The position numbers were made by a program, and so were the translations under genes. A DNA stretch of 61,860 bases. Source: Candidatus Thorarchaeota archaeon. Lineage in GTDB: Archaea; Asgardarchaeota; Thorarchaeia; Thorarchaeales; Thorarchaeaceae. Location of the stretch: NCBI GenBank assembly GCA_016839275.1, contig JAEOUM010000117.1, forward strand, positions 1 through 61,860. Reading direction: 5' to 3'. How positions within the stretch are numbered: position 1 is the stretch's first letter; the number at the start of each line of letters is the position of its first letter. Positions 1-61,860 of the stretch are shown here, one piece after another. A model generated the notes under the pieces. That model worked only from the letters and a program-made list of their open reading frames with translations, had not been told where the DNA came from and ran no database searches.

Positions 1-110
1 GCTGAAAAACATTCGGAAACTCTCTCCAAAATTAAGCCAATTGGTGCTAATTGGACAAGTACTCTTTACGGGCCAAAAACTTAGCAGAATCAGAAGAAAC
101 CTCTTCATCC

Positions 111-216
111 ACTCGAACCCACGAACTCCTACGAGAGCGGATGTCTTCTCTACATGACCCCTTGTTTTCATGTGATCTTAAGTCCGCCGCCTTTGACCGG
201 GCTTGGCTACTCCCGC
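111..216 (-). tRNA. tRNA-Leu(UAA)-like gene, 5' three-quarters only (acceptor 5' strand through T-loop), with a ~34-nt intron at the canonical 37/38 site. The 3' T-stem and acceptor strand are not present in the window.
   Basis: Reverse complement reads GCGGGAG-TA-GCC-AAGCCCGGTCAAA-GGC-G-GCGGA-CTTAAGA (anticodon UAA). About 34 nt follow (with internal CATGA/TCATG pairing), then TCCGC closes the anticodon stem. Next come a Leu-type long variable arm TCTCGTAGGAGTTC, T-stem GTGGG and T-loop TTCGAGT. The expected CCCAC + CTCCCGC-A-CCA is absent from positions 1-110. Confidence 0.5.
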
Positions 217-301
217 AGAAATATCCGGTTTCTAGGGGCTCATCCGTATTGCAGGAAAGTGACAAAACCACTCTTGAATTCTTTGGCGATGCTTAAAGGA
301 A

Positions 302-411
302 TGGTGGGCCGCGCCGGATTTGAACCAGCGACCTTCGATTCTGATGAGTCAGAAGCTCGATCAGATTCTCGGTGTAAACGAGACATCATAGCCGGGCTAG
401 ACTAGCGGCCC
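302..411 (-). tRNA. tRNA-Val(UAC) with a ~32-nt non-canonical intron between the anticodon stem and the variable loop; CCA is encoded
   Basis: Reverse complement: GGGCCGC-TA-GTCT-AGCCCGGCTA-TGAT-G-TCTCG-TTTACAC-CGAGA-[~32 nt]-AGGTC-GCTGG-TTCAAAT-CCGGC-GCGGCCC-A-CCA. The insert has a 4-bp helix TGAT/ATCA flanked by unpaired triplets and an outer CGA/TCG pairing, which is bulge-helix-bulge-like. Confidence 0.75.
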
Positions 412-448
412 TGAGATGACGCCTTAGATATTCCTAATAAAAAGTTGC

Positions 449-1126
449 TTACGTTCGATACGCTATAAAATGCACTTCTTGACGTGTATTATCTAGATTG
501 ATTTCCCTGATATCTTCAAATCCCATTCCCTGAATAGATTCTATTACTTGTAATACATTATTTGTGTCATTTTGAATTTTAAAAGCCGCAACAAGACGCC
601 CTCCTCTTTTTAGTAGCGGACTGTATATAGATACTAGATGAAGAGTCCCAGTTGGGACTGTTGTAACATCAATCAGAAGGAGGTCGAGGCTACCGGTATC
701 AGCAAACGAACATGGTTCTATCTCAAATGCATCCGCAAATAATATAGAGAGATTCGGATTGGATTCTACGAGAGCCTTCAATTCCTTTGTGAATCTGGTT
801 GATACTTCGATCCCAGTAGCTTGGGCACCTTTATGGCCTAGGTAAGCAAGAAAACCACCAACTGAGCTACCAATATCAAGAGCTTTGCAAGGAACCATGA
901 CGAGGTTTCCGCCAAGAAAGTCATCAATCATCTTGAGCTTAATGAACCCTTTAGGAACATCTGTATGGTTACCTAGTACTTGGATTGATTCATGACCAGT
1001 AACCTGTTTTGATGGTTTGCATGGATATCCATCTACAGTGACATGCCCTTCCTTTATTGCCCGCTTCGCTGCTTGGCGAGAAGAGAATCTTCCACTTTCC
1101 ACCAACCAGATATCAAGCCTTGGCAC
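449..1126 (-). CDS. tlyA: TlyA-family rRNA 2'-O-methyltransferase (S4 RNA-binding domain + FtsJ-like SAM methyltransferase)
   Basis: N-terminal S4-like RLDIWLVESGRFSSRQAAKRAIKEGHVTVDG. SAM-binding ALDIGSSVGGF. A 14-nt overlap with the upstream ORF suggests an operon. Confidence 0.7.
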   Translation of the reverse strand: MPRLDIWLVESGRFSSRQAAKRAIKEGHVTVDGYPCKPSKQVTGHESIQVLGNHTDVPKGFIKLKMIDDFLGGNLVMVPCKALDIGSSVGGFLAYLGHKGAQATGIEVSTRFTKELKALVESNPNLSILFADAFEIEPCSFADTGSLDLLLIDVTTVPTGTLHLVSIYSPLLKRGGRLVAAFKIQNDTNNVLQVIESIQGMGFEDIREINLDNTRQEVHFIAYRT

Positions 1127-1886
1127 TCAATTTCGCCTCAATTTCTTTCGGAATGAATAGATGCATTGGGACTCCTCTTAGCTTGGGACCGATCGCTGCA
1201 ATGATTCCTGATGCCCGGGTACTTCTCTTGCATCTTAACGCAAACTCGAACTTACCCAGCTCTTGAATTTCGTAGATATCATCAATGTGGCCAGTCTTGT
1301 TCAACGCAGTTTCAATCATAGAATAATTAGCGCCAAATACTAGAAGGCGTTCGTGATCATCACGAAGCCATTCATCAAATCTATTCAAGGTGCTCTCTGC
1401 AAATGTGGCTTCGATTTTACCTTCTCTTAAATCCACATTAGTTATTTGTACATCAACAGGGAGATTGTCTACCAGTATTAGTGACTTGGCAATCGTTCTC
1501 AGAGGCTTCTTTAGTTTGAATTGCTCACGAACTTGGTAAAGTGGGAGAAGTGCATCTACATATGTCGTATTGTTTATGGCAGCAATATCAACATAGAAAC
1601 CATACCCAACCTTTCCAACATCGATTAATGACCCTCTGACAGTCGCCCCTTCTTTCACACGGTCAAGAGAAATAGACGATCCGTATTCTTTCGTAAGAAA
1701 ATTAATAGCAAATTCTGTATCTTGTCCCTCAAAACCGAGGACAACATGGCCACGTTTATCAATATCAAAACGCGCCAAATGAACATCAAGCTCCTCTATC
1801 AAATTAGAAACATGGGACTTGACGGTCTCGGCTAGTCTGTTTCTATACTGTGCATAAAGTCTTGTAAATAGAACCACTGTTTTCAA
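1113..1886 (-). CDS. Conserved-looking archaeal hypothetical protein (257 aa); function unknown
   Basis: Long uninterrupted ORF that overlaps the tlyA-like start. A central segment (GATVRGSLIDVGKVGYGFYVDI) looks like an S1/OB-type beta barrel. No catalytic motif recognised. Confidence 0.5.
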   Translation of the reverse strand: MKTVVLFTRLYAQYRNRLAETVKSHVSNLIEELDVHLARFDIDKRGHVVLGFEGQDTEFAINFLTKEYGSSISLDRVKEGATVRGSLIDVGKVGYGFYVDIAAINNTTYVDALLPLYQVREQFKLKKPLRTIAKSLILVDNLPVDVQITNVDLREGKIEATFAESTLNRFDEWLRDDHERLLVFGANYSMIETALNKTGHIDDIYEIQELGKFEFALRCKRSTRASGIIAAIGPKLRGVPMHLFIPKEIEAKLSAKA

Positions 1887-1990
1887 CTGGTAGCCTCTTT
1901 GTTGTATATCGAACGTTATCTATTACTACGATTTTTGTAGAAAAAGGGGCTGGTTTGACACATACACTAGGATGAAGCTTCAAAATCAGC

Positions 1991-2488
1991 CTATAGTTCT
2001 TCAACTCGTTTTCTGAGGAAAGATATCGCCTTGGCATTGTCAATATATTCAAGCTGACCATTACAGGTTGGACACCGAAAAGAGAGATTCATAGCTTCTT
2101 CAAAGGGAACAGGAGAAGAATCACGATTTACACAGGAATACAAATCGTTATTCGATTCATGTTCAAGTCTCTGTTCAAGTAAATTGAGTACCATGCGTTT
2201 CTTTCGGTTTACGAGTGCTTGTGCCTTTTTGGGGTCTATTCGCCAGTAGTAAAGAAACCATCCTGTATTGACATCGCGGATTCTACGATATGATGCAAGG
2301 TGATTATCATGCAGTTTGTAAAGAATTCTTCGAACAATATTCAGTTTAAGATCGGTCTTGGTTGCGATTTCTTCGTCAGTTGTTTCTTCTGCGTTTACTA
2401 AGACTGTGGACACATCAACGCCCTCTTTTCCTGCAATCTCTTCAACAACAAGACGGAAGAGATCATGATTGAAGTTAGCATGTACCAT
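1991..2488 (-). CDS. tfe: Transcription factor E (TFE alpha, TFIIE-alpha homolog)
   Basis: N-terminal winged helix (TDEEIATKTDLKLNIVRRILYKLHDNHLASYRRIRD...GWFLYYWRID). C-terminal zinc ribbon (YSC...FRCPTCNG). Confidence 0.8.
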   Translation of the reverse strand: MVHANFNHDLFRLVVEEIAGKEGVDVSTVLVNAEETTDEEIATKTDLKLNIVRRILYKLHDNHLASYRRIRDVNTGWFLYYWRIDPKKAQALVNRKKRMVLNLLEQRLEHESNNDLYSCVNRDSSPVPFEEAMNLSFRCPTCNGQLEYIDNAKAISFLRKRVEEL

Positions 2489-2667
2489 TTGATGTAATCA
2501 CCCAAACATGTAATAATTGGCTAATAGACTGTACTTTTTTACGTCACGATGAAAATAGCTGCTATTGGAATGTTCTATTAGTATATACTACTGCACTCTA
2601 TATAAGACCTATTCTTGGGAATCAATTAATTCATTTGTCGCTTTGGAGTTTTGTTCATTTCATATTT

Positions 2668-3264
2668 TCAGGTATCAGTATCTCGACGCGACTTTTGAGA
2701 TATTTTTCGTTTAACAACAACTCTGTCACCTAATGTTGGGCCTGTGCCAGTATGACCTGTACTAGTTTTAATTGGAACCGTCCCAAGAGGTTCAAGTAGA
2801 GAGATGTCCAGCTCCCGTTCTAAACCCTTGATTGTCTTTTCAGTGGGCTTTTGGCGGCCAGCCTCAATTGCCTTCAATGTGGATATGCTCTCTCCAACCT
2901 TTTGTGCTAGCTCATCCTGACTTATCCCCTTCTTCTGGCGAGCAGCCAGAATAACCCTTGCATAATCCTCAATTAGTTCCATATCATCAAGACGAACCCC
3001 CATCGATGGACTCTTAGGCTTTGGTCGGGGCTTTGTTCTAGAAACAATGGGTGGTGGTGAAGGTGAGGATGGTTGTCTTTCAGGGACTCCAAGCCAAGAT
3101 GGCTTTTTTCCCAGTCGTGGTGAAACACGCGGTTGAGAAGGCCCGCTAGATTGTTGTCCAAACTTGGATGCACATTGAGGACAAACATTCATTGATGCGC
3201 CTTCGATGACAATATTTCTACCATGACCTTTCATACCTCGGCCACATAATTCACAGCTGGGCAC
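2668..3264 (-). CDS. mbf1: Archaeal multiprotein bridging factor 1 (zinc ribbon + HTH_3)
   Basis: N-terminal CELCG...CPQC zinc ribbon, Pro/Ser-rich linker, and C-terminal cro/C1-type HTH (ARQKKGISQDELAQKVGESISTLKAIEAGRQKPT). Confidence 0.8.
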   Translation of the reverse strand: MPSCELCGRGMKGHGRNIVIEGASMNVCPQCASKFGQQSSGPSQPRVSPRLGKKPSWLGVPERQPSSPSPPPIVSRTKPRPKPKSPSMGVRLDDMELIEDYARVILAARQKKGISQDELAQKVGESISTLKAIEAGRQKPTEKTIKGLERELDISLLEPLGTVPIKTSTGHTGTGPTLGDRVVVKRKISQKSRRDTDT

Positions 3265-3385
3265 TTCAGATTCCCTCGCACATAGATGATTTCCAGTTAA
3301 GGTTGATAAAGATTATCGATAGGACCAACTTCAGCTTTCGTTAAATCGGAATCAAACCCTCAAAGCAAGCCTTAAAACCTCAACA

Positions 3386-4615
3386 GTGAATGTCGTCCTG
3401 AGGTTCGGATTCTTGCCAGGGACTACTGATGCAAAGGACGAGGGTAGTGTCGACGATTCGGCCTACTCACAAAGTTATACAAGGCACTTGGAACGTCGTC
3501 TTCGTGCCTTAGAAACTGAAAAGCAAATCTTGCAGGCAGAACGCAGTCGACTTGAGAAAGAAACCCAGACACTGAGAACTGAGCTTGAAAAACTTAGACA
3601 GTCCCCGTTGATTACAGCATCAATTATTGAAATTCTTGAAGATGGAAGAGCAATTGTAAAGAGCTCAACTGGGCCTAACTTTGTAGTGCATGTTGCATCA
3701 TCGATTCCAGCAGAGAAGTTGCAGCCAGGTGCAATGGTGGCACTCAATCAGAGATCCTTTGCAATTACACAAGAACTTCCTCCATCACGAGACCCAATAA
3801 TTCGTGCAATGGAGATAGAAGAAGCTCCAGATGTTTCCTATTTGGATATTGGCGGTCTCAGAGAACAACTTCAAGAAATTAGAGAAACTGTTGAACTGCC
3901 ACTACTTGAACCTGAGTTGTTCGAAAAAGTTGGCATTGAGCCACCAAAGGGAGTATTGTTAACGGGTTTACCTGGAACAGGTAAGACTCTATGTGCTAGA
4001 GCTGTTGCACACGAAACCAAAGCTACTTTCATTCGTGTCATAGGATCTGAATTGGTTCAGAAATTCATCGGTGAAGGAGCACGACTTGTTCGTGAAATCT
4101 TCATGATGGCAAAGGAAAAGGCACCTGCAATTATTTTTGTAGATGAACTTGATGCAGTAGGATCCCATAGACTTGATATCGCAACGTCAGGAGATAGAGA
4201 AGTACAGAGAACTTTAATGCAACTCCTCAGTGAACTTGATGGGTTTGAAACAAGGGGACAGGTTGCGGTATTGGGAGCGACCAATCGACCGGATATACTT
4301 GACCCAGCACTCTTACGACCTGGTCGGTTCGATAGGATAATCGAGTTTCCGTTACCAGATGAAAGTAGTAGAAGTGAAATATTCAAGATTCATACTCGCG
4401 GCATGAATATCGAGAGTAATGTAGACTTCGATAGACTCCTAACAGTAACAAAAGATAGGACTGGGGCAGACATTAAGAGTATCTGTACTGAAGCTGGTAT
4501 GTTTGCGATTAGAGAGAAAAGGACCAGTGTTACCCAGAAGGACTTCCAAATGGCAATTTCAAAAGTCCAAGAACGTGGTGGGAGTAATAATGCTCCTAGT
4601 AGTATGTACTGCTAA
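3386..4615 (+). CDS. pan: Proteasome-activating nucleotidase (PAN, Rpt-like AAA+ ATPase)
   Basis: Coiled coil (LERRLRALETEKQILQAERSRLEKE). Walker A GLPGTGKT and Walker B IIFVDELD. C-terminal hydrophobic-Tyr-X tail (MYC). GTG start at 3386. Confidence 0.9.
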   Translation: MNVVLRFGFLPGTTDAKDEGSVDDSAYSQSYTRHLERRLRALETEKQILQAERSRLEKETQTLRTELEKLRQSPLITASIIEILEDGRAIVKSSTGPNFVVHVASSIPAEKLQPGAMVALNQRSFAITQELPPSRDPIIRAMEIEEAPDVSYLDIGGLREQLQEIRETVELPLLEPELFEKVGIEPPKGVLLTGLPGTGKTLCARAVAHETKATFIRVIGSELVQKFIGEGARLVREIFMMAKEKAPAIIFVDELDAVGSHRLDIATSGDREVQRTLMQLLSELDGFETRGQVAVLGATNRPDILDPALLRPGRFDRIIEFPLPDESSRSEIFKIHTRGMNIESNVDFDRLLTVTKDRTGADIKSICTEAGMFAIREKRTSVTQKDFQMAISKVQERGGSNNAPSSMYC

Positions 4616-4636
4616 TCACTGATTTCACACGTAATC

Positions 4637-5473
4637 GTGAGGTATATGAGATATAGAGAATTCCTCCGAGCTCATTTGAAGGATATCATACCAGATAATC
4701 TGAGATTGCCTTCAGGATTTCATGTCGTAGGACATGTTGCCCTAGTAAATCTAAATCCCGAATTAATGGAGTATGCTGCGTTTATAGGAAAAGCAACACT
4801 TGATTATGATCATAGATTAAAAACAGTAGCAGCCAGAACTGGACCAACCATGGGGATTGAGCGTAGGCCTGCTTACAAAGTAGTAGCAGGAAGCAGAGAT
4901 ACTGTTACTATGCATATTGAGAACAAAGTTCGTTTCAAGTTTGATCCTATTCGAATGACCTTTTCGGGAGGGAATAAAGGAGAACGAATTAGCATCTCTA
5001 GGCGCATCGATTCAGGAGAATACGTTGTAGACATGTTCTCATGTGTAGGTCAATTTGCACTTCATATTGCAAAAAATAATGATGTGAATGTCGTTGCTAT
5101 TGAAATCAATCCAGAAGCGTATGCATTTCTCGTAGAGAATATTGAGATAAATGAATTGCAAGACAAAGTCACCGCTGTATTAGGAGACTGTAGGGTGGTT
5201 CATCCAACACATGTTGCTAGTCGTGTCATTATGGGATACTTGCATGATACTGAGAAGTTTTTACCATATGCCCTTGAAATATTGGTAAAAGGAGGAGGTA
5301 TAATTCACATGCACAAAGCTGTTTCAGAGAAATCGTTAGAGGACAATATTACATGTATTACAGACATTTGTAGGGAGGAGGGATTTGTGTCAGAAATAGA
5401 AGTGCGAAAGATCAAGAATTACTCACCTGGTGTCAGTCATGTAGTATTCGATATCTCTGTTGAGTCTACCTAA
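4637..5473 (+). CDS. trm5: tRNA (guanine37-N1)-methyltransferase Trm5/Taw22 family
   Basis: Met-10+/Trm5 signatures: VVDMFSCVGQFALHIA (SAM site) and EINPEAY loop. The start may be one of the downstream in-frame Met codons. Confidence 0.75.
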   Translation: MRYMRYREFLRAHLKDIIPDNLRLPSGFHVVGHVALVNLNPELMEYAAFIGKATLDYDHRLKTVAARTGPTMGIERRPAYKVVAGSRDTVTMHIENKVRFKFDPIRMTFSGGNKGERISISRRIDSGEYVVDMFSCVGQFALHIAKNNDVNVVAIEINPEAYAFLVENIEINELQDKVTAVLGDCRVVHPTHVASRVIMGYLHDTEKFLPYALEILVKGGGIIHMHKAVSEKSLEDNITCITDICREEGFVSEIEVRKIKNYSPGVSHVVFDISVEST

Positions 5474-5576
5474 TTTCACAAGCGTAATCATTTTATCTAT
5501 AGAAGAAGGGCAGCATATAGGTAGCTGGATAATGATTATTGTTCTCCTACTCTAATCTTTCAATAGATGTGATGCT

Positions 5577-5972
5577 ATGGGATTTCGAGGAATGTCTCCG
5601 AAACAAATGGAACGAATGATGAGAAAGATGGGTATCGAGCAAAAGGATCTCGATGGCGTTAAAGAAGTAATAATCCGTTTCGCAGACAAAGAATGGGTTA
5701 TTTCAAATCCCCAAGTCACTATGGTAAAACAAGCAAATGCGGAAACATACCAAGTTGCAGGTTCGAAAACAGAACGTATACCTTCTGGAAAACAATCAAC
5801 AGAAACATCCGCAACAGCTGAGAAACCCACTCCTGAGAAAAAGATTGAGATTCCAATTGAGGATGCTGCACTTGTTGCAGGTCAGACTGGTGTTGATATC
5901 GAAACTGCAAGAAAGACGTTGATTGAAACCGAAGGTGATCTTGCAGCCGCGATATTAAAGCTACGTCATTGA
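5577..5972 (+). CDS. nac: Nascent polypeptide-associated complex protein (archaeal NAC alpha)
   Basis: NAC domain (EVIIRFADKEWVISNPQVTMVKQANAETYQV) plus C-terminal UBA-like segment (IEDAALVAGQTGVDIETARKTLIETEGDLAAAILKL). Confidence 0.85.
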   Translation: MGFRGMSPKQMERMMRKMGIEQKDLDGVKEVIIRFADKEWVISNPQVTMVKQANAETYQVAGSKTERIPSGKQSTETSATAEKPTPEKKIEIPIEDAALVAGQTGVDIETARKTLIETEGDLAAAILKLRH

Positions 5973-5996
5973 AATAAATTGACTGTAATAATGGTA

Positions 5997-6019
5997 ATAC
6001 AATTGTGTGGTTATTGTAT
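5997..6019. repeat. AT-rich inverted repeat ATACAAT-N9-ATTGTAT between convergent nac and atpD; possible 3'-end hairpin
   Basis: Read directly. It contains the GTAATACA octamer (5994-6001). Confidence 0.3.
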
Positions 6020-6020
6020 C

Positions 6021-6656
6021 TCATCCCTCTTCGGCAGTAATCCAATCCCGGACCATCTTAAGACGCACAAAGTCTTCTCGTTCACGTTCTTCTAGTGCAA
6101 GTTTTACAAAACGAACTGTCGCATCCAATCTTGGAATAACGACAGTTTCAAGTGCTGAAACACGTCTCTTTGTCCTTTCGATTTCTAATGCTAGACGTTT
6201 TACTGTCGACTCAATCTCAGCAAGACGAACAATCGCTTTAAGTGCGTCCTTAAACTTCTCACCCATTACATCAAATTTTGTACTTGAGTCTGATAGTGAA
6301 TAAGGAAGCTCGGGACTGCGTTGTTCAACAGAGAGGACTGGAACTCTAACACCCATCATCGATCTTGTGGAAATGTTTAGTTCAGCCTCAAATTTGCTTG
6401 CATAAGCGAATTCTATCACTCGAGAAGGACCCATGATCATTTTTGCTTGAGTAAGAGCTGAGAATGCTTCAACTAGCGTCAAATCCACTTTCTCCCTTGC
6501 TTCTTTGATTTCAGCTATAGCATTAAAGAACTCCATTATCAATGAATCACGTTTTTCGCGAAGTAAATCATGACCACGTTCAGCAAGCTTCATACGATTC
6601 TTTAGTGCCAATAGCTCCATGCGTGTAGTTTTTGTACCTGGGAGAATCGCACTCAT
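6021..6656 (-). CDS. atpD: A/V-type ATP synthase subunit D
   Basis: MSAILPGTKTTRMELLALKNRMKLAERGHDLLREKRDSLIMEF matches the subunit D N-terminal coiled coil. ATG at 6654-6656 is preferred over the ORF-track start at 6716. Confidence 0.85.
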   Translation of the reverse strand: MSAILPGTKTTRMELLALKNRMKLAERGHDLLREKRDSLIMEFFNAIAEIKEAREKVDLTLVEAFSALTQAKMIMGPSRVIEFAYASKFEAELNISTRSMMGVRVPVLSVEQRSPELPYSLSDSSTKFDVMGEKFKDALKAIVRLAEIESTVKRLALEIERTKRRVSALETVVIPRLDATVRFVKLALEEREREDFVRLKMVRDWITAEEG

Positions 6657-6690
6657 CTGTGTCACTCCAAAGTCTAGAAATCTAGTTCTT

Positions 6691-7026
6691 CTAGTAAATT
6701 GTAAACACAAGGGCACTAATGATGATTCCGATAGTACAGATAATAAGCCAATCTCTGAGATATTTCTGGGTTAGTTTTGGCTTTTCATTTATCTGACCAG
6801 TAGTTATGAGTGTTACAATAGAGATGAACATGAATGCAAATGGAAGAGATACAGTTGCATTATTCAAACTAACATCAGTGATAAAGATGATTGCCAACAG
6901 ACCTCCGAAAATGAGGAATGATAGAATCATTAGGGAATTCATGATATGCTTAATCCGTTCAACGTCCATCTCAGATCTTACAGCTCCTAACAAGGACTCT
7001 TGACCAATATGCTGGTCAGGGTACAA
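6691..7026 (-). CDS. Small integral membrane protein (about 3 TM helices), unknown function
   Basis: Hydrophobic stretches LMILSFLIFGGLLAIIFI, LPFAFMFISIVTLITT and WLIICTIGIIISALVF. Confidence 0.45.
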   Translation of the reverse strand: MYPDQHIGQESLLGAVRSEMDVERIKHIMNSLMILSFLIFGGLLAIIFITDVSLNNATVSLPFAFMFISIVTLITTGQINEKPKLTQKYLRDWLIICTIGIIISALVFTIY

Positions 7027-7138
7027 ACCTTTTCGTTCTGTTCAAAAAGGTTGCGCATCGTTCAGACTCTGTACTATGAACTGAGTTTTCCAGAGTTTTC
7101 ACCACACATTTTATATCTGAAACTATCTCTTGGAAACT

Positions 7139-7163
7139 GTATTACATGAACTACATGTGATAC
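7139..7163. promoter_or_regulatory. Imperfect inverted repeat GTATTACATG-N5-CATGTGATAC, 30 nt upstream of the 7193 ATPase gene
   Basis: Read directly. One mismatch between arms. It shares the GTATTAC half-site with the dyad family listed below. Confidence 0.4.
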
Positions 7164-7192
7164 GAAGGCTCTAGATACTAGAGGTCCAAACG

Positions 7193-8173
7193 ATGACAAT
7201 TGCCATTCATGAGAGCGCACTAATTCGGCATTTCAATACTCGGAAAGAGGTCTTACGAGCATGGGAGGAGAGGATTGGAGCCAGGTTCTCACCGTTTCGT
7301 GGCTTTAAGATGCCTGATAGTCGTTTATACATAGAAGATAGCAACTTTCTGGATTCTATTGTTGATTTAATTATCACCAATGAAAGACATGTTTTCATTC
7401 GAGGGCCAGTAGGCTCAGGAAAGAGTACATTGATGCTTTTGGCATTAAGAGACCTACCCACACTAGCAGACCGCAGAGGGAACAAATTTGTCACTGGTTA
7501 TGTAGGTATGACTGGACTCTATGAAAAACAAATGGCAGCCGCTATTGCTGATTCTCTCAGAGTCAAGTATAAGCGATCATGGGAATCAAGTCAGATTATT
7601 GATGCTGTTGCTAAAGAGAGTCTCAGAAGGTATATCGAGGAAAAGAGTCGTACAGCTCTGTTCATAGAAGATGTAGCAGACAACCAAGAAGCTGCTTTTC
7701 ATAAACTTCGTTTTCTTGCAGATTTGCCCACTGAAGAAATGATTGATGCTTATGGAAAAACGAGGGCTCTTGATGAACCTATTGTCACCTTAGTGATGTC
7801 TGGAACAACAATTTACTGGAATGCAATGTTATCATTTTTACCACAGATTGCAGACCGAACAGAACCTCTCGATGTGCCTGCTTTAAATAATGCAAAAGCA
7901 AGAGAGTTCATAGGACGTAGAATCGCCTATGCCCAAGGACGCATCGATAGTTTTGATCCAGATAATTTTGATGTCTATCCATTTACTGATGACGCAATCA
8001 ATGTGATTAATACTGCGTCCAAAGGAAATCCACGCGACATCAGGATGCTAGCACGAGGATGTCAGCAAGTTGCTGCTGAGATTCTTCGTAAGAATAATGA
8101 TCCGACAGTGAATAGAGAAATTGCAGAGCTTGTTTCTGAGGCTTATGCAACTATTCTCAAGGAGGTTCAGTGA
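7193..8173 (+). CDS. P-loop NTPase, AAA_22 / ORC-Cdc6 / TniB-ExeA-like
   Basis: Walker A GPVGSGKST, Walker B-like ALFIEDV, and a sensor-like GNPRDIRMLARG near the C-terminus. Confidence 0.65.
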   Translation: MTIAIHESALIRHFNTRKEVLRAWEERIGARFSPFRGFKMPDSRLYIEDSNFLDSIVDLIITNERHVFIRGPVGSGKSTLMLLALRDLPTLADRRGNKFVTGYVGMTGLYEKQMAAAIADSLRVKYKRSWESSQIIDAVAKESLRRYIEEKSRTALFIEDVADNQEAAFHKLRFLADLPTEEMIDAYGKTRALDEPIVTLVMSGTTIYWNAMLSFLPQIADRTEPLDVPALNNAKAREFIGRRIAYAQGRIDSFDPDNFDVYPFTDDAINVINTASKGNPRDIRMLARGCQQVAAEILRKNNDPTVNREIAELVSEAYATILKEVQ

Positions 8174-8174
8174 T

Positions 8175-8483
8175 ATGAGTCTACTTGGAAAATATAGACG
8201 TGAAGAAGCTGAAAAGGACGAAGATAGTCAAACTACAAGATCAGTTCCAAAGGAATCATCAGATAGTCCTATGAAAACTGTTGAGCTTATTTCCGCAGTA
8301 CCAAACAGAGATCGAAAGAGCCCGATTGTATCATTCTCCATCCCTACCGATCTTCGAGCTTGTCTTAAGGCTATACGGAAAACAAAGGCAATCAATCTGA
8401 GTATGTGGGTAGAACAACAGCTTCGTGAGGCTGTTTCACAACAATTCCCCCAGATAGCAGAAGAGTATCTTGAACAATCCTAG
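8175..8483 (+). CDS. Small ribbon-helix-helix-like DNA-binding protein
   Basis: ATG lies 1 nt after the ATPase stop. An acidic disordered N-terminus is followed by IVSFSIPTDLRACLKAIRK...INLSMWVEQQLREAV (beta-alpha-alpha pattern). Confidence 0.5.
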   Translation: MSLLGKYRREEAEKDEDSQTTRSVPKESSDSPMKTVELISAVPNRDRKSPIVSFSIPTDLRACLKAIRKTKAINLSMWVEQQLREAVSQQFPQIAEEYLEQS

Positions 8484-8493
8484 AACAGATTCA

Positions 8494-8513
8494 TTGTAAT
8501 ATTAGTATTACAA
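8494..8513. repeat. Hairpin-capable palindrome TTGTAATA-TTAG-TATTACAA between convergent genes; possible 3'-end structure
   Basis: Perfect 8-bp arms read directly. Located between the stop at 8483 (+) and the stop at 8530 (-). Confidence 0.35.
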
Positions 8514-8529
8514 TATTAGAACTGAGTCA

Positions 8530-9921
8530 TCATAAGTGAGAATTAAGCCTAGCATATTCAGCTACTCGTGTCATGCAAAGTGCTGCAAGAAACGGATCAT
8601 CAAAACATGGAATTCTATTCATCTCCAACAAGTCCTTTCCAGGTTTTCCAACATCTCCAGCTAGCCAAACCCCAACAACTGGTTTATCTGTCGCTGTCGT
8701 TCGTACAGCTTCAAGAGTTCCAGCGGCATGTTCTGTTTGTGTCATTCCAGCAAAAGTTGGTACCCCACAGATAACAAGTAACATGTCCACGTTTGGATCC
8801 TTTAGAAGAAGCTCCGTCGCAATACGGTACTCTCTTCTTCCACCACTTGCAACAACATCAATAGGATTATTTAGTGATGCCATGGGTGGGAGTATTTGTC
8901 GAAGTTCATGTTTTGTTTCTTCTTCTAAGGTTGTGATTTGCAGACCGAGTTCTGATGCAGCATCGGTAGCCAATACTCCAGCTCCACCTGTATTACTAAT
9001 AATACCAATATTACAACCCTTCGGAAGCGGTTGATAGTCAAATAATTTACAGATTTCGAATAGAGTATCAAGTGTAGGAGCAGTTACGCATCTAGCCTGT
9101 TTAATCATTCCATCAAATACTTGTGAAGAACCTGCAAGTGATCCAGTATGTGACTGAGTGGCAAGACCGCCCGCCTCGCTTTTTCCACCCTTTAGTATTA
9201 CAACTGGTTTTTCCTGTGCCGCTCGCTGTAATGATTCAAATAATGCTCTTCCATTATCAATACCTTCAATGTATGCAGCAATCACGGTCGTTTTTGGATC
9301 TTGTCTGAAATAGTCCAAGATTTCAATGAATCCCACATCAGCTGCGTTGCCTATACTAGCAAATTTACTCATTCCGATTCTCTTAGTTCTAGTAGTGTAG
9401 ATACTCATACCACCGAGCGCACCACTTTGAGAAATGAAGGCGATGTTACCTCGCTCAGGCATCATAGTGAAAGTGCCATTGAAAAGACGACTATTGGATA
9501 CGCCAACACAGTTGGGTCCAATAAATCGTACACCTGCATCTCTAGCAGCTTTAATCAGGATACTTTCAATCTCAGCGCCTTCAGGTCCAGTTTCACTAAA
9601 GCCGCCGGAGATGATTACTGCATTTTTTGCGCCAGCGTTACGAATCTCTGACATTAAGGACGGACAATGTTTTGCTGCTACTGCCACAATGACTAAGTCA
9701 ACAGGTTCTGGCAAATCTGTGAGACTTTGATAAGCTTTTACACCTAGTACTTGTTCTTTGCTATGAGTTATGGGGAAAACGCCTATCTCAGAGCTCAGGA
9801 GATTCATCAGGATAGAATTACCTAGTTTTCTGTAATCAGCTGATGCACCCACCAGAGCAACTTTTTTTGGATTGAAGAATAAATCAATACTTTGGTATAA
9901 TTCAACCTGTGAACTTGGCAT
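8530..9921 (-). CDS. acdA: Acetyl-CoA synthetase (ADP-forming) alpha subunit / CoA-binding NDP-forming acyl-CoA synthetase
   Basis: CoA-binding KKVALVGAS and succinyl-CoA-synthetase-like alpha domains. ISQSGALGG and SHTGSLAGS loops. Confidence 0.85.
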   Translation of the reverse strand: MPSSQVELYQSIDLFFNPKKVALVGASADYRKLGNSILMNLLSSEIGVFPITHSKEQVLGVKAYQSLTDLPEPVDLVIVAVAAKHCPSLMSEIRNAGAKNAVIISGGFSETGPEGAEIESILIKAARDAGVRFIGPNCVGVSNSRLFNGTFTMMPERGNIAFISQSGALGGMSIYTTRTKRIGMSKFASIGNAADVGFIEILDYFRQDPKTTVIAAYIEGIDNGRALFESLQRAAQEKPVVILKGGKSEAGGLATQSHTGSLAGSSQVFDGMIKQARCVTAPTLDTLFEICKLFDYQPLPKGCNIGIISNTGGAGVLATDAASELGLQITTLEEETKHELRQILPPMASLNNPIDVVASGGRREYRIATELLLKDPNVDMLLVICGVPTFAGMTQTEHAAGTLEAVRTTATDKPVVGVWLAGDVGKPGKDLLEMNRIPCFDDPFLAALCMTRVAEYARLNSHL

Positions 9922-9976
9922 AGTCTGACGCGATAGAAGAGTTCGTTTTATGTCTGTCGTGTGAATCTAAATACAT

Positions 9977-9992
9977 GTAGTACTAGTAATAC
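9977..9992. promoter_or_regulatory. Dyad GTAGTAC-TA-GTAATAC upstream of acdA
   Basis: Read directly. 7-2-7 inverted repeat with one mismatch. Centre is about 60 nt upstream of the acdA start. Confidence 0.45.
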
Positions 9993-9994
9993 AA

Positions 9995-11224
9995 TCAATT
10001 TTTCTTTCCTATTTCTTTCCTTAGTCGTTTCAATCGTCCCTTGTATGTACAATTTGATGACTCAAGAGCGGCTTCAATCGCTGAAACGGTTTCAGGACAT
10101 TTCTTCCCTACATTCAAAATAGAACTTGTTGCTGTCTTAACAATCTCATGATTCCTACTCATACAGAGTATCTCCACCAGAGAAGACGCTGCAGATTCAT
10201 GATAAAAATTGCCAAGTGCAGTAATAGCTACAGTGGCTATTCGTAGATCTTTAAGATAGAATAATCTTTCAAGTAACAGAATTGAATCCAGTGTTCGAAC
10301 TTTAACGTGTTTATGAACAAGATGTAGAAACCGTCTGAAATTCTCACTTGAAGAATCCTTGTTATAGATGTCAAGTGTTTCCTCCAGCATCGATTTTAAT
10401 GTTGCAAATGAATGCCTGCTCGAAAGGATAGATAGTCCCTCATCATTATGGTTCATGATGTAATTATGGAGATTACGATACAATGTATTGGAAGGATATA
10501 CTGACTGTCTTTGCAATACTGTATACTGAGTGACATCCTGGATAGCCACTGGAAATTGTATTACAGATAATACCTCTTCTAACTGCTTTGAATCAATGAT
10601 GTGTCCCCTGATTCCGTAATTCGATAATGCTTGTCGACTAGTTTCACAATACCAAAGTGGAACGATGCTGATCTTGTCATCTTTCCTTTCAAGAGTTATT
10701 CTCTGAATCTCTTCATAGCTCATCTGCTCGATCATTTGAATAATATCTTCTGAAACTTGGATATCAAAATCACTTGAATCAAAAAATAGAGTGTCACCAG
10801 ATTCTATTTGATCATATGCAATTGATTCGGCATAGTCACGCAATGAATCAGAGGCATCTACTAATGAACACTCATCCTTCATCCGAGTCAAGAGGTCTTC
10901 AGTAGTTGTTGGAATAGGTTCAAGTCCACGAAACCCTAACACAGAGAATAACATCTCACGAAATTTCAAATCTTCAATTTTACTCTTAGGCGATCCCGTG
11001 CCGATAGGAATAGCATAACTGAAGTGCTGAGCCTTCATTAGATGATTAACTGTTTCGGGCCACCCTCTCTCTTGTTCAATTGAAGAAAGTACATCGAGTA
11101 GGTCACGGTCTCTTCGCTCACCAATAGCATCTGCTATCATTTGCACACGCTGTTGTTCTTCAGACTGTCGTACACGGTCCTTGACAGCTTTCAGAATTAT
11201 TGCACGATTATCGTCTTCTGTCAA
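9995..11224 (-). CDS. Hypothetical protein (409 aa) with HEAT/armadillo-like C-terminal repeats
   Basis: TTG start. The C-terminal helical repeat ITALGNFYHESAASSLVEILCMSRNHEIVKTATSSILNVGKKCPE resembles HEAT repeats. The N-terminal 300 aa are unassigned. Confidence 0.55.
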   Translation of the reverse strand: MTEDDNRAIILKAVKDRVRQSEEQQRVQMIADAIGERRDRDLLDVLSSIEQERGWPETVNHLMKAQHFSYAIPIGTGSPKSKIEDLKFREMLFSVLGFRGLEPIPTTTEDLLTRMKDECSLVDASDSLRDYAESIAYDQIESGDTLFFDSSDFDIQVSEDIIQMIEQMSYEEIQRITLERKDDKISIVPLWYCETSRQALSNYGIRGHIIDSKQLEEVLSVIQFPVAIQDVTQYTVLQRQSVYPSNTLYRNLHNYIMNHNDEGLSILSSRHSFATLKSMLEETLDIYNKDSSSENFRRFLHLVHKHVKVRTLDSILLLERLFYLKDLRIATVAITALGNFYHESAASSLVEILCMSRNHEIVKTATSSILNVGKKCPETVSAIEAALESSNCTYKGRLKRLRKEIGKKN

Positions 11225-11316
11225 TAGAGGACCTCATGAATATTGCTTTCTGAAAATATCTGAATGATTGCTATATGATTAAGTGTATTATTTCTACAAA
11301 AGATACTGTATTTCTT

Positions 11317-11332
11317 GTATTACAAGTAATAT
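11317..11332. promoter_or_regulatory. Dyad GTATTAC-AA-GTAATAT upstream of the 9995-11224 gene
   Basis: Read directly. One mismatch. About 100 nt upstream of the start at 11224. Confidence 0.45.
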
Positions 11333-11684
11333 AATTGAGTATGGAAAGGAGCTAGATTCGTTTTTTGAGCTGTGGAAAAACCTGCATTGGGAAAAAAGCG
11401 CCGTTCTAAGATTAGAACTATGTATAATTGTTGTAAGTGTATGTATGAGTGTGTCGTAGTAATAGAAGATAGATTGATGTCATTGGATCACGGTCTCTTT
11501 GACATCTCAGGCACTTTCAGTGTCATCTCTATCTCCTCAAAACTTCCAGGATGACTCAACTAGTAGCTTGAATGCACAAGTGCTGGATTGTGACTCCACT
11601 CATCGGTCATGCTTCTATGTGCGACACGCTCGAGCCATTTCTTTATTAAATTTTGAACATCAATGATATTATTCAACAGATTAC

Positions 11685-12227
11685 TTATTCTCGTTTACGA
11701 GAGATATCCGTTTTCAGGGCAAGTGATAATGAGAGATTTTCTAGAAGGGATACGATTGTACGTTCTGTTACTTTGACGCTCTCCAGATCTTCTTGAGTCA
11801 ATTCAGACTTTCCTGCAAGAATTTCACGTATTCTTCTATAGTCACCTATGCGTGCAGCAACCTCCTCAAATGGACGAAATATTGTTAATTCAAATAATCC
11901 AAGATATGTAAGAAGCAGCATTGTATAGAAACAACGAGTCACATTCCTTCTGGCTTGTTTGAGCGTTCTATTGAAGGCTCCTCTCGATACTCCTTTCGCC
12001 TTGGTTCCAGCTCGAGAACGAATCGATGCTTTGTCTTCGTATGTTATATGTGCTCCATAATTATCTTCGATAACTAGATCAATCAGAAGTGTTTCAAGCT
12101 GGGTTTGACTAAGAACAGAACCGTTCTGTAGTATTTTGAGAATTGGTTCTTGTAATACCTGTTTAGCTCCTGATGTAAGTTCTCTCATAACTTTTCGATT
12201 AGATTGTATGTCTAGTTTCTTATTCAT
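11685..12227 (-). CDS. Hypothetical protein, possible Tfx / sigma-70 region-4-like HTH regulator
   Basis: The segment KGVSRGAFNRTLKQARRNVTR resembles the recognition helix region of region-4/Tfx-type HTH domains. The call is weak. Confidence 0.4.
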   Translation of the reverse strand: MNKKLDIQSNRKVMRELTSGAKQVLQEPILKILQNGSVLSQTQLETLLIDLVIEDNYGAHITYEDKASIRSRAGTKAKGVSRGAFNRTLKQARRNVTRCFYTMLLLTYLGLFELTIFRPFEEVAARIGDYRRIREILAGKSELTQEDLESVKVTERTIVSLLENLSLSLALKTDISRKRE

Positions 12228-12393
12228 ACCAATGCTCCTCCATCATGTTTCTGCATACGAGTATTCTATAACGCTTTGAAATAGCCTCTCTGGGTATTTT
12301 TACAACTAGTGTTCATAGATAGACTCTGTTGCTCTGTATGGATACAAAATCGTATACAAGACTAATCCTCTTAAGCATCACCATACCAAGACT

Positions 12394-12409
12394 GTGATAC
12401 TTGTAATAC
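12394..12409. promoter_or_regulatory. Dyad GTGATAC-TT-GTAATAC upstream of the 11685-12227 gene
   Basis: Read directly. The 18-mer TGTGATACTTGTAATACA (12393-12410) is repeated exactly at 13493-13510. Confidence 0.45.
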
Positions 12410-12424
12410 AAGATCTATGATTGC

Positions 12425-12838
12425 CTACCGATGGGATAGGGTCCATTCTGATTCAGGGCTCATCTCTACAAAACCAAGGATAAGATTACCTCGAACTTCA
12501 TCAAACTTGAATACGCCGAAAACATGTCGACCAGAGCTATCAATCCATTCAATCCTACCACGAAGTAGGTAGTGTTGGAACAAGATACGACAATGTTTTC
12601 GAATTGAAGCGAACAGATTTTTGTATCTCCTTCGTTGAGATGGGCGAATCCCCCACCTAGATAGAATGAACCGATTCGTAAGATTATTGCTTGAGATGAG
12701 TGTTGATTTCCTTGATTTCATCTCGCTGTTTGTGGAGTCGAGAAGTGTGCCCTTTAGACAGTCTGGTATTGCAGCCAAGACTGATGCAGTAGGTTCGGGA
12801 TCACGAACTGCAGAAGATGTATGCGTATTAGCTGTCAA
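12425..12838 (-). CDS. Hypothetical protein (137 aa)
   Basis: ORF only. The C-terminal half looks beta-rich (RIEWIDSSGRHVFGVFKFDEVRGNLILGFVEM). No motif recognised. Confidence 0.35.
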   Translation of the reverse strand: MTANTHTSSAVRDPEPTASVLAAIPDCLKGTLLDSTNSEMKSRKSTLISSNNLTNRFILSRWGIRPSQRRRYKNLFASIRKHCRILFQHYLLRGRIEWIDSSGRHVFGVFKFDEVRGNLILGFVEMSPESEWTLSHR

Positions 12839-13003
12839 GGTTAATCGATTACTAGTTCTTACACTACCTTAAGAGGACCTATATGAAATTCTCTGAAACA
12901 TGGTAATATATGTAATACATTGAAGAGCTCTGCAAAACCAGTTCATGACATTGTCAATTCACTGGATTAATATCTAGTTTGAATTCCAGATTCGGAATGA
13001 GTA

Positions 13004-15385
13004 ATGATGGTGAATAAGAGAGCGACCATTCATGTGACTGGAATAGTCCAAGGAGTAGGATTCAGACCTTTTGTGTATCGTGTTGCGAAATCCTTGTCGC
13101 TTCTAGGTTATGTACTAAACCTCGGTGATGCAGGTGTTGAGATTATTGTGGAGGGTGAAGAAACACATATTCAAAAATTGATTCAGAGTGTTAGAAACGA
13201 CTCGCCCTCAATTTCACGGATCGATACACTGGATTTAGAGTGGACTGACTCTCAAGAGGAATTCAAAGAATTTCAGATTCATAAGTCTTCAACAATTCGA
13301 AATGAAGATGCAATTCCTGTGTTGCCACCTGATATTGCCATCTGCAAGGACTGTGTGAATGATTTGATGTATGAGAACTCAAGGTGGTATCTTTACCCAT
13401 TTACATCATGTGCTGCATGTGGACCTAGATTCTCAACTATTACAGACTTACCATATGATAGACCCAACACCACAATGCTCGACTTCCCATTATGTGATAC
13501 TTGTAATACAGGTTATATAAATCCAATTGACCGTAGATATCACGCACAGACAACGGCTTGTCATAATTGTGGTCCTGTTTATCATCTAGTAGACAACAGA
13601 GGTGCAACGATAGCAAATACAAATCCGATTGAAAGAACAGCACAGTTAATTGATGAAGGAGCTATTGTAGCACTTCAAGGAATTTCAGGAACCCACATTG
13701 CTACGAAGACCAGTAATCATGAACCAATAGAAACACTCAGATTGCGAAAGAAGAGGTCTCATCGTCCATTTGCAATTATGGTTCGAGATCTTTCGACACT
13801 AAAACATTTGAGTCATATTAATGAGCTTGAAGAGAAGATACTCACATCTTGGAGAAGACCAATTGTACTGGTCATGAAGACAACTATAAGTCTGAAGAAA
13901 CAGAATACCGTATTACCAGTAATACCAATCGAATCTCTGGAATCTATAGCTCCAGGACTAGACAGTATTGGCGTTATGCTACCCTATGCGCCGATACATC
14001 ATCTTCTCTTCAGACATACCAACGAACCCGCCCTAGTTCTAACAAGCGCTAACCCGACAGGAATGCCAATGTATATCAAACCTGAAATTATCATGAATGA
14101 ACTGCGAGATATCGTTGATTATTTCCTGGTGCATAATAGAAGAATACATCAACGGGCTGATGACTCAGTGGTCAAGCTCATAGATGAAGCAAATCCAGTA
14201 TTCATCAGACGTGCAAGGGGCTACGTACCAGAACCAATTCTCTTCAATGGTCCATGGAGAGCACTCAAGATAGTTGGAGTGGGTCCTGAGGAAAAGGCAA
14301 CTGGCTCAGTTTCAAAGTCTGGCAGAATTTACATGACACAACACATTGGAGACACTAATCAGATTGAGAACATCGATTTCCTCTCAAATGCGATTGATCA
14401 TATGCTGCATCTATTAGACATTAAGAAACTAGATGCTGTTTCATGCGATTTACATCCAGAGTTTTTGAGCACGGATTTTGCAGAAAGGATGGCTACCGAG
14501 TATGAAGTTCCACTTTATCGTATACAGCACCATCATGCACATTTGGCTACAATAATGATCGACGGATTAATACCGTATGATAGCCGTATTATTTGTATTA
14601 CAGCAGACGGGTTCGGATATGGCTCAGATAATAATGCATGGGGCGGAGAGATTCTTGTGGGAAATTACAGTGATTCAATCCGAAGAGGGGGTTTGAAAGC
14701 ACAGGAATATACTGGTGGAGATTTATCAGCTATCTATGCGGCTAGATCCCTAATAGGAATAATTGGAAATAGTATAGAAAAGAAAAGGCTCCTTCAACTC
14801 TTGGGATCATCTCAAATTGCTCCAGACACAAAGGTCTCCGAGAAAGTCTTAGATGTTTTACTTCAAGCAAGAAAGCAAAACGTGAATATAATAAAAAGTA
14901 CGAGTGCTGGTAGATTTCTTGATGCAGTGGCACTTGCACTTGGAGTATGCTCTGAGAATACCTACGATGGTGAGTGTCCAATGAAGCTCGAAGCTGTTGC
15001 CCGTCGTACTGATATTCGAATTAACTCTGAGTTTGTCAAATCGGATTATGGATCGGTCTTGGATACAACTCATTCTCTAGAAGAGATACTTGATATGAAG
15101 GACAAGGGTACAAGTAGAGCGGAATTGGCATATGCGGCTCAGTGGCATCTTGGTGAAAGTCTTGCAAGAATCGCTTGTGATTTAGCAATTGATGAAGAAA
15201 TACTACATATTGGATTCTCTGGTGGTGTTGCATTGAACCGTATCGTAACATCCGCGATTGAAAATCAAATTCGAAAATATAATCTAGTCCCTGTGTTTCA
15301 TTCCATGATTCCCCCTGGTGATGGAGGAATCTCAGTAGGCCAAGTAGCAACAACAGCAGCTAGAATCGTCGACGAAGAGATGTAA
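13004..15385 (+). CDS. hypF: [NiFe]-hydrogenase maturation carbamoyltransferase HypF
   Basis: Acylphosphatase domain (HVTGIVQGVGFRPFVYR). Two paired zinc fingers (CKDCVND...CAACGPRF and CDTCNTGY...CHNCGP). YrdC-like and Kae1-like C-terminal domains. Confidence 0.9.
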   Translation: MMVNKRATIHVTGIVQGVGFRPFVYRVAKSLSLLGYVLNLGDAGVEIIVEGEETHIQKLIQSVRNDSPSISRIDTLDLEWTDSQEEFKEFQIHKSSTIRNEDAIPVLPPDIAICKDCVNDLMYENSRWYLYPFTSCAACGPRFSTITDLPYDRPNTTMLDFPLCDTCNTGYINPIDRRYHAQTTACHNCGPVYHLVDNRGATIANTNPIERTAQLIDEGAIVALQGISGTHIATKTSNHEPIETLRLRKKRSHRPFAIMVRDLSTLKHLSHINELEEKILTSWRRPIVLVMKTTISLKKQNTVLPVIPIESLESIAPGLDSIGVMLPYAPIHHLLFRHTNEPALVLTSANPTGMPMYIKPEIIMNELRDIVDYFLVHNRRIHQRADDSVVKLIDEANPVFIRRARGYVPEPILFNGPWRALKIVGVGPEEKATGSVSKSGRIYMTQHIGDTNQIENIDFLSNAIDHMLHLLDIKKLDAVSCDLHPEFLSTDFAERMATEYEVPLYRIQHHHAHLATIMIDGLIPYDSRIICITADGFGYGSDNNAWGGEILVGNYSDSIRRGGLKAQEYTGGDLSAIYAARSLIGIIGNSIEKKRLLQLLGSSQIAPDTKVSEKVLDVLLQARKQNVNIIKSTSAGRFLDAVALALGVCSENTYDGECPMKLEAVARRTDIRINSEFVKSDYGSVLDTTHSLEEILDMKDKGTSRAELAYAAQWHLGESLARIACDLAIDEEILHIGFSGGVALNRIVTSAIENQIRKYNLVPVFHSMIPPGDGGISVGQVATTAARIVDEEM
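13910..13925. repeat. Perfect dyad GTATTAC-CA-GTAATAC inside the hypF coding sequence
   Basis: Codons GTA TTA CCA GTA ATA C.. (VLPVI, residues 303-307). Confidence 0.4.
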
Positions 15386-15404
15386 TACAAATGATACTAG
15401 TATT
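15384..15404. repeat. Inverted repeat TAATAC-N9-GTATTA between convergent hypF and iorB; possible 3'-end hairpin
   Basis: Read directly. The GTAATACA octamer (15382-15389) overlaps the hypF stop codon. Confidence 0.3.
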
Positions 15405-16017
15405 AAAGACATGTTTTGACTGTACTGAAACCAGTTTCCGCTGCATCAATGTTGATTTGTTCAAATCTCTTCGGGAATGATTCGCGAATTGTACGCAGTG
15501 CAGAATCTTTACTTATAGGGACAAGCCCTGTTCCGAGAATTGCACCAAACATGACCATGTTTAGAGAATAAGAACTCCCTGAGTTCAAAGCAATACTCAT
15601 TGCATCAAACTCAATGACACGGTTTGTGAATTCATGTATTGATTGAAGAATTGATTCATGTGAGGGATATTCAGCCTGTCCCATAGAAACTGCAACAGGA
15701 TATTGAACATGTGAGCTCATCACCACACAGCCGTTCTTTTTGATCAAGTGAATTTCTCTTAGCGTTTCCACTGGCTCAAAACCAACCAGTAAGTCTGCAG
15801 AGCCAGCATCGATAACCGGACCCTTTGCTCCATCACCAATTCTGACAGTACATACTACATGACCGCCACGTTGAGCCATACCATGGATCTCACCGACTCT
15901 TACGTTAAGCCCCTCAGCTAAGGCTGTCTTTGCAAGTATCTCTGCAAGGGTAAGAACACCTTGACCGCCAACTCCTGATATTGCAATATTTATTGTATTA
16001 CTACTATTACGAACCAT
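15403..16017 (-). CDS. iorB: Indolepyruvate:ferredoxin oxidoreductase beta subunit
   Basis: Gamma-type 2-oxoacid oxidoreductase fold (IAISGVGGQGVLT). Directly abuts iorA (16017/16018). Confidence 0.8.
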   Translation of the reverse strand: MVRNSSNTINIAISGVGGQGVLTLAEILAKTALAEGLNVRVGEIHGMAQRGGHVVCTVRIGDGAKGPVIDAGSADLLVGFEPVETLREIHLIKKNGCVVMSSHVQYPVAVSMGQAEYPSHESILQSIHEFTNRVIEFDAMSIALNSGSSYSLNMVMFGAILGTGLVPISKDSALRTIRESFPKRFEQINIDAAETGFSTVKTCL

Positions 16018-17910
16018 TTACTCCACCTCTCTCTTTATTGCACCTTGAGGACACACTGCAACACAGGTACCACACAGATTACAGAGTGTTTCGTCAATGA
16101 CAGCCTTTTCGGTTTCAGGATCCATATACATAGCAGGACATGACAATCGATTAAGACAGCGTTTGCATGAGTTGCACATTTCAGACTCTACATAGTACTT
16201 AGGGAGCTCAATACCTTCACGACGACGATCTGCAGCTGTCAAGAGTGCACATGGTTCTTTTGAAACAAGTACTGCAGGACTATGATTGTCCCTTGCCCAC
16301 TTGACCATCTCTCTTACTTCTGCAACAAGACCAGCTATTGACTCAAAGGGATAAACAGTCTTTACATACTTAACACCAAGACCCTTGCATACCTCTTCAA
16401 TATCTAACGGCTTGACGTGTTTCTGCATGCCTGTGACTCCAGTACCAGGGTGAGGCTGATGGCCTGTCATTGCAGTCGTTCGATTGTCTAGCACCACTAG
16501 ACAGATTCGATGTTGGTTGTATACTGCATCTACGATACCTGGTAGTCCAGACGCAAAGAATGTACTATCGCCTATTGTAGCAACCACATCCTGATCAGTG
16601 ACCTCAGCGAGACCGCATGCAGTAGTTATTGATGAACCCATATCAAAAAGAATGTCTGCAGTTTCAAGAGGCGGTGCAATGCTTAGTGTGTAGCAGCCAA
16701 TATCGGAAGGATAGATTGCCTTCCCTCTTGTTGCAGCCCGGATAGCATAGTATGTTGCACGGTGCGGACAACCTGCACATAGTAGAGGTGGTCTCGGAGG
16801 AATATCAGGGATTTTCCTTGCTCGTTCATCGATATCTTGCCAGTTAATAGTTGTATTACAGTTAATAACTTTACATAATGCTTCCATCGCGATACGAGGA
16901 CTGTATTCTCCCACCCTCGAAAAGTATCCTTGCTCCTTGCCAAGGATTTCTACAGAAACACCATGAAGCTGAGCCAGTCGTCGTGTATGAGTTTCAATGA
17001 AGGGTTCAAGTTCTTCGACTATTACGACTTGTTTATGATTACGGAGGAATGATATAATCTTCTTCTCGGGGATAGGATGTGTAATCCCGAGCTTGAAGAT
17101 CTCTGCTTGGATATTCATTTCAGCAAGAGATTCTCGAACATAGTTGTAAGACACTCCACATGTGATGATTCCAAGTTCGCCTTCGCCTTCTATGAAGTTC
17201 AGTGAGCTGGTTTCGGATACTTCCTGAGCTTTTTTGATCTGTTTGAGAAGCCACGGATGACGAGTTCGTGCTACTGAGGGTATTGGTACAAACCTGAATG
17301 GTTCTTTCTCAAATTCCACCTTTTGAGGAAGGGTAGGGATTTGTCCGAACTCAACAGGTGCTCGGGTATGATTGACTCGAGTAGTTGTTCTGAAGAGTAC
17401 AGGAAGCTCAAACATCTCAGAAAACTTGTAGGCTTCAAGAAGCATTGATTTTGCTTCGATGGGATCAGAGGGCTCCATCATAGGCATATTTCCCATCAGT
17501 GCGTAGTATCTGCTATCATTCTCGTTCTGCGAGCTCCACATACTAGGATCATCTGCGACAACGATGACCATTCCTGCTCGGACTCCAACATATGCTAAAC
17601 TAAAGAATGGGTCAGCGGCTACATTGAGACCGGGTCCTTTGCAGACCATCATTGATCTGACACCGGCAATTGCAGCGGCACCAGCTACTTCCAAGGCGAC
17701 CTTTTCATTGGTACTGAACTCAAAGTAGAAGTTAGGAATGTGTGGTGCCATAGCTGTCAGATTGTTACCAATTTCGCTACTTGGTGTTCCAGGATAAAGA
17801 GCGACTAGTCTGACTCCAGCCTCTAGTACACCTCGAGCAATAGCTTCATTCGCAAGTAATAGCATTTTCTTCCCAGGATTGTCTTCGAGCAGTTCTTGAG
17901 GTCTTGCCAT
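16018..17910 (-). CDS. iorA: Indolepyruvate:ferredoxin oxidoreductase alpha subunit
   Basis: TPP-binding region (GDSTFFASG). C-terminal ferredoxin-like Cys clusters (CNSCKRC..., CNLCGTCVAVCP). A GGAGG lies just upstream of the ATG at 17908-17910, so that start is preferred over 17952. Confidence 0.85.
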   Translation of the reverse strand: MARPQELLEDNPGKKMLLLANEAIARGVLEAGVRLVALYPGTPSSEIGNNLTAMAPHIPNFYFEFSTNEKVALEVAGAAAIAGVRSMMVCKGPGLNVAADPFFSLAYVGVRAGMVIVVADDPSMWSSQNENDSRYYALMGNMPMMEPSDPIEAKSMLLEAYKFSEMFELPVLFRTTTRVNHTRAPVEFGQIPTLPQKVEFEKEPFRFVPIPSVARTRHPWLLKQIKKAQEVSETSSLNFIEGEGELGIITCGVSYNYVRESLAEMNIQAEIFKLGITHPIPEKKIISFLRNHKQVVIVEELEPFIETHTRRLAQLHGVSVEILGKEQGYFSRVGEYSPRIAMEALCKVINCNTTINWQDIDERARKIPDIPPRPPLLCAGCPHRATYYAIRAATRGKAIYPSDIGCYTLSIAPPLETADILFDMGSSITTACGLAEVTDQDVVATIGDSTFFASGLPGIVDAVYNQHRICLVVLDNRTTAMTGHQPHPGTGVTGMQKHVKPLDIEEVCKGLGVKYVKTVYPFESIAGLVAEVREMVKWARDNHSPAVLVSKEPCALLTAADRRREGIELPKYYVESEMCNSCKRCLNRLSCPAMYMDPETEKAVIDETLCNLCGTCVAVCPQGAIKREVE

Positions 17911-17992
17911 TAAGGATCCTCCATTCTTTGAAGCATGTTTCGAGTTGCACAAAGAGCACTGTATCAGTCTTGTGGTAATGGAAATTTACTTC

Positions 17993-18004
17993 GAACACGT
18001 GTTC
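17993..18004. promoter_or_regulatory. Perfect 12-bp palindrome GAACACGTGTTC (copy 1)
   Basis: Read directly. Coordinates cross-checked against the frame of the spurious ORF 17964-18374. Confidence 0.6.
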
Positions 18005-18022
18005 TATTGCGAAACTTATTTT

Positions 18023-18038
18023 GTATTACAAGTAATAC
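18023..18038. promoter_or_regulatory. Perfect dyad GTATTAC-AA-GTAATAC between palindrome copies 1 and 2
   Basis: Read directly. 7-2-7 inverted repeat. Confidence 0.5.
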
Positions 18039-18041
18039 ATT

Positions 18042-18053
18042 GAACACGTGTTC
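18042..18053. promoter_or_regulatory. Perfect 12-bp palindrome GAACACGTGTTC (copy 2)
   Basis: Read directly. Confidence 0.6.
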
Positions 18054-18065
18054 CAATACCATCAT

Positions 18066-18089
18066 GACCCCATCATTTCCACTCGAAAA
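18066..18089 (-). promoter_or_regulatory. Origin recognition box (ORB), left, inverted orientation
   Basis: Reverse complement TTTTCGAGTGGAAATGATGGGGTC: a GAGTGGAAA dyad core followed by a G-tract, as in archaeal Orc1/Cdc6 binding sites. Confidence 0.65.
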
Positions 18090-18211
18090 TATCAATAGGT
18101 TGTCTAAAAGTATAGATTCCGGTAAGTATAAATAGCTGTTTCGAAAGCTGATTTTTATCTCCATTTTTATCATCATATGATCTGTCGCTGAGAAGCACCC
18201 CATTTTTTGTT

Positions 18212-18234
18212 GTTCCAGTGGAAATGAAGGGGTG
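18212..18234 (+). promoter_or_regulatory. Origin recognition box (ORB), right
   Basis: GTTCCAGTGGAAATGAAGGGGTG: TCCAGTGGAAA core plus GGGG tract, a near-textbook archaeal ORB. Confidence 0.7.
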
Positions 18235-18289
18235 TTATCCAGATAATCTTTAGACCCCATCCAGGCAGCTATGGACATTAGACTAACTA

Positions 18290-18301
18290 GAACACGTGTT
18301 C
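18290..18301. promoter_or_regulatory. Perfect 12-bp palindrome GAACACGTGTTC (copy 3)
   Basis: Read directly. It lies on the far side of the ORB pair from copies 1 and 2. Confidence 0.6.
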
Positions 18302-18393
18302 CAAATGTCCGCCAAAGTACTGATATTAAGTGGTTCAACATCAAATCGGTTTGAAGATTAACCCATAGATCCATTGGATATTTACTCTAGGGA

Positions 18394-19722
18394 CTATTTT
18401 CTCTTTAGACATTCAAAGATAATGAAGTGTGGCCATCGATCTGCATCGAATGCTAAGAAATCTGGATGATTCTGAATATCTTCTATTGATGGCTGAGGTT
18501 CTCGGATTTCAGATATAACAAGACCTGCATCTTTCAATGCTTTACTATAATCCGCCAAAGTGCGTATGAATTGCCATGTTGGTGTCCCAAACCAGCTTGT
18601 CAACTCTCCACCAGTTTCAAAATATCGATCAATCAACTTAATATATCTCTCTTCATTTCTCCTCGAATCTCGAGGAAACTTGAAGTCCCCCGCAGTACAA
18701 GACCGACCAAAGACAGGATGCACATTTGACCAGATGAACCTTCCATCATCCTTCAGTACTCTGGCAATTTCTTTGAATGCATTCTTATAGTCTAGAACAT
18801 CAACCATCACAACATTTGAAACGACGACATCAAATGACTGGTTCTCAAACATACTCATCTCTGTCAGTGAACCTTCTAAAAATTTGCATCCTAGTTTCTT
18901 TTCAGATTCAATCTTCTTACAGTACTCGATGAACGGACCTGAGAAATCAATACCTATCGCTTTAGCTCCTTTTGAAGCAAGAACTCTTGTCAGATATCCA
19001 TTACCGCATCCAGCATCTAGAACTGCTAGTTTATCTACATCACCAAGGAGATTCCAAAGGGCTGGATCAATGATATACTTACGATTTGGGTCTCCACTCA
19101 TGTCCTCTCCATGAGCATTAATCCAAGTTTCACTGTTCTCACTCCACGCGACGCCCTGATCAGACAAATCGATTTCATCCTCAGGAATTCCATATTTGAG
19201 AATCCTGTGCGGCCCAAGTTCATCTCGAAGTTGCATGAGTCGATTAGGAAGTTTGAGAGCTTCCGTGATTTCTATCTCTTTGCCTTCTCTCTGTTCACTA
19301 GGCTTCCACTCAGGTTTCCAAGGTCGCTCAGATTCAACATTAAAGATGATATCTCGATTACCTAATTGCCACGGATGTTTGCCTTGAAACTCTGCGTATA
19401 GGAGATCATAATGATGTTCTCCACAATCGTCACAATAGAAATCATAGGCATATGTCCGATCCCAGAATGCGACTGGTTTCATGGCGGGTTCATTGCAATT
19501 TCCACAGATTAGTTGCTTGCTTTTCGGACACCAGTAGAACCAGCTAAAGTGGCGTTCCTCTCCACATATCGAACAGGTGAATCTTGCATGCCATGCACAA
19601 CGAAAGACATAGGTTTCAAAGGTGTAAGTGCCTTCGCGAGTTGGGTATCCTTTCTCGCCAGTTCCTGTAATTCTCTTGCAGTAATAGCATGGCTGTTTTT
19701 CGGATGGTTCATAGAAGCGCAT
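18394..19722 (-). CDS. Class I SAM-dependent methyltransferase with a Cys-rich (multi-zinc-ribbon) N-terminal domain
   Basis: The N-terminal ~110 aa carry CxxC pairs (CYYC, CSIC, CGNC, CDDC). Motif I VLDAGCGNGYL and post-I IGIDFS. Confidence 0.7.
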   Translation of the reverse strand: MRFYEPSEKQPCYYCKRITGTGEKGYPTREGTYTFETYVFRCAWHARFTCSICGEERHFSWFYWCPKSKQLICGNCNEPAMKPVAFWDRTYAYDFYCDDCGEHHYDLLYAEFQGKHPWQLGNRDIIFNVESERPWKPEWKPSEQREGKEIEITEALKLPNRLMQLRDELGPHRILKYGIPEDEIDLSDQGVAWSENSETWINAHGEDMSGDPNRKYIIDPALWNLLGDVDKLAVLDAGCGNGYLTRVLASKGAKAIGIDFSGPFIEYCKKIESEKKLGCKFLEGSLTEMSMFENQSFDVVVSNVVMVDVLDYKNAFKEIARVLKDDGRFIWSNVHPVFGRSCTAGDFKFPRDSRRNEERYIKLIDRYFETGGELTSWFGTPTWQFIRTLADYSKALKDAGLVISEIREPQPSIEDIQNHPDFLAFDADRWPHFIIFECLKRK

Positions 19723-19806
19723 ATTGCGCTTATTCTGTATCTCTCTAATCTAAGTTTCCATGTCTCTTTGATCATGACGAAGAGCCGCTATGGTTCCTCA
19801 CAGTAA

Positions 19807-20094
19807 TCATACTTCCCTGATTATCTCATAGACCCTGAATTTCAGAATATCTTGATACATCGAAAATAAACTATCAAATAACGTTCGATATTCATCCGGA
19901 ACGATAATTGCTGAGTCTGCCACAGCTTCAGCTCCAAGACATTCATCTAGGAGACCTAGCTTTCGTTTCTCCTTGATCTCTGACTTCGTTCTCCAAGTGT
20001 ATGTATATCCATAGAGCTCCTTGGTGAATGCCACACGACGCGCATTGCTTTGTCTTGCATGTCGACAATCATAGAGATAGAGATACGAGACCAT
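19807..20094 (-). CDS. Hypothetical small protein (about 95 aa from ATG 20092-20094)
   Basis: ORF only. The ORF-track GTG start (20121) lies inside palindrome copy 4. Confidence 0.35.
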   Translation of the reverse strand: MVSYLYLYDCRHARQSNARRVAFTKELYGYTYTWRTKSEIKEKRKLGLLDECLGAEAVADSAIIVPDEYRTLFDSLFSMYQDILKFRVYEIIREV

Positions 20095-20115
20095 TATGCT
20101 CAAACTCAAACCACA

Positions 20116-20127
20116 GAACACATGTTC
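20116..20127. promoter_or_regulatory. Near-palindrome GAACACATGTTC (copy 4, one mismatch)
   Basis: Read directly. About 120 nt upstream of the LKR-like gene. A GTAATACA octamer follows at 20143-20150. Confidence 0.45.
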
Positions 20128-20247
20128 CGATTTTCAACTTGTGTAATACACCTAATCCATTGTACAGAGGGAAAAGGTTAAGCGTAGGAGACCAGGCTCT
20201 CCGCCCTGAGCGTAACTTCAGGCATGACTTGACTCGGAGGATGCTAC

Positions 20248-21567
20248 ATGAACCGCATTGGTCTGCGCAAAGAAGAGAAAGCTTTCGAAGCCAGGGTCCC
20301 CCTAATTCCTGAACATGTCAAATTGCTACGAGATCAACATCATATTGACTTTTTTGTAGAGCCTAACAAACAACGTGCTTTCTCAGAGAGTGAGTTTGAG
20401 AAGGTCGGCGCAACCATCATCCCCTTGAAAGGTAGTGGTTCCCAAGTGGTTTTTGGCATTAAAGAGATGCCAATAGGTTTCTTTGAAAGAGATGTGGTCT
20501 ATGTATTCTTTAGTCACACAATCAAGGGTCAAAAATACAATATGCCTATGCTTCGAAACATACTTGACGCAGGTGCAACACTGATTGATTATGAGCGTGT
20601 TGTAGATGAAAAGGGAAGACGTCTAATCTTCTTTGGTAACTGGGCCGGGATGGCTGGTATCTCTGATACTTTTCATGTGCTTGGAGAGCGGCTAGAGATA
20701 GAAGGCATTACTCCCAACCCATTTGCTGGAATGAGGTCGACACTAGAACTGAAGAGTTTGGATGCAGTCAAAGATGAGTTTAGATCCTTAGGGAAACGTA
20801 TCAGTGAACAAGGACTTCCTAAAGAGCTCACTCCTTTTGTTGTTGGATTTGCTGGCTATGGTAATGTATCCCGAGGAGCTCAAGAAATTTTCGATATTCT
20901 GCCCCATAAAGTGGTAGAGCCAGAGAACCTTCCTATTCTCGAACCCGAAGAAAATGCATTGTACAAGTGTGTCTTCAAGGAAGAACACATGGTTGAGCCA
21001 AAAGACCCGTTAGCTACGTTCAGCCTTCAAGACTATTACAAAACAGGAAAGGCAAACTACAGGGGTATATTCGAGAGTCATGTCCAATATCTCACAGTGC
21101 TGATGAACTGCATCTATTGGAGCGAAAAGTATCCAAGGCTAATATCAAAGAAATTCATCAGAGAACATTGGAATGAAGACAATCGAAAACTCCGTGTTGT
21201 GGGTGACATATCTTGTGACATTGGAGGCGCAATCGAATTTACTGTCAAATGTACAACACCAGGCAATCCTGCTTTCACTTATGTCATTAGCGAGGATAGA
21301 GCAGAGCCAGGAGTAAAAGAGAAAGGTCCAGTTGTCATGGCAGTTGATAACTTACCATGCGAGCTTCCGCGTGAATCATCAACATCATTTAGTGAAACAC
21401 TGGTTGGATTTATCCCGGTATTTGCAATGGCAGATTTCACAGTATCTTCCTTTGAGGACCTTAATCTACCAAGGGAAATCAAAGATGCTGTTATTGTGTA
21501 TCGAGGAAAATTAACAAAGAATTACGAGTATATTGAGGAATATCTTGTGGAGGACAAAATCAAATGA
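20248..21567 (+). CDS. Lysine-ketoglutarate reductase-like protein (saccharopine dehydrogenase, L-lysine-forming; eukaryotic AASS N-terminal-domain type)
   Basis: Strings shared with the LKR domain of eukaryotic AASS as I recall it: YVFFSHTIKGQ, LIDYERVVDEKGRRLIFFGNWAGMAG, GYGNVSRGAQEIF, MNCIYWSEKYPRL, GDISCDIGGAIEF, DNLPCELPRESS. Confidence 0.75.
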   Translation: MNRIGLRKEEKAFEARVPLIPEHVKLLRDQHHIDFFVEPNKQRAFSESEFEKVGATIIPLKGSGSQVVFGIKEMPIGFFERDVVYVFFSHTIKGQKYNMPMLRNILDAGATLIDYERVVDEKGRRLIFFGNWAGMAGISDTFHVLGERLEIEGITPNPFAGMRSTLELKSLDAVKDEFRSLGKRISEQGLPKELTPFVVGFAGYGNVSRGAQEIFDILPHKVVEPENLPILEPEENALYKCVFKEEHMVEPKDPLATFSLQDYYKTGKANYRGIFESHVQYLTVLMNCIYWSEKYPRLISKKFIREHWNEDNRKLRVVGDISCDIGGAIEFTVKCTTPGNPAFTYVISEDRAEPGVKEKGPVVMAVDNLPCELPRESSTSFSETLVGFIPVFAMADFTVSSFEDLNLPREIKDAVIVYRGKLTKNYEYIEEYLVEDKIK

Positions 21568-22880
21568 AGAAAGTGCTATGTCTTGGTGCGGGACTTGTAG
21601 CCCGACCATATATACAATATCTCAGTGAGAATGGCTTCCATGTTCTGGTTGCCAGCAGAACAATCGCTAAAGCTGAGCACTTGATTGAGGGCTGCAAAAA
21701 TACAGAAGCCATTGCTTTCAACATAGCTAAAGACGATAATCTTCTTGAGGAATTAACAACCAAAGTTGATCTAGTCTGTTCATTACTACCCTACACATAT
21801 CATGTCAAGGCCGCAAAGATTGCAATAAAACACAAGAAGCATTTCTGTACAACATCATACATCTCAAACGAGATGAAGGCTTTAGAGAAGGATGCTAAGA
21901 AAGCTGGAATCATACTTCTTAACGAGTGTGGTGTTGATCCAGGTATCGACCATATGAGTGCCATGCAAATCATAGATTACGTCCATCACAACGGAGGTAA
22001 AATCAAAAGCTTCACTTCATTTACAGGTGGACTTCCCGCCCCTGATTCAAACAATAACCCATACGGTTACAAACTATCATGGAGCCCTCGTGGAGTTCTG
22101 CTTGCGGGAAGGAATGATGCTCACTTCTTAAAAGATGGAAAAGAGATAACGATTCCTGGAGCTGACTTATTTCAAAATTACGAACTGATGGAGGTTCCAG
22201 GAATTGGCACCTTCGAGGGATACCCTAATCGTGATAGCATGTCTTACATTGATATCTATAACATTCCAGAAACGGAAACAATGCTTCGGGGTACTTATCG
22301 TAATATAGGTTGGTGTGAAACACTCGATAAGATTGCGGATCTTGGTCTACTTGATTTAGAGGAAAGGTTTCTGGACAATATGACATATGCTGATTTGATG
22401 AAAGAATTAACATCAGCAGGACCAGATGGCATCAGAAAAGCAGTTGCAAAGTTCTGTGGAATCGACAATAATCATCCAATCTTATCACGTCTTGAATGGC
22501 TCGGACTATTTGATGAAGTAATGATCCCTTCCGGTATCAACACAAGGCTTGATGCATTATGTCATCTTTTCGAGGACAAGCTACAATATGCTCCTGGTGA
22601 GCGTGACATGATAGTAATGCATCATGAATTCATAGTAGAGTATAAAGATAAGAAACAGAAAATCACATCCACTCTCATCGACTATGGAATTCCTCATGGT
22701 GACAGCTCAATGTCAAGAACAGTAGCATTACCAGTTGCTATTGCCAGTCGAATGATACTAAATGGGAAAATCAATCTCACAGGAGTCCACCGCCCAATTA
22801 TTCCTGAGATTTATGAACCAGTCCTTGAGGAGCTAGCGAGTCTGGATATAGCTCTTGAAGAGAAAACCATAGATCTATAG
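21564..22880 (+). CDS. Saccharopine dehydrogenase (L-glutamate-forming; eukaryotic AASS C-terminal-domain type)
   Basis: Rossmann KKVLCLGAGLVARP. Also LLPYTYHVKAAKIAI, GVDPGIDHMSAM, GGLPAPDSNNNPYGYKLSWSPRGVL, EGYPNRDS and ERDMIVMHHEF. The ATG overlaps the upstream stop (ATGA). Confidence 0.8.
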   Translation: MKKVLCLGAGLVARPYIQYLSENGFHVLVASRTIAKAEHLIEGCKNTEAIAFNIAKDDNLLEELTTKVDLVCSLLPYTYHVKAAKIAIKHKKHFCTTSYISNEMKALEKDAKKAGIILLNECGVDPGIDHMSAMQIIDYVHHNGGKIKSFTSFTGGLPAPDSNNNPYGYKLSWSPRGVLLAGRNDAHFLKDGKEITIPGADLFQNYELMEVPGIGTFEGYPNRDSMSYIDIYNIPETETMLRGTYRNIGWCETLDKIADLGLLDLEERFLDNMTYADLMKELTSAGPDGIRKAVAKFCGIDNNHPILSRLEWLGLFDEVMIPSGINTRLDALCHLFEDKLQYAPGERDMIVMHHEFIVEYKDKKQKITSTLIDYGIPHGDSSMSRTVALPVAIASRMILNGKINLTGVHRPIIPEIYEPVLEELASLDIALEEKTIDL

Positions 22881-22918
22881 AGTATCAAGATATCGAATAC
22901 AGAAGAGTATACACTCTG

Positions 22919-23590
22919 TTAGTCCCGGACACGCATCTGAATTGCTGCGAGGATTTCTTCCGCTCTGTCAGTTTCTTTCTGTACTTCTTTCAACTCAGTC
23001 TTGAGTCTGTAAGTGTACCCTGATCTATTCCCATAACGTTCTAGATGTCCTTTACCGTTATTCCACATCCGGGCTAAATACGTTGAAGCCGTGCTTTTAG
23101 GCAAATCCTCGCTGAATGAGTCTTCATAGATTTCGGCAACATCAAGCGATGAAAATTTCCCATGTTTGAAAGATGCATAGATAATAAGCTGCATCTTCTC
23201 AAAGTTACTCATCGAGTCAAAACGACTTTCATCGAATCCACTCTCTGATATTTCCTCAACAACTTCTTCAAATGTACAACCTGTACTCGTTTCTAAGAAT
23301 ACCTTAAACTTAGCAAACATTTCTTCTACACTACCGCCCTTCACCTGAAAACTAGACTCTTCTCCCATAGTTTCATCAGATACTACTATCTTGAAATCAA
23401 AGGGCGCCTCTGTGAGCGAGAGAATCTTACTAAATCTGTTGAGTGCTTCACTCGGATTCACATACTTGCATTGAAAAATCTCTCGGAGACCAGGAGCTGA
23501 GTAATAAGTAAATTCATAGACATAGTTGGTCCGGTCTCCATCACTCAATTTTATCACCACTAGAAGATACACACTAGATCTTCTATTCAT
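22919..23590 (-). CDS. Hypothetical protein with a C-terminal winged-helix-like DNA-binding segment
   Basis: SLDVAEIYEDSF...STYLARMWNNGKGHLERYGNRSGYTYRL resembles helix-turn-helix plus a beta wing. The N-terminal alpha/beta half is unassigned. Confidence 0.5.
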   Translation of the reverse strand: MNRRSSVYLLVVIKLSDGDRTNYVYEFTYYSAPGLREIFQCKYVNPSEALNRFSKILSLTEAPFDFKIVVSDETMGEESSFQVKGGSVEEMFAKFKVFLETSTGCTFEEVVEEISESGFDESRFDSMSNFEKMQLIIYASFKHGKFSSLDVAEIYEDSFSEDLPKSTASTYLARMWNNGKGHLERYGNRSGYTYRLKTELKEVQKETDRAEEILAAIQMRVRD

Positions 23591-23797
23591 TCACAACAAA
23601 TTATGCTCAAAGTCCAAATAAGTGTGAGTATGTGAATTGAATATACCAAGATAAGAGCTACATAGTGCGTCTGTTCACATTCAGAACACGTCCATCTCGT
23701 TTCTTATGTGCTCACGTCCTTTTCTTACTTCAAAATGGCAAAAAAGGGTTATGAATCCTTTATTGATGAAAATAAGAGAATTGTCCAACCTTTTTAT

Positions 23798-23826
23798 CAT
23801 TCACAGAAATATATGATATGTGAATG
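23798..23826. repeat. Inverted repeat CATTCACA-N13-TGTGAATG
   Basis: Read directly. Part of an array of at least 8 ATTCACA/TGTGAAT heptamers between 23589 and 24003. Confidence 0.5.
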
Positions 23827-23859
23827 AACCTCTAAGGTTTTCATATGTCCGATTACTCA

Positions 23860-23882
23860 GTTCCACAGGAAACGAAGGGGTG
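23860..23882 (+). promoter_or_regulatory. Third ORB-like element
   Basis: GTTCCACAGGAAACGAAGGGGTG matches the ORB at 18212-18234 at 20 of 23 positions, including the G-tract. Confidence 0.5.
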
Positions 23883-23980
23883 TGCCTATTCACAAGGATA
23901 AGAAGAGCTATAACTGCTTAATCGACTACAAAAAGCATCCAAAACGCTGTTTCTAATTATGGATTCACAATTATGGCGCC

Positions 23981-24003
23981 ATTCACACAAATTATGTGTG
24001 AAT
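23981..24003. repeat. Perfect inverted repeat ATTCACACA-AATTA-TGTGTGAAT
   Basis: Read directly. 9-bp arms. Confidence 0.55.
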
Positions 24004-24032
24004 TGCTGTTGATGAGGTAAGTCTGTGAAAAC

Positions 24033-25040
24033 TTAGATTGGCAGCAAATAGTCTGTCGAATCCTCTCCCAAAACAAGCTGTTGAAAACAATCTCCGGTAA
24101 CAGTATCAGTAACCCTTTCGAGACGTCCTTTTGCCATCGCAGACATTCCTTTTGTAACTTGTTCGGTGAATCGTCCTCGATAACTAACAAGTCTTTTGAG
24201 ATCTGTATTTTCTGACGATTCGACAGTATAGACACAGGGTGTAAAAATGGAGTCTGTGTCATCTTTGATGATGCAACAGGTTGTATAGTCATCTATCATC
24301 TCATACTGCATTCTTCCATAATACTCATCGATTTCTTCGGAGCGTCTGACCAGTCTAATGAAAAATTCATGTTCGTTAAAGAGACCCTGCAGAATTTTCC
24401 TACTCTCAATCTCCCTAAGCATATCATGATATCTAACCAATTCACCCCATCTAAAAGCTAAATGAGCATTCAAAAGATCTCCAGAATACTGTCTGACTCC
24501 TTTTATCTTATTGTAGTTATTAGACATATTATCATAGAATTTCCTACACGCCGCATCTCCATAGACAACTAGGTCGATATCCGACGTTGCTGTTGCTATA
24601 TCCAGAAGCTGTGATCCTGTTATACCAATATCAGACCATGATATCCCAGTCGACTGAACTAGATTTCTAACCAAACCATATGTTGCTTCTTGAAGATCAG
24701 TCTTCATTCCACGGTCATTTCTCATGCGAGATAAGTACTCTACTGGACTAAGAATTGAAACAATGTTCTCTCTTCCAACAGACTGTACGACTCTTCCATG
24801 GGCTTTACTAAACCATAGATACTCTGGGAAGTTAGATTTTAGATAGTCTTCTCTTTTTTTAATATCATAGATTTTCTGATAATTCGAATCTGATTTCGTC
24901 TTACTTTCTTCTGGCACATATCTCAAATAAGCTATGATACGGTCTTTTGGATGTATAACTCCTTTTACTTCAAAGACAAGGTTTTCGGAAGTGATGATAA
25001 AATAACCCTCAACAAGATTCTCAAATGACACATTCATCAT
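24033..25040 (-). CDS. Pol-beta-superfamily nucleotidyltransferase domain protein
   Basis: NTase signature GITGSQLLDIATATSDIDLVVYG. The N-terminal ~110 aa and the C-terminal domain are unassigned. Confidence 0.6.
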   Translation of the reverse strand: MMNVSFENLVEGYFIITSENLVFEVKGVIHPKDRIIAYLRYVPEESKTKSDSNYQKIYDIKKREDYLKSNFPEYLWFSKAHGRVVQSVGRENIVSILSPVEYLSRMRNDRGMKTDLQEATYGLVRNLVQSTGISWSDIGITGSQLLDIATATSDIDLVVYGDAACRKFYDNMSNNYNKIKGVRQYSGDLLNAHLAFRWGELVRYHDMLREIESRKILQGLFNEHEFFIRLVRRSEEIDEYYGRMQYEMIDDYTTCCIIKDDTDSIFTPCVYTVESSENTDLKRLVSYRGRFTEQVTKGMSAMAKGRLERVTDTVTGDCFQQLVLGEDSTDYLLPI

Positions 25041-25092
25041 TTACTGAGAGTATCGTATGGTATTAAAGCAGTTTACTCAACAGTTCTTTATC

Positions 25093-26307
25093 ATGGCAAG
25101 CAAAATGGATGTTAAATCAGATTTTGGTGTATATGATGAACTTCCCAATTTGGCATACTTTGATTCAGCAAGCACAACACTAGTTCCCAAGTCTTCTGTG
25201 AACGCAACTTCAAATTTCCTTAATTCAGTAGTTGCTTCTGCGAGACGGGGTGCGCACAAGCTTGCTGTAAAAGGAAATGATACTGTTGAAGCCACACGAC
25301 GGTCTCTGTCACAATTTCTCAAAACCGAACCAGCTTTTGTTTCATTTCAAAAATCAATACCCTCTGCGATTGCTTCATTTGTATACGGCTATGATTGGAA
25401 GCACAATAAGAAGAGCAAGATAATCATCTCTCAATCCGAAGAAAACTCTGTTTTTGTTTCAATATTACGTGCTGCAGAGGTTTTACACCTAGATGTTGAA
25501 ATTGCCTCAATAGAGGATGATGGTTCTGTTTCTCTAAGTTCGATTGATAGGTTGATTGATGATAAAACTGGAATTGTTGCTGTCGGTCATGTGATCCCTG
25601 GAATTGGAACAAGAAATGATGTTTCAGAGATTGCAGAAATCGTTCATTCTCATAATGCAGTTCTATTGACTGATACTACTAGATCCATGGGTCTAGTCGA
25701 TAATTCTCCTGTACATCTCGGAAGTGATATTCTTGTCTTTTCTGGGAACATTGGGCTGATGGGTCCTCCAGGATTGACGATTCAATGGATTAATCCATCA
25801 ATAGAAAGAAACCACATACCAGGAATTCTTGGAGGGTCCGCTGTTTCCAATGTCAAAGGAAAGAAATACGAAACGGCATTTCAACCTGACAAATTTGAGT
25901 CAGGTTTTCTTAATGTCCCAGCAATTGCTGGACTTAAGGCTTCAATTGAATACCTCACTAACCTACGCTCAAATGGTATGATTAACCATCTCGCTAATTT
26001 ATCCAACTATATGAGGAAACGATTGAAAGAGATTGATGGTTTAACTCTCTATGGTGCACCCAGTAATGAAACAACTATCTTTGGTTTCAATCTCGGGGAC
26101 CCTTCAGAGGTTGGATGTCATGATATTGCAATGTTTCTTGATGAATCAAATATAGCTGTCAGAAGCGGTCTTGTTTGTGCACACCCTCTCATACAATCAA
26201 TAACACACGATGGACTCATCCAAGTTTCTCTTCATGTATATAATTCAATAATTGATATCGAACATCTTGCTACTACTCTTACTACCATTTCAGAACAATT
26301 GCTGTAA
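25093..26307 (+). CDS. Class V aminotransferase / cysteine desulfurase-like protein with a degenerate PLP site
   Basis: SufS/CsdA-like layout (AYFDSASTTL, VRSGLVCAHPL). The SGHK lysine position reads SGNIG and the EHHAN position reads SEENS. ATG at 25093 is preferred. Confidence 0.65.
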   Translation: MASKMDVKSDFGVYDELPNLAYFDSASTTLVPKSSVNATSNFLNSVVASARRGAHKLAVKGNDTVEATRRSLSQFLKTEPAFVSFQKSIPSAIASFVYGYDWKHNKKSKIIISQSEENSVFVSILRAAEVLHLDVEIASIEDDGSVSLSSIDRLIDDKTGIVAVGHVIPGIGTRNDVSEIAEIVHSHNAVLLTDTTRSMGLVDNSPVHLGSDILVFSGNIGLMGPPGLTIQWINPSIERNHIPGILGGSAVSNVKGKKYETAFQPDKFESGFLNVPAIAGLKASIEYLTNLRSNGMINHLANLSNYMRKRLKEIDGLTLYGAPSNETTIFGFNLGDPSEVGCHDIAMFLDESNIAVRSGLVCAHPLIQSITHDGLIQVSLHVYNSIIDIEHLATTLTTISEQLL

Positions 26308-26320
26308 CTCTAGTTAGATG

Positions 26321-26602
26321 TCACATGAGCGTAAAGCTCGGAGGAAAGAACACGAAATATTGTACCGTGATTGCTAGGAGGATTCCACCCAGAACTAATC
26401 CTTTTCCCCTTTTTGAGTTCACTTCAGTGAACCAGAGAATGGCACCTATGAGAACTACAATGAACGACGAGATATTTCCTATGAAAATTAGAAAGTCCCA
26501 AATCTCTGCGAAGTACCCTGCTATCAGATTCGCAAAGTCCACAAGGGGACTTAGAATATAGAAATTCATTGATATATCCTCATACAGTAGTTTACTACTC
26601 AT
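26321..26602 (-). CDS. Small membrane protein (2-3 TM), unknown function
   Basis: Hydrophobic helices FLIFIGNISSFIVVLIGAILWF and GLVLGGILLAITVQYFVFF. Confidence 0.4.
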   Translation of the reverse strand: MSSKLLYEDISMNFYILSPLVDFANLIAGYFAEIWDFLIFIGNISSFIVVLIGAILWFTEVNSKRGKGLVLGGILLAITVQYFVFFPPSFTLM

Positions 26603-26618
26603 GAAGGATTTAAAGTCC

Positions 26619-28445
26619 TCAAAGCACTGTCACAGACTTAGCAAGATTGCGTGGTTTGTCTGGATCAAACCCCTTTCTTAGTGCCATGTAATAGCTAAAC
26701 AACTGGAGGGGAACTATGAATGCCATCGTGGAAAATTCTGCTTCAACCTGGTTAGGTATTGTGAAGACATAATCTGAAAGACCTGTCAATTCTTTATCAT
26801 CTTTCAAAATCACGGAGATTGTATAACCGCCTCTTGCCTTCATTTCCATTATGTTTCCAATCATCCTACTACGTGTTTCATCATGAGGGGCCACAAATAT
26901 GACAGGATAACCTTCCTGCACAAGAGCAATCGGACCATGTTTTGATTCACCAGCTGAATATGCTTCAGCATGATTATATGCAATTTCCTTGAGTTTTAGA
27001 GCCCCTTCTTCTGCAGTCGCTATCGATATGCCTCTGCCTAAAAATAGCAGGCTTGGTTTGTCATACATTTGTCCTGCTAGTCTTCTTGCCAGTTCTTCGT
27101 TTCTTGAAATCGTTTCAGATACTATATCTGGCATTCTTTCTAGGAACTCGCGCTTAGCTTTGATGATAGATGGCTTCACAAATTTTGTCAATTCTCCAAT
27201 CTTCAAGGCAAGAAGAGCCAGAGACGTTAGTTGAACCATAAAGGTCTTTGTGGCTGCCACTCCTATTTCCGGTCCTGCTTGGGTTAAGACTGTGTAATCT
27301 GCATACCGTGTTATCGAGCTACCTACAACATTAGTAATTGCTACAATTTTTACTCCAAATTCCTTTGCATATTTCACGGCACTTATCGTATCTGTTGTTT
27401 CTCCTGATTGGGTTATTGCTATAATACAGTCCTTTTCTGTCAGTGTTCCATATACCGTGTCTGAGAAATCACTTGCAAGCTCTACAATTGGAAGAACTCC
27501 TGCAATAGATGCAAACATATGTTGGCCTGCTTGGGCGGCATGACCCGATGTTCCCATTGCTAACATGAAAACCCTTTCAGATGAGTGAATAATATTTGCA
27601 GCTTCTTTGATCACATCATCTCTGAGCCGAAGTGTGTTTCTTATGGCTTCAGGTTGTTCATGAATCTCTTTCAACATGAAATGCGGATATCCGCTTTTCT
27701 GAGCTTGGTCTGCAGTCCAGCTTATCTTGATACTTTCCCGTTTCACTTCACTTTCATCAGATAGTTTTTCTATTCTCACTTCATCAGTTGAGAGACTTGC
27801 TATCTCTCCATCCAGAAGAAGAATCATATCATTGGTCATGGGCAGAAATGCAGGAATATCCGATGAAACATACGAAACATTTTCTTTTCTACCAATGACC
27901 AATGGATTGCCATCTCGTGTACAGACAATCCTGTTGGGATTCTCCTTCGTGCTCATCACAACAATGGCATAAGTCCCTTCAATCCGCTTTGTTGTTTCTT
28001 TAACTGCTTGCAATAAATCCATTCCATCTTTCATATAATCTTCAATGAGATGCGGGATAACCTCTGTATCAGTTTCCGATTTCAGCTTGTGACCTAGTGC
28101 TCTAAGTTCGGTTCTAAGTTCCAAAAAATTATCAATTACCCCGTTATGGACAACAGAAATCTCATTGTTACAATCGAAATGAGGATGCGAATTAAGCATG
28201 GACGGTATTCCATGTGTAGCCCACCGTGTATGACCAATTCCTATTGATCCTGGCATATCATCAAGGTTGAGTTTTCTATGAACTTCTTCGATTTTTCCTT
28301 TCTCTTTCTTCATGTAGAGTTTTCCTTCAGATATGGTTGTTACTCCAACAGAATCATAACCCCGGTACTCAAGTCGTTTCAGGGCTTGATGTAAGAAAGG
28401 CGCTACATCACCACGTTTCTGAACAACACCTATTATGCCGCACAT
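26619..28445 (-). CDS. glmS: Glutamine--fructose-6-phosphate aminotransferase (isomerizing)
   Basis: N-terminal MCGIIG (Ntn Cys), two SIS domains and a C-terminal NLAKSVTVL tail. The start is set at the Met preceding the catalytic Cys. Confidence 0.9.
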   Translation of the reverse strand: MCGIIGVVQKRGDVAPFLHQALKRLEYRGYDSVGVTTISEGKLYMKKEKGKIEEVHRKLNLDDMPGSIGIGHTRWATHGIPSMLNSHPHFDCNNEISVVHNGVIDNFLELRTELRALGHKLKSETDTEVIPHLIEDYMKDGMDLLQAVKETTKRIEGTYAIVVMSTKENPNRIVCTRDGNPLVIGRKENVSYVSSDIPAFLPMTNDMILLLDGEIASLSTDEVRIEKLSDESEVKRESIKISWTADQAQKSGYPHFMLKEIHEQPEAIRNTLRLRDDVIKEAANIIHSSERVFMLAMGTSGHAAQAGQHMFASIAGVLPIVELASDFSDTVYGTLTEKDCIIAITQSGETTDTISAVKYAKEFGVKIVAITNVVGSSITRYADYTVLTQAGPEIGVAATKTFMVQLTSLALLALKIGELTKFVKPSIIKAKREFLERMPDIVSETISRNEELARRLAGQMYDKPSLLFLGRGISIATAEEGALKLKEIAYNHAEAYSAGESKHGPIALVQEGYPVIFVAPHDETRSRMIGNIMEMKARGGYTISVILKDDKELTGLSDYVFTIPNQVEAEFSTMAFIVPLQLFSYYMALRKGFDPDKPRNLAKSVTVL

Positions 28446-28528
28446 AGCCAAGATTCCTCTAAGGCAGAACACATAATCATTGTAAAATCGTGCAAAAAGG
28501 GTTTGTATCAGGATATAATCGCACTAAT

Positions 28529-28840
28529 TTACCCTGTTAATTCAATCTCGATATAAACTGAATCAGGAATTCGAACACGCATAATTTGACGAATAGCTCT
28601 TTCGTCAGCATCAATATCGATGAGTCGTTTATGAACTCTCATTTCCCACTTATCCCAAGACTCAGACCCTTGGCCGCAGGGAGTCTTTCTTGTGGGTATT
28701 ACCATCTTACGAGTAGGTAATGGTATTGGACCTGCCATTCTGACACCTGTCTTCCGAGTAATTCTTCTAATTTGATTACAGACTCCATCTAGATGTTCTG
28801 TACTCGTGCTCGACAATCGTATTCTTGCTCTTTGAGTCAT
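28529..28840 (-). CDS. rps10: 30S ribosomal protein uS10
   Basis: [19 protein letters not shown]...GPIPLPTRK...RLIDI is the typical S10 pattern. Confidence 0.9.
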
Positions 28841-28974
28841 GTAGAAATCACTCTCAGCCTTTTGAGGTGTCCAAGGCTACGGAAAGTGAATCGGATAAAA
28901 AGCTTGTCTTGTGAATGAAACGTACTAACCAGAAAGGCAATGTCCATAAGTGTGATAGTAATGATTGAATAAGC

Positions 28975-29781
28975 GTGCCACAGTTGGATAGTCCTATAAT
29001 TATCAAACTCGGTGGATCTGTTATAACATTCAAAGGCTCATCCCCGCCACGTGTTAACGATGAACACCTCAGTCGGATTGCTGAAGAGTTAACAGTGTGT
29101 AATAGCCCGCTTATAGTAGTTTTAGGTGGTGGAGCTCATGGTCATCAAGCTGCACACAAACATGGATTTGGGACTCCTAACTCCTCCCCAGAAGAACTAC
29201 TAGCTGGAATACCTGACATCCGTCATAATATGTCACTTTTGGCTTCAAGAGTTGAAAGTGAGATGAATCACCAAGGAATCCCCAGTGTTGTATTCTCTCC
29301 ATTTACCTTTGTTACATTACAAGATAGTTTCATAGATGAATTTCCTCTTGGTATTATCAAAAAGACACTAGAAACAGGGACTGCTGTAATAATCCATGGT
29401 GATGTTTGTTTTGATAGAACAAAGGCTGCATCTATTTTGAGTGGAGACACAATTGCTGTGCATCTTGCAGAAAAGCTTGCTGCAAAAGCTGTTCTCATTG
29501 GTACTAATGTAGATGGAGTCCTTGAAGAGAATCCACAAACTAATCCCAACGCAAGATACATTCCTCTTATCAATCGTGCAAATATCAACCAAGTACTAAC
29601 ACACACAGGGCCTTCCTCTGATACTGATGTTACCGGAGGTATGACTAAGAAAATCAGCGAGCTTCTTGAATTATCAAACCAGAATGTAGACATAGCAATT
29701 TTTAATCTAACAGTTCCGGGGCGATTAACTGATTTGATAAAAGAAAAGCCTACAATCTGCACACGAATACATTTTTCCTAG
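28975..29781 (+). CDS. Isopentenyl phosphate kinase (amino-acid kinase family)
   Basis: IIKLGGSVIT and VVLGGGAHGH (IPK-type His). C-terminal VTGGM. GTG start. Confidence 0.75.
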   Translation: MPQLDSPIIIKLGGSVITFKGSSPPRVNDEHLSRIAEELTVCNSPLIVVLGGGAHGHQAAHKHGFGTPNSSPEELLAGIPDIRHNMSLLASRVESEMNHQGIPSVVFSPFTFVTLQDSFIDEFPLGIIKKTLETGTAVIIHGDVCFDRTKAASILSGDTIAVHLAEKLAAKAVLIGTNVDGVLEENPQTNPNARYIPLINRANINQVLTHTGPSSDTDVTGGMTKKISELLELSNQNVDIAIFNLTVPGRLTDLIKEKPTICTRIHFS

Positions 29782-32700
29782 ACGACTAAGGTCGAAATAT
29801 TATCATCCATTGTCCTAATTATCAGATTTCCTGGTGTTACTACGGTATCTTCAAGATATTCAGACGCAGTTAGAACACACACAACTTGGATTGACTTACA
29901 CGTTCTGCAAGCCAAATTACTATGAAGATTCAATAGAGTACTCAATTGCTGTTGATTTGGAAAGATTACGTATGATGTATTGCCTGCACACAGATCATAA
30001 TACCCATGATCCCGAGAAACTTCTAGACGATGTTTTTTGAGCTCGGTTTCGATAATACCTGTAGCCTTTTCTTTTAATTTCTGCAAAATTGAAGAATTAA
30101 TTATCCATAGACCTTGTTCAACATCGATGAGATTACTTTCAGCATTAGTACGCAATGCAATCAGGACTTCATCAGCAAGTAACTCAGTAAGCGCACGTTT
30201 TCCTTCATCAGCAGTTAAGGGTGCAGATCTCCCTTTCAGAGACTGAAGAGCTGTGGTTTCAATAAAGTCAAGAAGCACCTCCCATCTAACTTGCCCGTTT
30301 GACAAATCAACAAAATCTTGAATCAGCCCAAACCATAAGCGGATTTGAATGGCTCTACTAGTGGCTGGTCCAATCTCATGTATTGCTTCAATTAAGTCTA
30401 CATCTTCTGTGTCTTCTACAACTTGAGGTTTATCATTTGAGTCGTTGATGTAAACCGATTGGGCTAGGCTCTCTATCATGGAATCAAGAGAGCTTGGAAA
30501 GGCGGATACAACGTTTACTGCATTGTACACTTCATCATTATCAAGAATTTCTCGAAGCTTGGCTGCCGCAACACTTCCTCTCACTACAACGAACAATTCA
30601 CTTATGCCATTTCGAAGAATTCCCATATGATGTTGGATTTTGCCTAAGATTGTATTCATGGATGATGCTCTAAGATGTTCAGGTATGATGACCACTGCTT
30701 TGTCTTCAATAATAATATCTGGAAAATCAGTTTGAGAATCACGCGTCATAGAGTTGCTCAGTTCAATGTCTAGCTTTGTAGACACGTACTCAATAATCAC
30801 ATTGCGAATAGCATCTAAACCCTGTCCTGGTAATGTATATACAAAACCTCCTGAAACAAGTGATAGTGACTCCCGATCAATGGTTCCCAACGTAACAAGT
30901 TCTCTAATCACCTCAGAAACATCATCCTCCATTGCTGATGAATCAAGAGATGATACAAGATTGCGAATTCGTTGCTCGGTAGCCATACCTTCCGAGGCTA
31001 AGAATGCAACAATGTGACTACCCAATCGTCCAACCCTATCAAAAACAACTGTCTGCGCCTCGGCTTCAAGAGTATCCTGAGTTGGCTTGTCTAGTGGTTT
31101 GGATATTTTTCTTTCATCAGGAACTTTACTTTGTATAAGTTCCAAGTCATTTCCCTTTTGTTCCAGACTTGATTCACTATCTGCAACCTCCGGATATTTG
31201 TCAATAAATGGTTTAGTAGCAATTTCAAAAGTTTCAGTATCAGGAACTGCTACTAAAGCTCGTCCACGTTTCATACTTCTCAGATAGACTTCCTGATCCG
31301 GTGTTAGTGAAAGAAACTTACTACCTATTTGACTATCATAGGGTAATCGGAATACAATCTTTGTGGCTGTATTAGCTAAGATATTTGATGATATGTTTGG
31401 TCTGGTTGATACTACAATGACACCTTGGCCGGTCGCGCGTTGCAATAACACCATAGATTCTCCTGTTGTCACATCAGCTGATGATTGTCTTGAATAGCTC
31501 TCAGGTACAAGATTGCTTGCTTCTTCAAGAACCACAACATGATGCAGTCCAGGGACAATGCCTCTCTTCATAGCGCTATCAAAGATTCGTTTGGCTGTTA
31601 GATTATACAATAGACGCGCTGACTCCATACCCCCGACTCTAGCCACATGGCTAAGATCTAGAATCACACGTTTATCTAGTAGATTTGAGATTTTAATCGC
31701 ATCTGAACCACCGCGGAGAATTTCACCTAAAGGCTCTCGGCAGAGAATCTGAAGTCGATTAAGGAGAGCATCACTTGTCATCTTGCCTGCTCTATCATCA
31801 GTAGCCACTTGTGTTACCATATTAACCAGTGATTGAATGGAGTTATCTTCATCTAGTGATTCTGCTAACATCAGTATTGATTCTCTTAGTAGTTTCTCCA
31901 TAGCTGGTGAGAGCTCTGATGATTCACCTTTCTCCTTGAGAAGCTCTCTCAGCATGACAAAAGTTGAGTATGCACAGCTCTGATCATTTCCAATATCTGG
32001 ATCCATCAAGTTTATGATAAATGACTTATCAAGACCAGGTTTAAGAACCACTACTTCATCATCCACCGTCCCAGCAAGGCCTGAATACTCAGTTCCTTTA
32101 ATATCAAATATCCACCATGGTATGTCAGTCTTCTTACTAATTTGAGAAATTAGATGTTTTACAAGAGTTGTTTTTCCTGTTCCAGTGGCACCTAACACGG
32201 CAATATGTTCTCTTAGCCATTCTATCTTCAGACCAGCTTTCGAGAAACGACGACCTTCAAAAATAGTATCTCCTATTTCAATTTCATCACTCAGAGACTC
32301 GCGTGATGGAATTTGAAACACTGGAGCAAGATCATGACCAATAATTGGGAGTTTTCTGATTGGAGTATTTACAAACGACACGAGTTTGCTTACATGTAGT
32401 CTTTGTTTCTTCAGATGGTTTCTTGTTAGAAGCTTAAGAAATGTTCTTTGTGATATTTTCTGAGGAATAAGCTTGATTTTATTATCTCCACCCCAAATAG
32501 ATTGGATAAGTCCGCTCAATCCCTCTTGAGAGATACTATTATCACCTAACGAATCTGATTTAACAACAAAATATACCGAAGAATCGAACCATCCTACATT
32601 GTCTTGAATTTCTTCATACTCTGTGATGAGTTTCTTTTTTTCTGCATGATCTTTCAACGATTCTTCTTTTCGTTTTTCCTTTGATTGTATTGTTTTCCAC

Positions 32701-33566
32701 TTGCCTTCAAGCTTTTGCTTCTCCTTACCTGGTTTAGAAGCTGAAAAGACACAGGTTATACTGGTGGAGTAGTTTTGTTTCAATATTGTAGAAAGAAACG
32801 TTCCTATTTGAGACGAATCAATTGTGGGCTTGACTTGAGGACTTCCTTTCAGAAGCAACAATGATATACCATTAATGTGCGCTTTTGATAATTCCTCTTC
32901 TTCATACTCGAATTCATTTGTAAATGAACATACTGCATCTCGAAGATCATTGTCTTCGAGCACTCGAAGTTCTACTGAATTTAATGATGCTAGAAGAATA
33001 GCTTCAACCCTTGTAGCTTCTCTCCTAAGAATCTCTCGAATAGTATCTATATCGAAACTTGTTACAGTGATGAAAATTCTGAGAAATGGATTGCCCCTTG
33101 ACAATCCTGCTTCAAATGCCATACTAACAGATTTGTTCATTCCCGCACGAATTGCAAGCAACATGGAACCATTATATTTTGGTCGTCCATTTTCATCCAA
33201 AAAGACTGAACTTGATACAGAAACTATCTCTAAACAGCACACTCCAGTCATGTGCTCTTCGACATTTACTATGAGAATCTCTTTCTCTGTCGATATTGCG
33301 AGAGTTCTCTGAACCATCTGGCGCTTACTAAGAGCTATTCCACTTATAATTGGACCCAAACAGACTACACTCTCAAAAACAGTCTTGAAGGGAATAATAG
33401 GTGTGCTAATCACCTTAACGAGTGGTAATACATAGACCGTAAGAAAATACAGAATTGCTGTTCCAGTTCCAATAAACCAAATTCTGCGTAACCAAACCAA
33501 TCCTCTAAAGCCTTCTCGTGTAGTACTACTTGTTGCTTCTCTTTTGAAGGGCAATTTGAATGGCAT
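29778..33566 (-). CDS. Membrane-anchored HerA/FtsK/VirB4-like P-loop ATPase (1262 aa) with large unassigned N- and C-terminal regions
   Basis: Two N-terminal TM helices (aa ~28-80). Walker A LGATGTGKTT (32169-32192) and Walker B HHVVVLEEASNLVPE. A HerA-type distal segment GQGVIVVSTRPNISSNILANTATKIVFRL. A winged-helix-like stretch near aa 850-900. Confidence 0.7.
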   Translation of the reverse strand: MPFKLPFKREATSSTTREGFRGLVWLRRIWFIGTGTAILYFLTVYVLPLVKVISTPIIPFKTVFESVVCLGPIISGIALSKRQMVQRTLAISTEKEILIVNVEEHMTGVCCLEIVSVSSSVFLDENGRPKYNGSMLLAIRAGMNKSVSMAFEAGLSRGNPFLRIFITVTSFDIDTIREILRREATRVEAILLASLNSVELRVLEDNDLRDAVCSFTNEFEYEEEELSKAHINGISLLLLKGSPQVKPTIDSSQIGTFLSTILKQNYSTSITCVFSASKPGKEKQKLEGKWKTIQSKEKRKEESLKDHAEKKKLITEYEEIQDNVGWFDSSVYFVVKSDSLGDNSISQEGLSGLIQSIWGGDNKIKLIPQKISQRTFLKLLTRNHLKKQRLHVSKLVSFVNTPIRKLPIIGHDLAPVFQIPSRESLSDEIEIGDTIFEGRRFSKAGLKIEWLREHIAVLGATGTGKTTLVKHLISQISKKTDIPWWIFDIKGTEYSGLAGTVDDEVVVLKPGLDKSFIINLMDPDIGNDQSCAYSTFVMLRELLKEKGESSELSPAMEKLLRESILMLAESLDEDNSIQSLVNMVTQVATDDRAGKMTSDALLNRLQILCREPLGEILRGGSDAIKISNLLDKRVILDLSHVARVGGMESARLLYNLTAKRIFDSAMKRGIVPGLHHVVVLEEASNLVPESYSRQSSADVTTGESMVLLQRATGQGVIVVSTRPNISSNILANTATKIVFRLPYDSQIGSKFLSLTPDQEVYLRSMKRGRALVAVPDTETFEIATKPFIDKYPEVADSESSLEQKGNDLELIQSKVPDERKISKPLDKPTQDTLEAEAQTVVFDRVGRLGSHIVAFLASEGMATEQRIRNLVSSLDSSAMEDDVSEVIRELVTLGTIDRESLSLVSGGFVYTLPGQGLDAIRNVIIEYVSTKLDIELSNSMTRDSQTDFPDIIIEDKAVVIIPEHLRASSMNTILGKIQHHMGILRNGISELFVVVRGSVAAAKLREILDNDEVYNAVNVVSAFPSSLDSMIESLAQSVYINDSNDKPQVVEDTEDVDLIEAIHEIGPATSRAIQIRLWFGLIQDFVDLSNGQVRWEVLLDFIETTALQSLKGRSAPLTADEGKRALTELLADEVLIALRTNAESNLIDVEQGLWIINSSILQKLKEKATGIIETELKKHRLEVSRDHGYYDLCAGNTSYVIFPNQQQLSTLLNLHSNLACRTCKSIQVVCVLTASEYLEDTVVTPGNLIIRTMDDNISTLVV

Positions 33567-33904
33567 GAATCAATAATCCCTCGACTTGTAGTTCTTTTCA
33601 CGAGAATCGTTTCACTAGAACCGAACCATTGTGTCAGTGTTTAACATAAGAACTCCCCTCAATAACGAACTCAATTACTGGGTAATCAATAGGAGATTAA
33701 AAACATACAAACCTACTCAAGATAGGCGTGTATGCATCTTAAAATTCAGCTCAGTATTGGTGGATGAATCTTGACAATCAATTCAGCATTGTATAGAATT
33801 ACTATAGTTAGAAGCACTCTAGTACGAACTATTTCGTTTGAGTATGGCTCTAAATCAAAGGAGGTATTCTTCTGAAGTCGGATTGTATCTATAGTACCCT
33901 AATT

Positions 33905-35833
33905 TTGGCTGGAGCTCTAATTCTATTGTTGCTTGCTTTGGCAAGTAATCCAGTCAGTGCTGAAGGAGAAATTGTTGTACTACGTGGAGAAAATGTTACA
34001 ATCACTGTTCATCTTTTACAAAATGGGACTTTTGGCGATCCTGTTCCTAATCAGTCAATTGAATTTTACGATCAGACTCATAATATACTACTAGATATCG
34101 ATGCAACTAATGCTTCTGGTATAGCATCAATCAATTGGGTTATCCCTCTGGGGTTTCCATTGGGACCGACGCTTATCAATGCCACATTCCGAGGTAATGA
34201 ATCACTATTTCTTTCTCCGTCGACTCAGTGGGTAATATTGAATATTGTATCTTCTACGCAGATAACTATCGAACACGAGATTGGCCCTTTTGCACCTGGC
34301 GATTCTTTCTGTTTAACAGCTTCTTTATTTGATGACGCAAACACACCAATATCTGGCGCGATGCTTATTGTAATGAGCGGGAATATTCAACTAGCATCTT
34401 CTATCACAAATTCATCAGGGATAGCACTATTCTCAATCCAGTGTAATACTTCATGGGCTAATTTGGGAGAGAATACTATTCGAGTCATACACCAAGAGGA
34501 CTTTGTCAATTTCTATACAAGTGCCGAAGAATCATTCACAATAGACCTACAGCAAGTAGTAACCTCAATTAATGTCGAGAATCATCCAGATGAGGTTCTA
34601 CTTGGTGATAATCTTACCATTGATATTAACCTGTCAGGATCTGATGGTGGCATTTCTACGGAAGTTGGTATCTATGTTGATGATGACCTTTTTGATACGC
34701 TTATGACGAATGCTTTGGGCAATGCTACAATTTATCTAAATGTAGACACTAGATTCAAGCCGGGATTGCATACCTTTCATTTAACATACAATGGAACTGA
34801 GCGTTATACGAGTTCATTCATTAATTTTGAATTGAAAATTATGAGTCCTGCTTTCCTAGATATTGAGATTCCTGCAATTCCCGTAATTGGAAGTGTCGCA
34901 CTGATTACAATAGTAGTCAACGATTATTTTGGTCGGCCATTTGAAGGAACCTTCATCAAACTTTCAGACAATACAGATGGATTTAACACGACCCTACAAG
35001 TTCTCTACAACCCTCCGGCTTTAGAAATACTATTTCCATTTTCAGATCCTCCTGGCATACATTATCTACAAACGAAGGTGGAAAGCCCATTCATCACGAA
35101 TGATACCTATTACTTTTCTTTGCTAGTTTGGTCCAGACCAGTATTAATATTGCAAGAAAGTAACGTTGTTCATTACGCCTCTCTTGGTCAAGAGCTTATT
35201 TTTACTATCAGGTTAACAGACTGGAATGGAAACTGCTCTTATCGTCGCCTCCAAATCCTAATCAATAGTCTTGTTATATTATCCAAAACAACTGACAATG
35301 ATGGAATAGTTACCTTGAAGATTATCGCACCAAACTCAGAAGGTTTGTATAATGTTTCTATTGTTTATGCAGGCAATAATACTCTATTCGAAACTTCAGC
35401 TAAGTATGACTATCAGCTTACAGTCAGTCGCCTTATTCCAGTTTATTTAGAGTTACATCAGTTTGAGGTTTTCCCACCACTTCAAGAGGTCACAGTACAT
35501 CTCAAGGTTCAATGTCTGAACGGATCTCTGCTGGCGGGGATACAAATTAACTTCGTCTGGCTTTCCTATGAAGTTCGAGTTCAATCACAACAAGGAGGAG
35601 TTCTAATACTTCATCTTCCTGTCCCTTCAAAAGAGGGCAATTATTCATTACACTATGAGATAAAGAGCGGGTCTGGCTTATCCTATTCCTCCGGTTCTAT
35701 CGAGATTACTATTCTATTAGTAGATGTGCTGGCATCCCAAGGCATTGGTATTGGAGGATTTGCATTTAGTATAATGGTTTCCCTTGTTACTATTACAATC
35801 CCAGTGCTAAGACAGCGATATCTTACTAGATAA
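33905..35833 (+). CDS. Secreted, C-terminally membrane-anchored surface protein with repeated Ig-like beta modules
   Basis: Signal peptide LILLLLALASNPVSA. Dense N-x-S/T sequons (NVT, NGT, NQS, NAS, NAT and NES in the first 100 aa). C-terminal TM FAFSIMVSLVTITIPVL plus a basic tail. TTG start. Confidence 0.6.
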   Translation: MAGALILLLLALASNPVSAEGEIVVLRGENVTITVHLLQNGTFGDPVPNQSIEFYDQTHNILLDIDATNASGIASINWVIPLGFPLGPTLINATFRGNESLFLSPSTQWVILNIVSSTQITIEHEIGPFAPGDSFCLTASLFDDANTPISGAMLIVMSGNIQLASSITNSSGIALFSIQCNTSWANLGENTIRVIHQEDFVNFYTSAEESFTIDLQQVVTSINVENHPDEVLLGDNLTIDINLSGSDGGISTEVGIYVDDDLFDTLMTNALGNATIYLNVDTRFKPGLHTFHLTYNGTERYTSSFINFELKIMSPAFLDIEIPAIPVIGSVALITIVVNDYFGRPFEGTFIKLSDNTDGFNTTLQVLYNPPALEILFPFSDPPGIHYLQTKVESPFITNDTYYFSLLVWSRPVLILQESNVVHYASLGQELIFTIRLTDWNGNCSYRRLQILINSLVILSKTTDNDGIVTLKIIAPNSEGLYNVSIVYAGNNTLFETSAKYDYQLTVSRLIPVYLELHQFEVFPPLQEVTVHLKVQCLNGSLLAGIQINFVWLSYEVRVQSQQGGVLILHLPVPSKEGNYSLHYEIKSGSGLSYSSGSIEITILLVDVLASQGIGIGGFAFSIMVSLVTITIPVLRQRYLTR

Positions 35834-35843
35834 ATAATAAGAG

Positions 35844-35954
35844 TGGTGCTCCGGCCGGGATTCGAACCCGGGTCGGGGGATCGAGAATCCCCCATGCTGG
35901 GCCGGACTACATTCGGTACTATTGGAGTTTGATACTTCAACAGACTACCGGAGC
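35844..35954 (-). tRNA. tRNA-Glu(CUC) with a ~33-nt non-canonical intron in the D-arm (around positions 9-11); CCA is encoded
   Basis: Reverse complement: GCTCCGGTA-[~33 nt]-ATGT-AGTCCGGCCCA-GCAT-G-GGGGA-TTCTCGA-TCCCC-CGAC-CCGGG-TTCGAAT-CCCGG-CCGGAGC-A-CCA. Confidence 0.75.
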
Positions 35955-36065
35955 TTAAGTATGCCAGCCCGGAGCGTGAGAAGCATCCTCATTTGGTCCA
36001 CAAATAAGCCTTTCCCCATCTTCTCTACGATTGATATGAAATTCAGGAAATCAATATGGGAACAT

Positions 36066-36272
36066 CTAGGGCATGCTGAATAGCTGAGTAAGATTATTCC
36101 AACTATCCTGTAGTAACTGCAATAGCCCCGTGATAACATCCTGTGCCCATCCGGTAGCTTGGAGGATAACTGCAATGACTATCGACACAGTCACTACAGC
36201 AAGACCTAGAAGAAGGCTTTCCTCAACCAGCGGGCCGCCCTGTTCATTGTCAATTAGATTTTGATTATCCAT
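36066..36272 (-). CDS. Flp / class III signal peptide-type pilin-like protein (68 aa)
   Basis: QGG|PLVEESLLLGLAVVTVSIVIAV: a Gly, then Glu at about +5, then a hydrophobic helix, as in Flp/type IV pilin precursors. Lies immediately downstream of the secretion ATPase. Confidence 0.45.
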   Translation of the reverse strand: MDNQNLIDNEQGGPLVEESLLLGLAVVTVSIVIAVILQATGWAQDVITGLLQLLQDSWNNLTQLFSMP

Positions 36273-36370
36273 TGAGATGCACCCTAAGTTTACATCATCT
36301 TCGGCTCTTTTAAGGTCCTAAAAGAAATAGAAATCAGAAATCCACGAATTGTTGCATCTTTTCAATCGAT

Positions 36371-38065
36371 TTACCTAGGAGAAACGCCAACAAATTTCAT
36401 TGGATGCCCATATGACCACATTCTCTCACCAAGTCTTTCAAAATCTGTCGCGTCACTACAATTTCGAACCGTTTCTATTAATGTATCGATAACGCTCTGG
36501 TGGTTTTCTATATCAAGACTTCTCGCAAGAATCTGAAATATGCCATCTTGTGCCCAATGTATTATATTTGGATTTGTAACATCATACAAAACATTAGTGC
36601 CAAGGAATTCCAACAATCCATCTTTCATACCTTTCCGAATCTCAACAATCTCCTTGACATAACGTAGTGACTCCCCAGGTTTTGGTCTTTCTAAGGTGAT
36701 AATAAGATCCATCATTCCAAGGTTGGATCTTTCAATCTCATGCCCAATGTTCCATCTTGATATCAGACTAGAAGCTGAATCACTATGACAAGTCTGTATC
36801 GAGCGTAGTCCTGCTGCAATTGCTTGGAATAAAGCTTGGCTATGTTCAGCGGTCTGAATTTCACCAAGAATCAGGTAGTCCGGTGACCGGTGGAGACATT
36901 TAACAATCTCCTCACTTTTGTTCAGTATTTTATGATAATCATCAACAGGATTGACCTGTAGTCTGACTTGATGTTGATTTGCCAACGACCTACTCTCAAT
37001 TGCATCTTCTATGTAGATTTTCCTCCACCACTGAGGTGTAATCATGTCAAGTGCATTTAGAAGCGTTGTTTTTCCTGTTCCTGGTCCCCCAGTGATAGTA
37101 ATGTTGAGTCTACTTACAATGGCTAATATCAATATTGCCGCAGCTTCAGGCGTAATAGTATTATTCTCTATGAGGCTCTTTATCGAGAATGGCTCTTTAC
37201 GAGCACGACGAATTTCAAGATACAAGCCCTCTGTACTTAGAGGTGGCACGCTAGCTGATAAACGTAGAATTATGCCTAATAGATTTAATTCCATTTTAAG
37301 AGATGGATTTCCTCTATCAAGATGCAGATTGCTCTCAGCTCTAATGAATGTAATAATCCGTGGAATTTCTTCTGCGCGGTAAGTAATCGATGTGATGCAT
37401 CTACCGAATTTTTGGTGATCAAAATACACTTCAGTATCTGCTCCATCAAAATATACCTCCTCCGTTAATTCATCCAAAAGAATCGGGATTAGAGGACCTA
37501 AGATGCTTGTTGAATGAGCAGCTATTTGAGAGAGTCTTGTTCTTGTATTTTCATTGATTTCTGGAATATGTTGCTGGATATAATCCGAGATCTCTCTCAT
37601 CACTCTATCCTGTTGTCTTGTTGCCTGTTCTCTACTCCCCGAGATAGGACTCATAAAACTCTTGAACTCACTGGCAAGGTCATTCAATAATGAAAGCTCT
37701 AGGGAGGTTCTTACTATAGGTATACACATGTATCTAACTTGACGATTTTCGCCTTGGTTCATGAAGAAACACAAATAGGGTCCAACACAATAAACATCAA
37801 CGAGCTCATCAAGCTCATGAAAAAGAACATTATTAGCTCCAATGAATACTGATTCCCATCTCTCTGAGTACCACGGAGCATCGTCTAATGAAGGAAATTC
37901 CGGAAACCAAAAATGCAGTAGTCCACGTTCTTTTTCAGTAAGAACAATGGGCCTATCACATGCTTCTACCAATACATGGAGCTTCTGGCATATTGAACTA
38001 GTTCTTTCGCAACAATCTTCACATCTATCCACTGGACAATGGATGATAGTCACTTCCGGTTTCAT
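36371..38065 (-). CDS. Type II/IV secretion-system ATPase (TadA/CpaF/PilB/FlaI family)
   Basis: Walker A TGGPGTGKTTLLNAL. Walker B/Asp box SPDYLILGEIQTAE. His box TCHSDS. The N-terminus is Cys-rich (HCPVDRCEDCCE). Confidence 0.8.
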   Translation of the reverse strand: MKPEVTIIHCPVDRCEDCCERTSSICQKLHVLVEACDRPIVLTEKERGLLHFWFPEFPSLDDAPWYSERWESVFIGANNVLFHELDELVDVYCVGPYLCFFMNQGENRQVRYMCIPIVRTSLELSLLNDLASEFKSFMSPISGSREQATRQQDRVMREISDYIQQHIPEINENTRTRLSQIAAHSTSILGPLIPILLDELTEEVYFDGADTEVYFDHQKFGRCITSITYRAEEIPRIITFIRAESNLHLDRGNPSLKMELNLLGIILRLSASVPPLSTEGLYLEIRRARKEPFSIKSLIENNTITPEAAAILILAIVSRLNITITGGPGTGKTTLLNALDMITPQWWRKIYIEDAIESRSLANQHQVRLQVNPVDDYHKILNKSEEIVKCLHRSPDYLILGEIQTAEHSQALFQAIAAGLRSIQTCHSDSASSLISRWNIGHEIERSNLGMMDLIITLERPKPGESLRYVKEIVEIRKGMKDGLLEFLGTNVLYDVTNPNIIHWAQDGIFQILARSLDIENHQSVIDTLIETVRNCSDATDFERLGERMWSYGHPMKFVGVSPR

Positions 38066-38128
38066 TCGAAATATCCCCTATTGACAGATGTCTTTACAAA
38101 TAATACAATATTAACCTGTAATAGCAAG

Positions 38129-39172
38129 TCACTGTACAACCTCACCAGAGAGCTCGATAATCTTCTTCATCATCCCAAAATGGTCTCTGATGCTATACTC
38201 CGCCACCTCAGTCGCTGTTGATGTCAATTTCTGAGTCAAGACAGGGCTTTTTCCATATTCCGCAGCAATTAAACGATCACTTGCATAAGCTACTGAAACC
38301 GTGAATATGAATGGATTACGACCTCCACGTTTTGAAGATGGTATCATTTCTAGAACTGTCGATATTTTCTCTCTGAGCGCATTCTCATACGATTTGAGAT
38401 CCCACCCACGGGACTTTATCTTGCTAGATACTCGTGCATTATTCATTAACATTGAAAGCACTCGCGGAACATAGTCTTTCGGCTTACGAATTTCTGGGGC
38501 GTAACCTGTCAGTGACTTGAGTCGAAGGGCCTCTCGTACCATTGCTCTAACATTAACACGGTGTCCACATTTCTCAAAGACATCCGCTATCTCATCTAGT
38601 GTTATGGGCGCTCCGTCCTTGAACTCTCTCACGGCCATGAGAAGACATACTGCAATGAGTAGAATATTATTTCCCACACTTCCTGCAGTTTCTGAAGTTA
38701 CCTTTTTGTAGAGGTATGCTGTACGGTCTCGTACTTGCTCATTTAACATCAATAACTTAGACACGTGATTAAGAGTTCTGAGAGCTCGATATTTCGCCTC
38801 ATTCTTTCCAATTCTGATTCGTGTGCTATATATTATCTTGAGTCTTTTGAATTTCTTCTGTGTGCGTGCAGTTAATGCTTGGCCATGTGCATCTTGAAAG
38901 TATTTGTCCTTGTGAAATCCTATATAGCTTCCAAGACCATCAACAATATGCATTCTGTTTCCTAATGATACATACACACTAGCTTCGGGAGTATCACCAT
39001 AGCGTTCTTCGCCCATCTGGTATGTAGGGAAGACATACTCCCTAGAGATGACCAAACCGCACTCTGCACATACTATATGTCCTCGACTAGTAATCAAAAA
39101 ACCGCTACAATCTGGACATTTCAATGACGATATTGAACGAGATTCATATGTTCCATCAGTCAAAAACCACAC
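38129..39172 (-). CDS. tfb: Transcription initiation factor IIB (TFB)
   Basis: N-terminal zinc ribbon CPDCSG...CAECG, followed by two cyclin-like helical repeats. Confidence 0.75.
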   Translation of the reverse strand: MWFLTDGTYESRSISSLKCPDCSGFLITSRGHIVCAECGLVISREYVFPTYQMGEERYGDTPEASVYVSLGNRMHIVDGLGSYIGFHKDKYFQDAHGQALTARTQKKFKRLKIIYSTRIRIGKNEAKYRALRTLNHVSKLLMLNEQVRDRTAYLYKKVTSETAGSVGNNILLIAVCLLMAVREFKDGAPITLDEIADVFEKCGHRVNVRAMVREALRLKSLTGYAPEIRKPKDYVPRVLSMLMNNARVSSKIKSRGWDLKSYENALREKISTVLEMIPSSKRGGRNPFIFTVSVAYASDRLIAAEYGKSPVLTQKLTSTATEVAEYSIRDHFGMMKKIIELSGEVVQ

Positions 39173-39340
39173 CCAGTAAGAAGTGTATACATCCTCTCAT
39201 AACTGGGTTTCATCTATAGTTAATACACTTGTACTGGTTAGAAATCCATTGGAGTGAACATAATCATTTATTACGAGAATTTGGACGGCTCGGTCAGAAA
39301 GAGATGCCCGAAAGTAATCAAATGTTCAGTGAGAGCTAAA

Positions 39341-39721
39341 TCATTTGATTGTCATATAGAATTTGTCTGAGTCAAAAGTACTGCTTTGACTAGGTGTTGC
39401 CTTTGCAAGGGTCACTACTAATCGCAAACCACCAATAGATCCAACAACTTCTAGACCCTCTTTATTCGTTCTCTTGAATACATTGCCTTCGACATAGAGC
39501 TTGGATGATTCCCCTGCTGGTATGGGCTTTGAATCAATTATAATACCGATATTATCACCCACCGTTAATGAACCACAGAGTGCTTCCGGTAGTTCAAGTG
39601 TGAGACTAACTCCCTCAGCTTTTGATGATATCTTCAGTATTTTTAATCTCCTTGTTTCAGCATCTTCAACAGCATCGATGATTGTATTCTTAAACCTGAT
39701 AACCATGAGAGTATTCTCCAA
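39341..39721 (-). CDS. rpo8: Probable RNA polymerase subunit Rpo8 (RpoG, Rpb8-like)
   Basis: 126 aa. The C-terminal pattern VVGSIGGLRLVVTLAK...DKFYMTIK parallels the crenarchaeal Rpo8 / eukaryotic Rpb8 pattern (SFGGLLMRL...LYLLI) as I recall it. Confidence 0.45.
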   Translation of the reverse strand: MENTLMVIRFKNTIIDAVEDAETRRLKILKISSKAEGVSLTLELPEALCGSLTVGDNIGIIIDSKPIPAGESSKLYVEGNVFKRTNKEGLEVVGSIGGLRLVVTLAKATPSQSSTFDSDKFYMTIK

Positions 39722-39829
39722 TATTTCAGAGGGTTAGACTCAAGGCTGGTCCAGTGACGAATTAAACCTGTCGTTACTTCCATGTGCTCTTTTTTAGGCA
39801 TTGTATAGACTTTCTTTTGGTGCTAAAAA

Positions 39830-41692
39830 GTGCGAAAAAGAGGCCTCGCAGTAATTTCCATCTCTCTATTAATTGTGTTCGGATTGACGCTACCAGCCAC
39901 AGCATTCTATTTTGACTTTCAGTATTTTGAAACCGATAAAATGGTCTATGAGGTCGGTGAAACTATTGAAATGGCTGCCAGATTAATTGCTGACTTTAGT
40001 CCTGAAGGATGGTGCTATGTTTCCTTTGCTGTTGTTACTGATTTAGGGCCCGCCTTTGCAGATGAGTATTTCATTCCTCCTCTGCCAAATGCACGTATAG
40101 TAAACTCCTCATACACAATCTTTCCAGAACACGTTAATCCGGGAGAGAATAGTTCTTTTGCTTTTGTGCTATTTAACGTTGAAATATTTGATACAGTATC
40201 TCAGGGTGCAGAGGATAGTATTGAGGTAAGTATCACCAGAGGTCACCTTACAGTAATCCCATTATCTTCATTAATTGTGCAAACCGGAACGAATACCACG
40301 TTCAGTCTAAAAGTTGTATCTGTATATGATGACAACATCCCCTATAGTAGTGAATCTATTAATCTCCATGTCAAAGATCCCAGTTCAGCCACTATTGTTA
40401 ACAGTAATATCTCTACAAACCCCGATGGGACATTCAGTCTAGACTGGAACAGCTCAATGGTTCTTCCCGGAATCTATGACTTGATTATCACTGGATATGG
40501 GAATGCTGATTTTCTCAGTTTTACTAAAACATTGCATGTTAATGTTGTCCCCGCCGCCTCTAGTCTCACTCTTCTCACTGCACCGGAATCAATTCCGTGC
40601 CAATCTCCTGATGGAAGTCATTTTGAGTATGCAGACATATTTGTCAAACATGAAGCTACAGATCAAACCGGAATTGACGATAGTATACTTTATTGGAATA
40701 CAAGCTTTGGAAGTGGCGAATTAACAAATCTTGGTAATGGTGAATATAAGACTACAATTCCATTTCAAACAGCCTCAGGATTCCATTTAATCAATATAAC
40801 AGCTATCAATCCAGCTTACCAGACAGCTAACATATCTATACCAATCGAGGTTATCAGAAACACACTCTCCTTCTGTCCAATCCAAAACAATTGGTCGGTT
40901 GTACATGGGAACACAACAACCATTGATTTCATAATCGACGAGGAATTCAACTGGGGTGAAGATATACTCATCGAATTCATAGATGATTATAGAGAAATTA
41001 ATGTTTCAACAGATGTGTTGCCCGATTGCAGTAATACATTGGTGTTTACTGCTTGGAATAATCTATCCATAGGTCCTCATACAATTCATCCTCACATCAA
41101 GGGCGACTACTATGCTTTTTCAAACAACACTTCTTCATTCGAACTTATTATTCTTGGAAAAGTTAGTTTTAATATATCCGTAATATCTGCTTATTATGCT
41201 GAAAGCATTCAACTGAATCTTGAAGCTATTGAATTGATTAATTCCACAGTTGAATTGGCTACAGTAAACTTATACTACGGTAACGAAACCACTCCTTTCG
41301 GCACCTTAGAAAGCACTAACTTGACTCAAATGCTAACAATAGACTTACCGCAGTGGATATATCCTGGATTTCATTTATTATGCTTGAAAGTTTCAGTTCC
41401 TTATTATGTTCCTGCTCTCAATTTGATAAATGTATCAATCTGGATGAGAACAAATATCACAATTACTATTGAAACTGATGTCACACCAATATCTCTTTAC
41501 AATATAGATTCTGTTACTTTTCCAATTACCTATGATTGTTCCATTGCTTCAACCAGCTCATTAGGTTCAATCATTCGACCGCCACCTATTTTATTCAGTG
41601 GTACCACAACAACTGAGTCCTTCACCACGCGTAATACCTCTCTTGATAATTGCCCAAGATTCAATTCTGGAACTAGAATTTTTTCCACTTGA
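39830..41692 (+). CDS. Secreted sequon-rich protein (620 aa), unknown function
   Basis: Signal peptide RKRGLAVISISLLIVFGLTLPATA and many N-x-S/T sites. The last ~54 codons run antisense to korA, so the true 3' end is uncertain. Confidence 0.5.
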   Translation: MRKRGLAVISISLLIVFGLTLPATAFYFDFQYFETDKMVYEVGETIEMAARLIADFSPEGWCYVSFAVVTDLGPAFADEYFIPPLPNARIVNSSYTIFPEHVNPGENSSFAFVLFNVEIFDTVSQGAEDSIEVSITRGHLTVIPLSSLIVQTGTNTTFSLKVVSVYDDNIPYSSESINLHVKDPSSATIVNSNISTNPDGTFSLDWNSSMVLPGIYDLIITGYGNADFLSFTKTLHVNVVPAASSLTLLTAPESIPCQSPDGSHFEYADIFVKHEATDQTGIDDSILYWNTSFGSGELTNLGNGEYKTTIPFQTASGFHLINITAINPAYQTANISIPIEVIRNTLSFCPIQNNWSVVHGNTTTIDFIIDEEFNWGEDILIEFIDDYREINVSTDVLPDCSNTLVFTAWNNLSIGPHTIHPHIKGDYYAFSNNTSSFELIILGKVSFNISVISAYYAESIQLNLEAIELINSTVELATVNLYYGNETTPFGTLESTNLTQMLTIDLPQWIYPGFHLLCLKVSVPYYVPALNLINVSIWMRTNITITIETDVTPISLYNIDSVTFPITYDCSIASTSSLGSIIRPPPILFSGTTTTESFTTRNTSLDNCPRFNSGTRIFST

Positions 41693-42663
41693 TTACCGAA
41701 TTTTCTTACAACATCGTCCGGAAAGGGCCATAGTGTTCGAAGTCGCAAAGATTTCACATTTGCCTCAGTTATCATCAATTCATCAACGGATCTCGATGTG
41801 GAACCAAAGGAAATGATACCCCATTCTGCAGTTTCTGGTCCAGATATAATATAGTCATCAAGTAGACTTCGTGCGTTTAGAATCTTCGAGGTGATTCTTC
41901 GAATAAGTTTGTCATGCGTTTCAGAATCTGATGTCCTTCTAAAACCAGTGTCATCATGCGTTGATCCTGTTACCAATAAATTATGTCCATCACCGAATTT
42001 AGGCATTATCGCTCGATTGTTTGAGTCGACACCACCGAAGTGTGGCTCATTCAAACTTGCGAATCTGCGTTGCACTTTCGAACTAGTTTCAATAATTACT
42101 TTCTCCCGTGAATGCGCTACTATCTCATCTGAGAGTATAATGACTGGGTGTCGCAACCTTTCTGAAAGTTCAAACGCTCTAATTGTGAGCTCGTATGTTT
42201 CTTGAGAAGAACTAGGTGCAAGTACAATCATCTCATGGTCTCCATGGGTACCCCATCTAGCCTGCATCAAATCCCCTTGGGCTGCCTTTGTTGCTTGTCC
42301 AGTGCTTGGTCCTCCTCTCTGAACATCAACAATCACGCACGGTGTTTCAGTCATTACCGCATACCCAATGTTTTCTTGCATCAGACTAAAACCAGGTCCG
42401 GAAGTTGCAGTCATAGATAATGCTCCTCCCCACGCCGCTCCAATAATAGCAGATATTGCAGCTATCTCATCTTCCATCTGGATATAGATACCACCAATCT
42501 TGGGCAGTTTTAGAGACATTATTTCTGCAATCTCTGAGGCGGGAGTTATTGGATAACCCGCGAAAAATCTACAACCAGCTGCAATTGCAGCTTCAGCACA
42601 GGCTTGGTTTCCCTGCCAGAAATGAGTTTTCGCACTCTCGGATACCATGATTAAATCTCTCAC
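41530..42663 (-). CDS. korA: 2-oxoacid:ferredoxin oxidoreductase alpha subunit
   Basis: GNQACAEAAIAAGCRFFAGYPITPASEI, TATSGPGFSLM and VDVQRGGPSTG. Confidence 0.85.
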   Translation of the reverse strand: MRDLIMVSESAKTHFWQGNQACAEAAIAAGCRFFAGYPITPASEIAEIMSLKLPKIGGIYIQMEDEIAAISAIIGAAWGGALSMTATSGPGFSLMQENIGYAVMTETPCVIVDVQRGGPSTGQATKAAQGDLMQARWGTHGDHEMIVLAPSSSQETYELTIRAFELSERLRHPVIILSDEIVAHSREKVIIETSSKVQRRFASLNEPHFGGVDSNNRAIMPKFGDGHNLLVTGSTHDDTGFRRTSDSETHDKLIRRITSKILNARSLLDDYIISGPETAEWGIISFGSTSRSVDELMITEANVKSLRLRTLWPFPDDVVRKFGNQVEKILVPELNLGQLSREVLRVVKDSVVVVPLNKIGGGRMIEPNELVEAMEQS

Positions 42664-42875
42664 TATCGCGGTCCTCTAATATTCAAGATAAGCATACTCT
42701 TAGGGGCTTCTCAAGTGTTTTCTTACCGATGATCTTTTATCAACTATGGCTTGGACGAGTTCCATGGTGACCGTGGTCTAGCTTGGTTAAAACCGAAATC
42801 TCTCACTGACCTTTTTCTAGGGCTTAAATATCAATAATCTTAAATCGCAACAAGAAACAACCGTGCTCTGGAATT

Positions 42876-42950
42876 GCGATCGTTGTCTAGGGGTTATGAT
42901 GCAGGCTTCCCAAGCCTGCGACCCGGGTTCGAATCCCGGCGATCGCACCA
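42876..42950 (+). tRNA. tRNA-Gly(CCC), intron-less; CCA is encoded
   Basis: GCGATCG-TT-GTCT-AGGGGTTA-TGAT-G-CAGGC-TTCCCAA-GCCTG-CGAC-CCGGG-TTCGAAT-CCCGG-CGATCGC-A-CCA. Confidence 0.85.
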
Positions 42951-42956
42951 TTTTTT
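42951..42956 (+). terminator. Oligo-T tract immediately after tRNA-Gly
   Basis: TTTTTT follows the CCA end. Archaeal RNA polymerase terminates at T-runs. Confidence 0.4.
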
Positions 42957-43166
42957 AAATTTCGTCAAGTTTATCGGCAAAGTAGACATAGTTCAATCAG
43001 CGAGTGATGATTGCCATGACCCCGATGAGTCAGCAATGACAATGATATGGATCTTGAGTTAGGAGCTCGCTAATACTTTCGGAAACCTCCCCTCATAATG
43101 TACTTTTAATCGTACAGTCCGCAAATGCTTTTAAGGACGCTATAATAGAGTTGTTTTTGGACTGCC

Positions 43167-44372
43167 ATGGTTCATGATTATGTTGAAGACGAATTGAGCA
43201 GACGAAGTGTTTTCAAGTCTGAGCAATTTCTATCAATTGATTATGTACCCGAGAGCCTACCACATCGTCAATCTGAACTCAGAACGCTGGCTCAAAACTT
43301 CACGACTCTAATTCGTTCGCCAGGTAGAACCAGCCACAAATTCATCATTGAAGGTCCAGTCGGAACCGGAAAGACTGCAGTTGCTAAAAGATTCGCTGAA
43401 CAAATGGTCCAAGCCGCGGAACGACGAGAGATTAATCTTCACAATATACACATCAATTGCCGTGTCAATAAGACAGCCTATCTTGTTTTTCTACGTGCGC
43501 TCCGTGAATTCAAACCAGAATTTCCCCGGCGCGGTCATTCTCCTGAAGAATTACTTCAAATGTTGGTTGAAGTTCTCGATGAAGAAGATCGATACCTTTT
43601 GCTCATTCTTGATGAACTTGATTATTTCATCCGGCAAAGAGGTGCTGATATTCTATACGATTTAACAAGACTCACAGATGACAGATTAAATGCAAAACAA
43701 CGTGTTTCAATAATCGCAATAGGGCGTAGGATACCATTTGATGAAGATGCTGTTGATTCAAGTACACTGAGTACCCTCCAACGGAATATCTTACGGTTTT
43801 CCAAGTACGGTAGAAACGCTCTATATGATATTCTCAAAAACCGTGTTGACATGGCTTTTGAAAAGAATGCCGTTATGGATGAGACTCTCCATGTTATCTC
43901 AGATATTGCATCAGAAAGAGGTGATGCACGATATGCTATCGAGCTTCTATGGAGAGCAGGAAAACAAGCTGATAGTAGTCAAGTGAGTACAGTAGTTCCA
44001 GATTTCGCTCGTCAAGCAAAAGCAGACACACATCCTGAATTACGAAAGGAAATATTCAGCACGCTCACTCCTCAACACAAACTGTTTCTTCTAGCCACAG
44101 CTCGTCAGTTGAAAGAAACGCGTAGTGATTATGTTACCATAGGTGAGGTTGAAGAGATGTATCACTCAGCATGTGAGGAATATAGAAAAGAGCCAAGAGC
44201 GCACACCCAGATTTGGGAATGGGTTCAAGATCTTAACGCTCATGGAATAATCGATACGAAACGATCAGGAAGTGGCCAGAGAGGTCAGACAACACTCATT
44301 GGGCTTTCTGATGTTCCTGCAGAGATGTTAGAACACTTTATAGCTCATCTTCTAGATTCAAAGGAGTTGTGA
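43167..44372 (+). CDS. orc1: Orc1/Cdc6 replication initiator
   Basis: Walker A GPVGTGKT, Walker B LILDELD, sensor-2 GDARYAIELL and a C-terminal winged helix. Confidence 0.9.
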   Translation: MVHDYVEDELSRRSVFKSEQFLSIDYVPESLPHRQSELRTLAQNFTTLIRSPGRTSHKFIIEGPVGTGKTAVAKRFAEQMVQAAERREINLHNIHINCRVNKTAYLVFLRALREFKPEFPRRGHSPEELLQMLVEVLDEEDRYLLLILDELDYFIRQRGADILYDLTRLTDDRLNAKQRVSIIAIGRRIPFDEDAVDSSTLSTLQRNILRFSKYGRNALYDILKNRVDMAFEKNAVMDETLHVISDIASERGDARYAIELLWRAGKQADSSQVSTVVPDFARQAKADTHPELRKEIFSTLTPQHKLFLLATARQLKETRSDYVTIGEVEEMYHSACEEYRKEPRAHTQIWEWVQDLNAHGIIDTKRSGSGQRGQTTLIGLSDVPAEMLEHFIAHLLDSKEL

Positions 44373-44379
44373 AATTTTA

Positions 44380-44664
44380 GTGAAAACAGACAGCTCTCCG
44401 AAAATTGCAATTGAAGATCTTTTTTCATCTAGAGGAAGAATCAAGATACTTAGAGAACTTGCAGAATCTAATGAATTGAACATCTCAGAGCTTTGTAGGA
44501 GAGTAGATCTTAATCACAGCTCAACAAAGTCACACCTTGAAGTGCTTTTGAGCTCCGGACTAATCGAAGAGAAGAGATTTGGTCGAATTAAGATATATCG
44601 CTATAAGATTGAGGACTTGAGAGCACGCTCACTCCGGAGCTTCTTCGATCTCTGGGAATCATGA
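44380..44664 (+). CDS. ArsR/SmtB-type winged-helix transcriptional regulator
   Basis: RIKILRELAESNELNISELCRRVDLNHSSTKSHLEVLLSSGLIEEKRFGRIKIYR. GTG start. Confidence 0.65.
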   Translation: MKTDSSPKIAIEDLFSSRGRIKILRELAESNELNISELCRRVDLNHSSTKSHLEVLLSSGLIEEKRFGRIKIYRYKIEDLRARSLRSFFDLWES

Positions 44665-44678
44665 AGGAGTCTTAATAG

Positions 44679-45536
44679 ATGACAGACTATTTGGCGCGTC
44701 TGTTCTATCTTGGAGACCGCTATTACGGATCTCAGATACAACCTGGGCTAAAAACAGTCCAAGGAGAGCTTATCAAAGCTGTTTCGAAATGGAGTGGAGA
44801 AACCCACTCTTCGCATACAATTCAATTATCCGGGCGAACTGATAGAGGAGTTCACAGTCTAGGGCAATTGGTGATGATTACTACTGACAAGCGTTTCTCC
44901 ATCGATGGTATCAATAAGCATCTCCCTGAAGATATTGTACTTTGGGCACGAGTGCAGGCTCCTGAGGGATTTAGACCGCGTTCTGGTGCTTTAATGCGCC
45001 ACTACCGGTATTTCCTAGACGAATCTTGGAACAATATCAATCAGAACTACATTAGAGAAGCAATCTCTCTGGTTGTAGGATCAAATGATTTTAACTTCCT
45101 TTCAAAACCTGATGAACGCAGAAATACTGTTACCACAGTATTGAATGTGGCTTTTAGTGAGGTCCCTAATTTAAAATTTTTAGATATCTATGGAACCAGT
45201 TTCCTATGGAAGTTTGTGCGAAAAGTTGTGACATTATTGACTGCAATCGGTTTGGGGAAGATAAAACCTGAAACAATTCTTGAAATCCTTAATGGAAGCA
45301 AGAAAACTGTTCGAGGTGGAATAGAACCTGCACCACCAGAAAACCTTGTACTCATGGAAACTATTGTACCTTTCCGATTTATTACTAGTAAGTATGCACT
45401 ACGAAGAATTCAGAATTATCTTAATACTCGACGTGAATTTCTTAGACGATCTAGTATAACACTATTCGGTCTTACTGACCACTTCTCTTCTTCAATGATG
45501 TCTTATCAACACTCAACCAATTCGCATAATCCGTGA
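44679..45536 (+). CDS. truA: tRNA pseudouridine(38-40) synthase TruA/Pus1 family
   Basis: YYGSQIQPGLKTVQGEL and the catalytic loop SGRTDRGVHSLGQ. Confidence 0.85.
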   Translation: MTDYLARLFYLGDRYYGSQIQPGLKTVQGELIKAVSKWSGETHSSHTIQLSGRTDRGVHSLGQLVMITTDKRFSIDGINKHLPEDIVLWARVQAPEGFRPRSGALMRHYRYFLDESWNNINQNYIREAISLVVGSNDFNFLSKPDERRNTVTTVLNVAFSEVPNLKFLDIYGTSFLWKFVRKVVTLLTAIGLGKIKPETILEILNGSKKTVRGGIEPAPPENLVLMETIVPFRFITSKYALRRIQNYLNTRREFLRRSSITLFGLTDHFSSSMMSYQHSTNSHNP

Positions 45537-46701
45537 TACTTTTTGGCTTTAATCCAATTATTTCAGTGATAGTGTCATAATGAGTTCTCATCACTCTTGA
45601 TTTTGAAACTCCTGTTAATTTCGACAAACCTGATAAAACGTCTGACCGTTTGTCTTTTGATCTATTTCCCTGCCAAATTAGAAGTGGCCATGTAGGTTGA
45701 GAATAGCTGACCTTTCGATATGGAGTTATGTTTCTGCTCCCAGCAACACCAGTTGCAAGAAAATCATAGACATATGAGAGTAGTTTCCAATTCTGGTCTC
45801 TCATAATTCTCCCCAAAGCTAAATCTGCAAGTGAAAGTCCATCGAAACCATCACTCAATTCCTTCTGAGAGAGTAGATGCAGGTGTAGATTCTCTTCTAA
45901 CCACAATACTAACTCATCATGGTCAAGCTCAGATTCGGATAATATTCTTCGCGCAGTTTCTGCATCTGTTGTCATGAACACTCTTCGAAGTGTTTCTTCA
46001 GTTCCACGTCGAACATCTCTAATTGCGGCTTCGGTAGATGTATCTATTGTACCCCTTTTTACATAGGACTCGAGGTCTGAGATAGCAGCTCGAAGGTCCC
46101 CACCTGAGTTTTCTGCAATCTGATTGATTATTTCTTGTGAAACTTTAGCTTTGTTTTGTTTTGCTATTCGGAGAAGCACGGTAGTTATGTTTTCATTAGC
46201 AATTTGCTCAAAGGAAAATACTTGCGATATTTTATACAAGTCCTTAAGTCGTGGACTATTTGGGTCATTTGCAGTCATCACGATTGGATGGACTGATTCT
46301 TGAATCACTTTTACAATCGCACCAACACCGCCTCTATCACTCGTACCAGAGAGACCATCTACTTCATCTAAGAGAATTATTCTAAATCGTCCATCAAGAG
46401 TTTGCTGTGAAGCAGCTCTCCACACAAGGGTTTCAATACTATCTTTGTTTCTTTTATCACTTGAATTAAATTCGACAAGTTCCATATCTAATTCATTGGA
46501 CAACGCACCAACAGTAGCAGTCTTTCCAATACCTGGCGGTCCAATCAGTAGAGCGGCATGTTTACTGGGTATGCCTTTCTTCCAAGACATCACCCAGACC
46601 TTTAATGAAGCAATGGCATCCGGATTACCCACAATGAGTTCCAGATTTCTTGGTCGGTGTTTTTCTGGCCATGGAAGGCTCTCATCACTCATTACTACCA
46701 C
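45472..46701 (-). CDS. rfcL: Replication factor C large subunit
   Basis: WPEKHRP, Walker A GPPGIGKT and Walker B ILLDEVD. 17-nt overlap with rfcS. Confidence 0.85.
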   Translation of the reverse strand: MVVMSDESLPWPEKHRPRNLELIVGNPDAIASLKVWVMSWKKGIPSKHAALLIGPPGIGKTATVGALSNELDMELVEFNSSDKRNKDSIETLVWRAASQQTLDGRFRIILLDEVDGLSGTSDRGGVGAIVKVIQESVHPIVMTANDPNSPRLKDLYKISQVFSFEQIANENITTVLLRIAKQNKAKVSQEIINQIAENSGGDLRAAISDLESYVKRGTIDTSTEAAIRDVRRGTEETLRRVFMTTDAETARRILSESELDHDELVLWLEENLHLHLLSQKELSDGFDGLSLADLALGRIMRDQNWKLLSYVYDFLATGVAGSRNITPYRKVSYSQPTWPLLIWQGNRSKDKRSDVLSGLSKLTGVSKSRVMRTHYDTITEIIGLKPKSITDYANWLSVDKTSLKKRSGQ

Positions 46702-47647
46702 TACCTAATCCCACATGTGCTAAAAGAGCAGTGAGCTGAATTTCTCCGTTCGAACCCTCCCCGATTCTGAACTCGACTTCTGCAATTTGTTCTAGTATGT
46801 CCATTTGAAGCTGATTTGGTAGATTAAGTGTTTGAATCTCCTTATGCATTTGTTTCACTAAATCAACAGGAGAAACACCCTCATGGTAGATTAATGATCT
46901 AAGAGCCTGCAAAGCATCATTGTATCTACCATCACGAGCATCCGTTATCATTGTTTTCACAGTTTCAGGACTAGCTCTACCAGATATTGCATAAACAATC
47001 TTGTCTGTGATTTGTTGGCCAGTTGATGATGCTGCCTGTAAAAGGTTAATCGCAGCTCTCATATCTCCTTCTGTAAGATAGAGTATTGCATCAATTCCTG
47101 TTTGGTGGATTTTGATTTTTTCTAGGTCTGCTATATGTTTCAAACGAGTAGCTATTCCATCATCATCTAATCGCGAAAATCTGAATATTGCACATCTTGA
47201 TTGTATCGGCGGGATTATCCTGCTTGAATAGTTGCAAATCAAAATCATTCTACAAGATTGAGAGTAAGATTCCATAGTCCTTCGAAGAGCATGTTGAGCA
47301 TCAGTAGTCAGATGGTCCGCTTCATCTAGTACAAGAATCTTAAACGGCGCATTGCCTGATGGCATTATTCTTGCAAAGTTCTTTATCTGATTTCTGACAA
47401 CATCAATACCTCTCTCATCACTAGCATTAAGTTCCATGAAGTTACGTTCATAGCTATCTCCAAACAGATCCTTTGCCATTGCCATTGCTGCTGTTGTCTT
47501 ACTAGTTCCTGGTGGACCAGTAAAGAGACAGTGAGGCACTGCTTTATTCTCGACAAACATCACTAGGCTCTTGATAATCTGTTCCTGGCCTATTATACCA
47601 CCAAGAGTGGGTGGTCGGTATTTCTCAGTCCAAAGGTCTAAGTCCAT
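46685..47647 (-). CDS. rfcS: Replication factor C small subunit (no intein)
   Basis: WTEKYRP, GPPGTSKTT, VLDEADHLT and the SRC motif IQSRCAIFRF. ATG at 47645-47647 is preferred. Confidence 0.9.
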   Translation of the reverse strand: MDLDLWTEKYRPPTLGGIIGQEQIIKSLVMFVENKAVPHCLFTGPPGTSKTTAAMAMAKDLFGDSYERNFMELNASDERGIDVVRNQIKNFARIMPSGNAPFKILVLDEADHLTTDAQHALRRTMESYSQSCRMILICNYSSRIIPPIQSRCAIFRFSRLDDDGIATRLKHIADLEKIKIHQTGIDAILYLTEGDMRAAINLLQAASSTGQQITDKIVYAISGRASPETVKTMITDARDGRYNDALQALRSLIYHEGVSPVDLVKQMHKEIQTLNLPNQLQMDILEQIAEVEFRIGEGSNGEIQLTALLAHVGLGSGSNE

Positions 47648-47787
47648 TGTGGATTCCCACCATTTCTTCAATATTTCGACTCGTAATGCTGGATGGTTCA
47701 TGAATTCATTCTTGGTCCCTTAAAAGGTTCGTCAGAGACTTTAATGTTCAACTCTAGTGAGTAATTGTCTTGAACTTTTTAATCACT

Positions 47788-48408
47788 ATGACTCAAAATA
47801 GTAGAGCAAGGTCTTTATTTCATCTGGGATTCACAAATGTGTGTTCAGCCATGAGATTATCTGTTGATTCCAAAGAGGCAATTAAGAGATTTAAGATGTT
47901 ATTTCTTAATGAAGTTCGAGAATGCATTTTTCTAAAACCAACACCTGAGTTTACTGTGACTGGACAAAAATTTGGTCCCTTCCAGAAAGGTGATCGCTCA
48001 GACGTTCCAAATTGGGTTATTGAAAATCTAATCAAGAACGAGTATGTCGATATTGCTCCAGAGGATGCCTATGAATCATTGCGACGGCTCCAAAACCTCT
48101 ATCGTGAAGAGGAGAAACATCCTCATAAATTTCAATCATTCCAACCTTTTCTCTATGCCGCCACAGCTAGGAAAACACTACGTCTACAGAGTGACAAAAC
48201 ATCGATGGGTCCTCGTGAGTATGAAGATATCGAGAAGCTTCACAAAATAATCCCCTTTCTCGTTGAAACAAGGCTTTCGAAGATACTACGCGTTGCGAAA
48301 TCCGGTGCGTTTCAAGAAAAGAAGCAACAGATGGCCCTTGAGGAGAGATGGCTATGTGAGGAGCTTGCGGAGTTACTCTCTGGATGGCGCCAAAACATAA
48401 TGGAGTAG
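47788..48408 (+). CDS. GINS complex subunit (Gins51/Sld5-Psf1-like)
   Basis: B-domain-like GPFQKGDRSDVPNWVIENLIKNEYV followed by a helical A-domain (LQNLYREE...LVETRLSKIL). Position directly upstream of mcm supports the call. The start codon is uncertain. Confidence 0.55.
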   Translation: MTQNSRARSLFHLGFTNVCSAMRLSVDSKEAIKRFKMLFLNEVRECIFLKPTPEFTVTGQKFGPFQKGDRSDVPNWVIENLIKNEYVDIAPEDAYESLRRLQNLYREEEKHPHKFQSFQPFLYAATARKTLRLQSDKTSMGPREYEDIEKLHKIIPFLVETRLSKILRVAKSGAFQEKKQQMALEERWLCEELAELLSGWRQNIME

Positions 48409-48501
48409 GCTGTGTGTATTAGTGCCCTTAAATACAAACCCTGAAGAACTAGGAGTCTGAAAAAAAAATGCAACAGCGCGCCTTGCTATCTATCGAGGCT
48501 G

Positions 48502-50577
48502 ATGATTATGTCAAGCTATGATGAATCCCAAGAACGGTTTGAGGAGTTCCTTAGAACCTATAAGGATGATCAAGGTAACCTTACATATTGGACACGTGTC
48601 CAACAAATGTCAATTAATGAAGAAACATCCATACCTATTGACTATCAAGAACTAATTAGTTTTGACAACGTGTTTTTAACTCTCGCCGCTGAAAATCCTC
48701 AAAAGTTCATTGATATTGTTAATGCAGCACTTGTTTCTGTTCTAAGAGTAGAAGATCCAGACTACATAAGCAGTCTTGATACTACTGTGATTAAAGCAAG
48801 GATTACTAACTATACTGATCACATAGCTTTACGGGCTATTCGATCCAAACATATTGGGAAGCTAGTCCATGTGAGCGGTATTATGATGCGGGCAAGTGAA
48901 GTAAAACCACTATTAGTACAGGCTATGTTTCAGTGTAGAATTTGTGATGAAAAAATCCCGCAGACGCAAGAAGAGGGAAGATATACAGAACCTGCACGAT
49001 GCCCCCTTTGTGATAAAAAAACCCCAATGCGATTGCTTCCACACGAATCTCAATTTCGTGATTGGCAAAAAGTGCGTATTCAAGAGTCGCCGGATGAACT
49101 ACCCCCCGGTCAGATGCCACGGTCCGTCGATATAATTCTAGAGGGAGAAGACATCGTGGACAAATCCCGACCAGGTGACCTTGTAAAGGTCACTGGAGTG
49201 CTTCAAACAACGCCTGATTTCTCAAGGAGAGGGGGAAAGCTTGCTACTTTCAATGTATTCATCGAAGCAAACGGCGTAGAAATATCTGAGAAGGAGTACG
49301 AACAGCTTGATTTGTCTGAAGAGGATATGAAACAAATTCAAGAATTCTCAGAGGATCCATATGTTCATGAAAGGATTGTAGCATCTATTGCTCCATCAAT
49401 ACAAGGACATCTATCCATCAAAGAGTCTATTGCATTATTACTCTTTGGCGGTGTTGGGAAGACACTACCTGATGGAACACGCCTAAGAGGTAAATCCAAT
49501 ATACTACTTATTGGCGACCCTGGAACTGGAAAAAGTCAGATTCTGAAATTTGTAGCAGGACTTGCTGCCCGAGGTCTCTATACCTCTGGGAAAGGAACGA
49601 CAGCCGCGGGTCTAACTGCTGCAGTCATACATGATACCGAATCCGGTGCTATGACGCTTGAGGCTGGTGCATTGGTATTATCGGACCAGGGAATTGCTTG
49701 TATTGATGAATTCGATAAGATGGACTCTAACGATCGAACTGCCATTCATGAGGCTATGGAGCAGCACACAGTCAGTATTGCTAAAGCTGGAATTATTGCA
49801 ACACTAAATGCAAGAACATCAATCCTTGCAGCTGCAAATCCGGTTTATGGCCGTTACAACATCGCAGAAACTCCCATCAAAAACACTGATTTGCCTTTCA
49901 CAATTTTATCGCGGTTTGACCTGATTTGGATTATGATTGATACAATTAATGAAGAAAGTGACCGTGAAATAGCGCAGTTTATTCTCAATATGCACCAGAC
50001 GAAGAAGCCTAAAAGTGATACAGCAATGCCTCCTGTTACACCCATTTTTCTGAAGAAATACATTGGCTATGCAAATCGCTATGTGATTCCACAGCTTACT
50101 GTTGAGGCTGTGGAAGAGATTGAGAACTTTTACGTTGATTTCAGAAAAAATGCTGAGGGTGGTGATACGGTCCCAATCACCGCACGACAACTAGAGTCTC
50201 TTGTACGTCTAGCAGAAGCACGTGCAAAGATGGCTTTGCGCTCCCAGGTTACAAAGGAGGATGCTCAGGCTGCAGTTCGATTGATGTACGAGTCACTTCA
50301 TATGGTCGCACTTGATAGAACTACTGGCAAGATTGACATAGATCGTCTTGTTTCTTCGATGAGCGCTGATCAAAGAGGTTCTGTTAACAAGATAATGAGC
50401 GCACTTCATGATCTTGATCCCGATGGGACTTCGTCTGTTGACCGAGATGTATTAGTGCAGAAAGCCGTTTCCATGGGTCTTGCAAAGGAAAAGGTAGAGG
50501 AGATGATTGACAAGCTCCTAACTGATGGTACTCTCTTTGCTCCCAGAGATGGGAAAATTAGGGAAGCCAAAAGATAG
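48502..50577 (+). CDS. mcm: Minichromosome maintenance helicase MCM (no intein)
   Basis: Zinc finger CRICDEK...CPLCDK. Walker A GDPGTGKSQ and Walker B CIDEFDKM. Arg finger SRFDL. C-terminal winged helix. Confidence 0.95.
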   Translation: MIMSSYDESQERFEEFLRTYKDDQGNLTYWTRVQQMSINEETSIPIDYQELISFDNVFLTLAAENPQKFIDIVNAALVSVLRVEDPDYISSLDTTVIKARITNYTDHIALRAIRSKHIGKLVHVSGIMMRASEVKPLLVQAMFQCRICDEKIPQTQEEGRYTEPARCPLCDKKTPMRLLPHESQFRDWQKVRIQESPDELPPGQMPRSVDIILEGEDIVDKSRPGDLVKVTGVLQTTPDFSRRGGKLATFNVFIEANGVEISEKEYEQLDLSEEDMKQIQEFSEDPYVHERIVASIAPSIQGHLSIKESIALLLFGGVGKTLPDGTRLRGKSNILLIGDPGTGKSQILKFVAGLAARGLYTSGKGTTAAGLTAAVIHDTESGAMTLEAGALVLSDQGIACIDEFDKMDSNDRTAIHEAMEQHTVSIAKAGIIATLNARTSILAAANPVYGRYNIAETPIKNTDLPFTILSRFDLIWIMIDTINEESDREIAQFILNMHQTKKPKSDTAMPPVTPIFLKKYIGYANRYVIPQLTVEAVEEIENFYVDFRKNAEGGDTVPITARQLESLVRLAEARAKMALRSQVTKEDAQAAVRLMYESLHMVALDRTTGKIDIDRLVSSMSADQRGSVNKIMSALHDLDPDGTSSVDRDVLVQKAVSMGLAKEKVEEMIDKLLTDGTLFAPRDGKIREAKR

Positions 50578-50612
50578 GCCATTCAGTATCAAAATCAGAA
50601 GTGGGGAATCAT

Positions 50613-52850
50613 ATGGTACGCCTAGAGGAGCTCGACATCAATAAAAAGGTGATAAGTCTCCTTCAGAATCTTGGCGTCACTAAGCTTTTCCCTCCTCAGG
50701 TAAGTGCATTTGAAACAGGAGTATTACAAGGCAATAACCTCGTTTTAGCCATCCCTACTAGTTCTGGAAAGACACTAGTTGCTGAAGTGTGCATGTTAAA
50801 AGCAATTCTTGATGGTCGTGGTAAGGCGCTTTATCTTGTTCCTCTGAAGTCTCTTGCAAGGGAGAAGTATGATGACTTCAAGAAGTATGAAACATTAGGC
50901 ATCACTGTAGCAATGTCTGTTGGGGATTATGATTCTCCAGGCACGAAACTACGTGAAGCTGACATTGTAGTAATGACGACAGAACGAGCGGACTCAATAG
51001 TTCGACATAAGGTTGATTGGATTAATGAAATCGGGATAATTATAGTGGATGAGATTCATCTAATCAATGACACTTCTCGAGGTCCCACACTAGAGATGGT
51101 TCTTGCTAAGCTAATTCAAATGATAAAAGTGCAGATTATTGCATTAAGTGCAACAATTTCAAATGCTGATGAAATTGCAGATTGGCTTGACGCAGAACTT
51201 GTAAAGAGTACTTGGAGACCTGTACCGCTTAGTGAGGGTGTCTATCTTGAGGGTGAAATCGATATCTTTGAAGAAGGAAGATATGAGAAAAAATCAACAA
51301 GGCAGATTCCACGAAAGTATAAAGATGAAGTGACTGATATCGTATGTGACACCCTTGATGAAAATGGACAAGTGCTTCTTTTTGTATCAAGTAGAAAATC
51401 TACCATAGCAATGGCAAAACGACTTGCCCCTTCACTTCGGAAATATCTCTCTAGAGATTCAATAGAAGATTTATTGCGCATTGCTAAAAAGATAGGAAAA
51501 ACTCCTTCGTCACCAGATGAATCCAAAACGCTTGCTAAGTTGATCTCAGAAGGTGTGGCGTTCCATCATGCTGGTCTCGATAATCAGGAACGTGCTCTTG
51601 TAGAAGATGCGTTCAAAGACAATCTACTAAAAGTCGTGGTTGCCACCCCTACGCTCGCAGCAGGTGTGAATCTTCCAGCAAGACGTGTAATCATTCGTGA
51701 TTATCGAAGATTTGAGCAAAACCGTGGAAGTTACCCAATACCAATTCTTGAATACAAACAAATGGCAGGACGCGCAGGAAGACCCAAATATGACCAGTAT
51801 GGCGAAGCACTTCTTATAGCAAGGTCAGAATCAGAGAAAGACGCTTTAATTGAGCATTATACATTATCAGATCCTGAGGAGATTTACTCTAGACTTGCAT
51901 CACCCACTGCAATAAGGTCGCATCTTCTTGCTTCAATAGCTGCAGAATTGACACGCACATACCCAGAGATTGATGCTCTTATATCGAAAACATTCTATGC
52001 ATGCCAAAACAATCAGAAGAATATTACCCATCATGTTGAATCAGCTTTAGTCTTTCTAGAGGACGGAAAACTGATTGAAATCTCACCAGCTGGCAAGTAT
52101 GTTGCAACTCCTCTTGGGCGGCGGACATCACAGCTCTATATTGATCCTCAGACTGCAATTTTGTTTCGTGATGTCCTAGCACAGACTGATGAGCATACTC
52201 AATTAGGTATGCTACATATGATATGCCACACACCAGACCAACCCGTGACATATGTTTCAAGGACAGAGCTTGAAGAATATGAGGTCTTTGTAGATGACAA
52301 CTCAAATGAGTTCTTAATCGAACCTCCTGATATAGAAGAAGAACACTATGTAGATTTCCTAGGAGAGGTCAAGACTGCACGATTACTAAGTGAGTGGATA
52401 TCAGAATCCACTGACAGGGATATTACAGAGAGATACGGTGTTGGTATGGGCGATGTCCACAGATTTGTACAATCTGCAGAGTGGTTGACTTACTCTGCAT
52501 CAGAGATTGCGAGAATCATCAATAAACCAACTCACATTCCTTTGTTGCACAGTCTTCGTTCTAGACTCAAATATGGTGTACGTCCCGATCTCCTAGAACT
52601 TGTGAATCTTCGTGGAATTGGTAGAATACGAGGGAGAATGATTCATAATCAAGGTCTCAGAAACCTTACTGATTTGTATCATGTGCCAATCAATGATCTA
52701 GCAAGAATCCCAACTATTGGTAGAGCAATAGCAGAATCAATAAAGAAGCAACTCGGTGCTGATTTTCCATCATCACCAACTTCTATTGATGACTCTACAG
52801 ATGATGAGGATTTAGGATCAATACAGACATTACTTGAGGACTTCACTTAG
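50613..52850 (+). CDS. hel308: Hel308/Hjm (Ski2-like) DNA helicase
   Basis: Motif I PTSSGKT, DEIH box and motif VI QMAGRAGR. C-terminal helix-hairpin-helix LVNLRGIGRIRG. Confidence 0.9.
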   Translation: MVRLEELDINKKVISLLQNLGVTKLFPPQVSAFETGVLQGNNLVLAIPTSSGKTLVAEVCMLKAILDGRGKALYLVPLKSLAREKYDDFKKYETLGITVAMSVGDYDSPGTKLREADIVVMTTERADSIVRHKVDWINEIGIIIVDEIHLINDTSRGPTLEMVLAKLIQMIKVQIIALSATISNADEIADWLDAELVKSTWRPVPLSEGVYLEGEIDIFEEGRYEKKSTRQIPRKYKDEVTDIVCDTLDENGQVLLFVSSRKSTIAMAKRLAPSLRKYLSRDSIEDLLRIAKKIGKTPSSPDESKTLAKLISEGVAFHHAGLDNQERALVEDAFKDNLLKVVVATPTLAAGVNLPARRVIIRDYRRFEQNRGSYPIPILEYKQMAGRAGRPKYDQYGEALLIARSESEKDALIEHYTLSDPEEIYSRLASPTAIRSHLLASIAAELTRTYPEIDALISKTFYACQNNQKNITHHVESALVFLEDGKLIEISPAGKYVATPLGRRTSQLYIDPQTAILFRDVLAQTDEHTQLGMLHMICHTPDQPVTYVSRTELEEYEVFVDDNSNEFLIEPPDIEEEHYVDFLGEVKTARLLSEWISESTDRDITERYGVGMGDVHRFVQSAEWLTYSASEIARIINKPTHIPLLHSLRSRLKYGVRPDLLELVNLRGIGRIRGRMIHNQGLRNLTDLYHVPINDLARIPTIGRAIAESIKKQLGADFPSSPTSIDDSTDDEDLGSIQTLLEDFT

Positions 52851-53894
52851 TAATGGTGCGGCTTTGAGAGTATGTGCAATCAAGGTCTTTGTGTACTCGG
52901 TACATGGTTCGCTTTCTGAATATGAGTCAGTGAATTCGGTGATTGGAATTCCCATCAGTTCTTCAAGCACATTGAGTGACCCCATACCCATTGCATCAAG
53001 GTCGTATCCGCCCTCTAGGAAATAGGCTAGTTTTCCTGAAGCATGAGTTGCTGCAATTCTCTTAAGTCTTGCATTTATCATGGCAATACCTGAGGTTGTT
53101 AAACCAAGTGATGTGAGGGGATCTTGATAATGGCAGTCAAAGCCTACAGATATAAGAATAAACTCGGGTTTGAACACATCAGCTAGGGGTTCAATAATAT
53201 CAGTAAAAGCCAACTCGTATGATACATCACCAGCACCTGGATACATAGCTAAATTAACAGTATAACCAAAACCTGACCCTGTCCCCATCTCGTTCGGAAA
53301 ACCTGAACCTGGAAAAAGAGTCCTTCCGTCCTGATGTAGACCAACATATAGCACTTGGTTCGAAGAATAGAACGTATTTTGAGTGCCGTTTCCATGATGC
53401 GCGTCATAGTCTATTATCATCACACGATTTATCCCACGGGTTTGCACAAGATGATTCGCTGCCACTGCAATATTATTGATAAAACAGAATCCAAATGCGC
53501 GTTCATACTCCGCATGATGCCCTGGAGGTCTGCATAAAACAAATGCATTATTCGATTTTCCTTCCATTATTCTATTTACTGCTTCAATTCCTCCTCCAGC
53601 TGCTGTTATTGCAGCTTCATACGTATGTGAATTAACAGCTGTGTCAAGGGTATAGAAACCACCACCTTTGGATGATTTTTCTTTGATGCCATCAAGGTAC
53701 GCCTTTCCATGAATCTTGTAGACTTCATCCATATCTGCAGGAACTGGAGTCAAGAGATTCAAACGAGAGTCTTCAAGACAACCTGCATTCCTGATATAGG
53801 TCATAGCACTTCTTAGTCTATCAGGGCTCTCAGGATGTCCAAATGACATTTCATGCTTGGTAAACACTTCATGGTATACAAGATCCGTAACCAA
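52830..53894 (-). CDS. Histone deacetylase / acetoin-utilization (arginase-deacetylase superfamily) protein
   Basis: RPPGHHAEYERAFGFCFINN, IIDYDAHHGNGTQ and LEGGY. Confidence 0.85.
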   Translation of the reverse strand: MVTDLVYHEVFTKHEMSFGHPESPDRLRSAMTYIRNAGCLEDSRLNLLTPVPADMDEVYKIHGKAYLDGIKEKSSKGGGFYTLDTAVNSHTYEAAITAAGGGIEAVNRIMEGKSNNAFVLCRPPGHHAEYERAFGFCFINNIAVAANHLVQTRGINRVMIIDYDAHHGNGTQNTFYSSNQVLYVGLHQDGRTLFPGSGFPNEMGTGSGFGYTVNLAMYPGAGDVSYELAFTDIIEPLADVFKPEFILISVGFDCHYQDPLTSLGLTTSGIAMINARLKRIAATHASGKLAYFLEGGYDLDAMGMGSLNVLEELMGIPITEFTDSYSESEPCTEYTKTLIAHTLKAAPLLSEVLK

Positions 53895-53979
53895 TGACTT
53901 GTTCCTCCCTCTTTAGATATAGGCTTCATAGAGTTGGTCACAACCAACAGATAAGTCTGAAGTTTTGATTTGATTTTTA

Positions 53980-53991
53980 GAACACGTGTTC
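53980..53991. promoter_or_regulatory. Perfect 12-bp palindrome GAACACGTGTTC (copy 5)
   Basis: Read directly. About 86 nt upstream of the deacetylase start and 60 nt upstream of tRNA-Pro. Confidence 0.55.
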
Positions 53992-54050
53992 CTAATTTAT
54001 CGCTGTGAGGCAATCTTTATTTTGAATGCAGATACCGACAACGTTAGCAT

Positions 54051-54187
54051 GGGTCGGTAGTCTAGCTTGGTATGATTCTTGCTTGGGGCGACTGAGGAAA
54101 TCACGCCTCGAGTCACAGAATGCAAGAGACCGGGAGTTCAAACGACCTGGGAGAACCCTGTCGGAACAAGTCTCCCCCGGCCCACCA
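54051..54187 (+). tRNA. tRNA-Pro(GGG) with two introns (about 32 nt at 37/38 and about 28 nt in the T-loop); CCA is encoded
   Basis: GGGTCGG-TA-GTCT-AGCTTGGTA-TGAT-T-CTTGC-TTGGGG-[~32 nt]-T-GCAAG-AGACC-GGGAG-TTCAAA-[~28 nt]-T-CTCCC-CCGGCCC-A-CCA. 137 nt in total versus about 77 nt mature. Confidence 0.7.
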
Positions 54188-54210
54188 CTTCTATCTTCAT
54201 AATACGCATA

Positions 54211-54768
54211 CTAGATCATCCAAAGAGTGTCATAGATTGGACCAGATGATGTTAATGTACTCTTTTTCATGCTAATCGATTTTACTGTCATGTTTCCTAC
54301 AGGTTCATTGGCCAATTCCTCAAGATTACTGAAAATCTGGCTGGCATCTTTAATACTGCGAACTCGCGCGATGGTGGCATGAGGCGTGAACTTCGTCTTT
54401 TCAACTTCATATCCAATTTCTCTCAAGAGATTATCAATTCTTAATTTTAAATCGATAATCAGCTGTGAGTTATCTGAAACGCCTATCCAAATTACTCTTG
54501 GTTTTCGCTTGTTCGGAAAGGCACCGACTCCTACTATCTTTATCTCAAAGGGTGTAATTTTGATTTCTTTCAAGCAATCCTGTATCTGATTTATTCTTGC
54601 AATTGGAGTATCGCCAAAGAACCGAATTGTGAAATGTATGTTGTCAGGCTCTACCAGCTTCATCTTGGCTCCCTGAGGATTCAATTTCTGTTGAATCTGA
54701 AGAATACGAGATAATAAAGCACGCTCTTCAATATCGATACTGAGAAACACTCTGACAACTGCATTCAT
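54211..54768 (-). CDS. thpR: RNA 2',3'-cyclic phosphodiesterase (2H family, LigT/ThpR)
   Basis: Two H-x-T/S motifs: HFTIRF and HATIAR. Confidence 0.8.
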   Translation of the reverse strand: MNAVVRVFLSIDIEERALLSRILQIQQKLNPQGAKMKLVEPDNIHFTIRFFGDTPIARINQIQDCLKEIKITPFEIKIVGVGAFPNKRKPRVIWIGVSDNSQLIIDLKLRIDNLLREIGYEVEKTKFTPHATIARVRSIKDASQIFSNLEELANEPVGNMTVKSISMKKSTLTSSGPIYDTLWMI

Positions 54769-54873
54769 AGAGTTCACCTTTGTATCTCGACAGGACATAC
54801 CACACTAACAATATTACCATACCGCTGGGATGGTTCTAAGATAACTCTTAAAGGACAACTACTGGACAAAAGT

Positions 54874-56022
54874 GTGGAGACACTCGATAAGTTGACGAAG
54901 CGAAAAGACTCCAGTGTAGAAGTACCTACTTCTTCTAAAGAAACTGCCCAGAAATCAACAAGAAAACGAGGCATCGAAGTTCCTAGTGCACGAAAGTTAG
55001 TACTAAGGGATGTAGGTTACCCTTTTCGAGTGAAGGGCGATCCCAAACCCATGGGACTGGAGGTTGACAGTCTAGAACTATTTGCAGATTATGCAAGAGA
55101 ACAATGGATGGGAACTTTCGTTCAGGAGGGTACCTATCTCTTTGATCGATATATCATGCCAGATTACGCTTTTCAGGTCCAAGAAGTTGAGCCTGAACAA
55201 TCAGTTGTTTCTAAGAGCACGAAAATCATTCTCCAATCCCCAACAGGTTCAACATCAGATGTTAAGACGCGTTCTGTCAATCTTGAGGATGTAATAGGCC
55301 ATGAACAAGTGAAGCAGAAATGCAAGATAATCTTGGAATATCTTCGTCAACCATCGCGGTTTGGTGAATGGGCACCACGAGCTGTACTGTTTCATGGATT
55401 ACCCGGTACAGGGAAGACGATGACAGCTCAGGCTGTAGCAAATGAAGCTGATGCAAGAATATTCTTGGCAAAGGCCTCGGATTTAATCGGTGTCCATGTG
55501 GGAGATGGTGGAAGAAGAATAAGTGCGTTGTTCGATGATGCAAGAAAGCACTCACCAAGCATCATATTCATTGATGAACTTGATGCGATAGGTCTAGCTC
55601 GCTCATTCCAATCAATTCGTGGTGATGTGTCTGAGGTAGTGACTGCCTTACTTGGAGAATTGGACCAAACCAGTGAGGAATCAGGAGTCGTTGTAATCGG
55701 TGCAACTAATGCATTACCTCTTATTGACCCTGCAATCAAGAATAGATTCGATACAGTCTTCGAGTTCTCTCTACCAACAGTTGAAGAGCGCTATGACATT
55801 CTTCGACTATACACTGAGCGGTTGCCGCTCAAACTTGAGGCTGATCTGAAAGAAATTGCTAGGCGAACAGAGGGCCTATCTGGGAGAGACCTTAGAGACC
55901 GTATATTAAAAGAGTCACTTCATACTGCAATTACTGATGGTGCGAGTACTATAACATCTGAAATTGTCCATAGAGTGTTGGATAAAATACAACCAAAGAA
56001 TAGGCCTACGTACACAATCTAA
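54874..56022 (+). CDS. Single-module AAA+ ATPase (CDC48-related) with an N-terminal beta-barrel-like domain
   Basis: Walker A GLPGTGKT and Walker B IIFIDELD. SRH region GATNALPLIDPAIKNRFD. GTG start. Confidence 0.75.
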   Translation: METLDKLTKRKDSSVEVPTSSKETAQKSTRKRGIEVPSARKLVLRDVGYPFRVKGDPKPMGLEVDSLELFADYAREQWMGTFVQEGTYLFDRYIMPDYAFQVQEVEPEQSVVSKSTKIILQSPTGSTSDVKTRSVNLEDVIGHEQVKQKCKIILEYLRQPSRFGEWAPRAVLFHGLPGTGKTMTAQAVANEADARIFLAKASDLIGVHVGDGGRRISALFDDARKHSPSIIFIDELDAIGLARSFQSIRGDVSEVVTALLGELDQTSEESGVVVIGATNALPLIDPAIKNRFDTVFEFSLPTVEERYDILRLYTERLPLKLEADLKEIARRTEGLSGRDLRDRILKESLHTAITDGASTITSEIVHRVLDKIQPKNRPTYTI

Positions 56023-56039
56023 TCGGTCTGATAATAAGG

Positions 56040-56591
56040 ATGAATGATACCTTGAGAATCATAATTGTCACTGGTATGCCCGGCGCGGGAAAGAGTGAGG
56101 TTGCCCAGGCTTTCAGTGATACTGGTATTCCTATCATAGTAATGGGAGATGTCGTACGCGAGGAAGCTCGAAGGCGTGGTCTTGATGCAAATCCTGAGAA
56201 CACTCGAAAGGTCATGCTTGATTTAAGGGAGAGAAATGGTCTTGGTGCAATAGCTAAACATTGCCTAGATCATCTTCGCAGCCTTGAATCCGATATCGTT
56301 GTCATAGAAGGATGTAGAAGTATTGCTGAAATTGATGTTTTTGCTGATTATGCCGATGAGGTGACCATAATCTGTGTTCACTCATCTCCAAAGGTAAGGT
56401 ATACTCGTCTGCGCAATCGAAATCGTGAAGATGCCCCTCCAACGTGGGAGAATTTCAGAGAGCGTGATATAAGAGAAATCTCTGTAGGTCTGGGTGGTGT
56501 CATTGCACTTAGTGATATCATGCTGATTAATGAAGGCACACTTGAAAACCTGCGTGCTATGTCAAAACAATTGGCAGCGAAGATGACCTGA
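56040..56591 (+). CDS. UPF0200-type predicted nucleotide kinase
   Basis: IIVTGMPGAGKSEVAQAFSDTGIPIIVMGDVVREEARRRGL matches my recollection of the archaeal UPF0200 family. Confidence 0.65.
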   Translation: MNDTLRIIIVTGMPGAGKSEVAQAFSDTGIPIIVMGDVVREEARRRGLDANPENTRKVMLDLRERNGLGAIAKHCLDHLRSLESDIVVIEGCRSIAEIDVFADYADEVTIICVHSSPKVRYTRLRNRNREDAPPTWENFRERDIREISVGLGGVIALSDIMLINEGTLENLRAMSKQLAAKMT

Positions 56592-56592
56592 T

Positions 56593-57021
56593 ATGGAAAT
56601 CACTATCAAATGCATAGTTCATCCAACTGAGGATGTTGAAAGAGTAAAAATGGCTATAGAAACATATCTTGGTAAGATCTCACTCAAGGCTGTTGAGCAC
56701 GGTCAATTCATTGAGCTGACTTCCTCAAATGAGAACCGGGAAATCCTCTCCATTGTACGTCAATCAATCCATGAGAAACGAATACTTGGCGCAGTCCGTA
56801 CAAGGCTATTGAAAAATTATAATGACTTAGATTTTACAACGAATATCCATATTGACAAACAAGCTGCCTATGTTGGAAAGCTCCGAGTGATAGATAATGA
56901 TGTTGAGAATCCTCCCTTGGGTTCTATTGAGATTTATATTGTATTCGAAACAACTTCTCTGTTTGAGGAATTTCTTGATTGGTTCAGTCCGAGGACCAAA
57001 GGTGGGAGAGTAATCACTTAG
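56593..57021 (+). CDS. UPF0201-like small conserved archaeal protein
   Basis: 142 aa, 1-nt spacing from the upstream kinase-like gene. The UPF0200/UPF0201 pairing is common in archaea as I recall. Confidence 0.5.
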   Translation: MEITIKCIVHPTEDVERVKMAIETYLGKISLKAVEHGQFIELTSSNENREILSIVRQSIHEKRILGAVRTRLLKNYNDLDFTTNIHIDKQAAYVGKLRVIDNDVENPPLGSIEIYIVFETTSLFEEFLDWFSPRTKGGRVIT

Positions 57022-58040
57022 AGATTGACAGTCACGATTTCTCGAACAAGTCCGCTGTGTACAATCATTTTAATTTCATGTCCGATACGGAAACCAGCAT
57101 CTCGTATCATTTCTGACAAACCCATATCGCTACTAGCACATACACATAGATTCTCCCCACTTGATTGAAGAATAGAGGGAGCCTTCCTTAGTAGGGAATC
57201 GAGTAGTTCTCTCGATTCAGTGCCTCTTGTAGAGCTTGAACGACCATACGGAGGATCAGTGACAATATGGTCTACAGTTTGAACAGGTAGGTGTAGAGCA
57301 TCAGCTTGTATTACAGAGTACTTTGAATTAATCGCACTCAGATTCCTTCTTGCACCTTCTAACAGCCTCCAGTTCTTGTCTATACCTATTACTAACGCTC
57401 CAATATAGGCAGCTTCACAAAGAATTCCACCTCCGCCACAAAACGGGTCTAGTACAGTATTACCTGGTCTGACCCCAGCTAGGTTACACATTGTTCTCGC
57501 TAGTATGCTATTCATCATACTTGGGTGAAAGAAGGGTTTCTTTCCTGGTTCCCTCTCACGTAACAGGTGTCTGAGTTTGGATTCGATAGATTTGCATACA
57601 AGAAATCGTCCTGCCAATATGATAACGAGAATATTCGAGTTTGGGGAACGCAATTCTACTTTAGCACCAGTGATACTTTGAATATGAGCTCCCAGTTCTT
57701 TCTCTATTTTGACTCTCTCTTTTTGGTTATATTCACTCTCGATACAGATAGTTCTTACTGAGAATCGATCTGAGGGCAACACATTGTCTTTCCAACTATC
57801 ATCTATAATTCCTTCAATAATTGATTCTTCATGACTGAACTCACCCATAAGGATACCAGCTCTTTTGACTAGTGCTGCCCTATCCAAGAGAAATTCTGTA
57901 GGATTAGATGCTGCTTGCAGTTTTGCTACACGTCCCAACCATGTAATTTCAATATTAAATGGACAAAGTTTAACCAGTGCATCTAGCTCAGCTCTGGCTA
58001 ATTGTAAATTTTCACCAGACACTTGGGCAAAGTAATTCAT
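57018..58040 (-). CDS. trm11: tRNA (guanine10-N2)-methyltransferase (Trm11/TrmG10; THUMP + SAM-MTase)
   Basis: Motif I VLDPFCGGGGI, catalytic DPPYG and a THUMP-like N-terminal half. ATG at 58038-58040 is preferred. Confidence 0.75.
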   Translation of the reverse strand: MNYFAQVSGENLQLARAELDALVKLCPFNIEITWLGRVAKLQAASNPTEFLLDRAALVKRAGILMGEFSHEESIIEGIIDDSWKDNVLPSDRFSVRTICIESEYNQKERVKIEKELGAHIQSITGAKVELRSPNSNILVIILAGRFLVCKSIESKLRHLLREREPGKKPFFHPSMMNSILARTMCNLAGVRPGNTVLDPFCGGGGILCEAAYIGALVIGIDKNWRLLEGARRNLSAINSKYSVIQADALHLPVQTVDHIVTDPPYGRSSSTRGTESRELLDSLLRKAPSILQSSGENLCVCASSDMGLSEMIRDAGFRIGHEIKMIVHSGLVREIVTVNL

Positions 58041-58053
58041 CAAGCAGGCATCA

Positions 58054-58830
58054 CTACTCGTAAAGATTATCTCCACCAGAAAAGATACGCTGTATTTCAC
58101 CATAGAGAAGATCAAATCCAATCATTTCCTTAGATGATACAGGAATGGTTACGCTCGTAGAACCAATATTTCCAAGCATATCTAGAATTGATTTGGAGTA
58201 TTCTCTGACAAGCCCTTCTGCCGACTGATCAAGTGCTTCTTCAAGTAGATGCACTTCTGATCCCCATTCCACAATCTCTTCAATCTCGTCCTCCATAAGA
58301 ATGTCAGTCTTGCTCAGTATGTTTAGCTGAGGCAAACCAAATCGAATATTGATTGACAATCCAAGGAGCATCGAAGATAGATATCCCGAGGGTGTTCTAG
58401 CAATATTTGAATCTAGAAGGTAGAGAGATAATGAAGGATCGTCTCCTCTGAGACCTGAAACCATTAAGGGACCTGAATTTCGATAAGCAAAAAGCTCCAT
58501 TTGTCCTGGGCAGTCCACAAGAATATAATCTCTCTCGGATTCAATGATTTCTTCTCGCAACTCATTAACACTGCCTACTCCCATATCTAAGGAAGCAACA
58601 AGAGCTCCATTAGGACCAAGTCCAAAATTGCTCATCACTTCTCCATAGTCGACATACTCCCGGATATCCACATCACTTGTGTATGGTGGACTTTCAACAC
58701 CCGGATCTATGTTAACAACTGTTACACTCAAATCCGATTCTACTAGCCATTTCTCAAGTGATGCAGTAAGTAGGGATTTTCCCGAACCTGCTGTTCCAAC
58801 TAGAAATATGAAGAACATTGAAAGAACCAA
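58054..58830 (-). CDS. GPN-loop GTPase
   Basis: P-loop GTAGSGKS, GPN motif LGPNGA and DCPGQMELF. The start may be the Met at 58818. Confidence 0.8.
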   Translation of the reverse strand: MVLSMFFIFLVGTAGSGKSLLTASLEKWLVESDLSVTVVNIDPGVESPPYTSDVDIREYVDYGEVMSNFGLGPNGALVASLDMGVGSVNELREEIIESERDYILVDCPGQMELFAYRNSGPLMVSGLRGDDPSLSLYLLDSNIARTPSGYLSSMLLGLSINIRFGLPQLNILSKTDILMEDEIEEIVEWGSEVHLLEEALDQSAEGLVREYSKSILDMLGNIGSTSVTIPVSSKEMIGFDLLYGEIQRIFSGGDNLYE

Positions 58831-58936
58831 TCGGAGAAATGCCCCTCCCCTCTATGAGTTCTTCGGTAGGTTTACTATCACGATTCTGAATCATTCTACA
58901 CAAGTCTTATCTATAATCTTGGAAAGGAGGGGTGAT

Positions 58937-59680
58937 ATGGACTCGAACGAACCACTACAGAGGCTTGCAGAGGCTATGGCAGGCGAAATCTGTCTTGCAG
59001 AGATTGATCCGGGTTCTGTGATGCGAAGGTGGCGTGAGCGGTTTCATATCTCCCAGAAGGGTCTTGCCAAACATCTTAATGTTTCTCCTTCAGTCATCAG
59101 CGACTATGAGAGTGGAAGAAGAAAATCCCCAAGAGTTGAAACAATCAAACGGTTTGTTGAAGGTCTCATAGAAATGGATGCAGCAGAGGGCAGTCGTGTT
59201 GCAGTAGCCCTCGAGAAACTCATAGCACCTGAGATTGCATCCGATGCGATTCTAGATAGTCGTGAGTTTGGATTTCCTATCCCTGCAAGACTATTAGTTG
59301 AATATCTTGAATGCAAAATACTCACGCATAATAATTTGCTCGATCGAGATATCTATGGTTATACTGCCCTTGATAGTATCAAGGCCATTGTAAGTCTCAC
59401 ACCTCAACAACTTCTTCGACTATATGGTGGAACAACTCAGCGTGTGGCTATTCTTACAAACGTGTCAACAGGTAGGTCTCCTATGGTGGCTATCAAGGCC
59501 AGTCAAATTGGTACTTCAGTGGCGGTGAAACCTGCCGCAGTAATTCTTCAAGGCGTGAAAGAATTGGACCCCTTAGCTGTGAAGATTGCTGATAGTATTC
59601 ACCTTCCACTATGTGTATCTGAAATCAAGTCCGCCGAGAGTCTAATACACGCAATCAGATCGTTTAATCCCGAGATATGA
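58937..59680 (+). CDS. XRE-family HTH transcriptional regulator with a C-terminal uncharacterised domain
   Basis: RWRERFHISQKGLAKHLNVSPSVISDYESGRR. ATG at 58937 is preceded by GGAGGGG. The longer ORF-track start would overlap the GPN gene antisense. Confidence 0.65.
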   Translation: MDSNEPLQRLAEAMAGEICLAEIDPGSVMRRWRERFHISQKGLAKHLNVSPSVISDYESGRRKSPRVETIKRFVEGLIEMDAAEGSRVAVALEKLIAPEIASDAILDSREFGFPIPARLLVEYLECKILTHNNLLDRDIYGYTALDSIKAIVSLTPQQLLRLYGGTTQRVAILTNVSTGRSPMVAIKASQIGTSVAVKPAAVILQGVKELDPLAVKIADSIHLPLCVSEIKSAESLIHAIRSFNPEI

Positions 59681-59701
59681 TTCCTGAACTAGGTGATTTA
59701 G

Positions 59702-60997
59702 ATGGAGTTTGTAATGGAAATCAATGATCCGATTCATGATTTCATCGGATTGACGGACATTGAGGCTAAAATCGTCAACTCCGGAACTTATCAAAGGCTC
59801 CGTAGAATCAAGCAACTTTCCGGAGGTCATTTTGTATATCCAAGTGCTGAACATACACGATTTGCTCATTGCATTGGAGTCATGCATTTGGCAGGTCTTA
59901 CAGGAAAGCATTTGCTGAAAAACATTGAACTGGGTGATGATGTTCTGCAGGACGTACGTATGGCCGGGCTTCTTCACGACCTAGGCCATGGTCCTTTTAG
60001 TCATGTCTTCGAAGAATCTCTCATCGAGAACAGGGGTTGGAATCATGAAGATGTTACAGAGTGGCTTGTTTTAGAGAGTGAAGTCGGAGATATTCTTGAA
60101 GCTGGTGGCATATCTAAGAAAAGAATTGCTGATTTGGTACGGGGTCGTAGAACCAGTAAAAAAGATGCTGTTGTGAGCGGGATAGTTGCGGGACAAGTAG
60201 ATGCAGATAAGATGGATTATTTGATTCGGGACTCATTCTATTGTGGTGTGAACTATGGTTTAGTTGATATTCATCGTCTAATTGACAGTCTTGAAGTTTC
60301 AAAAGACTATCATTTGGAGTTCAGTCTTGCCGCAAGAGGAGCACTAGAGGCTTTTCTTGTAGCGCGTTACGAGATGTTTCTAAACGTCTATTATCATAAG
60401 ACAGTCCGTAGTGTTGAAGTGATGCTTGTAAAACTCATTAATGCTGCAGATAACGTTCTACATCTAACCAGCTTCAAAACTCCAGAAGAGTTCTTAGTTT
60501 TAGATGACATGTCCTTGGTGTCAATGATACGTGGTATTGATCCAACAGAATCGGACTCCGCAAAAGAAGCATCAACCATGATGAATCTCTTAGATTCACG
60601 AATTCTGTATAAATCCGTATTTGAAAAAGTACTGCATACTCAAGATAGGTTTGTTTCAAAGGTTCTCACAAAGAGAAAAGTGCGTGAGAGCATAGAAGAG
60701 GAAATTGCATCAATTGCTGAAGTTGAAAATCATGAGGTCATTGTTGATGTACCCACGCTACCATCTGTTCCATACAACCCTCATCAGCTAGATCCGATGG
60801 AAATTGCAATCTTTGAAATTATAGATGGCAAGAAAGTGTCCCATAATCTCTCAGATTACTCCAACATTGCTGAAATGATGAAAGGATATCTCGATGTAAT
60901 TCGTGTTTATACATTTGATAAAAACAGGGCAAAGGTTGGTCGCGCTGCACGTGAAGTCTTTCAAGAAGTGCCAGATACCGCTTTAATCCATATGTAA
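59702..60997 (+). CDS. HD-domain phosphohydrolase (dNTP triphosphohydrolase / SAMHD1-like)
   Basis: HTRFAHCIGV, LLHDLGHGPFSH and DADKMDYLIRD. Confidence 0.8.
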   Translation: MEFVMEINDPIHDFIGLTDIEAKIVNSGTYQRLRRIKQLSGGHFVYPSAEHTRFAHCIGVMHLAGLTGKHLLKNIELGDDVLQDVRMAGLLHDLGHGPFSHVFEESLIENRGWNHEDVTEWLVLESEVGDILEAGGISKKRIADLVRGRRTSKKDAVVSGIVAGQVDADKMDYLIRDSFYCGVNYGLVDIHRLIDSLEVSKDYHLEFSLAARGALEAFLVARYEMFLNVYYHKTVRSVEVMLVKLINAADNVLHLTSFKTPEEFLVLDDMSLVSMIRGIDPTESDSAKEASTMMNLLDSRILYKSVFEKVLHTQDRFVSKVLTKRKVRESIEEEIASIAEVENHEVIVDVPTLPSVPYNPHQLDPMEIAIFEIIDGKKVSHNLSDYSNIAEMMKGYLDVIRVYTFDKNRAKVGRAAREVFQEVPDTALIHM

Positions 60998-61141
60998 TAT
61001 TCTCATTGGGAATCCTATCACTATATAGAAACAGCACCTCGAACCAGCTCTATGTTTTCTGTGTGGAGATTAAATAGTATGAATTAGATTCTACTTTGAA
61101 CCTTTCCAGTTCTCTGGGGCTGAGAGCACTTGAGCGATGAA

Positions 61142-61860
61142 ATGACCGAAACCCTGCAAAACATAAAGGCAATCACAGGCGTTGAAAATGTTGTCTTGAT
61201 TCAGAAGGATGGACTACCTGTAGCAAGTGCAGGTGTGTGGTTTAGCAAGGAAGAGGTCTTTGCAGTGGCCTCCTCAACATGTGCCATCTTCGGGGTGGCA
61301 AAACTAATCCATGGTGATTTCAAATATCTACTAATGGAATCAGAAACTTCCAAGGTATTCTTGGCATCTCTTCCCAACGATTCCGACTACTTTCTCACTG
61401 TAACTACAGCTCCACGCGTAAACCTAGCAGCCCTGTTTATTGAGATGAAGGACAATCTTTCACGACTGTCATTTCTACTAAAGCAGCACATTGATGGAAG
61501 ACTCCCGCCGCTTCGGTCCTATAGTAGTGATGAAACTCAACGTGTACTTGAAGGATTTGCTGTAGCTGAAGGTCGTGATACAACCTATGGAATTTCACGT
61601 TCAGTAATCTCGCTTGACAGATCCCAAGCCTTGAGCCTGAGAGCGCTTCTACGCCAAGTTCATGACTGCATCCCTAGCATAGGATCGGTGTTTTTGTCAT
61701 TAAGTGGCGGCGTTCGAGTATCACTTGAAGGATTCACAAATGATAGACTTGCTGCTATGTCCTTTGCACTTCATGATGCTTCTGAACGCGTTGTAAGAAC
61801 GCTGCGTAATAGCTCTCTACAAACAGTACTATGTGAAACTGATACTACTCGGCACTTCAT
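61142..61860 (+). CDS. Tandem Roadblock/LC7 (MglB-like) domain protein, 3'-truncated by the window end
   Basis: Not in the ORF track because there is no stop. My hand translation from ATG 61142 is open to 61860. Domain 1: ITGVENVVLIQKDGLPVASAG...KYLLMESETSKVFLASLPNDSDYFLTVTTAPRVNLAALF. Domain 2: IPSIGSVFLSLSGGVRVSLEG...LQTVLCETDTTRHF. Confidence 0.6.
   Translation, partial: MTETLQNIKAITGVENVVLIQKDGLPVASAGVWFSKEEVFAVASSTCAIFGVAKLIHGDFKYLLMESETSKVFLASLPNDSDYFLTVTTAPRVNLAALFIEMKDNLSRLSFLLKQHIDGRLPPLRSYSSDETQRVLEGFAVAEGRDTTYGISRSVISLDRSQALSLRALLRQVHDCIPSIGSVFLSLSGGVRVSLEGFTNDRLAAMSFALHDASERVVRTLRNSSLQTVLCETDTTRHF

Follow-up and report, generated by a model that had tools for sequence, protein, structure and literature searches.

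A conserved palindrome around a putative Orc1/Cdc6-type replication origin in Thorarchaeota: predicted sites of an accessory origin factor

The window referred to below is the whole stretch of Thorarchaeota DNA that we analyzed, at its full length of 61,860 nucleotides. The locus of interest is a short region with a pair of ORBs. On one side lies iorA (indolepyruvate:ferredoxin oxidoreductase alpha; 16018..17910, minus strand), which flanks this putative origin in Thorarchaeota and in some other lineages. The iorA start codon is most likely the ATG at 17910, after GGAGGAT, because the protein it gives is identical to a recorded one and aligns with relatives from the first residue onwards. On the other side, all on the minus strand, are a lineage-specific 442-aa gene (18394..19722), whose product has a class I methyltransferase domain and is rich in cysteine at the N-terminus, a small gene of 95 aa (19807..20094), and a very highly conserved gene for a winged-helix-like protein of ~209 aa (22919..23590). 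An ORF at 17964-18374 (136 aa), which is a called gene in public assemblies, was treated as spurious, as it has no family match and overlaps the ORBs and the sequence between them.

The left ORB (TTCGAGTGGAAATGATGGGGT, 18067-18087, minus strand) has its G-string facing away from the unwinding element and is conserved in related loci. The right ORB (TTCCAGTGGAAATGAAGGGGT, 18213-18233, plus strand) is followed by a conserved GTTATCCAGATAA. With 0.01 ORB matches expected by chance, the pair named in the original prediction is genuine. The putative unwinding element (DUE; 18088..18212) between the two boxes is 125 bp long and 67% A+T, a modest enrichment over the 59% of the window. Its length is held at 123-126 bp across all Thorarchaeota loci, and it contains the conserved motifs GTATAAATAG (18126) and TTTATCTCCATTTTT (18154). 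This ORB(-)/DUE/ORB(+) order is the canonical layout and is kept in 20+ related loci, and we infer that the locus is a putative replication origin of the Orc1/Cdc6 type. The orc1/cdc6 gene of the window (43167-44372) is 25 kb away from the ORB pair and thus not adjacent to it; in the related modules L033-L043, cdc6 and PolD-DP1 are found within 0.2-1.6 kb. The GC skew of the window carries no informative origin signal. We saw only one full Orc1/Cdc6 gene in the window, together with a weak AAA/ORC-like ORF at 7193-8173. A third, solitary ORB-like element (23861..23881, plus strand) lies upstream of the winged-helix gene; it has no adjoining palindrome, and it is conserved ~4.4-4.6 kb upstream of iorA in relatives.

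The 12-bp palindrome GAACACGTGTTC occurs in exact form at 17993-18004 (P1), 18042-18053 (P2) and 18290-18301 (P3), confirming the three copies originally claimed, with two to the left of the ORB pair and one to the right. Only ~0.003-0.004 exact copies of a self-complementary 12-mer are expected per 61.9 kb, which agrees with the earlier judgement that such recurrence is unlikely to be chance. The count of three was nevertheless incomplete, since two further intergenic copies had been overlooked: a fourth exact copy at 53980-53991 (P4) and a one-mismatch copy, GAACACATGTTC, at 20116-20127 (P5). A match at 48590 within mcm, with two mismatches, is at chance level (shuffles average 1.97 matches at two or fewer mismatches).

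On the iorA side the copy farthest out is P1, which lies 83-94 nt upstream of the ATG of that gene and precedes the A/T-rich stretch GTAAATTT. With the start codon reassigned to 17910, P1 and P2 together lie 83-143 nt upstream of iorA, and the range of 40-130 nt first given has to be revised. A gap of 13 bp separates P2 from the G-string end of the left ORB, on the outer side, and P3 is 56 bp outside the right ORB; in relatives, orthologues of P3 are found immediately 3' of the stop codon of the small gene. P5 is located 21 nt upstream of the ATG of the small gene and ~120 nt upstream of a divergent lysine-ketoglutarate reductase-like gene. P4 is a solitary palindrome between an intron-containing tRNA gene and a histone-deacetylase-family gene (start 53894, minus strand), upstream of the latter.

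The conserved unit exceeds 12 bp. Its full form is TTRGAACAYRTGTTCYAA, with a symmetry that reaches 18 bp via the flanks. Among sites with at most one mismatch, almost all variation falls on the central CG, and two sites have GACC in one arm. The 105 sites fitting GAACAYRTGTTC are centred on CG (72), TG (24), CA (5) or TA (4). The 546 kb of Thorarchaeota DNA examined contain 90 sites at one mismatch or fewer, and apart from the copy at 53980 every one of them is in the origin region; the sampled loci were retrieved via origin-adjacent genes or the deacetylase gene, and motif counts apply to those regions. Conservation in related genomes, proposed at the outset as a check, was borne out in 22 related loci from metagenome-assembled genomes (MAGs), where the motif occurs three to four times around the same ORB pair and is absent from the rest of the ~22 kb. 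No match was obtained in 34 more distant control metagenome loci (L055-L088, 28-40% deacetylase identity), and viral contigs scanned for AGAACACGTGTTCT gave 66 single background matches and no clusters.

The arrangement of these sites follows a fixed geometry. All 22 Thorarchaeota cases measured have a gap of 13 bp between the palindrome and the G-string end of its ORB, across a spacer of variable sequence. In the structures from Sulfolobus and Aeropyrum, the AAA+ domain of ORB-bound Orc1 sits on the G-string-end side of the ORB. Spacing on the far side (that of P3) is not universal, with values of 56, 22-24 or 14 bp in Thorarchaeota. The 17 cases measured among types A and B have 56 bp, another six loci (L019, L021, L022, L023, L026 and L027) have 14-24 bp, and some lineages have 10-24 bp. 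The cassette from palindrome to palindrome spans 258-260 bp and is inverted as a unit between Thorarchaeota clades (reverse-complement alignments score 60-84, direct ones ~0), with breakpoints that coincide with the outer palindromes. An orthologue of P5 is present in all Thorarchaeota loci and in L033, and that of P1, which is ~93-105 nt away from the iorA start in nearly all Thorarchaeota loci, is missing in L008. The distance between P5 and P3 is 1814 bp here, where, in this genome only, the 442-aa gene separates P3 from the small gene; it is 459 bp in L005, which has a remnant of the 442-aa gene, and 308-369 bp in other relatives.

Between P1 and P2 there is a second palindrome, GTATTAC-AA-GTAATAC (18023..18038), which the original prediction had overlooked, as it had the conserved 95-aa gene with its flanking sites. 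This is the end unit of a one-sided array that extends leftwards to at least position 541, and the unit travels with the cassette in clades where the cassette is inverted.

The palindrome is also found beyond Thorarchaeota and away from iorA. Distant homologues of the small gene in Jordarchaeales and other Promethearchaeota adjoin cdc6, PolD-DP1, an ORB pair and the same palindrome. The Jordarchaeales locus L041 has two tandem palindromes, a gap of 15 bp and an ORB pair beside cdc6 and PolD-DP1, and L038 has an ORB-like element between two palindromes; neither has iorA next to the module. L034 carries the variant TTAGAACATATGTTCTAA 13 bp and 10 bp outside its two ORBs, and in L155 the gaps are 49 bp and 11 bp. 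The two flanking sites of L157 each retain the ORB-proximal half and no longer have the outer half-site, in mirror symmetry. L033, which likewise has no adjacent iorA, contains an ORB pair without a flanking palindrome, and its sole copy is located in the promoter of the small gene.

Two conserved neighbours are candidates for the binding protein. The 95-aa gene adjoins the origin module in all 22 related loci, and its product, a candidate binder or partner of the sites, has a ferredoxin-like fold, a basic N-terminal half and an invariant Asp after strand 1. This fold is generic and is not a recognised DNA-binding fold. Single-sequence and profile searches of Pfam, NCBIfam, PADLOC and PHROGs gave no match for the protein, those of PDB sequences gave no significant one, and a profile search of 1.84 billion representatives returned only 14 clusters. 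Foldseek against PDB and BFVD yielded no significant structural neighbour (best E 0.02). Assignment to the Cas2/VapD superfamily was not supported, as Cas2 chains reached a TM of ~0.5 at a non-significant E of 0.07-0.08, and the likeness is confined to the ferredoxin-like topology and the invariant Asp. The ~209-aa protein, from a second origin-neighbour family, has a winged-helix-like C-terminus and no family match; its AF2 model is poor (pLDDT 52), and its homologues among the matches listed are all at least 78% identical and nearly all from Thorarchaeota. The adjacent 95-aa protein could plausibly be the binder, at somewhat less than even odds, and the winged-helix protein is a distinctly less probable candidate; the rest of the probability lies with an unlinked factor, for example an Orc paralogue.

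The original prediction offered two roles for the palindromes, namely operators of iorAB or binding sites of a second origin-associated factor. The 13-bp spacing from the ORB, the inversion of the cassette as a unit and the persistence of the arrangement without an adjacent iorA all favour the latter. We estimate a probability of about 60% that the palindromes are sites for a dimeric accessory origin factor with a second role at promoters, a prediction made from sequence comparison. They would be duplex-DNA sites bound with high affinity by a sequence-specific homodimer, with TTRGAACA as the half-site and tolerance for YR at the centre. The homodimer would be an accessory component of the Orc1/Cdc6-type origin in Thorarchaeota and related Asgard lineages, and its bound dimers may hold Orc1 in place or stabilise it, or shield the origin from flanking promoters. 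The conserved copy upstream of the deacetylase gene at 53980 suggests that the same factor would act on transcription too. Since P5 falls within the expected core promoter of the small gene, it would most likely act in repression, and the small gene would be autoregulated should its own product be the binder. In front of iorA and the deacetylase gene, the site is just upstream of an A/T-rich stretch, from where a bound dimer would activate transcription or occlude the BRE.

Three of the five copies (P1, P5 and P4) lie where promoter elements are expected, which runs counter to an origin role and raises the possibility that the palindrome is purely a transcriptional operator. A dimeric transcription factor would then control a small regulon of iorAB, the small gene and/or the divergent lysine-ketoglutarate reductase/saccharopine dehydrogenase genes, and the deacetylase gene, and the origin would share the intergenic region by chance. 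Position relative to the start codon is conserved for P1, P4 and P5. The iorA-proximal copy is 90-105 nt upstream of the start codon in most Thorarchaeota loci and, here, precedes an A/T-rich stretch; P4, at an unlinked gene, keeps a position 93-107 nt upstream of the deacetylase start in 9 of 11 close relatives; and P5 stands close to the ATG of the small gene. In addition, the iorA and deacetylase leaders contain a similar downstream block, AGACTKAT, and the promoter copy is the only one in L033. This positional evidence makes it likely that some copies serve promoters, with operators of iorAB accounting for part of the picture at most. A promoter role cannot account for P2 and P3, whose position relative to a start codon is not conserved and which are at promoter distance from no gene. 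Several palindrome-ORB loci have no iorA nearby, so an iorAB operator cannot be the whole story; in L038 and L041 the arrangement exists without any start codon in the vicinity. Nor would an operator predict that the distance to the ORB stays at exactly 13 bp while the spacer sequence varies, that sites are mirror-symmetric around the DUE, or that the cassette remains intact when inverted. We consider it unlikely that the sites are operators and nothing else.

Other functions of palindromic DNA are less probable still. A centromere-like role, with parS-like sites for origin-proximal loading of a chromosome segregation or condensation protein, would fit a few near-perfect, phylum-wide palindromes that cluster at the origin and include at least one further copy at a distance of 36 kb, and a dense one-sided array of the second palindrome beginning at the same spot. 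Bacterial parS (TGTTNCACGTGAAACA) has the same CACGTG core. That core is all that is shared, as the half-sites differ, no ParA, ParB or SegAB-like genes were found among the scanned ORFs of the window, and neither a fixed 13-bp distance to an ORB nor promoter-proximal copies are expected of a centromere. We thus rejected a parS/ParB centromere, and regard any centromere-like function as improbable. The inverted 260-bp cassette, which ends at the outer palindromes, could point to sites at which a site-specific recombinase acts or homologous exchange takes place, flipping the origin cassette. Cassette orientation is fixed within each clade, as a single ancient event would leave it, a linked recombinase gene is absent, the conserved copy at the deacetylase gene stands alone, without a partner site, and identical palindromes of any kind can occasionally mediate inversion without this being their function; recombination sites are accordingly a very improbable explanation. 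We give least credence to a structural element (hairpin, cruciform or terminator) or an SOS-type LexA box, in spite of the self-complementary sequence, the position of P3 orthologues right after the stop codon of the small gene in relatives, and the agreement of the motif with GAAC-N4-GTTC, the form of the Gram-positive LexA box. Predicted hairpins reach only ~-1 kcal/mol with z near 0, the level of shuffled sequence, and flanking positions show no covariation (complementary pairs number 37 of 105, where independence would give 46.8), on which grounds a hairpin or terminator was rejected; moreover, the arm sequence is invariant rather than compensated, and a T-run after the sites is absent. 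A Cheo-type LexA box was rejected as well, since the window yielded neither an S24 nor a LexA-like protein and the neighbours are iorAB, the deacetylase gene and a gene of unknown function, with no repair gene among them.

The original prediction did not recognise the motif as a described archaeal operator, and this held up in our literature searches, which returned no published description of the palindrome and found the exact 12-mer in three papers on unrelated subjects only. The sole microbiology paper containing it is a review of the S. aureus SOS response. The searches also found no paper describing ORBs or other origin motifs in Asgard archaea.

By analogy, the closest counterpart of the Thorarchaeota palindromes is ucm, an accessory motif that is required at Sulfolobus oriC1 and is bound by UBP, a protein that also binds >300 other sites (Dhanaraju et al., 2025; PMC12141716). 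UBP has been reported from Sulfolobales and Desulfurococcales only, and the authors ask whether other lineages have analogues (PMC12141716). The ucm sequence is quoted as TTATACAAAC in the Ori-Finder-Arch preprint. Both systems have short conserved cis-elements that are distinct from the ORBs of an Orc1-type archaeal origin, and UBP, the protein that binds ucm, is a small protein with sequence specificity and a restricted lineage range, found also at many intergenic sites elsewhere. However, ucm is located inside the DUE, midway between the ORBs, while the palindromes all lie outside the ORB pair; it is non-palindromic and bound by a UBP monomer, whereas here an 18-bp palindrome of unrelated sequence occurs three to four times per origin. 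As position, sequence and symmetry all differ, we rejected the palindromes as ucm. A conserved CTATTTATAC(TTAC) at 18126 in the DUE does resemble ucm. The candidate proteins have no detectable relation to PDB entries, and no entry described as UBP was among the best 50 fold matches of the 95-aa protein. To our knowledge, ucm/UBP is the only characterised accessory origin element in archaea.

Other known systems share parts of this arrangement. At yeast ARS1, the auxiliary B3 element is an Abf1 site beside the initiator-binding core, and Abf1 also works at promoters. The likeness is that of a site for a sequence-specific general regulatory factor next to an origin core, with the same factor acting at promoters; B3 is, however, a single non-palindromic site for an unrelated eukaryotic factor family, and the comparison implies no homology. 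Sulfolobus origins carry paralogue-specific Orc1/Cdc6 sites (C2/C3), and Orc1-2 is a promoter-binding regulator, so that extra protein sites beside ORBs and an origin-type protein at promoters have a precedent, but Orc proteins bind asymmetric sites as monomers. The parS/ParB system resembles the palindromes in its few, highly conserved, CACGTG-core palindromes near the origin, and differs from them in its half-sites; here the spacing to the initiator site is fixed, some copies are promoter-proximal, and no ParA/ParB gene was found.

A more specific version of the accessory-factor reading is also conceivable, although we consider it doubtful. The palindromes could belong to an origin accessory module specific to Thorarchaeota, Jordarchaeales and related Asgard lineages, in which the 95-aa protein, as a dimer, would be the palindrome binder, dock 13 bp behind ORB-bound Orc1 on each flank, repress its own promoter, and gate origin licensing or firing. 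If true, the 95-aa dimer would be a functional analogue of UBP/ucm in Sulfolobus or of Abf1/B3 in yeast. Together with the one-sided GTATTAC-N2-GTAATAC array, which begins within the cassette, the module would then represent a way of organising the chromosome near the origin that has not been seen before, in the archaea most closely related to eukaryotes.

Asgard archaea are the closest known relatives of eukaryotes, and the start of their chromosome replication is essentially unstudied. The locus described here provides a concrete and testable candidate: an 18-bp site in fixed geometry by Orc1 sites, present in several Asgard classes and accompanied by two uncharacterised conserved neighbour genes. 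The order of palindrome, 10-15 bp and ORB, beside the small gene, could serve as a practical origin signature for Asgard MAGs, and it would be usable even where cdc6 is not adjacent, as in Thorarchaeota.

We searched the window for the palindrome GAACACGTGTTC and recovered the three exact copies of the original prediction (17993, 18042 and 18290), the chance expectation for this self-complementary 12-mer being about 0.003 in 61.9 kb. A fourth exact copy at 53980 and a one-mismatch copy, GAACACATGTTC, at 20116 had not been listed; a two-mismatch match at 48590, within mcm, is at chance level. The proposed neighbour of the palindromes, a pair of origin recognition boxes (ORBs), is genuine, with ORB-type elements at 18067-18087 (minus strand, left) and 18213-18233 (plus strand, right) in the canonical ORB(-)/DUE/ORB(+) order, where the DUE is a putative duplex unwinding element, and a spacer of 125 bp (67% A+T). 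Two DUE motifs are kept in relatives, CTATTTATAC(TTAC) at 18126-18135 and AAAAATGGAGATAAA at 18154-18168 (both reverse complements of the plus strand); the former matches 8/10 positions of the Sulfolobus ucm element as quoted (TTATACAAAC) and is also TATA-box-like. Directly outside the G-string of the right ORB lies GTTATCCAGATAA (18234-18246), likewise kept in relatives, and CTGGATAA is repeated in the 56-bp palindrome-ORB spacer; this block may be a further binding site. A 136-aa ORF (17964-18374, minus strand) that covers the ORBs and DUE is annotated as a gene in public assemblies and is almost certainly spurious.

The two genes flanking the origin are both on the minus strand. The indolepyruvate:ferredoxin oxidoreductase alpha gene iorA most likely starts at the ATG at 17910, which is preceded by GGAGGAT, and is followed by iorB. 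On the other side, a gene (18394-19722, minus strand) for a 442-aa protein that has a class I methyltransferase domain and whose N-terminus is rich in cysteine separates the origin from a small gene of 95 aa (19807-20094, minus strand), beyond which lie the 20116 copy and divergent lysine-ketoglutarate reductase-like (LKR) and saccharopine dehydrogenase-like genes. A solitary third ORB-like element (23861-23881) is found upstream of a winged-helix-like gene (22919-23590, minus strand). The orc1/cdc6 gene at 43167, 25 kb from the ORB pair, belongs to a replication-gene cluster (43167-52850, 25-35 kb from the pair) with genes for the RFC large and small subunits, MCM and a Hel308-like helicase; the ORB search of the window found none adjoining orc1. 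A histone-deacetylase-family gene and an intron-containing tRNA gene border the 53980 copy. Such tRNA genes occur at about 54045-54190 (plus strand) and 305-411 (minus strand); the putative tRNA at about 54045, which by eye has two apparent insertions and an encoded CCA and adjoins the deacetylase gene in relatives too, was missed by ARAGORN and by Rfam at gathering threshold.

Scanning GTDB species genomes with IorA gave 24 loci from Thorarchaeota (Asgard) MAGs at 78-93% identity, 22 of which include the upstream region and underlie the palindrome counts. All 22 carry three to four copies with at most one mismatch, all within 860 bp upstream of iorA, and none has a copy elsewhere in its ~22 kb. 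Of 90 sites over 546 kb (at most one mismatch), only the window's 53980 copy falls outside the origin region. Core variation is almost confined to the central CG, apart from GACC in one arm at two sites; with the flanking positions included, the symmetric unit grows to TTRGAACAYRTGTTCYAA. Gene order in the relatives is LKR gene (leftwards), palindrome, small gene (rightwards), palindrome, ORB, DUE, ORB, palindrome(s) and iorA (rightwards), with the small gene present in 22/22 loci. Since this order lacks the methyltransferase gene, the latter is specific to the window's lineage; a remnant of only about 130 bp is seen in the closest relative, L005.

Two mirror-image geometries were observed. 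In type A (the window and L005-L012) the order is P-56-ORB-125-ORB-13-P-(24..60)-P, then iorA, where P is the palindrome and numbers are bp, L008 being without the outermost, last P; in type B (L013, L015-L018, L020, L024 and L025) it is P-(50..94)-P-13-ORB-124-ORB-56-P. The 13-bp palindrome-ORB gap was found in 22/22 measured cases, with spacer sequences that differ between genomes, and six further loci keep a 13- or 14-bp side with the other side cut to 14-24 bp. When the palindrome-to-palindrome cassettes (258-260 bp) of the two types are aligned, the reverse complement scores 60-84 and the direct orientation about 0. Type B thus corresponds to type A in reverse complement, so the cassette has flipped as one piece whose ends are the outer palindromes. 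Carried along in this inversion between two Thorarchaeota clades (window 17993-18301 versus L013-L025, where the cassette lies about 460 to 90 nt upstream of iorA) were the inner DUE motifs and a GTATTAC palindrome. Orientation is fixed inside each clade, and the outer palindromes are the breakpoints.

The GTATTAC palindrome, (T)GTATTAC-NN-GTAATAC(A), forms a one-sided array of its own (541-18038), with 17 copies (at most two mismatches) spread over the 18 kb on the left side of the origin; the 44 kb on its right side has none. Copies lie at 541, 5346, 5985, 7139, 8990, 9977, 10558, 11308, 11317, 12394, 12903, 13494, 13910, 14586, 15995, 16853 and 18023, nine of the 17 within coding sequences. 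Counting both strands, 36 matches were observed against 0.39 expected by chance, and the 8-mer TGTATTAC has z = 19. Every Thorarchaeota locus has the array, conserved at constant distances from iorA, and it is absent at Thorarchaeota deacetylase loci and in other Asgard lineages; at a guess, its role is centromere-like or domain-organising. Repeats of TGTGAAT(A) (about 10 times, L034 9093-9495) and GTTAACA (seven times, L041 of the Jordarchaeales, 9595-9918) adjoin the origin or winged-helix gene and may be lineage-specific counterparts of the GTATTAC motif.

Searching 1.84 billion representatives with a profile of the small protein gave just 14 clusters, and the loci of the divergent members were fetched. 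The Jordarchaeales (L041-43) and a low-GC lineage (L034-37) share the order PolD-DP1, cdc6, winged-helix gene and small gene. In the former this is followed by two tandem TAGAACATGTGTTCCAAA, 15 bp and an ORB pair, with a third exact copy 0.5 kb past the pair and no iorA at these loci; in the latter it is followed by TTAGAACATATGTTCTAA, 13 bp, ORB, DUE, ORB, 10 bp, TTAGAACATATGTTCTAA and iorA. In a 'Promethearchaeota' lineage (L038-40), also without iorA at the locus, two copies flank an ORB-like element. Locus L155 (53% GC) has gaps of 49 bp and 11 bp and one copy overlapping the stop codon of the small gene, L157 has lost the outer half-site at both flanking sites in mirror symmetry and kept the ORB-proximal half, and L033 has an ORB pair without bracketing palindromes and a copy 14 nt upstream of the small gene's ATG. 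Because some of these loci lack iorA, the constant association is that of small gene, ORB pair and palindrome.

These loci bear on the proposal that the palindromes are iorAB operators. It can be at most part of the explanation: the iorA-proximal copy stands 90-105 nt upstream of the iorA start in most genomes, but the arrangement is kept where iorA is absent. Used as the query in a scan of metagenomes, the deacetylase protein retrieved 11 close relatives, in nine of which the sole palindrome of the locus precedes the start codon by 93-107 nt, and 34 more distant loci, none of which has one. The iorA and deacetylase leaders both contain a conserved AGACTKAT block further downstream of the palindrome, and the 20116 copy is separated from the ATG of the small gene by 21 nt, within the expected core promoter. 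From their promoter positions, these copies argue that the palindrome-binding factor very probably acts in transcription too. The iorA leader also has a near-invariant block, TACCACAAGACTGATACAG (17935-17958), and the deacetylase leader has AGACTTATC(A/T)G (53923-53934) at a similar distance from its palindrome; CTGATA is common to the two, in opposite orientation.

Known elements fit the palindrome poorly. A hairpin or terminator was rejected, as the flanking positions lack covariation and the energies predicted for hairpins are about -1 kcal/mol (z near 0). The LexA box (GAAC-N4-GTTC) and parS (CACGTG core) resemble it in form only, and no LexA, ParA or ParB gene was found among the window ORFs scanned. 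Sulfolobus ucm was rejected on position, symmetry and bound form: its place is within the DUE, it has no palindromic symmetry and a UBP monomer binds it (PMC12141716), whereas the palindromes here are outside the ORBs.

The candidate binders are the 95-aa protein and the winged-helix-like protein. Highly conserved, the former is predicted (AF2 pLDDT 89.6) to adopt a beta-alpha-beta-beta-...-alpha-beta ferredoxin-like fold, and its N-terminal half is basic (pI about 10) with an invariant R/N/R/K-rich helix and hairpin. Database searches gave no family match, and structural comparison gave nothing significant, with Cas2 chains at TM about 0.5 as the best sensible hits. The family was seen solely in Asgard lineages (the window, L033, L034, L038, L041, L155 and L157), always beside an ORB pair and usually also cdc6 and PolD-DP1. 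Palindromes flank the small gene in every lineage, and the putative recognition helix reads NARR or PRR in all cases with a conserved half-site and NSKR in L157, where the half-sites are also altered, a correspondence that is suggestive only. The winged-helix-like protein (about 150-220 aa, about 209 aa here; no family match), named for its C-terminus and given only a poor model by AF2, is the second constant neighbour of the origin (window, L033, L034, L038 and L041). Nearly all relatives listed for it are Thorarchaeota, at identities of at least 78%; homologues adjoin the origin in every other lineage sampled, and an association with the origin, as yet uncharacterised, is possible for this protein. 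The binder could also be encoded elsewhere, for example by an unlinked Orc paralogue gene.

Accessory origin elements are already known as a class, as in ucm/UBP and yeast B3/Abf1. As far as we could find in the literature, neither this element nor its palindromic form, its placement outside the ORBs, its occurrence in Asgard archaea or the genes linked to it has been described. From the observed sites, geometry, conservation and linkage, we infer a model in which a homodimer would bind each palindrome, one dimer sitting 13 bp beyond the end of an ORB that carries the G-string and another outside the partner ORB, so that together they would bound the cassette. These dimers could help Orc1 to be positioned or stabilised, or could shield the origin from the promoters next to it, and the same protein would repress the small gene and modulate iorA and the deacetylase gene.

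Follow-up and report, generated by a model that had tools for sequence, protein, structure and literature searches.

An inverted pair of origin recognition boxes conserved in Thorarchaeota, at a distance from orc1/cdc6, as a probable chromosomal replication origin

The oriC1 origins of Sulfolobus and Aeropyrum carry canonical origin recognition boxes (ORBs), each consisting of a dyad and a GGGGT tract, and an inverted pair of these boxes flanks an AT-rich region next to the gene for an Orc1-1-class initiator. Euryarchaeal oriC regions also abut orc1/cdc6 and usually hold more ORBs or mini-ORBs than the locus described here. In Sulfolobus the layout is ORB2-DUE-ORB3 (PMC12141716), and ORB(-)/DUE/ORB(+) has been put forward as the minimal archaeal origin; the oriC of Hyperthermus butylicus has no adjacent initiator gene (both in bioRxiv 10.64898/2026.08.15.744077). 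For the boxes themselves, a "Common" motif, TCCA[CG]T[TG]GAAA[TC][GA]AAGGGGT, has been published (PMC4164010). We came across no chromosomal origin in Asgard archaea that the literature defines by both sequence and experiment, and published statements on Asgard origins rest on GC skew alone (PMC11291895 and PMC9246712).

We analyzed a 61,860-nucleotide stretch of a Candidatus Thorarchaeota contig (JAEOUM010000117.1; hereafter the window), for which an initial annotation had proposed a candidate ORB-DUE-ORB origin upstream of iorA. That proposal is supported by consensus ORBs, by their layout, by conservation at 21 loci, by inversion of the whole cassette, by linkage to orc1, and, less clearly, by a switch in strand composition. 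On the sequence evidence set out below, the cassette at 17993 to 18301 is probably a chromosomal origin of the Orc1-1/ORB (oriC1) type with its initiator gene lying at a distance. The features of the locus are as follows:

16018 to 17910, minus strand: iorA, 630 aa, transcribed away from the cassette; its product has exact matches in public contigs
17993 to 18301, no strand: palindrome-bounded cassette of about 310 bp, reversed as a unit in one Thorarchaeota subclade
17993 to 18004, no strand: PAL3, GAACACGTGTTC, inner cassette boundary, 83 to 94 bp upstream of the iorA start
18022 to 18037, no strand: 16-bp palindrome GTATTACAAGTAATAC between PAL2 and PAL3, TATTACnTGTAATA in relatives
18042 to 18053, no strand: PAL2, GAACACGTGTTC, 13 nt from the G-tract end of ORB-a
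18066 to 18089, minus strand: ORB-a (iorA proximal), TTTTCGAGTGGAAATGATGGGGTC, with an orthologous site in 21 of 21 relatives
18090 to 18211, no strand: AT-rich spacer of 122 bp, candidate duplex-unwinding element
18155 to 18165, minus strand: central spacer motif AATGGAGATAA, an 11-mer identified by alignment and present in 21 of 21 relatives
18212 to 18234, plus strand: ORB-b (iorA distal), GTTCCAGTGGAAATGAAGGGGTG
18290 to 18301, no strand: PAL1, 12-bp palindrome GAACACGTGTTC, outer cassette boundary, conserved in relatives
18394 to 19722, minus strand: S-adenosylmethionine (SAM)-methyltransferase gene adjoining the cassette, a lineage-specific insertion

Two ORB strings had been reported at 18066 to 18089 and 18212 to 18234, and both were found there, in a gene-free interval that measures 483 bp (17911 to 18393, with the iorA ATG at 17910) rather than the 441 bp given earlier. 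ORB-a is read on the minus strand (forward-strand string GACCCCATCATTTCCACTCGAAAA, the reverse complement of TTTTCGAGTGGAAATGATGGGGTC), with its dyad toward the spacer and its G-tract distal. As had been claimed, an ORB-type core is followed by a G-tract: the window ORBs carry the dyad (TCCA..GGAAA) and then GGGGT, and they match published consensus motifs, with 20/20 positions of the Common motif for ORB-b, an exact match, 19/20 for ORB-c (a solitary third ORB described below), and 18/20 for ORB-a. ORB-b is also identical to the Methanomassiliicoccales ORB, GTTCCAGTGGAAATGA-AGGGGT, and fits the Methanomicrobia motif TCCA[GC]T[GT]GAAA[CT][AG]A[AT]GGGGT.

We built an ORB position weight matrix (PWM) from the relatives' sites only, leaving out the window sequence, and scanned the 61.8-kb window with it. 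The scan returned three ORBs (ORB-b, 38.3 bits; ORB-c, 35.0 bits; ORB-a, 31.3 bits) and a next-best match of 6.3 bits; the maximum in shuffled sequence was 18.7 bits. The initial annotation had noted that ORB-like strings equally frequent elsewhere would speak against an origin, and within the window these three are the only ones. The 20-mer TCCAGTGGAAATGANGGGGT, with three or fewer mismatches allowed, has three matches in the window against 0.02 expected. A chance origin of the ORB strings is excluded by this count together with the PWM scores. Extra ACCCCAT strings had been suggested as degenerate half-sites at 18197 and 18254; the strings are present, and we rejected them as half-sites on the grounds that the relatives' alignment shows no conserved G-tract there and that ACCCCAT occurs at chance level (7 found in the window versus 4.85 expected).

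ORB-a and ORB-b make up an inverted repeat of 21 nt whose arms are 90% complementary and stand 125 nt apart, in agreement with the earlier description of inverted boxes across about 125 AT-rich bp. The spacer has a G+C content of 32.8% versus 40.8% for the window, a value in the bottom 2.8% for 122-bp windows; in duplex stability it ranks within the 0.23% least stable 100-bp windows. In the relatives, the spacer measures 123 to 128 bp and has a G+C content of 20 to 35%, versus 36 to 48% for the whole locus. The ORB(-)/DUE/ORB(+) layout, with inverted ORBs around an AT-rich element, was found in the window and in all 21 relatives. The locus thus shares with Sulfolobus and Aeropyrum oriC1 both the canonical boxes and the inverted pair flanking an AT-rich region, and it differs in having two intergenic ORBs where those origins have three or four. 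As in oriC1, the spacer also holds a short conserved motif positioned like ucm, although its sequence, AATGGAGATAA, is unlike ucm. Across the 21 relatives, this motif lies at spacer position 47 to 48 on the plus strand or, mirrored, at 65 to 68 on the minus strand. Given this positional likeness to Sulfolobus ucm, AATGGAGATAA is possibly a site for an accessory factor.

Because the methyltransferase gene is a lineage-specific insertion, we chose iorA as the anchor for collecting relatives, which gave 21 Thorarchaeota loci with iorA 80 to 96% identical. JAFGAR010000088.1 (267 kb) and SMTZ1_10000031 (179 kb) are examples of long contigs on which the cassette is found. The methyltransferase gene is missing from the cassette-adjacent position in all of them, and a look-up of its exact sequence returned no record. 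Relatives anchored on the methyltransferase were non-syntenic (the best was 66% identical), and no ORBs were found next to the gene in them, the sole weak match (15.6 bits) lying 4.6 kb off in locus L001. Comparison of the orthologous intergenic region, a check proposed in the initial annotation, showed that the ORB pair, the AT-rich spacer, and the central motif are kept in 21 of 21 iorA-anchored relatives, with an ORB start-to-start spacing of 143 to 148 bp (mostly 146 to 148), and that the intergenic sequence around these conserved elements diverges. The three ORBs vary chiefly in the third base of the dyad, in its two central bases, and in the stretch that separates the GGAA core from the G-tract; nearly all copies keep the GGAA core and GGGGT.

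In 15 of the 21 relatives no open frame runs across the ORB pair, which indicates that the region is noncoding. A 136-aa open reading frame (ORF) at 17964 to 18374 was rejected as a gene, having no Pfam match and an open frame that is not conserved. A noncoding RNA in the cassette or in module B (an intergenic region described below) was likewise rejected: an Rfam search of 17800 to 24200 (E ≤ 1) gave no match, and RNAalifold gave no covariation support for module B. The pattern of conservation indicates that the cassette is under purifying selection. Since the mirrored ORBs and the AT-rich stretch are kept in every relative examined, the locus is most likely a chromosomal origin of the classical archaeal kind.

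ORB-c (at 23860) and the three GAACACGTGTTC palindromes around the ORB pair had been overlooked in the initial annotation. GAACACGTGTTC has five matches in the window versus 0.12 expected, and such palindromes surround the ORB pair in nearly all of the 21 related loci. They also occur at promoter distance from three genes, namely, iorA, the AlaDH/small-ORF gene, and a deacetylase gene, so that part of the intergenic conservation is plausibly transcriptional; PAL3 is likely a promoter operator. The small 104-aa ORF adjoining the cassette, considered as a palindrome-binding regulator, gave no family match.

In one subclade (L027, L031, L032, L040, and L043), the cassette is inverted, with alignment scores of 240 to 285 for the reverse complement versus 162 to 197, while L021, L026, L036, and L039 show the opposite score pattern and have the cassette uninverted. 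In the inverted clade, PAL2 moves with the cassette, the 16-bp palindrome is placed at the opposite flank of the ORB pair, and the spacer motif AATGGAGATAA is mirrored exactly. Because the cassette was inverted as a unit, its function is independent of which way it faces iorA, a property that a bidirectional origin would have and a directional promoter element would lack. To our knowledge, neither flanking 12-bp palindromes nor cassette inversion has been described for oriC1.

These observations bear on two other explanations. The boxes could be genuine Orc1 sites at which no initiation takes place, with Orc1 regulating iorAB or neighboring amino acid catabolism genes, or with the pair acting as a titration or dormant site. 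The pair does lie upstream of iorA, at 155 to 325 bp, among palindromic operators that recur in other promoters, and orc1 is not adjacent to it; moreover, non-origin ORBs are known (orphan ORBs in Methanomassiliicoccales and a Haloarcula cluster proposed for negative control). A regulator, however, would not need a strict 123- to 128-bp AT-rich spacer between inverted sites, and the inversion swaps the promoter-facing ORB, yet the cassette is retained; we consider this explanation unlikely. An explanation of the cassette as mobile or foreign DNA, whether a miniature inverted-repeat transposable element (MITE) ending in palindromes or the origin of a plasmid or virus that has integrated, is hardly credible. 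Identical palindromes as bounds, the inversion, and the methyltransferase gene inserted right beside the cassette in the window lineage would all suit such an element, but the cassette is present in one copy per locus and in the same syntenic place, between housekeeping genes and always with the small ORF on one side and iorA on the other, in 21 of 21 relatives, has no similarity to plasmid and phage records, and has no integrase or other mobile-element gene among its annotated neighbors.

The initiator presumed to be the trans-acting partner of the ORBs is encoded elsewhere in the window, along with a replication gene island at 45472 to 52850:

43167 to 44372, plus strand: orc1/cdc6 (Pfam; NCBIfam NF001623, 350.6 bits versus a cutoff of 311)
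45472 to 46701, minus strand: RFC large
46685 to 47701, minus strand: RFC small
47770 to 48408, plus strand: Gins23
48502 to 50577, plus strand: MCM
50601 to 52850, plus strand: Hel308-like helicase

The best PDB matches of the Orc1 product are 1FNN, 2QBY_A, and 2V1U_A, its closest structures being those of Pyrobaculum aerophilum Cdc6, Sulfolobus solfataricus Orc1-1, and Aeropyrum pernix ORC1. Judged by this similarity, the product is an Orc1-1-class initiator, as at Sulfolobus and Aeropyrum oriC1. A 326-aa AAA_22 ORF (7193 to 8173) was considered as a second Cdc6 and rejected, having no Cdc6-level similarity. The initial annotation had placed orc1/cdc6, at 43167, about 25 kb from the pair and without an upstream ORB, which our data bear out: the gene's identity is confirmed by Pfam and NCBIfam, the distance is 24.9 kb, and the PWM finds no ORB upstream. 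In the window and in three relatives alike, the 10 kb on either side of orc1 hold no ORB. On JAFGAR010000088.1, the distance is 23.2 kb, so that orc1 and the ORB pair are not adjacent there either, and the linkage of 23 to 25 kb between orc1 and the cassette is conserved. The synteny of the replication island is kept in L048 and L051, and the same synteny is found on JAFGAR010000088.1; in Haloferax and Pyrococcus, too, replication genes are clustered in the origin neighborhood. In the 3.16-Mb record CP070761.1, an N-gap lies directly upstream of orc1.

The 25 kb between the boxes and the initiator gene set the locus apart from oriC1, where the two are adjacent; this distance and the count of only two intergenic ORBs speak against an origin. 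H. butylicus oriC, which belongs to a different phylum and is likened to our locus by pattern, combines the minimal ORB(-)/DUE/ORB(+) arrangement with the lack of an adjacent initiator gene, and in light of this precedent the distance from orc1 is unusual yet precedented. Given such documented exceptions, initiator adjacency is typical of archaeal origins and not obligatory.

The third ORB lies in a second conserved intergenic region, module B:

22919 to 23548, minus strand: gene for a protein of about 209 aa, immediately downstream of module B
23591 to 24032, no strand: module B, intergenic, with ORB-c, eight exact TGTGAAT/ATTCACA heptamers, and a 23-mer, delimited by alignment
23860 to 23882 (23883 in the PWM scan), plus strand: ORB-c, solitary third ORB, GTTCCACAGGAAACGAAGGGGTG

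Every relative whose locus extends as far as ORB-c keeps it; the two bases in the middle of the dyad vary, and one change lies in the tail. Module B holds 8 of the 23 copies of TGTGAAT in the window and an invariant 23-mer, TTCACATACTCACACTTATTTG (window version ATTCACATACTCACACTTATTTGG), and its conservation exceeds that of the ORB pair region. The 209-aa protein probably carries a C-terminal winged-helix DNA-binding domain, as predicted from its sequence, and its best 120 homologues, all from Thorarchaeota-type metagenome-assembled genomes, are at least 80% identical. Its AlphaFold model (pLDDT of 51.5) was unusable for a fold search, and a comparison of its profile with Orc1 and with PDB chains found nothing similar. 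Module B resembles Sulfolobus oriC3-whiP in that a conserved intergenic region rich in repeats immediately precedes the gene for a small, probably winged-helix protein; it differs in that its repeats are TGTGAAT rather than a TACTAC-type inverted repeat and that a canonical ORB is also present.

In the manner of oriC3-whiP, initiation might take place at module B or require it, the ORB pair then being auxiliary or a second origin 5.6 kb off. The higher conservation, the clustering of the eight heptamers, the invariant 23-mer, and the highly conserved neighboring protein with its probable winged helix speak for this. However, module B (36% G+C overall) has a single ORB and lacks both an inverted pair and a pronounced AT-rich block, the 209-aa protein has no detectable similarity to Orc1 or solved structures, and the repeats sit where the promoter and operators of the 209-aa gene itself would be, and we find initiation at module B distinctly unlikely. 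We also hold it improbable that the two regions make up a composite replicator, in which the invertible, palindrome-bounded ORB-DUE-ORB cassette would be joined by module B, 4 to 6 kb off, with ORB-c inside its iteron-like TGTGAAT array, and the 209-aa protein would be a second origin-binding factor. We know of no such composite replicator described in archaea; were it real, the 209-aa protein would be a co-initiator, a licensing factor, or a partition factor, and initiation in Thorarchaeota would need Orc1 plus a lineage-specific DNA-binding partner.

Raw sliding-window GC skew was dominated by gene orientation and uninterpretable over 62 kb, and it was replaced by strand-corrected composition at four-fold degenerate codon sites. 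At these sites, the TA skew of the window's plus strand changes from about -0.07 to +0.05, and the best gene-boundary breakpoint is that between iorA and the methyltransferase gene (F value = 28.6; reached by 0 of 2,000 gene permutations, P value < 0.0005). This switch in polarity maps to the cassette locus, which would argue against a purely regulatory or titrating role of the ORBs. Breakpoints at 24033 and 25057 are almost equal to that at 18394 (F values = 25.7 to 26.2 versus 28.6), and the switch can be resolved to about 9 kb at best (about 16 to 25 kb), so that module B (23.6 to 24.0 kb) is an equally good breakpoint, a point in favor of initiation there. The G/C switch of the window is weak (P value = 0.02 with the break fixed and 0.09 for the best of all breaks). 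Among 15 relatives, genes read outward from the cassette show a stronger C bias than those read inward, and this holds on either side of it (-0.213 versus -0.061 and -0.325 versus -0.007; 14 of 15 loci each), with gene-specific codon bias as a confound, since this pooled test reuses the same orthologous genes.

A C-rich presumed leading strand is the opposite of the bacterial and Pyrococcus convention, and by itself this sign would suggest a terminus. The locus would then be a replication terminus or another compositional boundary, with the ORB-like strings unrelated to it, and the C-rich outward genes would fit converging forks under the rule of a G-rich leading strand. Against this, the conserved ORB pair is of the canonical type, the origin-like sign of the TA skew is seen in the window and on JAFGAR010000088.1 (it is reversed on L051), and a cluster of orc1, MCM, GINS, and RFC genes lies in the neighborhood, a trait of other archaeal origins (Haloferax). 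We know of no archaeal termini with ORBs, and we regard a terminus as very unlikely.

For the cassette as an oriC1-type origin, the reading that we favor, we infer origin function, Orc1 binding, MCM loading, initiation, and the roles of the accessory motifs by analogy. As at Sulfolobus and Aeropyrum oriC1, the Orc1 protein from the gene at 43167 would occupy each ORB as a single ATP-bound monomer of fixed polarity, with its winged helix on the TCCAGTGGAAA dyad beside the spacer and the initiator-specific motif of its AAA+ domain on the GGGGT tract farther out. The Orc1 pair, facing inward, would load MCM, encoded 30 kb away, onto the AT-rich spacer of about 125 bp, which would melt and let two forks depart in opposite directions. 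AATGGAGATAA would probably be bound by an accessory protein, comparable to the Sulfolobus ucm/UBP pair. The GAACACGTGTTC palindromes would probably be bound by a dimeric regulator, also at the iorA, AlaDH/small-ORF, and deacetylase promoters, which would couple transcription to the origin or insulate it from the origin, and the same palindromes are the likely substrate of cassette inversion. ORB-c, 5.6 kb from the pair, would bind a third Orc1, and its most likely role is regulatory or auxiliary.

No known prokaryotes are more closely related to eukaryotes than Asgard archaea, whose replication proteins are intensively studied. The sharply defined ORB-DUE-ORB cassette, conserved across the class, offers a target for binding and MCM-loading assays with recombinant Thorarchaeota Orc1, and it could be used in peak-to-trough estimates of growth rate from metagenomes, in anchoring and orienting Thorarchaeota assemblies, and in shuttle vectors. 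Automatic pipelines that call for an adjacent initiator gene or at least three ORBs per intergenic region would probably miss it. The locus shows a predicted Orc1-1/ORB recognition code that is essentially unchanged in Asgard archaea, which bears on when the eukaryotic ORC lost its sequence specificity.

We found three matches to the 20-mer pattern of the origin recognition box (ORB) in the window, as follows.

18066-18089, minus strand: ORB-a, reading TTTTCGAGTGGAAATGATGGGGTC on that strand, sequence checked at these coordinates
18212-18234, plus strand: ORB-b, GTTCCAGTGGAAATGAAGGGGTG, sequence checked at these coordinates
23860-23882, plus strand: ORB-c, GTTCCACAGGAAACGAAGGGGTG, the third match

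With up to 3 mismatches allowed, 0.02 matches were expected. The initial annotation had claimed ORB-a and ORB-b, both of which are in place, and had overlooked ORB-c. The first two form a 21-nt inverted repeat with 90% complementary arms 125 nt apart. With a weight matrix trained on the relatives' ORB sites alone, three window sites scored 38.3, 35.0, and 31.3 bits; the next-best site reached 6.3 bits, and the maximum for shuffled sequence was 18.7 bits. Two ACCCCAT strings (18197 and 18254) had been proposed as degenerate half-sites, a proposal that did not hold up: relatives do not keep them as G-tracts, and the count of this string in the window was not above chance.

The three sites were then set against published ORBs and origin layouts. 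The "Common" motif of Ori-Finder 2, TCCA[CG]T[TG]GAAA[TC][GA]AAGGGGT (PMC4164010), agreed with ORB-b at 20/20 positions, with ORB-c at 19/20, and with ORB-a at 18/20. The archaeal consensus quoted in PMC4153887 is CTTCCAGTGGAAACGAAAGGGGT, and ORB-b is identical to a Methanomassiliicoccales ORB listed there. The minimal functional archaeal origin has been given as ORB(-)/DUE/ORB(+), where DUE is the duplex-unwinding element (bioRxiv 10.64898/2026.08.15.744077); the window has this same layout, a minus-strand ORB, an AT-rich spacer, and a plus-strand ORB, and ORB2-DUE-ORB3 of Sulfolobus oriC1 is arranged like it (PMC12141716). The orientation of both ORBs and the AT-rich spacer agree with the ORB-DUE-ORB layout first put forward. 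The spacer is 122 bp long with 32.8% G+C versus 40.8% for the window (the initial annotation had hand-counted roughly one-third, against about 40%), which places it in the lowest 2.8% of equal-sized windows; by duplex stability, it ranks ninth from the bottom among 100-bp stretches of the 61.8 kb.

Comparison of the orthologous intergenic region, suggested in the initial annotation, was made across 21 non-identical Thorarchaeota loci with iorA as the anchor, and both ORBs were found in all 21. (Among iorA homologues with 83-96% identity and a source name, nearly all were labelled Candidatus Thorarchaeota and two Sifarchaeia or Promethearchaeota; the window itself belongs to a Thorarchaeote, one of the Asgard archaea.) Upstream of iorA, the two ORBs are found at distances of about 140-195 and 290-345 bp, with a start-to-start spacing of 143-148 bp (mostly 146-148), and ORB-c at ~4.4-4.5 kb. 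The relatives' spacers, measured between the 20-mers, are 123-128 bp long with 20-35% G+C, versus 36-48% for the whole loci, and contain the 11-mer AATGGAGATAA at a fixed position. Where the three ORBs vary, it is mainly in the dyad, at its third base and its two central bases, and in the stretch from the GGAA core to the G-tract; nearly all copies keep the core and the GGGGT tract. Outside the conserved elements, the aligned intergenic sequence is far less conserved.

The flanking genes were identified as iorA and a methyltransferase gene, as claimed. The interval between them is 483 bp rather than the 441 bp first reported, because iorA in fact begins with the ATG at 17910 (product, 630 aa). 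Two features border the ORB pair.

17930-17975, minus strand: conserved block ACCACAAGACTGATACA in the iorA leader, between the promoter-proximal palindrome and the iorA ribosome-binding site GGAGGATC
18394-19722, minus strand: SAM-methyltransferase gene (442 aa), directly beside the ORB-containing cassette

The strongly conserved leader block could be a further operator or a 5'-UTR element. The methyltransferase gene is missing from this position in 21/21 relatives' loci and is a lineage-specific insertion; the homologues nearest to it (66%) come from one MAG labelled Hermodarchaeota and one labelled Bathyarchaeota, where the gene context differs. A 136-aa open reading frame spanning the interval was rejected as a gene: a family search gave no match, and the frame across the ORB pair is not open in 15/21 relatives. 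The intergenic region with the ORB pair is non-coding.

The palindrome GAACACGTGTTC had 5 matches in the window with at most 1 mismatch, against 0.12 expected.

17993-18004, 18042-18053, and 18290-18301: GAACACGTGTTC in the cassette intergenic region, flanking the ORB pair
20116-20127: GAACACGTGTTC with 1 mismatch, in the AlaDH/small-ORF interval
53980-53991: GAACACGTGTTC upstream of a histone-deacetylase-like gene, conserved in two relatives

Since it also occurs in promoter regions other than that of iorA (AlaDH/small ORF and the histone-deacetylase-like gene), GAACACGTGTTC probably serves as operator for a dimeric regulator that controls a small regulon. The alignment showed that one subclade carries the spacer motif in reverse complement, and that GTATTACAAGTAATAC, an accessory palindrome, and the middle copy of GAACACGTGTTC are there on the opposite side of the ORB pair. 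We aligned the segment between the outer palindromes pairwise in both orientations: L027, L031, L032, L040, and L043 scored 240-285 in reverse complement versus 162-197 in the same orientation, and L021, L026, L036, and L039 scored 252-353 in the same orientation versus 142-183 in reverse complement. The spacer motif sits at position 47-48 on one strand and at 65-68 on the other, an exact mirror image. The cassette (17993-18301, ~310 bp), which has 12-bp perfect palindromes as its boundaries, is therefore a unit, inverted relative to iorA in loci L027, L028, L030-L034, L040, L041, and L043, and its function is predicted from these alignments to be independent of orientation to iorA. Inversion is in keeping with an origin that is symmetric and bidirectional, and it speaks against a directional promoter element.

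ORB-c lies in a second intergenic region, module B.

23591-24032: module B, upstream of the 209-aa gene and containing ORB-c (23860-23882)
22919-23548, minus strand: gene for a ~209-aa protein, immediately downstream of module B

Module B is strikingly conserved in all relatives; ORB-c changes in its two central dyad bases, plus a single tail base in three loci. It holds 8 of the 23 exact TGTGAAT/ATTCACA heptamers in the window, most at conserved positions, and invariant blocks such as the 23-mer TTCACATACTCACACTTATTTG (window version, ATTCACATACTCACACTTATTTGG). Module B had no match in Rfam, and RNAalifold returned pairings between heptamers alone, with no covariation. Among the matches listed, close homologues of the ~209-aa protein are all at least 80% identical, the named ones coming from Thorarchaeota-type MAGs; in an exhaustive search, remote relatives aligned to the C-terminal ~90 residues only, some of them weakly matching the BlaI-type winged-helix family. 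The protein thus probably carries a C-terminal winged-helix domain; its profile found nothing against Orc1 or the PDB. Module B may function either as a promoter under both Orc1 control and autoregulation or as a second origin-binding platform.

The only orc1/cdc6 gene in the window (43167-44372) stands at the head of a replication gene island that also encodes RFC large and small subunits, Gins23, MCM, and a Hel308-like helicase. Its product passes the NCBIfam ORC1-type equivalog cutoff and, among solved structures, is closest to Pyrobaculum Cdc6, Sulfolobus Orc1-1, and Aeropyrum ORC1, which puts it in the Orc1-1 class; canonical ORBs are what this class recognises. The orc1 gene was said to lie 25 kb from the pair with no ORB upstream, and we measured 24.9 kb (23.5 kb once the methyltransferase insertion is discounted). 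The weight-matrix scan of the window gave no site upstream of the gene, and three relatives have no ORB closer than 10 kb to orc1. In JAFGAR010000088.1, orc1 (~208.6-209.8 kb) and the ORB pair (~233.0-233.15 kb) are 23.2 kb apart, and gene order agrees over roughly the 8-54 kb part of the window. The 3.16-Mb Thorarchaeota record CP070761.1 has a run of N directly upstream of orc1 (9527-9625 in locus L050) and is scaffold rather than closed sequence there; its loss of synteny near orc1 may be only apparent, an assembly join. One further element lies beside orc1.

~42997-43073: ~75-nt non-coding element between tRNA-Gly (42876-42950) and orc1

This element is conserved among four Thorarchaeota. 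Its terminal stem is GGCGAG/CTCGCC (in the window, GCGAG/CTCGC), with a TGATGA box just inside, and it had no Rfam match; it may be either a small RNA of C/D-box-like type or a leader or promoter element of orc1. At the window start, Rfam placed a tRNA at 305-411 (minus strand, 107-nt span), absent from the ARAGORN output; an intron in the tRNA gene would be consistent with this, and such tRNA genes have been described in other Asgard genomes.

Raw GC skew tracks gene orientation across the 62 kb and was uninformative, so we analysed four-fold degenerate third positions in the 48 window genes with gene strand as a covariate. Plus-strand TA skew changes from ~-0.07 left of the cassette to ~+0.05 right of it. 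The best breakpoint among all gene boundaries is exactly iorA/methyltransferase (F = 28.6), a value reached by 0/2,000 gene-order permutations with either a fixed boundary or the maximum over boundaries (P < 0.0005); boundaries at 16-25 kb are almost as good, so that skew does not separate the ORB pair from module B. T exceeds A in 19/26 genes transcribed away from the locus, and A exceeds T in 18/22 transcribed toward it. The switch is weaker for GC (P = 0.02 at the fixed boundary, 0.09 for the maximum), and by its sign the presumed leading strand would be C-rich. JAFGAR010000088.1 repeated both signs (TA, +0.017 versus -0.078; GC, -0.304 versus +0.018), and a second relative contig, sampled on the orc1 side only, repeated the GC sign with the TA sign reversed. 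Across 15 pooled relatives, away-pointing genes were more C-rich than toward-pointing ones on either side (-0.213 versus -0.061 and -0.325 versus -0.007), mirror-symmetrically about the cassette and with 14/15 loci agreeing on each side, a test confounded by gene-specific codon bias because the same orthologous genes are recounted. We read the composition switch as support for a possible replication boundary at the ORB locus; calibrating the skew sign takes a closed chromosome.

The canonical ORB pair, its layout, and its conservation in relatives support the origin first proposed here. We consider it likely that the locus is an Orc1-1/ORB-type chromosomal origin, conserved throughout Thorarchaeota and located 23-25 kb from its initiator gene rather than adjacent to it. 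Orc1 binding, MCM loading, and initiation at the locus would follow by analogy with Sulfolobus and Aeropyrum. The inversion of a palindrome-bounded cassette, the invariant spacer motif, and a satellite ORB in a heptamer array beside a winged-helix gene (in Thorarchaeota-type genomes, among the matches listed) all appear to be undescribed so far. Published work on Asgard genomes (PMC11291895, PMC9246712) gives skew patterns only, and several classes lack them or show atypical ones. The C-rich-away pattern was seen in the window and in relatives' loci L021, L048, and L051; were the locus an origin, this lineage would have a C-rich leading strand, against the usual convention.

Follow-up and report, generated by a model that had tools for sequence, protein, structure and literature searches.

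The 61,860-nucleotide stretch of Thorarchaeota DNA analysed here (the window) encodes a 1262-aa membrane-anchored, VirB4-like ATPase (29778..33566, minus strand, ATG start), a motor of the kind that drives conjugation in bacteria. Its gene is coupled to those for a ~650-aa Ig-repeat surface protein and a ~82-aa two-helix membrane protein. Our best explanation, held with middling confidence, is that this ATPase is the motor of a domesticated apparatus, derived from a T4SS and fixed in the chromosome of Thorarchaeota-type Asgard archaea, that is similar in kind to the crenarchaeal Ced and Ted DNA-exchange systems. We infer that the locus would serve as a DNA-translocation module, DNA being the probable substrate of the ATPase.

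The ATPase gene and its distribution

An earlier note, made from the same DNA, had listed the 29778-33566 reading frame and a set of features within it, all of which are real, including its two quoted motifs (LGATGTGKTT at aa 458-467 and VVVLEEASNLVPE at aa 677-689). More than 220 homologs, each of ~1255-1266 aa, share 55-88% identity over the full length, and their conserved N-terminus, 'MPF.L', backs the start codon; this is not a chance reading frame. The whole architecture, common to ~9 clusters at 50% identity, is found solely in Thorarchaeota-type MAGs, where the gene is chromosomal, class-wide and apparently present as a single copy per genome.

Membrane hairpin and VirB4-type domain

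The two N-terminal TM helices of the earlier note correspond to two hydrophobic segments by hydropathy, a strong TM1 (aa ~26-50) and a weaker TM2 (aa ~62-80), with hydropathy peaks at aa 29-60 and 62-80, which would form a hairpin (aa ~26-80; 33327..33491, minus strand) whose flanking basic residues fit an N-in/C-in orientation; relatives carry one to six such helices. Bacterial VirB4 likewise associates with the membrane via a two-TM element, VirB3, which is sometimes fused to VirB4, and by analogy the hairpin may occupy the place of VirB3 in these fusions. VirB3 and VirB8 are missing from archaea, and roughly one in two CedB/CedD/VirB4 proteins has TM helices of its own (PMC11868833).

The domain that follows (aa 85-396; 32379..33314, minus strand) was modelled with AF2 (pLDDT 82, pTM 0.80) and compared with the PDB by Foldseek, a check that the earlier note had proposed and that assigned a VirB4 fold. 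The first 14 matches were all R388 TrwK/VirB4 (E 2e-8 to 2e-7, probability 1.00), the next match lay at E 2.5e-3, and no HerA structure was among the significant matches. As modelled, the domain folds like the N-terminal domain (NTD) of VirB4/TrwK, so that the predicted layout is TM hairpin, VirB4-type NTD and HerA/VirB4 P-loop ATPase. The Lys/Glu-rich segment noted previously is located inside this NTD as a helical pair (aa ~282-321); 21 of the 40 residues at aa 281-320 are K or E. Sequence profiles do leave aa ~85-428 and ~790-1262 without assignment; the previous figure of ~900 unassigned residues is too high, ~315 aa being recognized as a VirB4 NTD.

The P-loop ATPase core

Within the ATPase core (aa ~429-790; 31197..32282, minus strand; Walker A at 32166-32195 and Walker B at 31500-31538, same strand), the sole above-threshold sequence match is Pfam DUF87/HerA-central (aa 429-615, 2e-13), accompanied by weak Pfam TrwB and HerA_C matches and by NCBIfam matches to CedD (4e-12, the best), VirB4_CagE (4e-7) and HerA (4e-5), the NCBIfam ones all far under cut-offs. 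The DUF87, CedD, VirB4 and HerA profiles all align to the region from Walker A to Walker B, and the PDB sequence matches are HerA/DUF87 chains. Relatives of 24-28% identity keep the Walker A Gly/Lys, the Walker B 'EE', R640 (P0140 numbering) and 'RP..S' invariant; these motifs establish a P-loop domain of the HerA/VirB4 type that, on its sequence, is catalytically intact. The original reading as a membrane-tethered FtsK/HerA-superfamily ATPase is borne out and can be narrowed to the VirB4 branch, given that the N-terminal domain is structurally a VirB4 NTD.

With VirB4/TrwK of R388 (PDB 7O41-7O43, 8RTB and 8RTD) the Asgard protein shares the NTD fold (Foldseek E ~2e-8), the succession of NTD and FtsK/HerA-superfamily P-loop domain (with weak similarity to TIGR00929) and the two-TM membrane element, whereas NTD identity is ~9%, the score is 28.6 bits against a family cut-off of 643, and the Pfam CagE_TrbE_VirB model does not match. 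Only the Asgard protein has a ~430-aa C-terminal extension, its gene belongs to the chromosome and is inherited vertically, where that of VirB4 is plasmid-borne, and no VirB6, VirB8, VirB10, VirB11 or VirD4 gene lies near it. With HerA, both the archaeal double-strand-break-repair helicase and the anti-phage protein, it has the DUF87 'HerA central' domain in common; it differs in its VirB4-matching N-terminal domain and its membrane anchor, has no NurA or effector partner, and widely misses the HerA equivalog models.

VirB4 genes usually reside on mobile elements, and weak PADLOC matches to HerA and mad8 models (4e-12 to 1e-8), together with an NCBIfam match to 'anti-phage-associated HerA' (8e-8), might be taken to indicate an anti-virus defence ATPase of the HerA type, or what is left of an integrated conjugative element. 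We consider either very improbable: the PADLOC and NCBIfam matches are confined to the P-loop region and fall far under cut-offs, effector partners of the Sir2, DUF4297 or nuclease kind are absent, and the locus sits among housekeeping genes at a position fixed across ~80 species, with uniform composition (GC ~0.40) and no integrase, tRNA target or repeats. IMG/VR contigs hold no relatives of the ATPase, and this absence, together with the core-gene surroundings, marks the gene as chromosomal and vertically inherited.

The C-terminal extension

The earlier note described the protein as much larger than known motors, which is correct relative to VirB4, CedB and CedD and is explained by ~470 additional residues at the C-terminus, made up of a linker and an extension. 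An acidic disordered linker (aa ~791-829) leads into ~430 aa that are conserved as well as the motor (50-86% identity), have no significant match in Pfam, the PDB or BFVD, and are predicted to comprise, in order, a winged helix, an alpha/beta unit, a second winged helix and a beta-rich unit; the single winged-helix-like stretch anticipated earlier is therefore represented twice in the model. The first unit (1a, aa ~830-911; 30834..31079, minus strand; pLDDT 80-90) carries the conserved motif 'RE..L.LV.GGF.Y.LPG' and gives weak Foldseek matches to MarR, MukE and HxlR (probability 0.9-0.98, E>0.01). The alpha/beta unit (1b, aa ~945-1042; 30441..30734, minus strand), delineated by AF2 and conservation, has the signature 'RGSVAAAK.RE ... 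AFPSS.D', which is conserved across members of 41-69% identity, and shows no invariant acidic residues among the members compared. Units 1a and 1b also occur in the outgroup protein P0140 (E 3e-8) and in a 226-aa stand-alone protein (P0253). Unit 2 (aa ~1067-1235; 29862..30368, minus strand), likewise drawn from AF2 and conservation, consists of the second winged-helix-like domain (aa ~1067-1157) and a terminal beta-rich, Cys-containing domain (aa ~1158-1235); it is seen solely in the Thorarchaeota-type clade and has no Pfam, PDB or BFVD match. The C-terminal region resembles winged-helix and nuclease folds weakly: the structural hits behind the provisional winged-helix assignments have E>0.01, and the faint XPF/Hef-fold matches are not attributable to one specific unit. 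The C-extensions of distant relatives give weak TrmB/HTH_24 matches.

Among FtsK/HerA-superfamily motors, winged helices serve DNA recognition in the FtsK gamma domain and in TraB. FtsK/SpoIIIE and Streptomyces TraB belong to the same superfamily and combine an N-terminal anchor and a hexameric DNA-pump-type motor with a C-terminal winged helix that reads DNA motifs. The Asgard protein could on these grounds be a functional analogue of FtsK/SpoIIIE, a membrane-anchored pump that moves chromosomal DNA clear of the division site or segregates it there while its winged helices read chromosomal polarity or origin/terminus sequences. Such a role would suit the shared layout (N-terminal TM, linker/domain, motor, C-terminal winged helix), a single-copy, chromosomal, class-wide gene, and the presence of Orc1/Cdc6, RFC and MCM within ~10 kb of the ATPase here, in locus L007 and in the distant L091. 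It is nonetheless improbable, because the N-terminal domain is specifically VirB4-like rather than an FtsK alpha domain, no FtsK alpha/beta or gamma profile (FtsK_SpoIIIE or Ftsk_gamma; Pfam, NCBIfam) matches, a segregation pump would have no need of conserved partners that are extracellular or membrane proteins, and the proximity of replication genes may be inherited synteny; the C-extension is also far larger and multi-domain.

Conserved partners

Gene neighbourhoods were surveyed in 80 GTDB species loci. The large surface protein that the earlier note had recognized as divergently paired with the ATPase is a 642-aa Ig-repeat protein on the opposite strand (33905..35833, plus strand; Pfam Big_3_5 2e-17 and Big_1). 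Besides its Ig-like repeats it has a signal peptide, a TM anchor at the C-terminus and a basic tail. A ~650-aa protein of this type lies within 1 kb of the ATPase in 66 of 70 species loci and is kept despite inversion or reshuffling (L007, L051, L054, L057 and L060; the L007 partner is homologous to the 642-aa protein at 3e-94). A homologue even adjoins an outgroup ATPase of 28-30% identity (BLASTP 1e-16), where every other neighbour is different. No other partner of the ATPase is as invariant as the Ig-like surface protein. Neither Ced and Ted nor classical T4SS has an equivalent of it, a point against a Ced/Ted-like reading.

The second partner is a candidate pilin encoded by a 93-aa ORF (26321..26602, minus strand; probably 82 aa from Met12), in which two hydrophobic helices enclose a basic loop, the layout of conjugative pilins and of VirB2, CedA1 and TedC. 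The syntenic search that had been proposed for this ORF places such a protein no more than 6 kb from the ATPase in 51 of 56 loci, and in four Baldrarchaeia-type loci the gene is immediately upstream and co-directional. The family counts 662 proteins of ~80-93 aa, none annotated. Pilin homology has no significant sequence support in Pfam, the PDB or NCBIfam: the Pfam TrbC/VirB2 matches are sub-threshold (TrbC E 0.005-0.08, no better than incidental TM-family matches), and PDB and NCBIfam matches are absent.

The nearby 'Tad-type' ATPase was aptly named (564 aa; 36371..38065, minus strand; Pfam T2SSE 5e-19, NCBIfam TadA 3e-29), its closest PDB relatives being afGspE (5e-26), CpaF (8e-22) and FlaI (6e-16), with VirB11 far behind at 3e-5. 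Adjoining it is the pilin mentioned earlier, a 68-aa Flp/type-IV-pilin-like ORF recognized by inspection (36066..36272, minus strand), with 'QGG|PLVEES' ahead of a single hydrophobic helix and homologs of 64-69 aa at the same position in other loci. Both genes are accessory: in Thor-type loci they lie within 6 kb of the VirB4-like ATPase (the T2SSE ATPase in 53 of 56), and no T2SSE ATPase occurs near outgroup ATPases. Linkage within the Thor clade is weak evidence by itself, since synteny there extends to the housekeeping genes IPK, uS10 and GlmS. Across deep divergence, the Ig-like and two-TM genes co-vary with the ATPase, so that its homologs are not scattered without shared neighbours; the two partners are never both beside outgroup ATPases, Baldr-type loci having the small protein only and L009 the Ig-like protein only. 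A VirB6/CedA/TedA-like polytopic protein is found neither in the 62-kb window nor consistently within 10 kb in 91 loci, no relaxase, VirD4 coupling protein or nuclease is linked to the ATPase, and no longer protein with a pilin-like segment occurs at the loci examined.

VirB4 is the pilus-biogenesis ATPase of T4SS, and the ATPase might instead drive a surface-biogenesis machine that does not handle DNA, assembling, exporting or anchoring an Ig-repeat and/or two-TM structure (for example a fibre for adhesion, a stalk that spans the envelope or a conduit for protein secretion), with winged helices for protein-protein contacts or regulation. The invariance of the Ig-like partner, the vertical inheritance of an apparently single-copy core gene, as for an envelope function, the lack of DNA-processing genes among linked neighbours and the type-IV-filament ATPase and pilin in the same neighbourhood all lend this weight. 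We still regard it as rather unlikely: two winged-helix-like units in such a motor are more typical of DNA recognition, the Ig-like partner carries its own signal peptide and should thus need no dedicated export ATPase, and Baldr-type relatives lack an Ig-like neighbour.

Relation to Ced and Ted and a proposed mechanism

Ced and Ted are built from homologs of VirB4, VirB2 and VirB6 without mutual sequence similarity (PMC9905601); type IV pili (Ups) are needed alongside (PMC11868833, PMC9905601). DNA import requires CedD, in which a TM domain and part of a VirB4 NTD are combined with a HerA/VirB4 ATPase (PMC11868833). Like the Asgard protein, CedB and CedD (Sulfolobales) and TedB (Thermoproteales) are archaeal, chromosomal, TM-anchored HerA/VirB4-type ATPases with VirB4-NTD-like N-terminal domains, and a small two-helix VirB2-like protein (CedA1/TedC; here a candidate) accompanies them (PMC11868833, PMC9905601). 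The Asgard protein is twice as long as CedB and CedD (~530-590 aa; NCBIfam model lengths 590 and 527) and aligns to the whole VirB4 NTD, of which each of these has only part; its loci have no linked CedA/TedA VirB6-like channel gene, and Ced and Ted have neither an Ig-repeat surface partner nor a winged-helix C-extension. Ced and Ted belong to Thermoproteota and the 1262-aa protein to Asgard archaea; DNA import is demonstrated for Ced, whereas the Asgard system is known here from genes and predicted structures.

In the Ced/Ted-like apparatus that we favour, the ATPase would assemble into a ring on the cytoplasmic side of the membrane, held there by its own VirB3-like hairpin, and would pull the small two-helix protein out of the membrane, as VirB4 does VirB2, and polymerise it to give a pilus or conduit of the conjugative type. 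An envelope-spanning or adhesive component at the surface would come from the Ig-repeat protein, and a type-IV adhesion pilus, comparable to Ups in the Ced system, may be provided by the CpaF/FlaI-type ATPase and Flp-like pilin. Binding of the substrate, which is most likely DNA, would fall to the C-terminal winged helices. These would stand in for an FtsK gamma domain, the C-terminus of TraB or a coupling protein; the neighbourhood encodes none of the three.

Architecture of the Giant ATPase

The giant ATPase is translated from an ATG-initiated ORF of 1262 aa on the reverse strand (29778-33566 (-)), a start supported by the 'MPF.L' N-terminus kept among its homologs. Hydropathy reveals a strong transmembrane segment (TM1, ~aa 26-50) and a weaker one (TM2, ~aa 62-80); as basic residues precede TM1 and follow TM2, an N-in/C-in hairpin fits, which would place the remainder of the protein in the cytoplasm. 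A Lys/Glu-rich stretch (aa 281-320) is followed by a RecA-like ATPase, whose Walker A (LGATGTGKTT, aa 458-467, with GATGTGKT from aa 459) and Walker B (VVVLEEASNLVPE, aa 677-689, with VVVLEE from aa 677) motifs are both intact and invariant across distant relatives. Translation, hydropathy, and Pfam thus bear out the ORF, the two TM helices, the Lys/Glu-rich segment, and the P-loop motifs described in the earlier note.

The sole Pfam assignment is DUF87/'HerA central' (aa 429-615, 2e-13), and the NCBIfam matches, namely CedD (4e-12), anti-phage HerA, VirB4_CagE (4e-7), HerA, and CedB (E 1.3e-3), are all sub-threshold; CedD, the best of them, scores 45.7 bits where 600 are required, over aa 428-495 alone. 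HerA equivalog models reach 14-31 bits against cut-offs of 800-970, PADLOC returns weak HerA and mad8 matches, the HerA models covering the P-loop region only, and no NurA or effector partner gene lies near the giant ATPase. Neither the FtsK_SpoIIIE motor profile nor the gamma-domain profile gave a Pfam or NCBIfam match at E<=0.01. A PDB sequence search returned nothing significant, and PDB searches with the protein and the family profile yielded only marginal HerA/DUF87 P-loop matches.

Structural comparison places the region between the membrane hairpin and the P-loop. An AlphaFold2 model covering aa 85-440 was derived from an alignment of 51 sequences and is confident (pLDDT 82, pTM 0.80). 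Its first 14 Foldseek matches in the PDB are without exception chains of TrwK/VirB4, from the type IV secretion system of R388 (E 2e-8 to 2e-7, probability 1.00, TMq ~0.5, ~380-400 aligned columns), and the first match of any other kind comes at E 2.5e-3. As the query model lacks the P-loop, the pairing is taken to be N-terminal domain to N-terminal domain; the Lys/Glu-rich segment appears in the model as a helical pair within this domain. On the strength of the model, the N-domain is assigned as a VirB4 N-terminal domain, and the first ~790 aa of the giant ATPase constitute a TM-anchored VirB4-class ATPase. The sequence itself falls far short of VirB4 family membership (TIGR00929 VirB4_CagE gives 28.6 bits where its cut-off is 643.1, and Pfam CagE_TrbE_VirB does not match), whereas the VirB4-type fold and intact Walker A and B motifs are present.

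VirB4-type ATPases and their archaeal Ced and Ted derivatives are already known, and the architecture described here is analogous to that of CedB, CedD, and TedB, which are TM-anchored VirB4/HerA-like ATPases. CedD, which is essential for DNA import, comprises a TM domain, an N-terminal domain, and a HerA/VirB4 ATPase, and the N-domains of CedB and CedD superpose on parts of the VirB4 N-terminal domain (PMC11868833), with which the fold assigned here agrees. Archaea lack VirB3 and VirB8, and about half of CedB, CedD, and VirB4 proteins carry TM helices of their own (PMC11868833). The TM hairpin of the giant ATPase appears to occupy the place of VirB3 in VirB3-VirB4 fusions, and its two helices may stand in for that protein.

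The C-Extension

The two regions that the earlier note had left unassigned have fared differently: the N-domain now belongs to a known fold, whereas the C-extension (~430 folded aa) still has no Pfam family and no Foldseek relative at E<=1e-3. An AlphaFold model of aa 781-1262 (pLDDT 69) contains well-folded units with disordered linkers between them, in the order acidic disordered linker, winged-helix-like unit, alpha/beta unit, linker, second winged-helix-like unit, and Cys-containing beta-rich terminal unit. Foldseek searches of this region against the PDB and BFVD gave nothing at E<=1e-3, the weak matches being to MarR/HxlR/MukE winged helices and XPF/Hef nuclease folds, and Pfam searches of eight diverse members and eight distant relatives found no consistent family. 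Conserved signatures are nevertheless evident ('GGF.Y.LPG', 'RGSVAAAK.RE', and 'AFPSS.D'), as is a W/G/W/F/T/S pattern in the second winged helix and beta-rich domain. A nuclease active site in the alpha/beta units is not supported, because no acidic residue is invariant across members of 41-69% identity and part of the Cys cluster is missing from one member (P0128).

The first half of the extension, a winged helix with an alpha/beta domain, is shared with a 937-aa outgroup ATPase (P0140; E 3e-8) and occurs in a 226-aa stand-alone protein (P0253) carried on an uninformative 1.3-kb contig; the second half is confined to the Thor-type clade. Internal duplication of one half from the other was not detectable (hhalign probability <1%). 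By eye, distant relatives also have a 'winged helix then beta-alpha-beta' unit in their C-extensions; searches there gave only sub-threshold TrmB/HTH_24 matches and one faint PD-(D/E)xK match. At the sequence level, the extension is thus a new, family-specific module; the FtsK gamma domain and TraB suggest, by analogy, that it most plausibly binds DNA or a partner. Separately, a convergent MarR/HTH_45 winged-helix protein of 367-380 aa directly follows the VirB4-like ATPase in Baldr-type loci (L079 12831-13934 (-); L074 12372-13475; L076 4925-6067).

Distribution of the Family

Full-length homologs (1255-1266 aa, 55-88% identity) were found in Thorarchaeota-labelled MAGs and in a few that bear the label Sif-, Prometh-, Hermod-, or Odinarchaeota; conservation spans the whole length, including both regions formerly lacking an assignment. 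An exhaustive search of 1.84 billion representatives found just ~9 clusters (50% identity level) with the whole architecture, at 41-69% identity. Proteins of a wider set (27-32% identity, 850-1440 aa) match only over aa ~130-790, that is, the N-domain and ATPase, and bear one to six N-terminal TM helices and C-terminal extensions of their own. Scanning GTDB species representatives with a 10-sequence alignment recovered 86 relatives, nearly all Thorarchaeota-labelled, with a few Baldr- or Odin-labelled and one unclassified outgroup. Distant clades (P0147, P0150, and P0161) are chromosomal and multi-TM, and have no recognisable partner genes. Four MAGs hold two ATPase copies on separate contigs (L063/L070, L020/L084, L018/L078, and L086/L088), the second lying on a short contig and differing in its identity to the window (e.g., 88% vs 58%); mixed bins or strain heterogeneity seem more likely here than true paralogs.

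Conserved Gene Partners

In relatives of 55-67% identity, a ~20-kb region is collinear throughout, housekeeping genes included; such collinearity alone shows relatedness only, and the informative loci are those that are rearranged or distant. At 41% identity (L007/L060), the region is reshuffled, and the T2SSE ATPase (36371-38065 (-), 564 aa), the Ig-like surface protein (33905-35833 (+), 642 aa), and the giant ATPase are still adjacent, with the Ig-like gene co-directional. L051/L057 carry an inversion whose breakpoints lie precisely at the outer sides of the Ig-like gene and the 93-aa gene (26321-26602 (-)), and in L054, where gene order is scrambled, the ATPase still adjoins the Ig-like gene. 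In the loci of the outgroup ATPase P0140 (L008/L009, 28-30% identity), all other neighbours differ and the ATPase is divergently paired with a 647-aa protein that is homologous to the Ig-like protein of the window (BLASTP 1e-16 over 551 aa) and shares its layout of signal peptide, repeats, and C-terminal TM segment. Four Baldr/Odin-labelled loci encode an ATPase of 1067-1093 aa (27-31% identity) with a homolog of the 93-aa ORF directly upstream on the same strand, and neither an Ig-like nor a T2SSE gene nearby. Among 80 species loci with enough flank, the Ig-like gene lies within 1 kb of the ATPase in 66 of 70, the two-TM gene within 6 kb in 51 of 56, and the T2SSE ATPase within 6 kb in 53 of 56. 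The neighbourhood, whose conservation the earlier note had proposed to check, is conserved across related genomes, with partners retained in rearranged loci and the Ig-like partner also in the outgroup, and the small two-TM partner sought there was recovered as the 93-aa ORF family. A main rival to a DNA-transfer function, in which the motor would serve surface biogenesis or secretion of a non-DNA kind, centres on the Ig-like protein.

A second main rival, an FtsK-like segregation pump, draws on the wider surroundings. The giant ATPase has archaeal/eukaryotic-type uS10, TFIIB, and isopentenyl phosphate kinase as neighbours, with TFIIE, PAN, Orc1/Cdc6, RFC, and MCM farther off, a gene set that marks the source as archaeal. 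At a distance of 10-20 kb (43167-52850) are Orc1/Cdc6, the large and small RFC subunits, MCM, and a Hel308-like helicase, and Cdc6 and RFC also lie ~7-10 kb from the ATPase in the 41%-identical L007 (1-4857) and in the distant-clade P0161 locus L091 (1-1877). The recurrence of Orc1/Cdc6 and RFC in three lineages is intriguing, but the VirB4-like N-domain and the extracellular partners speak against a segregation pump, and the replication genes may reflect an origin-proximal location or just old synteny. A defence or mobile-element origin is unlikely; against the latter, the family has no IMG/VR relatives and core genes flank the giant ATPase on both sides.

The T2SSE ATPase, which the earlier note had termed Tad-type, is of the CpaF/FlaI/afGspE type by PDB comparison; VirB11 identity was rejected, afGspE, CpaF, and FlaI matching far better. 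It bears an N-terminal Cys-rich stretch, CPVDRCEDCCERTSSIC, and is always followed by a homolog (64-69 aa) of the 68-aa ORF at 36066-36272 (-), whose Flp/type-IV-pilin-like N-terminus (QGG|PLVEES) leads into a hydrophobic helix. The 62-kb window has no PilC/TadC/FlaJ-type platform gene at all, which is uncommon where an archaeal type IV filament is encoded.

Several further ORFs accompany these genes. A second large secreted protein (39830-41692 (+), 620 aa), with an N-terminal signal/TM segment and a weak MG2-domain match, is kept in the neighbourhood in 64 of 88 loci and could be a further surface component. A 335-aa soluble protein (24033-25040 (-)) with a weak polymerase-beta-type nucleotidyltransferase signature (GS..D.D; NTP_transf_2 E 0.012) is found in 63 of 88. 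Pfam matches are lacking for ORFs at 9995-11224 (-) (409 aa), 11685-12227 (-) (180 aa), 47770-48408 (+) (212 aa), and 22919-23590 (-) (223 aa), the last being syntenic in 59 of 88 loci.

A Candidate Pilin and the Missing Channel

The small two-TM protein probably begins at Met12, as do most of its homologs, giving 82 aa with an amphipathic N-terminus and a pair of hydrophobic helices connected through a short basic loop, TEVNSKRGKG; VirB2, TraA, CedA1, and TedC share this layout. Its family comprises 662 members of ~80-93 aa from Thor- and Baldrarchaeia, all annotated as 'hypothetical' and none with a Pfam domain. A TrbC/VirB2 profile aligns over the hairpin (positions 36-88 of 98; E 0.005-0.08), a level that incidental TM families also reach; pilin homology was non-significant with Pfam, NCBIfam, and PDB profiles, and no PDB or NCBIfam match was found. 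CedA1 and TedC have no recognisable similarity to each other (PMC9905601), and an equally divergent protein would be expected to give such results. Judged by layout and linkage to the ATPase, as for a CedA1 or TedC pilin, the protein is a candidate, unproven pilin.

The giant ATPase has no linked 6-7-TM VirB6-like channel (CedA/TedA), and DNA import or export would be a predicted function. No VirB6/CedA/TedA-like polytopic protein occurs in the window or consistently within 10 kb in 91 loci; nor is the ATPase encoded together with VirB3, VirB8, and other T4SS genes. No CedA-like protein with a pilin-like segment was found among all ORFs of the loci retrieved, and the linked genes include no relaxase, coupling protein, or nuclease. 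By analogy with some Ted loci, whose channel gene lies elsewhere in the genome (PMC9905601), a VirB6-like channel could be encoded at a distance. Polytopic proteins near Baldr-type loci were rejected as channels, being presenilin-like or weakly T2SSF-like. In one Thorarchaeota sub-lineage, a lineage-specific, unassigned protein of 309-333 aa, a possible channel component, has 7-10 TM segments, lacks Pfam matches, and sits between p126 and TFIIB homologs (L028 2980-3981, L030 2982-3953, L031 3013-3942, and L033 3012-3941, all (-)).

Interpretation and Outlook

The analysis establishes the assigned folds, an intact catalytic site, the conservation of the family, and its linkage to partner genes. 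The best-supported interpretation is that these genes encode a new, Asgard version of the Ced/Ted-like apparatuses, derived from a T4SS and domesticated. In its predicted assembly, a self-anchored VirB4 motor would carry a substrate-recognition tail, the VirB2-layout protein would supply the pilus or conduit subunit, and the Ig-repeat protein would form a surface or envelope component, with DNA as the putative substrate; in Thorarchaeota, a type-IV adhesion pilus would be encoded alongside, parallel to Ups with Ced. More tentatively, and with rather less than even confidence, these genes may represent a third domesticated archaeal T4SS-like type beside Ced and Ted in Thorarchaeota and Baldrarchaeia-type relatives, in which one giant polypeptide would unite VirB3-like, VirB4, and winged-helix substrate-recognition functions and, working with a VirB2-like pilin and an Ig-repeat protein as a new envelope component and lacking a canonical VirB6 channel, would exchange DNA or other macromolecules among Asgard cells or with syntrophic partners.

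To our knowledge, conjugation-derived chromosomal DNA-exchange machines in archaea are known only from Thermoproteota (Ced and Ted), and no description of an Asgard system of this kind was found in the open-access literature. What is new is the fused architecture, the C-extension, for which neither sequence nor structure comparison detected a relative, the Ig-repeat partner, and the apparent absence of a linked VirB6. Three unannotated families are defined (the ~430-aa C-extension, the ~82-aa two-TM protein with its 662 members, and the ~650-aa Ig-repeat partner), and a motor fused to a putative substrate-recognition tail is coupled to an Ig-repeat surface protein and a pilin-like protein, which provides a testable candidate, of predicted function, for intercellular transfer in Asgard archaea. 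Should the apparatus prove to be a non-DNA one, it would still represent a new use of a VirB4 motor. Asgard archaea are the closest prokaryotic relatives of eukaryotes, and gene flow and cell contact are central to models of eukaryogenesis; in Thorarchaeota, a VirB4-type motor inherited vertically across the class would give a concrete handle on genetic exchange or partner contact in these organisms.
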